A stretch of DNA of 22,191 nt, from contig JAWAHS010000005.1 of the NCBI GenBank assembly GCA_038889075.1, positions 78,112 to 100,302 on the forward strand, written 5' to 3'. A model generated the notes under the pieces. It was not told the origin of the DNA. It worked only from the letters and a program-made list of their open reading frames with translations, and did not search any database. The DNA is from Ignisphaera sp. Its GTDB lineage: Archaea; Thermoproteota; Thermoprotei_A; Sulfolobales; Ignisphaeraceae. Shown here one piece after another: positions 1 through 22,191 of the stretch. Positions within the stretch are counted from its first letter, which is position 1, and each line of letters starts with the position of its first letter. The translations under genes and the position numbers were made by a program.

Positions 1-186
1 GACGAGAGGTCTAAGATATGTTAAGTAGCTAATAACACCAGCAGTATACCACTCTATAGAGCATGTCCAAAAATGTTGTTATACCTCTCTATACTTTTGA
101 GGATGCACTATACCGTTTAGTAAAGCTTAAATTTTTCTGCATAGCTATTTCACCAACAAACTGGTATTTTAAGTGTTGAGGGTACC

Positions 187-1371
187 TTGCCACCTAAGGT
201 TATTGTTGGTACTCTTATAATCAATACGCTACTTATGGCTATTAGTGGTATAACCTATCCAGTTATTCCACTGTATATTGTTGGTAGTGGTTTCGGTGTG
301 TTGACAGCTGGTATAGTAACATCTATTGCAAGCATTGCTAGTTTTTGCTCCCAAATTATGTGGGGCTACGTAAGCGATAGGATTAAAAGGCGTTCGAGGG
401 TGATGCTCTACGGCTCCATTATAATGCTGCTATTCTATACAGCTGGCGCTCTCCTATCTAATAATATCTTAGCTATACAACTCTCATACATATTCTCTAC
501 AATTGGTAGTGCTGCCGTGGGTGTAGCATCATATGCCCTGGTAGCCGATGTCGATCCTCATAATCTGAATAGAAATATGAGCATGTATTGGGCTGGAGGC
601 TCACTTGGCTGGGCTACACCTCTTCTATTTGCTGGATGGCTTCTTAAAACATATGGTATAGTGAGCATATTTACAGTTTCCCTTCTACTTTCAGTAATCG
701 TTCTAATTCTCACAGTAGTGCTGATGTCTATCGATAGAGGTATTGCTATAGTGAGCACTAAAAGGAGTGTATGGTCCTTGAAGCCTATTGGAAGGCTGTT
801 AAGAAATGGTGTGTTTTTAATCCTATACCTATCATCATTTATGTTTATGGTTGGCGATGTTATTAAAAACATCTATGTACCCCAGTACCAGGCATATAGA
901 ATTGGTCTGGGGGAATCTCTAGCTACATCTATACTAAGTCTTGCAAGCTGGTTTGAGATTCCAGCCATATTACTATTTGGCTATGTGCTGTATTCTATTG
1001 GTGCAACTACCGTATACATCGTAAGCCTAATATCAATGTCTCTCTACCTCTATCTCAACTCAGCTGTTGGAGGTCTTACTACAGCATCCATTGTAATGGC
1101 TAGCTATAGTATTGTATGGGCAAGCTATATCACATCGATTTCAGTCCTAGTACCGCTATCTGTAGATGAGGAAAACAGAGGGTTAGCACTAGGTTTAGTG
1201 AACTCAAATTTTGCACTAGCTAATATATTCTCCAACATTATACTAAGCTATATGGTGGCCATCCACGGATATGGCCAGACCTTCATATTTGTAGCAATAA
1301 TAATGTTTCTACTAGCAATAGCTGTAGCTATAACCATGCTCTACAGGAGATCCCCTTTAAGAGCATCATGA
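187..1371 (+). CDS. MFS transporter
   Basis: 394 aa with about 12 hydrophobic segments. MFS motif A-like GYVSDRIKRR follows TM2, and ENRGLALG lies in the C-terminal half. TTG start preceded by GAGGGT. Confidence 0.88.
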   Translation: MPPKVIVGTLIINTLLMAISGITYPVIPLYIVGSGFGVLTAGIVTSIASIASFCSQIMWGYVSDRIKRRSRVMLYGSIIMLLFYTAGALLSNNILAIQLSYIFSTIGSAAVGVASYALVADVDPHNLNRNMSMYWAGGSLGWATPLLFAGWLLKTYGIVSIFTVSLLLSVIVLILTVVLMSIDRGIAIVSTKRSVWSLKPIGRLLRNGVFLILYLSSFMFMVGDVIKNIYVPQYQAYRIGLGESLATSILSLASWFEIPAILLFGYVLYSIGATTVYIVSLISMSLYLYLNSAVGGLTTASIVMASYSIVWASYITSISVLVPLSVDEENRGLALGLVNSNFALANIFSNIILSYMVAIHGYGQTFIFVAIIMFLLAIAVAITMLYRRSPLRAS

Positions 1372-1378
1372 CCATCTC

Positions 1379-2425
1379 CTACCGCCTTCTCATGGTTTGC
1401 ATTAGAGGAGTTTCTAGCACTCCTCTATCTCGCTGATTCATTCCATGGAAGTACACATAGATTCGCTTTATAGCAGCTACATTCTGCCCCTGTATACATA
1501 GGGCCCACATTGCATTAAGTAGTGCACTATGAGCGTTTATAGTAGCTGATATTATTCCTGCTAGAGAGCCTACATCTATAGCTCCATTATATGCCTGCAA
1601 TACTGCTACAAATGATATTATTCCTATTGAGGTAAATTGCGTAAAAAAGCTAACCCCCCAATAGACTCTATCATACCACATAACTCTTAGAATTGCCCTA
1701 TACCATTTACTCAGTACTTGACTGAGAAAACCATTCTCCTGTCTCCAATAAACAACATCCCTTATATACGCTATGCTTACACTATACTCATGTCTTTCCT
1801 CAAGCCTTGCAATTTCTACTCTTCTACTATAGTATTCAGCCAACATTAGATAAGGGGTTAATGTAAATACCGTAACAAGACCTACATACATATTGAAGTT
1901 GAGTACCGTATATGCTGCCACTATACCTGTAAAAATATTTGGAAGTAGTGTAACTAGCACTGCATTCATATTCCATATAACAAAGTCGATATCGCTAGAA
2001 ATTCTACCAACAACATCCTCAGGCGAATCACTAATTCCATTAGCCCTTATACTGTCTATAACCGACTTCTTTAAAGCTATTATAGTTTCCGCTAGCTTCT
2101 TAAAATATTTAAACAAGATAAATTCAGTAGCAGCATAAATGATTGCTGAAACTATAAATAGCCAAAATCCAAATATAGCTGTATTCAATGCTTCATCTTT
2201 TAAGGCATTTACAATCCTGCTGATAGCTTGAGGAACTATATTACCGCCTACAATGGCTCTAACAAGGAACACACTAACCATTATAGCCATACTTTTGCTA
2301 AAACCATTAACTTTTTTAAGAGCAACCTTCCCTATAAACGATATAGTTATTCTAAAGTCATCCAAAAGTTTACTCCTAAGACTATATGGTGGCATCCTTG
2401 AGGTAGTATCTTCTGTTGAGTCCAA
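1379..2425 (-). CDS. ABC exporter transmembrane-domain protein (ABC_membrane-like) without fused ATPase
   Basis: About 6 TM segments. EDVVGRISSDID resembles the GDLxSRxxSD motif of type IV exporter TMDs, and QNVAAIKRI resembles the TM6 exit motif. No Walker A/B. TTG start with GGTG SD upstream. Confidence 0.7.
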   Translation of the reverse strand: MDSTEDTTSRMPPYSLRSKLLDDFRITISFIGKVALKKVNGFSKSMAIMVSVFLVRAIVGGNIVPQAISRIVNALKDEALNTAIFGFWLFIVSAIIYAATEFILFKYFKKLAETIIALKKSVIDSIRANGISDSPEDVVGRISSDIDFVIWNMNAVLVTLLPNIFTGIVAAYTVLNFNMYVGLVTVFTLTPYLMLAEYYSRRVEIARLEERHEYSVSIAYIRDVVYWRQENGFLSQVLSKWYRAILRVMWYDRVYWGVSFFTQFTSIGIISFVAVLQAYNGAIDVGSLAGIISATINAHSALLNAMWALCIQGQNVAAIKRIYVYFHGMNQRDRGVLETPLMQTMRRR

Positions 2426-2566
2426 TGAGTGTGCACCGTAATACTAATACCATTCTCAAGTAGATGTTTAAATAAAAGCTTTGCTATACGGTAATACCCA
2501 GGTGTAGATAGAGTACAGCAGTATTTATCTATATATAGAATATATAGAAGATATGGCTAAATAAAT

Positions 2567-4438
2567 CTAAATATTTACTCCAAGCTTTACCGTGTATTTT
2601 CCTAGTCCTAGTTCCTCTATAACCTCCTTCCTAGGGACCCCATTTTCATCCCAGCCCATATATTCATAGTACTCCTTTAGCATAGGTTCTAGCTCAACTA
2701 TCTGACCCTTCGACCCTCCCTCTCTAAGGGGCTCTTCTAGAAATCTTTTTGGAAGTATGTCATGTACCCTTGTCACTCCATTTGCTATATTGAATAGCCT
2801 CTTTAGCGTAAATATTCTTTTTCCAATCTTTAGTAGATCTGGCACAGTTTTTCTAATTCCTGTAACATAGGTGTACAGCCCCGCTATGTGTGCAGGTGGT
2901 ATATCTACAAATTTGCATAGAACCATCGACTCTAGTATTTCACTCCACATCTCCATTGTTGCAACCATCCATCCCTTACCTCTGTATTCAAATCTATCAA
3001 CCCTCTCATATATTTTTAGGTCATGTACCCTCTGACCCTGTTCTATCCTAAAGAAAAGCCCATAGAGGTGGTCAGCCCCTCTATTGGAGGTCGCATACTG
3101 AAGACCGATACCCTTAAATGCCCTTGGGTCATGCATAGGCATTTCGGTTCCTTTTACATGCATACAGAGCTCCTCTGTACCCCTGCCGATGATTTTCGAT
3201 GCCTGTCTACAGCCTTCAGCAAGTATATTGCCAAATCCTATCCTCTTTCCAATCATCTCAATAAGCTTCACAGCAACCTCTTTATCACCCCATCTAAGCT
3301 CCATCCCACCAGTATCACTAACTGTAATTAATCCCTTCTCAAAGCATTCAATAGCCCACGCAATTGTGACACCTGTAGAGATTGTATCGATACCATATTT
3401 ATAGCACAGGTAATTGGCCTTTGCAAGGTAGCCGGGGTCGTCTATCATGAGAAGTGTTCCTAGAGATGCTATTGTTTCATACTCTGGAGCTCTAATCCTT
3501 CTACCGTCTACCTCAACTACTTTCCAGCACTTTACAGGACATGCCCAACAGCCATATACATCAACGACTATCTTCCTTTCCTTAAAACTCTGCCCTGTAA
3601 TGTTTCTATAGCCGCTAAATTCACCTAGCGTAAAGTTTTTAATAGGCATATCCCCATATTCATAGAACTCCTCAACCTCGCCAGCAGTGCCAAATGATGC
3701 TAGAATCTGTGCTGTTGGCGATGACATTATGAGTGGGAGTAGCCTTGAGAGCACACTTGAGACTCTTGAGACATCCTTCACCTTTATCTTCCCGCTACCC
3801 TTGACAGCTATGGCCTTCAGGTTCTTAGAGCCCATGACTGCCCCCATCCCAGTTCTACCACCTATTCTAGGGCCGTTTGGCTGGATGTCCGAGGCTATAC
3901 ATGCAATTCTAGATAGATTCTCACCTGCAGGACCAATAGCAGCAACCCTTATACTTCCATCACCGACCTCTTTTTTAATTGTTTCATCGGTTTCGAATAC
4001 ATCTAGCCCCCAGAGCTTAGAGGCATCCCTAAACTCTACAGACCCATTGTGAATAAAGAGGTATATTGGTGTAGATGATCTACCCCGAATTACTATACCG
4101 TCAAATCCGGCCTTCTTAAGCTCCGGCCCCCAGTAGCCAGATACATGGGACTCTCCCCAGGCCATAGTTAGAGGGGACTTGGAGGCAACAACATATCTAG
4201 CTGCTCCATATACTGGTGAGCCAGTGAGGGGCCCTGTCATAAATACTAGAATATTGTCTGGACTAAATGGATCTATCCTGGGGTCGGGTATCTCCTCAAC
4301 AATAATTTTTGCTGCTAGTCCTATACCCCCAAGAAACTCATCTATATCATTGTATTCTAGCTTCCTCTGCTCAACCCTCTCTCTAGATAGATCAACATAT
4401 AGAATGCTACCAACATAGCCATAGTACTCCTGGGTCAC
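2567..4438 (-). CDS. aor: Tungsten-type aldehyde:ferredoxin oxidoreductase (AOR family)
   Basis: 623 aa. Family motifs SKSPLT, GPELKKAGFDG, GPAGEN, GRTGMGAVMGSKNLKA, CWACPVKC (CxxCxxxC 4Fe-4S), PEYET, YGIDTIS, DPR, RGADH, LCKF and C-terminal YYEYMGWDENGVP. Confidence 0.95.
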   Translation of the reverse strand: MTQEYYGYVGSILYVDLSRERVEQRKLEYNDIDEFLGGIGLAAKIIVEEIPDPRIDPFSPDNILVFMTGPLTGSPVYGAARYVVASKSPLTMAWGESHVSGYWGPELKKAGFDGIVIRGRSSTPIYLFIHNGSVEFRDASKLWGLDVFETDETIKKEVGDGSIRVAAIGPAGENLSRIACIASDIQPNGPRIGGRTGMGAVMGSKNLKAIAVKGSGKIKVKDVSRVSSVLSRLLPLIMSSPTAQILASFGTAGEVEEFYEYGDMPIKNFTLGEFSGYRNITGQSFKERKIVVDVYGCWACPVKCWKVVEVDGRRIRAPEYETIASLGTLLMIDDPGYLAKANYLCYKYGIDTISTGVTIAWAIECFEKGLITVSDTGGMELRWGDKEVAVKLIEMIGKRIGFGNILAEGCRQASKIIGRGTEELCMHVKGTEMPMHDPRAFKGIGLQYATSNRGADHLYGLFFRIEQGQRVHDLKIYERVDRFEYRGKGWMVATMEMWSEILESMVLCKFVDIPPAHIAGLYTYVTGIRKTVPDLLKIGKRIFTLKRLFNIANGVTRVHDILPKRFLEEPLREGGSKGQIVELEPMLKEYYEYMGWDENGVPRKEVIEELGLGKYTVKLGVNI

Positions 4439-4459
4439 CGCCCTGCACCACTTCGTTCA

Positions 4460-5116
4460 TCAGCCAAGTCGATACAGCTTATAGTAGAGCTCAACCTCCC
4501 TCTCTGGTATAACCGGAGGCTCCCTACCAAGAGCCATAGAGACAAACTGAGCCATAGCAACCTCTTCAAGTGTTTCAGCAACTGCCTCAGCCTCATATAG
4601 ATTGGCCCCCATAGCAATAATTCCGTGGTTCTGGAGAATAAGGGCCCTTGACCCAAGGGCAGCTTTTTCAGCTACAAGCTTTGCAAGCTGATCGGTCCCT
4701 GGAAAAGCAAATGGTACAATTTCAATCCTTCTTAAAACCATGACAGCCTCCACCGTGATGGGCTTTAAACCAATGCCCGCTAGAGCAAGCCCTAGTGTAA
4801 CAGGGTTATGGGCATGGACAACAGCATTAACATCTTGTCTAACTCTATATATAGCTGCATGAATGGGCCACTCAATTGATGGTCTGCCAAAACCATCAAC
4901 TATATTACCATCTAGATCAAGCTTTATTAGATCGTCGGGTACAAGTTCACCCTTATATATACCACTTGGTGTTATCCAAAACTCTTTTGAATTGGGGATT
5001 CTAGCACTAACATTACCTCCTAGAGCGGATACAAGCCCTCTACTAAATAGATTTTTCATAACCTTACAGATGTCATTCTTTATCTGCTCCTCTGGAATCT
5101 CAAGGCCTTCACTCAA
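4460..5116 (-). CDS. Class II aldolase/adducin family protein (FucA-like ketose-1-phosphate aldolase)
   Basis: GGNVS, TPSG, PSIEWPIH (catalytic Glu), VHAH and LQNHG Zn-ligand motifs. The ORF track starts at 5125 (GTG), but TTG at 5116 follows an AGGTG SD and is the likelier start. Lies 21 nt upstream of aor, so probably co-transcribed. Confidence 0.9.
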   Translation of the reverse strand: MSEGLEIPEEQIKNDICKVMKNLFSRGLVSALGGNVSARIPNSKEFWITPSGIYKGELVPDDLIKLDLDGNIVDGFGRPSIEWPIHAAIYRVRQDVNAVVHAHNPVTLGLALAGIGLKPITVEAVMVLRRIEIVPFAFPGTDQLAKLVAEKAALGSRALILQNHGIIAMGANLYEAEAVAETLEEVAMAQFVSMALGREPPVIPEREVELYYKLYRLG

Positions 5117-5140
5117 ATTAAACACCTAATGTATAGGGAA

Positions 5141-5187
5141 TAATGTTTAAGTTTTTAAAGCTTGCTACTAAAACTATAGAATAGTAG
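5141..5187. promoter_or_regulatory. Putative bidirectional TATA box between aldolase-aor and moaD, with adjacent inverted repeat
   Basis: TTTTTAAA at 5152-5159 is roughly equidistant (about 36-39 nt) from both divergent starts. CTACTA-N11-TAGTAG at 5165-5187. Confidence 0.4.
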
Positions 5188-5197
5188 GATAGGAGCC

Positions 5198-5479
5198 ATG
5201 GTAAATGGAATACCCATTACCATAAAGATACTACCGCCATTTACACCTAATTCAAAAAGCATTGAAAAAACATTCTACTTTGAGGAAAACCCATCTATCA
5301 TAGACCTTCTGACCACAGCCTCTAATAACGGCATCCTTAAGCTAGATAGTGTTGTGGAATGCAATGAAATTAGAGATGGTGTTGTGGTGCTAGTTAACGG
5401 TAAGACGGTATTCGATGTAAGGCATAGACTTGATAAAGGCGATAGAGTAGTAGTAATGCCTCTAGTACCGGGAGGCTAA
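5198..5479 (+). CDS. MoaD/ThiS ubiquitin-like sulfur carrier (SAMP-like)
   Basis: 93 aa beta-grasp pattern VVLVNGK...LDKGDRVVVMPLVPGG ending in di-glycine. MoaD-like genes commonly lie next to aor. Confidence 0.9.
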   Translation: MVNGIPITIKILPPFTPNSKSIEKTFYFEENPSIIDLLTTASNNGILKLDSVVECNEIRDGVVVLVNGKTVFDVRHRLDKGDRVVVMPLVPGG

Positions 5480-5561
5480 TATTTTACTATTTGACTAAAA
5501 CTGATGTATTTTGTGTACCACACTGTGTAGTAGTGCTATAGCATCTATGGTGTGCTGTGAA

Positions 5562-6344
5562 ATGATTCAAATAGAGAATGAAATTCTTGAGAGATTAGAT
5601 AGGGTACTGGGTGGAGGTATACCTCAGATGATCTTTATAGATATAGATGGGGTGCTAACGCTATCTAGGGGCAGCTATACCCTAGATCTCGATGCGATTG
5701 AATTGATGAGGAGAGCTGAGAACCTGGGGGTACCGGTATGCCTTACCTCAGGCAACAGCTACCCAACGGTACTAACTCTCCAGAGATACCTAGGATTGAC
5801 ACCCATATTTATAGCTGAAAATGGTTGTATAGTTCAAATTGAAAGACGCCTCATCAAGCTATGCAGAGAATCGCTGGACAGCATAGTTGATAAGATTTCA
5901 GAGATATTTAAGCTTCAGCCATCTGATAGTAATATGTATAGACTGTGTGACCGTGCCTTCAGGGTCCCCCAGGATCTAAAGGCTGATATTTCAAGGGTTA
6001 GAGAGTTAGAGAAGAGAATTGCTGAGCTCTTTCCAGATATCCATGCCATGTATACGGGCTATGTTCTACATATATACCCTAGAGGGTGTGGCAAGGGGAG
6101 AGCTATGGAGATTCTTGCCAAGGAGATAGGTGTAGATCTCCTAAAGTCTATAGCTATAGGTGATAGTGTTACAGATATAGATATGCTTGAGACTGCCGGT
6201 CTAGCTGTAGTTGTTGGTGATGCCGATAGTGAGGCTAAAGAGTCTGCAGATATAGTCCTGCCATATAGAGCCTCAGAGTCAACAAAATTCTTTCTAGGAA
6301 CACTAATTAGATATGTCGATAAAAAATTGAGAAGTAGAATTTAG
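5562..6344 (+). CDS. HAD-IIB (Cof-type) phosphatase, archaeal phosphoglycolate phosphatase (TA0175-like) family
   Basis: Motif I DIDGVLT, motif II SGNS, IAENG, motif III K in GKG, motif IV GDSVTD. The ORF track starts at 5511; ATG 5562 with GGTG upstream is preferred. Stop overlaps the rbcL stop by 4 nt (convergent). Confidence 0.85.
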   Translation: MIQIENEILERLDRVLGGGIPQMIFIDIDGVLTLSRGSYTLDLDAIELMRRAENLGVPVCLTSGNSYPTVLTLQRYLGLTPIFIAENGCIVQIERRLIKLCRESLDSIVDKISEIFKLQPSDSNMYRLCDRAFRVPQDLKADISRVRELEKRIAELFPDIHAMYTGYVLHIYPRGCGKGRAMEILAKEIGVDLLKSIAIGDSVTDIDMLETAGLAVVVGDADSEAKESADIVLPYRASESTKFFLGTLIRYVDKKLRSRI

Positions 6345-7678
6345 ATTGGCTTAACATACCCCCATTTTTCAAGAGCCCTTCTAAGCTCTGCATGTTTCTC
6401 AGCATACTCATCTAGCGGAATACCCTTTGCTATAGCCTCTAGCGCTTGTCTAACGGCAGCCGCTCCTGCTCTAGGGCCATCCGGATGGCCAACAACACCT
6501 CCACCAACCTGTATAACAATGTCCTTACCCATAACCTTTACAACTTCCGGTAGTGTGCCTGGGTGAAGCCCTCCTGAGGATACAGGTAGCGCAGGTTTTA
6601 TGTGATAGAATGGCTGTTCTAGGTGAAAGACATCATTTTCATCTGGTTTAAAGTTCGCATCCCTAAGTACCTTACAGTATCTTATTACATCAACAGTCTT
6701 TGCCTCTAGCTTTCCAACCTCCGGCGTCCCCACATGAAGCTGGTCAACACCGATTACTCTAAACAGTTTTGCTAGTGTAAACATAGAGATGCCATGATGT
6801 GGATTTCTAGTTATAGCGGCATGCATAGCCCTGTGGGCATGTATGGCAAGCTTGTACTCTTCGGCAAGGTCTCTTATATATGTGAGGGCGGACCACCCAC
6901 ATATAACAACATCAACCATAATGTATGGGTTGCCGTAGTCTGCTACAAGTTTTAGCCTCTTTTCCATCTCTCTAACATCGGCAGTTATATTTGCAAACCA
7001 GACCTTTCTTTCACCGGTTTCCTTTTCAACCCTATCAATAACCTTCATTATAGCTTTTGCCCTTGCCTCAAACCGGCAGTAGCTGGGGCTAGCAAGATTC
7101 TCATCATCCTTTATATAGTCTAGCCCTCCACTGAGAATATCATATGCAAGCTTCTCAACCTCATCAGGGCTATATCCAACCTTTGGCTTAGGAACTGTTC
7201 CAACAATAGGCCTATCATAAACTTTAAATATATCTCTAACACCATGAAGACCTCTATAGGGTCCCTTAAAGAACTTTATAAAGTCGTAAGGGAGATACAT
7301 ATCCTCAACTCTAAGCCACTTAGCCCTCCTCATACCAAATATATTTCCAGCAACACTAGCTAGAAACCCAGGTATATTATTTTCCTCAAATAGCTCTACT
7401 GGATAGGCAATCCTCACCAGATAGGATCCATCACCAAGATCTGTAAACTGGTATGCCTTGCCCATGAGCCTATTCAATCTGTTCTGATCATACCATGTGT
7501 ATAGAGTCGTCCATGTACCAACACTACTTTCAGCTGCTACACCACCTGCAGCATCCTCAATACTAAAACCTTCTGCAGGTGTAATTCTAAATACCAGAAT
7601 TACATCTGATTTTGGATCTGGTCTGTAATCTTTTTTAATAAATAACGGATACGGTTCAAACTCAACCTTCTTAGACAT
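6341..7678 (-). CDS. rbcL: Form III ribulose-1,5-bisphosphate carboxylase (RuBisCO large subunit)
   Basis: 445 aa. AAESSVGTWT (E60/T65), GNIFGM (N123), KPK (K175/K177), GLDYIKDDE (K201/D203/E204), HAHRAMH (H294/R295), LHVGT (H327), VGKLE (K334), SSGG (S379/G381), GGG (G403/G404), spinach numbering. This full active-site set argues against a RuBisCO-like protein. AGGTG SD. Confidence 0.96.
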   Translation of the reverse strand: MSKKVEFEPYPLFIKKDYRPDPKSDVILVFRITPAEGFSIEDAAGGVAAESSVGTWTTLYTWYDQNRLNRLMGKAYQFTDLGDGSYLVRIAYPVELFEENNIPGFLASVAGNIFGMRRAKWLRVEDMYLPYDFIKFFKGPYRGLHGVRDIFKVYDRPIVGTVPKPKVGYSPDEVEKLAYDILSGGLDYIKDDENLASPSYCRFEARAKAIMKVIDRVEKETGERKVWFANITADVREMEKRLKLVADYGNPYIMVDVVICGWSALTYIRDLAEEYKLAIHAHRAMHAAITRNPHHGISMFTLAKLFRVIGVDQLHVGTPEVGKLEAKTVDVIRYCKVLRDANFKPDENDVFHLEQPFYHIKPALPVSSGGLHPGTLPEVVKVMGKDIVIQVGGGVVGHPDGPRAGAAAVRQALEAIAKGIPLDEYAEKHAELRRALEKWGYVKPI

Positions 7679-7711
7679 ATTCTCGCACCTGGAGACGGTA
7701 TCTCTAATTTG

Positions 7712-7745
7712 TCTAAAAAGCCCTCCGTAACTACTCGAGTATTAC
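7712..7745 (-). promoter_or_regulatory. Putative rbcL promoter: TATA-like TTTTTAGA plus upstream palindromic operator
   Basis: Perfect palindrome TACTCGAGTA at 7732-7741 flanked by GTAA/TTAC, just upstream of a T-rich box about 35 nt before the rbcL ATG. Confidence 0.35.
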
Positions 7746-7773
7746 TGGTGTTACAGAATAATATTATGGTGAT

Positions 7774-9177
7774 CTAGACCACTACTGTTTTTATTCCTAG
7801 CAGTCTACATGCATCGGCAATTACTTCAACATAGTCACCGTGTATCATACTTGCATGGTGTACGAATCCCTCTTCAATCAATGTTCTATATATCTTATCA
7901 AGATCATTCACCTCTACCCATGACCATGCTCCCCTTACCCTAGGTTCTACATCAACTATCCTACCTCTTGTTATAAACATCTTGAATTCACCATCGTATT
8001 CTACAAGCCTTGAAATTGTTACTGTGCCTGGCCTTACCACACCCTCTATAGTGCCATAGCTTCTATCGACTCCCACATCCCTATACATTATGCTGTGATA
8101 TGATAGTGTGCAGCCTGGCTGCATAAGTGCTGGAGGCGCATTTCCACAGTGCCATGCTAGAAACACATTGGGCTTCTCTGGATGTCTTATTGTCCAGTCT
8201 ATAAAGTGTGGCGGAGTTGTGTATAGAGATGCTGCATACTGGATAAGCATTGTGAGTACCCCATATATATCAACTTCGCACGACGACATTATACCTGACT
8301 CTGTTAATCTCGCTAAGATGTAGCATGGAGATATACCATAGTATCTCTGAATCTCAGTCCAGCACCTAAAACCTAAACCTGAAAGCTTTTCGCGCTCTAT
8401 TATACTCCTCAACACAGCCTCCAGCTTAGCCTGCCTATATAGTGCATCCTGCGGAATACCTGATACATCCACTTGCCTCTTCATCTCCTCAACGATTCTT
8501 GTAACAATCGGATCATCGTCTCTCAGCTTTCTAGCCTCTTCGACAACCTCTAAAAGCGTTGTATGGATAACCCTCTGGCCGAATTTCTCAACCATTTTAG
8601 CTTCATTAAATGTTACAGTCTCAAATCGTGTTGGTCTAGGTCCAATAAGCCCTACCCTAGCACCAATGAAGCTTCTAACTATTGAAGCAACTCTTACAAA
8701 GATATCGAACTGCCTCTTAAACTCGCTATCCTCAGGAAAGAGTATACCTCCAAATATGAATGGTATCTTCCTTCTATACAGTGCCGAGGCTAGCGATAGT
8801 GTACCGCAAAACGAATCTGATCTCCTAAAACCACCTGGAAGTATCGAAGGTTCTTTAGTAGCTACAATCATTATTGGGATTCTCCTAAAGTGTTCTGCAA
8901 CGAGTGCACCTGCAAGTTCATCACCAAAGGTTAGTGTTGCTATAAATATAGCATCAACACCTCTACTTCTAAATAATTCAACAACTCTATATCCATCTTC
9001 ATCATCGGTTACCAGACCCAGCTTTGTATCACTTTCACTCGGATAGATCAATTCAATCTGTGGAAACTCTCGTGCAATAACATCTATAAATCTCTTCTTA
9101 AGTTCTTGAGCCCATTTTTCATCAAATGGATACCTATGAAGTGGAACAAAACCTACAACAATTTTATTTTTTAACAT
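7774..9177 (-). CDS. L-fucose/L-arabinose isomerase family protein (FucI-like)
   Basis: About 467 aa. TFGDE, DSFCGTLS, RCW, CEVD, WHCGN, TISRL and HH motifs typical of the FucI/AraA-like fold. ATG 9177 follows an AGGTG SD (ORF track start 9189). Confidence 0.82.
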   Translation of the reverse strand: MLKNKIVVGFVPLHRYPFDEKWAQELKKRFIDVIAREFPQIELIYPSESDTKLGLVTDDEDGYRVVELFRSRGVDAIFIATLTFGDELAGALVAEHFRRIPIMIVATKEPSILPGGFRRSDSFCGTLSLASALYRRKIPFIFGGILFPEDSEFKRQFDIFVRVASIVRSFIGARVGLIGPRPTRFETVTFNEAKMVEKFGQRVIHTTLLEVVEEARKLRDDDPIVTRIVEEMKRQVDVSGIPQDALYRQAKLEAVLRSIIEREKLSGLGFRCWTEIQRYYGISPCYILARLTESGIMSSCEVDIYGVLTMLIQYAASLYTTPPHFIDWTIRHPEKPNVFLAWHCGNAPPALMQPGCTLSYHSIMYRDVGVDRSYGTIEGVVRPGTVTISRLVEYDGEFKMFITRGRIVDVEPRVRGAWSWVEVNDLDKIYRTLIEEGFVHHASMIHGDYVEVIADACRLLGIKTVVV

Positions 9178-9324
9178 AGTTTCCCCCACCTAAAAATGGT
9201 GTAAAAAATATTTAAATTTAACATGTAAAACCCCAGCAATCAAATTCGATATTTTAAAAGAAAATTGTTGGATTACGCCCTTCTCTATGAACACATTATA
9301 TACCTCTACTCTAATAGGGTTCGA

Positions 9325-9639
9325 ATGAGTCGGAGGAGGATATATAGGCAAGGTGATGTTATATTAGAAGAGATGGATGAGGATTGCGAACTTCGAGGTA
9401 GACTTGAAAAATATGGTAAACTGGTTTCAAATTACCTCGAGATCGCTGGCGAAACTGGAAACAAACATGTATTGTTAAATGCAAAAGTCTATAATAGATT
9501 TGATGAGGTGTATATTGTTCTAGATAAACATGGTGCTATGATGCATAAGCAGCATCCTCCACTAAAAATTGAACCTGGTATCTATAGGCTGAGGTTTATA
9601 CGCGATTGGCTACTGAGAGACTCTGAAACCCTCGATTAG
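9325..9639 (+). CDS. Conserved hypothetical 'RQGDV' protein
   Basis: YRQGDV...GETGNKH...HKQHPPLKIEPGIYR...D pattern, recalled from small proteins encoded beside DUF6745 genes. ATG 9325 preferred over TTG 9265. Confidence 0.7.
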   Translation: MSRRRIYRQGDVILEEMDEDCELRGRLEKYGKLVSNYLEIAGETGNKHVLLNAKVYNRFDEVYIVLDKHGAMMHKQHPPLKIEPGIYRLRFIRDWLLRDSETLD

Positions 9640-9678
9640 AACTTCAATTCCTATTTTTCACACACCATAGTGATTATC

Positions 9679-10698
9679 ATGTATTCTATAGAAAGACCAA
9701 ACTATATCCATGTTGGATTTGGTAAACCCTACACTAGAAGCTTTCACATAACCTTATGTACCGAATCCACATCAACGTGCATCAAGAGGGGTTATTATTA
9801 CGGATATACAATAGCAGCCAATATTGCCAGTGATGTATTTGACAACATTTTTATGGATATTGTAAAAGGGAAACCTATAAATGTATATAGATATAGCAAT
9901 AGAATATACTATGTTTATACATATTCCGATTCTCTATGGAGATTTCTAGAGCTATTAAGAGAGCTCATCTATAAAATGTACAGATACTGCAAAACAGATG
10001 AATGCATCTACTATATTGTTAACGATATTGTAAATAGATGTGGAGTATATCCAGAGAGTTGTAGCAATGCTGTAGAGAGATGGCTAGGCTATATTGATAG
10101 GATAATTAGAAGGTATAGCAATGCTGGTAGAAAAGCCTTATACACACGATTCTCCCAGAGAACGAGACTCTATCGAGCTAAGCTCTATCACTATTTTCCA
10201 ACAATTGCTACAATCCCTATATATAGGGTTAATAGCATGTACTATAGTAGCTGTATAGATGAATCGATGAATATACTGAGAAGATTCTACAGCAATAACG
10301 TAGCCCATAGATACTCAGACCGTATATGTAGTACTACCCATGCATATATATTTGCTACTACAGATCTATTTGCAATTACACCAAGTAATGTAGAGGCTAG
10401 CTATGGTGAAGACTGTATCATTAAATTTGGTGATCAGCATGTATTTATAGATGATTGCGATGAAAATGAAAAGCACGTGGTATTCAAGCTTATCAATGCA
10501 AACGCTAAAAACAACATGATATATAGAGTTAACTGGGTTTCGGTGTTGGGGTTAGATAAATATTCAAACCAGATATTCTTACACTATATACCACCAACTC
10601 TACTGCTACATAGTGTTAAGATATGTAGAGAATGGCTATTAGGTCTGGTAGACGATTTTGGTGTAAAGAACGATGGATATATTCTAATTGAGGTATAA
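9679..10698 (+). CDS. Hypothetical Tyr/Cys-rich protein with DUF6745-like C-terminus
   Basis: Long open frame with no antisense competitor. C-terminal QIFLHYIPP...ICREWLLGL resembles the (Y/F)LxVPP...AxxWxFGL tail of DUF6745-type proteins. ORF track start GTG 9670, ATG 9679. Confidence 0.6.
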   Translation: MYSIERPNYIHVGFGKPYTRSFHITLCTESTSTCIKRGYYYGYTIAANIASDVFDNIFMDIVKGKPINVYRYSNRIYYVYTYSDSLWRFLELLRELIYKMYRYCKTDECIYYIVNDIVNRCGVYPESCSNAVERWLGYIDRIIRRYSNAGRKALYTRFSQRTRLYRAKLYHYFPTIATIPIYRVNSMYYSSCIDESMNILRRFYSNNVAHRYSDRICSTTHAYIFATTDLFAITPSNVEASYGEDCIIKFGDQHVFIDDCDENEKHVVFKLINANAKNNMIYRVNWVSVLGLDKYSNQIFLHYIPPTLLLHSVKICREWLLGLVDDFGVKNDGYILIEV

Positions 10699-10752
10699 CG
10701 CTACACACAGCCTTTCCAGCATTGTCAATACTTTGGCGAAATCTATAAACCA

Positions 10753-11358
10753 CTAAACCATTTTCTCCACGTACTTTATCGGAGGCCTTAGTAGGAGAAG
10801 ACCTTCATTTGTTGGTATTACTGTTGATGCCCATCCCTCCTCAGACGCTCTCTTAATTATTGAGATGATTGTCCTTCTCGCCATATATGCATTATGGTAT
10901 ACCACTACACCATTCTCTCTAATTCTTTTCTTAACAATATCAAACATCTCTACATATATATCCTTATCTATATCTATAAATATAAAATCTATTGCATTTT
11001 CACTAAAATTGCTCCTCACATATTTAAGTGCATCCCCATATACTGTGGAAACATCTGTACGATTTTTAGGTACAGCATTTAAAACCTCTTTAAGTATTTC
11101 AAATCTTTCTCTATTCCATTCGATTGCATATAAACGGCTTTTTGTATAGGAATTCTCTAGGGCTGCTAGAAGCCAGATTGTAGAGTAGCCTATCCCGGCA
11201 CCTGCATCGATTGCTACAAAATCTGATTTTCCATGGGTTAACATATACAGTATTGAATACAATGCTATACCGTCATCCCTACCTATTCTTGGAATTGAAA
11301 GTTCATCCGATTTCCTTTCCACATAATTCAGCACGTCGAGTATCCTCATCGATAACAT
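10753..11358 (-). CDS. Class I SAM-dependent O-methyltransferase (COMT/CCoAOMT-like)
   Basis: IDAGAGIGYST SAM motif, AIEWN, GDAL, DFIFIDIDK and GVVVYHN. Start uncertain (11406, 11358 or 11349). Confidence 0.85.
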   Translation of the reverse strand: MLSMRILDVLNYVERKSDELSIPRIGRDDGIALYSILYMLTHGKSDFVAIDAGAGIGYSTIWLLAALENSYTKSRLYAIEWNRERFEILKEVLNAVPKNRTDVSTVYGDALKYVRSNFSENAIDFIFIDIDKDIYVEMFDIVKKRIRENGVVVYHNAYMARRTIISIIKRASEEGWASTVIPTNEGLLLLRPPIKYVEKMV

Positions 11359-11498
11359 GCTGGACTCCAAATAAAGAACTCCAATAAACCATATATGCTT
11401 TTCCACCTACATCGTTATCTATACACATATACCATTATCTACAAAACTGTAACCTAATAACGTCAAACCTACGTAACCAAATTTATTTAGAACGTTTG

Positions 11499-11547
11499 CC
11501 GACCTACTCTCCACCCTGGAAAGTAAGGGTCCACCTTGAGGTGAGGC
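11499..11547 (-). mobile_element. Possible degenerate IS200/IS605-family end sequence (relic)
   Basis: GACCTACTCTCCACCCTGGAAAGTAAGGGTCC resembles, from memory, the archaeal IS200/IS605 subterminal hairpin (GACCTCCTCCCCGCCCTGAAGGGCGAGGGTTCC-like). Short stems ACCCT/AGGGT and CACCT/AGGTG. No tnpA/tnpB ORF present. Confidence 0.35.
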
Positions 11548-11748
11548 CTGTTCCAACTATCTATTTAGGATGTACCTTTCATTTATGGACATTTGAAAGG
11601 ATTAGAGTTTTCTCCCACCTCGATTAAGTAAATGTTGCACTGCTACATCCACATGCATTAGGGGGATGAAACTTTTGACTAGGTGTCTATATTAATTATT
11701 CTCCAAAATACCTCTAAAAATCTTAGATGAAAATCAGAGTTGGTTTAT

Positions 11749-13254
11749 ATGCGTGAAATAGGTGTTGTTGCATCCAGCGCTCGTATCTCTTCTGCCCCTA
11801 TACTTATCTATAAAGATGCTGAACATCTAGCCAAAGAAGAATCTCTAGTTATTGTAAAGGATGCCAAATTTGGAAAAACCTATCTAGGTGTTCTAAGGTG
11901 GCTTAGTAAGTACGATCCTCTCTTGACCCATACCCAGAGAGCTGCCATTATTGAAAGACCCGAGCTTGCTGAAGAGAGTATCGATCTACCTTTTGAAGCT
12001 TCCTTTGTTAGAATTCTCGGCGAGGTAGTTGATGGAAGACTAAAACCTCCTTCCTCTCCACCTACCCCGAGATCAAAGGTATACATAGTTGAATCTTCAA
12101 AGGATTTACAACTTAACCTTGGATACGGTCTTGAGGTAGGCATACATAAATACAGTGGCTTGGTGATACCACTCAATCCAGAAGCACTAAGATACCACAT
12201 AGCTATCGTTGGAACTACTGGTACGGGTAAATCAAGACTTGTAAAGGCTATAATTGATGAGGTGATAGCTAAAACTGATTGGAGAATTATAGTATTCGAT
12301 CACACAGGCATGGACTATGTCAAGTACTATCGCGATAAAGTGGTAAACGCTGAGGAAATAGCTATCGACATAGATACAGTTTCACAGGGTTTAACCAATG
12401 CTGTAAGCTCTATGAGAGAACATATAGAGAACTATGTACCGATTACCCTTCTATATTACATTCTATGCATAGATATGAAAAAGGATGCTAAGGTATGTTT
12501 AAACCAGGATGAAAACCACATACTTAGACTCCTAGAATCTTCTAATATAGACATCGGTAGAATTGAAGAACTCATGCTAAATATCTCTAGGAGTAGCCTA
12601 TGGGATGCAGACAGAGTTGCATACATGTCCTATCTTGTTGCAAGCGTTCTCGGTGCTCGAAGACCCACACCTGAAAAGCTTAACCTCTATATAAAATTGT
12701 ATGGCAGAATGTATATTAATAGACTAAACAAGATAAGATACAGGGTAACAGATATACTTGATGCAGTATACAGAAATAGGATTACTGTTATAGATCTCAG
12801 CATTGTTGAAACAGAGGTTAGAAGAGTTATTGTCAAAGGCGTTCTCTCAAAAATATGGGAAATTGTGGAAGAAACTAGGAATCCACAAAACATTCTAGTC
12901 ATTATAGATGAAGCACACAACTATGCATGTGATAGAGGGTGCTACCCCTCCAACACCATGATTGAAAAAACGCTTAGAGAAGGTAGAAAATGGGGGATAG
13001 GCACAATATTGGCTAGCCAAAGAATAATAGACTTTTCACCGGATGTTAGAAATAATACAAACACCGTATTCTTTAGTAGACTTCAAACACCATATGATTT
13101 CCAACAACTACAAAACTTTATCGATTTAGCTGGCATAGGAACCGAAACTCTATCTCTCCTAGAAACACGGGAGTTCTTCTTTGCAGGACTTGGAAATCCA
13201 TTAAGGTACCCGATGCTTATACAGGTGAGGGCTGTTGGAGAACCACCTCAATGA
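11749..13254 (+). CDS. herA: HerA/FtsK-family ATPase (HerA-like helicase with N-terminal HAS barrel)
   Basis: N-terminal HAS-barrel-like region (IGVV...YLGVL...PPTPRSKVY), HIAIVGTTGTGKS Walker A, VFDHTG, IIDEAHNY Walker B, REGRKWGIG arginine finger and ASQR. Confidence 0.9.
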   Translation: MREIGVVASSARISSAPILIYKDAEHLAKEESLVIVKDAKFGKTYLGVLRWLSKYDPLLTHTQRAAIIERPELAEESIDLPFEASFVRILGEVVDGRLKPPSSPPTPRSKVYIVESSKDLQLNLGYGLEVGIHKYSGLVIPLNPEALRYHIAIVGTTGTGKSRLVKAIIDEVIAKTDWRIIVFDHTGMDYVKYYRDKVVNAEEIAIDIDTVSQGLTNAVSSMREHIENYVPITLLYYILCIDMKKDAKVCLNQDENHILRLLESSNIDIGRIEELMLNISRSSLWDADRVAYMSYLVASVLGARRPTPEKLNLYIKLYGRMYINRLNKIRYRVTDILDAVYRNRITVIDLSIVETEVRRVIVKGVLSKIWEIVEETRNPQNILVIIDEAHNYACDRGCYPSNTMIEKTLREGRKWGIGTILASQRIIDFSPDVRNNTNTVFFSRLQTPYDFQQLQNFIDLAGIGTETLSLLETREFFFAGLGNPLRYPMLIQVRAVGEPPQ

Positions 13255-14392
13255 AGTCATAGAGGAAGTTATAGGAGTATCACCTGAAATCGTCGATAAA
13301 GCTTTGAATAGAACAATTGACAAACTCTACAAGGAGGTTTCTAAGATTATTGAAATAGGAAATGAGATTAGAAGAGCTATTGAATCGAGAGGTAGCTTTA
13401 CTATAAAACTGATGGGTAGACCCATCGATCTCTGCTATTATACTATAGATTCCAGCTTTACTGCCCCTGCAATAGAGCTTATAGGTGGCTACCTAAGCAT
13501 TGCTGTTGTCAGCTATACAAGTTATGGTAAGACCTGTGGAAAAACAGGGATAGAATCTCGAGCATATGTAGATCTAAATTTTGTAGAAGATCTGACGAGT
13601 ATCTACGCCAAATACTATGAACGTAGAACAGCACTAGAACTTCTAAATGCTAAGAAGAGAGGTGAGGTAAATTTCGAGGTTCTTTTACTCGATGGCGAGA
13701 TAATTCCAAGGATACTTCCAAGCTGGAGAACCAGAGAATCAAAAAAGAGTAGACTATTCCAGCTAATCATAAATATAACAGAGGATATAATGGAACTCGC
13801 AGACAGAACGGATACCGCCATCGTTGGTATTCTAAAAAGGAGCTACTCTAGAGATATTGTCAACATTCTCGGGTTTAAGGAACTTAAAATGAGCGACAGA
13901 GCAATCCTAAGCCTTGTCCTAAAACCAGGTGAATATATAGTATTTGGATCGTATGTCGATCTAAGAGATGAACTTTTAAAGCTTAGAGCTAGAGGAGATG
14001 CAGATGATGAATGGCTTAGAGCTAGAATACCGTGGTACGACGGTATAGTTCAGAGTATGGCTGGACATACGGTAAAGCTTGCATTCTATAGAGCTGAAAA
14101 AACAATACACCCTACTGCAACAAAAATGGAGTATGTTACAAGTAGCTCATTAGATGAAGATACCCTTATATCAAGTATCATGAAGATAAGCGTAGGTACG
14201 GGCATTCCCATACCAATAGACTATACCGATGCATTATCGGATGTATCAGGCAGTTTAAAATATACAATATATCAAAAAATGATAGCTGAGTTATCTAAGA
14301 AACTTGCTAATGACTCTGATAAAGTATCGATATTCCTCTCACTTATGAATCCCGAGAAAATGGGGATAGTGATATATAGGCTAAAGATGTAG
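13235..14392 (+). CDS. nurA: NurA-family nuclease
   Basis: RNase H-like NurA motifs YTIDSS, YYER, LLLDGEI, VGILKRS and GIPIPIDYTD. Overlaps herA by 20 nt with a GGTGAGG SD, indicating translational coupling. Confidence 0.82.
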   Translation: MENHLNEVIEEVIGVSPEIVDKALNRTIDKLYKEVSKIIEIGNEIRRAIESRGSFTIKLMGRPIDLCYYTIDSSFTAPAIELIGGYLSIAVVSYTSYGKTCGKTGIESRAYVDLNFVEDLTSIYAKYYERRTALELLNAKKRGEVNFEVLLLDGEIIPRILPSWRTRESKKSRLFQLIINITEDIMELADRTDTAIVGILKRSYSRDIVNILGFKELKMSDRAILSLVLKPGEYIVFGSYVDLRDELLKLRARGDADDEWLRARIPWYDGIVQSMAGHTVKLAFYRAEKTIHPTATKMEYVTSSSLDEDTLISSIMKISVGTGIPIPIDYTDALSDVSGSLKYTIYQKMIAELSKKLANDSDKVSIFLSLMNPEKMGIVIYRLKM

Positions 14393-14467
14393 CAGATCCC
14401 AGACCACAACTGCTTTATGCAAGCCGCGCTCCTCTTGTCATGAAGAATAGCCTTTCTATAGACTTCA

Positions 14468-15445
14468 CTAAGGCTTCTTTATCTTTAAGAGGTATTTATA
14501 TACAGCATCAGCAGCTATTGCTCCCTCAGCTGCGGCTGTTATTATCTGTTCAAATCGGTATTTATATCTTCCACCTGCAACATCACCACATGCATATATC
14601 CCTGGAAGATTTGTACTCATATCAGGGTTTACAGCTACGTAGCCTCTATCATCTAGTTCTAGACCTATGGATTTCAGGAATTCCTTTGGAGGCTCGGAAC
14701 CTATCTCCACAAATACTCCATCAACAGCCAAAGTTCTTTCCTCACCTGAAACAGTATTTCTTATCCTTATCCCAGATACCTTTTTCTCACCAACAATTTC
14801 AACAACAATACTATTCATAATCGGTTCTATTTTTGGATCTCTTCTAATCCTCTCTACGTAATATGGAAATGCTCTAAAGCTATCCCTTCTATGAATAAGA
14901 TAGACCTTCTTAGCAATTGATGAGAGGTATAGTGCGCTGGTAAGTGCAGAGTCTCCTCCTCCAACAACAGCTACAATGCCATTCTTGAAGAAAATGCCAT
15001 CGCAAACAGCGCAGTAAGATATACCACGCCCTATAAACCTATCTTCACCAGGGACATTAAGCTTCCTCTTAATGGTACCTATAGCAAGTATGACCGCATA
15101 GCTGCATACTCTTCTACCTGATTCAGTTTCAATACACCAAATATCATTATTCTTGACAACGCTTCTAACACTATCCCCTACAACTATTGGCACTCCATAC
15201 CTTCTTACGTGTTCCTCAAACATCTCAGCTAGCTTAGCACCAGGAACGCTAGGAATGCCAGGATAGTCATCTACAATGGGTGCTGTAGCCATTTGTCCAC
15301 CGATATCCCTACTTACTACAATTACCTTCACATTTAGTCTAGCTAGATATAGTGTAGCTGTTAAACCAGCAGGCCCAGCTCCAACTACAACACAGTCATA
15401 CACTCCTTCAACCTCCCTCGGTAAGACTATTTTAAATTTACTCAA
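14468..15445 (-). CDS. trxB: Thioredoxin-disulfide reductase
   Basis: GAGPAG FAD motif, GISYCAVCDG redox CxxC, GGGDSA, HRRDSFRA NADPH motif, GIYACGD. TTG start with GAGGTG SD. Confidence 0.93.
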   Translation of the reverse strand: MSKFKIVLPREVEGVYDCVVVGAGPAGLTATLYLARLNVKVIVVSRDIGGQMATAPIVDDYPGIPSVPGAKLAEMFEEHVRRYGVPIVVGDSVRSVVKNNDIWCIETESGRRVCSYAVILAIGTIKRKLNVPGEDRFIGRGISYCAVCDGIFFKNGIVAVVGGGDSALTSALYLSSIAKKVYLIHRRDSFRAFPYYVERIRRDPKIEPIMNSIVVEIVGEKKVSGIRIRNTVSGEERTLAVDGVFVEIGSEPPKEFLKSIGLELDDRGYVAVNPDMSTNLPGIYACGDVAGGRYKYRFEQIITAAAEGAIAADAVYKYLLKIKKP

Positions 15446-15635
15446 TTACAACACCTCACTACTATCTACATAGTTGCCAGAATTAATATGTTTAGATACA
15501 ATTAAAGATCTACTATTTACTAGGAAGATTAGAAATAATTTATTAGAATACAAAAGTTCGTTTAATATTCAAATACCTCCTCTACACTAAATAATTTATA
15601 GGTAATCTACAACCTATAGATTCTGGTGATAATCC

Positions 15636-16082
15636 GTGAATAGCATCTTTACAGTAGCCATTCCGATGAAAACTTTAATAATCACAGTAGCAATTCCCCT
15701 TGCAGTATTTGCGGTTCTCATAACCGTATTGGTTTTGCCCATAGTCCTACTCAAAATAGAAATTTCTCAAGACGTATTAGTAGTTAGAGCGCCTCCACTC
15801 TATAAATTTACAGTTAAACACAATGAAATTATAGAGATATCCTTAGTGAACCTAGAGCACAGAAATGACCTCACGCCAACTACAAGATTGTATGGCCATA
15901 GTCTACCTGGGTATAAGCTGGGATGGTTTAAACTTAGAAATGGTTCCAAAGCATTTCTAGCAACTTCATCAAACAATGCTGTAGTATTTAAGCTTGGAGA
16001 TGAATCCTACTTAATATTAACACCTACAGATATGGATGATTTTATTGAAACATTGAAAAAGATGGGCTGGCTGGTATCGTAA
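15636..16082 (+). CDS. Membrane-anchored bacterial-type PH domain protein (bPH_5-like)
   Basis: N-terminal TM helix followed by RLYGHSLPGYKLGWFKLRNG and LILTPTDMDDFIETL, typical of bPH domains. GGTGA SD. Confidence 0.65.
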   Translation: MNSIFTVAIPMKTLIITVAIPLAVFAVLITVLVLPIVLLKIEISQDVLVVRAPPLYKFTVKHNEIIEISLVNLEHRNDLTPTTRLYGHSLPGYKLGWFKLRNGSKAFLATSSNNAVVFKLGDESYLILTPTDMDDFIETLKKMGWLVS

Positions 16083-16100
16083 CTAACGGAGATAAGCTGG

Positions 16101-16628
16101 TTAATGATTTAACGCTGTGTCACTTTTAGACATTTCTACTGTTAGTGTTTTAAGATGATCTAGAGGTGTATATGTTGGTAGTACTGTGAATCCATAGTAA
16201 ATGTGTCTAGATGTTTTAGGCGGGTATATAGCTTTCTTAAAAACTGCCATATCTATTATACTATGCTTAGTTACTGGGATATCCTTTCTAAGTGGATAAA
16301 CATCTATATAGTCTTGAAGATAGTCTACCAGGAAAACTGGTATATACTTAATGCCAAGTCTTCTTAATATTTCAACACGATGATGACCATCTAGTATCAC
16401 TAGCGTTCTTATATCAACAACTATTGGATATTTCACATACCCCGATGCTATAATATCCCTTGCTATATACTCTATATATCCATCCAAAGTACCTTCATGT
16501 GGTCTTAGCACCTCTATAGGCATTATGTACGTCTTTAAACTATCCTTATATGGATCAAAATAGCTATTTAATCTATCTCTTCCAATTTTTGATAATAAGA
16601 AATTTAATAGACTGATGTCCAACACCAT
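16101..16628 (-). CDS. ParB/Sulfiredoxin-like domain protein (SerK-related)
   Basis: LRPHE, YPIVVD, ILDGHHR, VDY and YPPKTSRH motifs. Confidence 0.8.
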   Translation of the reverse strand: MVLDISLLNFLLSKIGRDRLNSYFDPYKDSLKTYIMPIEVLRPHEGTLDGYIEYIARDIIASGYVKYPIVVDIRTLVILDGHHRVEILRRLGIKYIPVFLVDYLQDYIDVYPLRKDIPVTKHSIIDMAVFKKAIYPPKTSRHIYYGFTVLPTYTPLDHLKTLTVEMSKSDTALNH

Positions 16629-16760
16629 AATTTTACACCCTAGTCTATATTTGGAGGATAATGCTAGAGTAGTTCTAATATTATACAGTTATACATCAAA
16701 TAACTTCATAATAATTACTCTTAAATCGTTATGAATACTGTAGCTCCATTGCATGTTCTA

Positions 16761-17756
16761 CTACTGTAATGGGAGTTTTACAGCATTTTTCCTTCTACTA
16801 CTAATGTATATTGCCTCTATTATTTCTTGTGCTTTTACTGCATCATCAACTGTTATGGTTGGCTTTCTACCTCTCTGAACAGCATCTATCATATCTTCAA
16901 GAGCATTTCTAATAGTGACCTGTGGGGGGCTGGGTTTTATCCACGCCTTTCTATCCCTTGAATAATATAGTATACCCATCGGTGTTCTTAAAGCTGCTCC
17001 TCTATCCCCATATACCTCCAGTGGAGTTAGTGATGGATTTTCTGCTACCTGTATCCACCCACTTTCTAATATTGATGGAGTTCCCCTAGAGAATAGCACT
17101 ATACCTATGCCAAAATCATCAACTTCGTACGCTCTCGTGAGATTTACAGATATGCCCTGTACCTCTACAGGTTCATCATTCAATATATACCTTAATAGAT
17201 CTGCTGCATGTATACCAAGATCTAGTAATCCTCCACCTCCAGCCAGTTCTTCTATTCCAAACCATTGAGTCCATTCCTTAAACCATTTATCTACAGCTGC
17301 CGAGTGGGCTATTCTTACCCTAGCCATGTAGATGTTACCAATCTCATTTGTGGTTATAATCTCCCTGAGTTTTACTATATCAGGATTAAATCTAGAGTTG
17401 AAACCTGTTGTAAATAGTATTCCATGCTTTTCTACAATACTCTTTATCTCCCTAGCCATCCGAACATTCAATCCTATGGGTTTTTCGCAAAATACATTTA
17501 TATTATTTTCAGCAAAGATCTTGACATACTCTAGATGCCTAACGGTTTCACTATCTATAACAACTAAATCCGGCTTCCTTCTAATAAGTGAATCTACAGA
17601 TGGGAGAAGCTCTAGACCATATTTATTTGCATAGAATAGACCTCTATCTCTATTGTCATCAAATGCACCAACTATTTCAATATCACTTCTAGATTTAAGT
17701 AGCTCTACATGGCCTGGTGCATGAACATGTGCAAAACTTACGATACCTACTCTCAA
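16761..17756 (-). CDS. Gfo/Idh/MocA family oxidoreductase
   Basis: FCEKP, GFNSRF and GGGGLLDLGIH. Atypical N-terminal SFAHVHA replaces GxGxxG. Starts 2 nt after the upstream paralog's stop. Confidence 0.9.
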   Translation of the reverse strand: MRVGIVSFAHVHAPGHVELLKSRSDIEIVGAFDDNRDRGLFYANKYGLELLPSVDSLIRRKPDLVVIDSETVRHLEYVKIFAENNINVFCEKPIGLNVRMAREIKSIVEKHGILFTTGFNSRFNPDIVKLREIITTNEIGNIYMARVRIAHSAAVDKWFKEWTQWFGIEELAGGGGLLDLGIHAADLLRYILNDEPVEVQGISVNLTRAYEVDDFGIGIVLFSRGTPSILESGWIQVAENPSLTPLEVYGDRGAALRTPMGILYYSRDRKAWIKPSPPQVTIRNALEDMIDAVQRGRKPTITVDDAVKAQEIIEAIYISSRRKNAVKLPLQ

Positions 17757-17758
17757 CT

Positions 17759-18883
17759 TTATGCCCTCTCCAACCCATGTAGAACAGAATTGTTTACTAT
17801 AGATCTAACCTCATCCGGTATGTATATCTCGATATCCTCTCCACCTCTACTAGCAGACTGATATAGAGCATCAAGAATTAGCATTTCATATACGCTCTCC
17901 CTAGGGTCTATAGGGCTATCAAGCCCCTTCATTACCGCCTCTACGAATTTGCCTATCTTATCACTCCACACATCTTTTTGAGGTAAAACTACTCTGGATG
18001 TGGTCATGTATCCATTTTCATCTCTAAAGATTTCGAGTGGATAAAGCTTTATACCACCTTTTAAGCCAAGGAAGAATGGTCTACCGAGATCATCATTATG
18101 CATAGCCCACGTCACCTTAAGCCATAGAACAGCATTATTCTTGAGTACTATTTTTCCAATTGCAAAATCTTCAACATTGAATCTGCTAACATCCCACGAA
18201 CCCCAGCTACCGACGACAGTAGCTGCTTCCTCATCTTTTCCAAGTGTTGCATATATATGTCCACTGACCCGTACTACCTCTGGATACCCGAGTATATACA
18301 TTGCGTTATCAATAGCATAGCAGCCTAGATCCAATAAAACCCCTCCTCCAGATAGCTCCCTATCTATAAATGTTAACCGTGGTGGTATAGCTCTTCTTCT
18401 CTCCCGACCTTCAACAGTCTCACCATAATAGAATCCACCGAGAAGCCCAGAGGCAACAAACCTTCTAGCTGCCATAATTTCACATGAGAATCTGTTTTGA
18501 AAACCTACCATTAAAATTCGCTTGTATTGTATGGCTGCACGCAGCATCTCTAGTGCCTCCGTAGCTGAAATCGCCATAGGTTTTTCAACAAGTACATGAA
18601 TACCTTTTTTAAGTGCATACACTGTTGGCGCTGCATGGTATTTATGAGGGGTGCAGATACTTACACCATCCATTGGTATTCTATCAAACATATCTTCATA
18701 TCCTCTAAATACATTTTCTTCAGGAATTCCGTATATCTTGGCAAATCTTCTAGCCCTCTCGACATCTATATCAGCAACAGCAACAAGATCTACATATGGA
18801 TTCTGTCTATAGTATTTAGCGTGTGCTTCAGCTATACCACCAGCTCCTACAAACCCGATTTTAACTCTTTCTATTCTAGTCAT
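17759..18883 (-). CDS. Gfo/Idh/MocA family oxidoreductase
   Basis: GAGGIA Rossmann motif, ICTPHKYH, VEKP, GFQNRF and GGGVLLDLGCY. Confidence 0.92.
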   Translation of the reverse strand: MTRIERVKIGFVGAGGIAEAHAKYYRQNPYVDLVAVADIDVERARRFAKIYGIPEENVFRGYEDMFDRIPMDGVSICTPHKYHAAPTVYALKKGIHVLVEKPMAISATEALEMLRAAIQYKRILMVGFQNRFSCEIMAARRFVASGLLGGFYYGETVEGRERRRAIPPRLTFIDRELSGGGVLLDLGCYAIDNAMYILGYPEVVRVSGHIYATLGKDEEAATVVGSWGSWDVSRFNVEDFAIGKIVLKNNAVLWLKVTWAMHNDDLGRPFFLGLKGGIKLYPLEIFRDENGYMTTSRVVLPQKDVWSDKIGKFVEAVMKGLDSPIDPRESVYEMLILDALYQSASRGGEDIEIYIPDEVRSIVNNSVLHGLERA

Positions 18884-19082
18884 ATATGGAACCCAATATA
18901 GGTTGTGAAATCATTAATTAAGTTTGGAGAGTGTAACTAAAAGCGTATGATAATGTTAGGCAGATACCAAACCACAATCTAATGCTCCAACTTCCAAAGG
19001 TTAATGATTTCCTGTACTTAAATCTAAACTTTTAAGGTTGTGCTTCTAGGGATTGTATTTACATAACTATCTGGGATGTAGA

Positions 19083-19943
19083 ATGCTCGATCTTATGGCC
19101 ATAGTGATGGCTTCAATAATATGGAGTCTACATCCTGCACTTATATTTAGATTTAGAAAATATGTCAAACCAATCATCTATACAGCCATTAGAGCTATTG
19201 CAGCAATGGCGTTTCTACTAATAATAGTACCATTCAATGAAGTAAGACTATCAGAGCTAAAACCCAGCATTATGGTAATTGTAATTGTTTCTGCAATTCT
19301 AGGTCCTGGAATAGGAGATGCAGCATATACGAAAGCTATTCAACTTATAGGTAGCTCTTTAGCTGTGGTAATCAGCTACACCTATATATTCGTAGCACAA
19401 TCTATTGCAGTAGTATTTCTTGGAGAAACTCTATCAGCATTTACAGTAATTGGAACTGTTTTAGCGTTTACAGGAGTGGCTATAGCTACCTTTAGGGGTT
19501 CCACGAATAGTTTTAAATTGCATGGCATAGGATACGCTGTAGCTACATCCATTTCATGGGGTATAGCTACTTCAATGATTAAAATAGCACTAAAGCAGGT
19601 AGACGCTTTTACACTAACTATCGTTAGGATAGCCATTATAGCACTCTTTTTCTTACCACTAGGTCTTGCAATTGAAGGCGCTCCTAGACGAGATTCTGCA
19701 AAAGCTATCTTTATTCTTGCAATAGTAACGGGTGTCCTTGGTTGGGGTATAGGGATGTATCTATTCATATATTCAATAAGTGCTATAGGAGTCTCGATAA
19801 CAGCTATAGCAACAGCTCTAACCCCAGTGCTGGCACATATCACAACAAAATTATTTACAAAAGAGCAGCTGACTAAGAATAATATTATAGGCGCTCTAAT
19901 GATATCTGTAGGAATAGTAATTTCAGCAGTACGGCTTTATTGA
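19083..19943 (+). CDS. EamA/DMT family transporter
   Basis: About 10 TM segments in two repeats, with FLGETLS...IGTVLAFTGV and KEQLT...IIGALMISVG repeat-end motifs. ATG 19083 preferred (ORF track start 19053). Confidence 0.88.
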   Translation: MLDLMAIVMASIIWSLHPALIFRFRKYVKPIIYTAIRAIAAMAFLLIIVPFNEVRLSELKPSIMVIVIVSAILGPGIGDAAYTKAIQLIGSSLAVVISYTYIFVAQSIAVVFLGETLSAFTVIGTVLAFTGVAIATFRGSTNSFKLHGIGYAVATSISWGIATSMIKIALKQVDAFTLTIVRIAIIALFFLPLGLAIEGAPRRDSAKAIFILAIVTGVLGWGIGMYLFIYSISAIGVSITAIATALTPVLAHITTKLFTKEQLTKNNIIGALMISVGIVISAVRLY

Positions 19944-20042
19944 AATCTCTAAAACTTAGAGTTAGTTCAAGGTGGATTTGTAAGGAGAGTTGTATTAATA
20001 GATGTTAAAAAATATTTGGTTTCACATACTGGCTGATTATAA

Positions 20043-21527
20043 CTATATAGTTAATCCAAAGAATGTTGCTAGCGTCGCTAGTAGTGCAAAGGTTGACCAG
20101 AATATAATCCCTATGACGAGTACTATAGCACTCCATATGGGCATTCTGATCTCTTTTGGAAGATGTTTTCTTCCTAGACGTATTGTTGCAGCGGCTGTTA
20201 GTGCAAGTACTATGTTTGATATGTTTGCCACCATTAGAATCCATGCAAAGGGTACTATCCCAAATATATAGTTTAGTGCGAAAGCAAATATTATCCAGAT
20301 GATTATGAAGGCTAGTACAGTGTAGTAGAGTTTCTTAACTTCACCTCTCGCCCATCTTCTTACCCTCTCGCTCGCTTGCCATATAAGATCAACTAGTGTT
20401 CTTGTTATCATATCTGTTGAGCCTAGCTGTGTTGAGAATAGTATCCATACTCCTACTAGCAGTGCTATCCCCCAGCCAACAGGTCCCCATAGCTTAGCGA
20501 AATACTCTCCTTGATAGGCTGCTATTCCCCACGTTGGCAACTTTGTTCCTAAGGGTATAAGTCCTACTGCTAGCATTGTGGGTAGGTACATTCCTATAAA
20601 TGCTCCAAGTGTGAATATGCCAACAATATCTATCCATGCAATGGTTCTCCATATCTTCCATCTTTTAAGATTCTCCGGATCTACTCTGAATACCTTACCT
20701 ACTGAGCTAACTGTAATCTTTTTACCTTTTATTAGCGATGGTATTGCTCCAACCTTAGCTCCCATGCCAATCCCCTTATCACGATAGTAATTAGATACCG
20801 TTGTATTGTTTAGACCTCCAGCCCCTGCGTATCCAGCAAGTGCACCTAGAAGAACTATTGTCGCTCCCTTTGGAATGTATCCAAATGTAAAGAATCCCTT
20901 AAATGTTTCGGCAGCAACACTTGCAGGTACAGCAATTGCACAGAGTACTGCAAGTGTTATGATTATCAGAAATATCATTATCCATTGCACGATTTCAAGT
21001 GCCCTCTCTACAACTCCGCCAACGGATACAATACCGACTATAATTAATGCAAGGATTACACCTGCAACCATGACGTATAGCGATTCGCCTGCTCCTGGAA
21101 TTTTACCAAGCATAGCTGCTACTACACCCGTGGCTGCAGCAAATGCCCATGCAGGCCAAGCCCTTTCAAGAATAGATAATACAACTAGTAGAGGTCCCCA
21201 GAATCTCGGACCTGGCCACAGCCTCAGTATACCATTGAATATAGGTTCGCCTGTATACATCGTGTACCTAACCATCTCAAGATTAAGTATTGTCTGGAGT
21301 AGTATAGATACGGTTGCTATCCACAGTATGTATGGTCCATAGAGTACAGCATTGCTAGGTCCTATCAACCACTCACCTGAACCTATAGCTACCCCTAAAA
21401 CTATAGCACTAGGTCCTACAATTCTCATGACACTTGAGAATTTTAGTGGAGGTGGTGGAGGAAGCTCATCGACTTCAAGCGGTGCTCCATGGCCTAGACG
21501 AACTTTATCCGCCGAACCCACCCCCAT
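20043..21527 (-). CDS. Nramp-related (APC superfamily) membrane transporter
   Basis: GPSAIVLGVAIGSGEW TM1, RYTMYTGE and YAGAGG motifs, about 11-12 TM. Lacks the DPGN metal motif of true MntH. ATG 21527 with GGTG SD preferred (ORF track start 21581). Confidence 0.78.
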   Translation of the reverse strand: MGVGSADKVRLGHGAPLEVDELPPPPPLKFSSVMRIVGPSAIVLGVAIGSGEWLIGPSNAVLYGPYILWIATVSILLQTILNLEMVRYTMYTGEPIFNGILRLWPGPRFWGPLLVVLSILERAWPAWAFAAATGVVAAMLGKIPGAGESLYVMVAGVILALIIVGIVSVGGVVERALEIVQWIMIFLIIITLAVLCAIAVPASVAAETFKGFFTFGYIPKGATIVLLGALAGYAGAGGLNNTTVSNYYRDKGIGMGAKVGAIPSLIKGKKITVSSVGKVFRVDPENLKRWKIWRTIAWIDIVGIFTLGAFIGMYLPTMLAVGLIPLGTKLPTWGIAAYQGEYFAKLWGPVGWGIALLVGVWILFSTQLGSTDMITRTLVDLIWQASERVRRWARGEVKKLYYTVLAFIIIWIIFAFALNYIFGIVPFAWILMVANISNIVLALTAAATIRLGRKHLPKEIRMPIWSAIVLVIGIIFWSTFALLATLATFFGLTI

Positions 21528-21791
21528 ATATACACCATGTCTATATTCCCTAACTAGTTTATATTTCTTTATGGATAACAAAGCTAGACATCCATGTACT
21601 ATAGTCTATAATACTCTTTTGCTTATCAACTTTACCATACTACTTTGGATTCTACTAAATACCTAGACGTTGGATATCTACTCTAGTCTAAATATCTTTA
21701 AAGTTCCATACAATTTAGGAGTACGCTATATGCATTCTAGATATTATCTGCTTAAATTTAACTGTACCGTGATATATTATTGTGATTCGGC

Positions 21792-22191
21792 ATGGAATTC
21801 AAGGTTGTCGTTACTGCTCCCATTCATAGAGATGGTATTGATCTTATGAATAGTATTGCAAAGGTGGTTGTACTGGATACTCCTCCGCCATCAGAGGATG
21901 AGTTAATTAGATATGTAGTTGATGCTGATGCTCTTATTGCTACCCTTGGTATTGAGCCGGTAACGAGACGTGTTATAGAACAGTCTACTAAGTTGAAAAT
22001 AGTAGCTCGTCACGGAGTTGGCTATAATAATGTTGATGTAGATGCTGCTACAGAATATGGAGTGTGGGTTACTATAACGCCTGTTGAAGAGTTGCTAGAT
22101 GCCGTTGCTGATCACGCATTTGCTCTACTTCTATGTATTAGTAGAAATGTATGTAGAGCTGATAAATTTGTGAAATCGAGGCAGTGGACTA
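21792..22191 (+). CDS. D-isomer-specific 2-hydroxyacid dehydrogenase (glyoxylate reductase/glycerate dehydrogenase-like), 3'-truncated by window end
   Basis: Not in the ORF track. Manual translation from ATG 21792: MEFKVVVTAPIHRDGIDLM...KLKIVARHGVGYNNVDVDAATEYGVWVT...AVADHAFALLL...; open to the window edge. Confidence 0.9.
   Translation, partial: MEFKVVVTAPIHRDGIDLMNSIAKVVVLDTPPPSEDELIRYVVDADALIATLGIEPVTRRVIEQSTKLKIVARHGVGYNNVDVDAATEYGVWVTITPVEELLDAVADHAFALLLCISRNVCRADKFVKSRQWT

Follow-up and report, generated by a model that had tools for sequence, protein, structure and literature searches.

A form III RuBisCO in a probable sugar-catabolic locus of an Ignisphaera-like archaeon, and its comparative-genomic link to an aldolase module through FGGY kinases

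The window is the whole stretch of DNA that was analysed, 22,191 nucleotides from an Ignisphaera sp. genome that is 99.58% complete. Between positions 2567 and 9189 it holds six contiguous genes, as an earlier note on this DNA had claimed. All six open reading frames were confirmed at these coordinates, each with profile matches, and a transporter gene flanks the cluster:

187..1371, plus strand: MFS transporter (MFS_1 106.3 bits; Nuc_H_symport weak, 37.5 bits)
2567..4438, minus strand: tungsten-type aldehyde:ferredoxin oxidoreductase, AOR clade (Pfam AFOR_N 254.7 bits, AFOR_C 438.8 bits)
4460..5125, minus strand: FucA-like class II (metal) aldolase (PF00596 171.7 bits), 21 bp upstream of the AOR gene
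5198..5479, plus strand: small MoaD/ThiS-like beta-grasp protein (ThiS 22.8 bits, weak against a cut-off of 22.5; moaD_arch 26.3 bits, below cut-off)
5511..6344, plus strand: HAD-IIB phosphatase of the archaeal 'phosphoglycolate phosphatase' (Ta0175/PH1421/TK2301) family (TIGR01487 134.8, cut-off 122.75; Hydrolase_3 103.3 bits)
6341..7678, minus strand: form III RuBisCO large subunit, RbcL (TIGR03326 668.6 bits, cut-off 497)
7774..9189, minus strand: FucI/AraA-family-like sugar isomerase of a 467-aa archaeal family (Fucose_iso_C 59.5 bits), upstream of rbcL

The layout is that of three transcription units, as the note had it. The isomerase gene and then rbcL lie on the minus strand. The MoaD-like gene and then the HAD gene lie on the plus strand, where the HAD gene converges on rbcL with a 4-bp overlap. 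The aldolase and AOR genes, in that order, are again on the minus strand, divergent from the MoaD-like gene. The 95-bp gap between the isomerase gene and rbcL contains an AT-rich TATA-like box, so that co-transcription of these two cannot be assumed. One metatranscriptome has contigs, 97-99% identical, that span all six genes, which is weak evidence.

RbcL matches solved structures over its full length (8dht 689 bits, 1geh 663 bits). The motifs KPK, KDDE, HRAMH, LHVGT..GK, SSGG and GGG..GHP are all conserved, and the enzyme is predicted to be catalytically complete. The phosphatase is the sole copy of its family above cut-off in the genome, with 1wr8 and 1kyt as best PDB matches. The profile match covers nothing before residue 39, which leaves its start uncertain within 5511 to 5628. 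The earlier note had likened it to the RuBP phosphatase of halophiles, and this is not supported: the halophile enzyme belongs to HAD_2 (PF13419), and BLASTP between the two gives E = 0.01.

An ATG at 9177 is the probable start of the isomerase, whose length is then 467 aa and agrees with that of the database copy. Its 904 homologues carry the source name 'L-fucose isomerase-like'. The match to the sulfoquinovose isomerase SftI is full-length but weak (169/700), and a PDB sequence search gave no match.

The oxidoreductase is closest to AOR proper among solved structures (9mqx 435.6 bits, 1aor 408.4 bits), with FOR (285 bits) and WOR5 (273 bits) behind; the genome has three further AOR paralogues at 37-40% identity. 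The aldolase falls under the cut-off of every NCBIfam equivalog, such as FucA PRK06833 (120.8, cut-off 264). Its best PDB matches are the fuculose-phosphate aldolases 6btd and 4c24. It shares 34% identity with a genuine Ru1P aldolase of halophiles, but the model of that family, whose cut-off is 300, gives it a score of 106.8, so that the suggested assignment to the halophile type is not supported. The MoaD-like protein probably serves in the maturation of the AOR cofactor.

Among 40 rbcL neighbourhoods, the exact juxtaposition of six genes recurs in three relatives, with RbcL 90-93% identical. It is confined to four closely related genomes, the window's included. Since the same order recurs, the juxtaposition is not chance in a trivial sense, and much of the synteny at genus level may be inherited rather than selected. 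The MFS transporter, for which uptake of sugars or nucleosides is a possible role, is syntenic in the two closest relatives with enough contig. The linkage of isomerase, aldolase and RuBisCO/HAD pair that the note pointed to is seen again in another genus member, rearranged: isomerase, aldolase, rhamnulokinase-like kinase, RbcL, HAD. The aldolase and AOR genes as a unit lie beside rbcL in one species group only.

The cluster in fact joins two modules, each conserved on its own, that are neighbours only in the four close genomes. The first consists of the MoaD-like gene and, divergent from it, the aldolase and AOR genes. It is kept in 7/7 further loci, one of them in a RuBisCO-negative genome, and aldolase orthologues (71-92% identity) always adjoin an AOR orthologue. 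Three other lineages have strings of aldolase, AOR and two kinases (a rhamnulokinase-like, or RhaB-like, kinase followed by a divergent FGGY kinase, FGGY2), and three metagenome contigs have FGGY2, aldolase and AOR in a row. The idea that aldolase and AOR form a functional pair is borne out by these loci and strings. Six genus genomes have this module away from rbcL and the HAD gene. The RuBisCO-negative genome G017 has it together with a RhaB-like kinase, and the module therefore works without RuBisCO. It fits an ordinary fucose/rhamnose-type pathway.

The second module is the pair of rbcL and the HAD gene, which are neighbours in all 13 further genus genomes whose contigs reach far enough. 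HAD-family genes lie 3-11 kb from rbcL or the R15P isomerase gene in families f2, f3 and f7.

What makes the RuBisCO hard to place is its substrate. The note had found neither AMP phosphorylase nor R15P isomerase in the window. This holds, and it extends to the whole genome, which lacks AMP phosphorylase (TIGR03327, no match), PRK (PF00485, no match) and any R15P isomerase above cut-off. The sole eIF2B-like gene is of MtnA type (TIGR00512 381, above 279; TIGR00511 230, below 314). Of 25 sampled genomes of the window's family, f1, 16 have RuBisCO, none has AMP phosphorylase and none has an R15P isomerase that passes the cut-off. Among the 78 RuBisCO-positive genomes of other families, 75 have R15P isomerase. 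This means that the canonical pentose bisphosphate pathway, from which the note had drawn its RuBP, cannot run here. A RuBisCO amid sugar-breakdown genes of a hot-spring archaeon, with the three known suppliers of RuBP absent, suggests that free sugar reaches RuBP by a route not yet described.

Candidates for this route are the two kinases, RhaB-like and FGGY2, found in the window's own genome at 67452-70442 of contig C5, 11-14 kb upstream. They lie outside the span that the earlier note covered. The kinase pair adjoins both modules in other lineages, and these FGGY kinases are the true comparative-genomic link between the two.

FGGY2 occurs in 22/201 genomes of the order sample and RuBisCO in 95/201; all 22 are RuBisCO-positive. 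All 14 RuBisCO-positive genus members have it, and the two RuBisCO-negative members do not; family f8 has it in its single RuBisCO-positive genome (1/27). Within the genus FGGY2 abuts the HAD-rbcL pair in seven genomes, directly follows rbcL in one, and is within 5 kb in three. Two Acidilobaceae genomes hold rbcL, a TIM-barrel isomerase/epimerase, a RhaB-like kinase and FGGY2 within 8 kb.

On public contigs, RbcL accompanies kinases at least 40% identical in 10/24 genome loci and 16/38 metagenome loci, and more distant kinases in 0/19 and 0/13. Five metagenome contigs, from two lineages, have RbcL followed by a co-directional FGGY2 at 34-72 bp; the RuBisCO on them shares 41-43% identity with that of the window and keeps all catalytic motifs. 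One continues with a canonical three-domain FucI, a RhaB-like kinase being nearby, and in another the next genes are for an FGGY kinase and a FucI-like protein. Altogether, at least five different gene orders bring rbcL and FGGY2 next to each other. One Bathyarchaeia genome has FGGY2 beside rbcL together with AMP phosphorylase and R15P isomerase, so the link is not restricted to genomes without the canonical route.

We know of no FGGY kinase that acts on a sugar phosphate. The nearest solved relatives of FGGY2 are SePSK and AtXK-1, and SePSK is reported to phosphorylate D-ribulose in vitro (PMC4880283). Trudeau et al. tested more than 20 kinases and found none that works as a Ru1P 5-kinase (PMC6298115).

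The best explanation, to which we give a probability of roughly one half, is that the window is a composite sugar-catabolic locus in which two modules were brought together. We infer the substrates and the direction of flux. The FucI-like enzyme would convert an aldose, either D-arabinose-like or some other sugar that yields ribulose, to D-ribulose. The two FGGY kinases would carry this to RuBP in either order, via Ru1P or Ru5P, with FGGY2 as the RuBisCO-specific step. RuBisCO would then form two 3-phosphoglycerate by carboxylation. Ru1P would be the branch point, where the aldolase may cleave it to DHAP and glycolaldehyde; alternatively, the aldolase may cleave fuculose-1-P or rhamnulose-1-P, giving lactaldehyde. 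AOR would oxidise the aldehyde to the acid and reduce ferredoxin. The phosphatase could act as a valve, returning RuBP to a monophosphate, or remove 2-phosphoglycolate. The 11-14 kb between kinases and cluster in the window's own species group count against this explanation, as do the missing precedent for an FGGY kinase on a sugar phosphate, the aldolase module of RuBisCO-negative G017, the Bathyarchaeia genome with the canonical enzymes, and the possibly inherited synteny of the genus.

A less probable alternative, at perhaps half that weight, is that two unrelated functions share one carbohydrate island, their proximity reflecting descent and island structure, with RuBisCO and HAD as a separate pair. 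Isomerase, RhaB-like kinase, FGGY2, aldolase, AOR and a LarA-like racemase would form a bacterial-type pathway for 6-deoxyhexoses (L-fucose/L-rhamnose), in which a ketose-1-P yields DHAP and L-lactaldehyde, and this lactate. RuBP would have an unrecognised or promiscuous source, such as R15P turned over by the MtnA-type isomerase, or heat-labile PRPP. The RhaB-like kinase reaches 447 with the rhamnulokinase model, whose cut-off is 528, and is present in five RuBisCO-negative genomes. The LarA-like gene follows FGGY2 in the window's species group, which suits a lactaldehyde-to-lactate route, and the same 20 kb contain a sugar ABC transporter and xylulokinase-like and transaldolase-like genes. 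Distant FGGY2 homologues show no tie to RuBisCO (6/11 haloarchaeal genomes, 0/9 bacterial); their constant neighbour is a FucA-like aldolase. G017 and the restriction of the six-gene order to four genomes also agree with an island. However, it leaves unexplained why FGGY2 is found in RuBisCO-positive genomes only (22/22), why rbcL and FGGY2 meet in so many arrangements, even with a RuBisCO this divergent, and why a canonical FucI follows them in one contig. It also leaves RuBisCO without a substrate source in 17 genomes.

CbbY in Calvin-cycle operons acts on a misfire bisphosphate. The HAD phosphatase may similarly be a repair enzyme for RuBisCO by-products, be it 2-phosphoglycolate from oxygenation or a misfire bisphosphate, with the rest of the cluster unrelated; this seems unlikely, slightly more so than the island. 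The TIGR01487 match above cut-off and the co-directional rbcL-HAD order in 10 genus genomes favour it, and PMC11032457 lists Ignisphaera among RuBisCO-bearing genera without a TK1734-type phosphatase. The same work, however, calls these genera strictly anaerobic and gives the Thermococcus enzyme TK2301 just 16-24% of cellular 2-phosphoglycolate phosphatase activity. The HAD family is moreover near-universal in the order (164/201 genomes), RuBisCO-free families included (f13, 26/26).

Quite improbable is the note's own scenario, in which RuBP from the pentose bisphosphate pathway goes either to RuBisCO or through HAD to Ru1P, then by the aldolase to DHAP and glycolaldehyde, and by AOR to glycolate: TK2301 does have its best kcat/Km on RuBP (126, against 17.4 for 2-phosphoglycolate; PMC11032457, where the passages used do not state which phosphate is removed), the aldolase is FucA-like and at 34% identity to the halophile enzyme, the aldolase/AOR pair is conserved and HAD adjoins rbcL throughout the genus, but the genome has none of the three RuBP suppliers, HAD is of another subfamily, the aldolase is far under the Ru1P-aldolase cut-off and its module is apart from rbcL-HAD in six genus genomes. 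Of the branched RuBP node there survive the aldolase/AOR pair, a TK2301-type HAD and the linkage of isomerase, aldolase and RuBisCO-HAD. The way RuBP was to be made, and the likening of HAD and aldolase to those of halophiles, find no support.

The pentose bisphosphate pathway of Thermococcales uses AMP or nucleoside phosphorylase, R1P kinase, R15P isomerase and form III RuBisCO. Here too a heterotrophic archaeon has a genuine form III RuBisCO, which matches that of T. kodakarensis at 663 bits, and pentose-derived RuBP presumably ends as 3-phosphoglycerate. The differences are that neither the genome nor any of the 25 sampled family members has AMP phosphorylase or R15P isomerase, and that the neighbours are sugar isomerases and FGGY kinases rather than nucleotide enzymes. 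The archaeal AMP/nucleoside pathway is summarised in PMC9700705, which also describes the haloarchaeal non-carboxylating pathway of RuBP phosphatase, Ru1P aldolase and glycolaldehyde reductase (Sato et al. 2022). As there, genes for a HAD phosphatase, for a FucA-like aldolase and for an enzyme that converts an aldehyde are close together, with Ru1P as a plausible shared intermediate. Unlike there, HAD is of Hydrolase_3/IIB and not HAD_2 type, the aldolase is below the Ru1P aldolase family cut-off, R15P isomerase is absent and RuBisCO present, an oxidising AOR replaces the NADH reductase, and the genes for HAD and aldolase do not share an operon.

Bacteria degrade L-fucose and D-arabinose by FucI-FucK-FucA and L-rhamnose by RhaA-RhaB-RhaD, followed by aldehyde dehydrogenase; E. 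coli takes D-arabinose through the fucose route, via D-ribulose-1-P, to DHAP and glycolaldehyde. The locus shares the sequence of isomerase, ketose 1-kinase, class II aldolase and aldehyde oxidation. It departs from it in a ferredoxin-linked tungsten AOR instead of an NAD aldehyde dehydrogenase, in the second, divergent FGGY kinase, and in the embedded RuBisCO and HAD phosphatase. PRK feeds RuBisCO in the Calvin cycle and in the reductive hexulose-phosphate pathway of methanogens. Here as well RuBisCO would receive its RuBP straight from a kinase, but there is no PRK-family gene, and the candidate comes from the unrelated FGGY family.

Lastly, the synthetic Ru1P shunt is a design for carbon-conserving photorespiration (Trudeau et al. 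2018, PMC6298115). As outlined there, it consists of 2-phosphoglycolate phosphatase, reduction of glycolate to glycolaldehyde, FucA-type condensation with DHAP to Ru1P, a Ru1P 5-kinase and RuBisCO. The shunt is a design without a known enzyme for its kinase step, and here the substrates, the direction and the physiological sense in an anaerobe are hypothetical. Each outlined step has its candidate at this locus or near it: HAD, AOR in reverse, the aldolase, FGGY2 and RbcL.

The six open reading frames of the cluster are present where the earlier note had placed them, and their layout in transcription units is confirmed as well. In window coordinates they are:

2567-4438, (-): AOR, a presumed tungsten aldehyde:ferredoxin oxidoreductase with both AFOR domains; its nearest solved structures, 9mqx and 1aor, are AOR proper
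4460-5125, (-): class II aldolase (ALDO), PF00596; best PDB matches are fuculose-phosphate aldolases
5198-5479, (+): MoaD/ThiS-like protein of 93 aa, a weak match
5511-6344, (+): HAD-IIB phosphatase, TIGR01487, the archaeal 'phosphoglycolate phosphatase' family of Ta0175 and PH1421
6341-7678, (-): form III RuBisCO (rbcL), TIGR03326 at 668.6 bits against a cut-off of 497.45 (668.4 bits in the genome search)
7774-9189, (-): FucI-like isomerase, which has only the Fucose_iso_C domain of FucI's three (N1, N2, C)

By its sequence, the RuBisCO is no divergent oddity. The T. kodakarensis RuBisCO matches the window's RbcL at 663 bits, and RbcL is 82% identical to the enzyme of canonical-pathway genomes such as G172. 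In alignments with 8dht and relatives, the motifs KPK, KDDE, HRAMH, LHVGT..GK, SSGG and GGG..GHP are conserved; these we take to hold the catalytic residues. A RuBisCO-like protein was rejected on score and motifs.

The AOR protein is nearer to AOR than to FOR, WOR5 or GAPOR (GAPOR model 45.7 against 1300), which places it in the AOR clade. GAPOR or FOR identity was rejected by model scores and structure-sequence matches. The aldolase is under the cut-off of every NCBIfam equivalog, with best FucA scores of 120.8 against 264 (PRK06833) and 113.2 against 250 (FucA_Meth). The FucI-like protein has no PDB sequence match at E<=0.01; 904 homologues, most of them from archaea, go by the name 'L-fucose isomerase-like'. 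It matches a sulfoquinovose isomerase model at full length but weakly (SftI 169 against 700). A sulfoquinovose pathway was rejected, as no other family model of that pathway matched in the window and the 20 kb upstream. Both rbcL and the gene for the FucI-like protein are preceded by TATA-like AT-rich boxes, which also occur in the gap separating ALDO from MoaD; by consensus, these are presumably promoters.

The cluster also has other neighbours. An MFS transporter beside it (187-1371) resembles a nucleoside:H+ symporter family weakly but over the full length (37.5 bits). Positions 9265-11406 (GC around 0.35), which separate the FucI-like gene from HerA, hold two AT-rich hypothetical ORFs of 124 and 342 aa, with no family match, together with a class I methyltransferase. 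The segment has the look of an insertion specific to this strain, because in G058, the closest relative, the FucI-like gene directly adjoins NurA/HerA. The overlapping HerA-like ATPase and NurA-like nuclease pair (11740-14392) is kept in G058, but inverted. Two tandem GFO/IDH/MocA oxidoreductases and an EamA transporter (16761-18883 and 19053-19943), syntenic in G058, are possibly further sugar metabolism.

Archaeal form III RuBisCO is taken to be the end of a nucleotide-ribose salvage route. The earlier note had ribulose-1,5-bisphosphate (RuBP) enter through the pentose bisphosphate pathway, and this entry fails in the genome and in the family alike, on both AMP phosphorylase and ribose-1,5-bisphosphate (R15P) isomerase. 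The genome of the window (25 contigs, 99.58% complete) has no AMP phosphorylase match (TIGR03327, E<=0.001) and no match to the PRK family, and its best R15P isomerase score is 230.4, under the 314.1 of TIGR00511. Its sole eIF2B-like gene passes MtnA models instead (TIGR00512, 381 against 279).

Across an order sample of 201 genomes, 95 have RuBisCO, 74 have AMP phosphorylase and 84 have an R15P isomerase that passes the cut-off. Within the window's family these numbers are 16, 0 and 0 out of 25. RuBisCO-positive genomes outside the family have R15P isomerase in 75 of 78 cases, the three exceptions being G041 and two genomes with a completeness of just 63% and 68%. RpiA and transketolase were found in the window's genome, so ribulose-5-phosphate (Ru5P) is available; ribulose-phosphate epimerase is marginal at best. 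For the step from Ru5P to RuBP the genome holds no known enzyme. The family as a whole retains a conserved, catalytically intact RuBisCO and lacks all three enzymes known to form RuBP. As an aside, in a complete Desulfurococcales-like genome the AMP phosphorylase gene (G081:C1:1430323-1431814) is split, with 2 in-frame TGA codons.

The most informative genes are outside the span of the earlier note. The region examined is the 20 kb upstream of the window on the same contig (C5; L073 numbers a stretch of it):

C5:67452-68954: rhamnulokinase-like (RhaB-like) FGGY kinase, first of the set; rhamnulokinase model TIGR02627 at 447 against 528
C5:68964-70442: FGGY2, a divergent FGGY kinase, directly after the RhaB-like kinase
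C5:70449-71735 (L073:10450-11736): LarA-like nickel-pincer racemase, 430 against 460 bits, directly after FGGY2 in this species group
L073:11810-13345: xylulokinase-like kinase, after the racemase
End of the set: a transaldolase/FSA-like gene, then a sugar ABC transporter

FGGY2 belongs to the FGGY family (FGGY_N 38.3 bits, cut-off 28.8; FGGY_C 34.7 bits, cut-off 27) and has no equivalog assignment, XylB being best at 87.7 against 380. Its nearest solved relatives are SePSK and AtXK-1 (E 4.5e-17). Both are FGGY kinases without a known physiological role, one from a cyanobacterium and the other from the chloroplast stroma; D-ribulose specifically stimulates the ATPase of SePSK (PMC4880283).

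FGGY2 occurs in 22 of the 201 order genomes and RuBisCO in all 22 of these, a count that is no statistical test, the FGGY2-bearing lineages being few and related. Within the genus the two distributions are identical (both in 14 genomes, neither in 2), and among the 27 genomes of family f8 FGGY2 is confined to the single RuBisCO-bearing one. RuBisCO specificity is lower for the RhaB-like kinase, which is found in 26 of 201 genomes, 5 of them RuBisCO-negative. One in-frame TAG each was seen in the FGGY2 orthologue of G058 (G058:C2:48365-49828) and in a second RhaB-like copy in the window's own genome (G000:C16:2443-3933); these may be pseudogenes, assembly errors or read-through.

In the synteny survey, the window proteins were compared with 40 rbcL neighbourhoods of the same order, each around +/-9 kb. 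The complete six-gene block recurs only in G058, G128 and G093 (RbcL 90-93% identical), and the idea of a conserved cluster holds for these three and nowhere else among the 40. Ten other genus members have rbcL and then a co-directional HAD (56-62% identical); AOR, MoaD and the window-type aldolase are absent there. The HAD points the other way in the species group of the window and thus converges on rbcL. Outside the genus, no HAD adjoins rbcL in the 40 neighbourhoods, and weak HAD homologues lie 3-9 kb from rbcL in G057, G056, G036 and G001.

The aldolase has orthologues (71-92% identical) in 10 genus genomes, the window's own included. It lies away from rbcL in 6 of these 10, and also in the RuBisCO-negative G017 from another family; all 7 loci show the MoaD-like / ALDO->AOR arrangement. 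Since this aldolase module is kept as a unit elsewhere, and rbcL-HAD occurs without it, the cluster is two modules side by side: module A (MoaD / ALDO->AOR), set beside module B (rbcL-HAD). A second, independent arrangement is found in G004, where a FucI-like gene (67% identical), a class II aldolase, a rhamnulokinase-like kinase, RbcL and HAD follow each other on one strand with gaps of 40-230 bp. The aldolase in this string is a paralogue of the window's, at 35% identity.

In 7 genus genomes FGGY2 is the immediate neighbour of the HAD in the rbcL-HAD pair; it is directly 3' of rbcL in one genome, and lies less than 5 kb away in three. Two Acidilobaceae genomes, both without AMP phosphorylase and R15P isomerase, have rbcL, a xylose-isomerase-like TIM-barrel gene, the RhaB-like kinase and FGGY2 within 8 kb. 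Module A is found with the same kinases, as ALDO->AOR->RhaB-like->FGGY2 in G012 and G176, and in the order RhaB-like, FGGY2, ALDO, AOR in G198. Each of the three pairings is thus found, in different lineages: A with B in the species group of the window, A with the kinases, and B with the kinases. The TIM-barrel protein (PF01261, 304 aa; L034:8107-9021 in G016, own copy C7:43032-43940) may serve the same network as a ketose epimerase or isomerase, and its gene adjoins rbcL in G016, G068, G107 and both Acidilobaceae genomes.

In a wider scan, an alignment of nine FGGY2 sequences was run against two collections, one of species genomes and one of metagenome contigs. Where the kinase is at least 40% identical, RbcL is in the fetched flank of 10 of 24 loci from species genomes and 16 of 38 from metagenome contigs, the latter counting certain species from several samples. 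For more distant homologues this is 0 of 19 and 0 of 13. As homologues under 40% identity are not tied to RuBisCO, the association is limited to the Thermoproteota-type FGGY2 clade.

Five metagenome contigs have RbcL->FGGY2 on the same strand, 34-72 bp apart. Their RbcL shares 41-43% identity with that of the window, and every motif checked is retained; by RbcL identity they fall into two lineages, which are 83-84% identical. A third lineage, 56% identical, comes from a Bathyarchaeia genome (L114), in which xylulokinase-like->RbcL converges on FGGY2. On contig L187, RbcL->FGGY2 is followed by a canonical three-domain L-fucose/D-arabinose isomerase (FucI), with a RhaB-like kinase and a LarA-like gene (44% identical to the own copy) nearby. 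On L189 a canonical FGGY kinase comes after RbcL->FGGY2, and beyond it are a FucI-like gene (54% identical) and a DeoC/LacD aldolase; on L206 the order is FGGY2->RbcL. Another contig from Bathyarchaeia carries FGGY2->HAD-IIB (TIGR01487, 158 bits), and after these a Nudix ADP-sugar hydrolase-like gene (L127:3928-4476).

The products of FucI are L-fuculose and D-ribulose, and because of this chemistry it is hard to see a connection between FucI and RuBisCO in such a string other than via D-ribulose. Some data count against the link, however. AMP phosphorylase and R15P isomerase are both present in the Bathyarchaeia genome, the FGGY2 homologues of haloarchaea (34-38% identical) adjoin FucA-like aldolases, and among genomes with distant FGGY2 homologues RuBisCO is present in 6 of 11 haloarchaeal and 0 of 9 bacterial ones.

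The HAD scores above the TIGR01487 cut-off (134.8 against 122.75 bits) and is the only such member in its genome. Its best PDB matches are 1wr8 and 1kyt, and DIDG aligns with HAD motif I. It is not a RuBisCO accessory as such, because the type is nearly universal in the order (164 of 201 genomes), RuBisCO-free families included. A T. kodakarensis family member, TK2301, accepts 2-phosphoglycolate (2-PG), RuBP, Ru5P and E4P, with kcat/Km of 126 s-1 mM-1 for RuBP and 17.4 for 2-PG, and provides only 16-24% of cellular 2-PG phosphatase activity; these data come from the portions of PMC11032457 on this enzyme, which also list Ignisphaera with strictly anaerobic RuBisCO-bearing genera without the TK1734-type specific enzyme. 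By coordinates, the HAD is 3-11 kb from rbcL or R15P isomerase in three other families:

f2: G056, G036, G046
f3: G057, G002, G037, G139, G047, G120, G198
f7: G007, G040, G070, G029, G050

For R15P isomerase itself, the distance is 3.7-11 kb on the same contig in G007, G040, G070, G029, G050 and G056, as well as in G002, G037, G139, G047, G120 and G198. This hints that the phosphatase family is tied more widely to pentose-bisphosphate metabolism.

The window stretch was found in hot-spring metagenome runs from several studies. Contigs from one metatranscriptome, 97-99% identical, cover AOR (2520-4159), ALDO (4130-5116), MoaD-HAD and the 3' part of rbcL (5333-7342), and the 5' part of rbcL with the FucI-like gene (7313-9132); they are no proof of a single transcript or of an expression level, and DNA carry-over is possible. 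Metatranscriptome runs X23 and X24 gave no usable cover. The X14 contig depths are unfit for ranking genes, and the lower flank figures were left out.

From the identities, module structure, neighbourhoods and absences observed here, we infer the following substrates and steps. The FucI-like isomerase would convert an aldose to D-ribulose, and two FGGY phosphorylations would take this to RuBP, with FGGY2 as the RuBisCO-specific step. RuBisCO would then carboxylate RuBP. Ribulose-1-phosphate (Ru1P) would be the branch point toward the aldolase and AOR, and the HAD may be a valve or repair enzyme.

At a probability of roughly 30%, FGGY2 is a natural RuBP-forming kinase unrelated to PRK, either a Ru1P 5-kinase or a Ru5P 1-kinase, in a sugar-fed form III RuBisCO route independent of AMP and PRK, with all steps of a 'Ru1P shunt' in the locus. 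The sugar-fed route would run from aldopentose to D-ribulose, RuBP and 2 x 3-PGA. In the shunt, the FucA-like aldolase would interconvert glycolaldehyde plus DHAP and Ru1P, AOR would reversibly interconvert glycolate and glycolaldehyde, and the HAD would be a 2-PG or RuBP phosphatase. As far as the passages of PMC6298115 on this shunt go, it has so far been a synthetic design only, its kinase step lacks a known enzyme, and a Ru1P 5-kinase was sought among more than 20 kinases and none found.

The chief competing explanation places an ordinary 6-deoxyhexose pathway next to an rbcL-HAD pair that has nothing to do with it. This accounts well for module A, the RhaB-like kinase and LarA, but leaves both the recurrent rbcL-FGGY2 adjacency and the missing RuBP source unexplained. 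An MTA/5-deoxyribose 'DHAP shunt' for the aldolase is disfavoured: the best PDB match is 6btd and the genome has MtnA, but in the loci compared the aldolase keeps company with sugar kinases and ABC transporters, and neither MtnA nor any further gene of nucleoside salvage was matched next to it. The earlier note had proposed a branched ribulose-phosphate node. Its branch idea has real comparative support, while its entry route, its HAD and aldolase families and its conservation need correction.

The constant neighbours of the family's RuBisCO are sugar kinases and isomerases. If an FGGY kinase makes RuBP, there would be a new RuBisCO-dependent pentose catabolic pathway and a second, non-homologous solution to RuBP synthesis, and the missing enzyme of a proposed carbon-conserving photorespiration bypass would be supplied; if it is FGGY2, this would be a new enzyme activity. 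In a full-text literature search, with most subscription journals beyond reach, no paper linked RuBisCO to FGGY kinases: none turned up for form III Rubisco together with FGGY, and those on Rubisco and FGGY were unrelated plant papers. Among the papers listed for Ignisphaera and Rubisco, none has gene context as its subject, going by titles and abstract openings.

Known systems differ from this one. The haloarchaeal non-carboxylating pathway uses a HAD_2 phosphatase and an NF053831 aldolase, and the window genes match neither family, so that the halophile family assignments earlier given to both do not hold. For possible action of the HAD on RuBP and of the aldolase on Ru1P, the one indirect indication is the preference of TK2301 for RuBP. 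In a haloarchaeal genome, a HAD gene of HAD_2/PF13419 type runs 4 bp into the 5' end of a bona fide Ru1P aldolase gene (387 bits); it is taken as the orthologue of the characterised RuBP phosphatase on the operon description in the consulted part of PMC9700705. The window's HAD is a Hydrolase_3 with motif-level similarity only (BLASTP E = 0.01), and its aldolase scores 106.8 on NF053831 against a cut-off of 300, at 34% identity to a bona fide member. Ru1P aldolase above cut-off is found in 15 of 61 sampled genomes of the family of G208, and in 0 of the 11 haloarchaeal genomes with distant FGGY2 homologues. The Thermococcus-type pentose bisphosphate pathway depends on an AMP (NMP) phosphorylase and R15P isomerase, which are missing here. 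Set beside these two, the present system would be a new variant of RuBisCO-dependent pentose catabolism.
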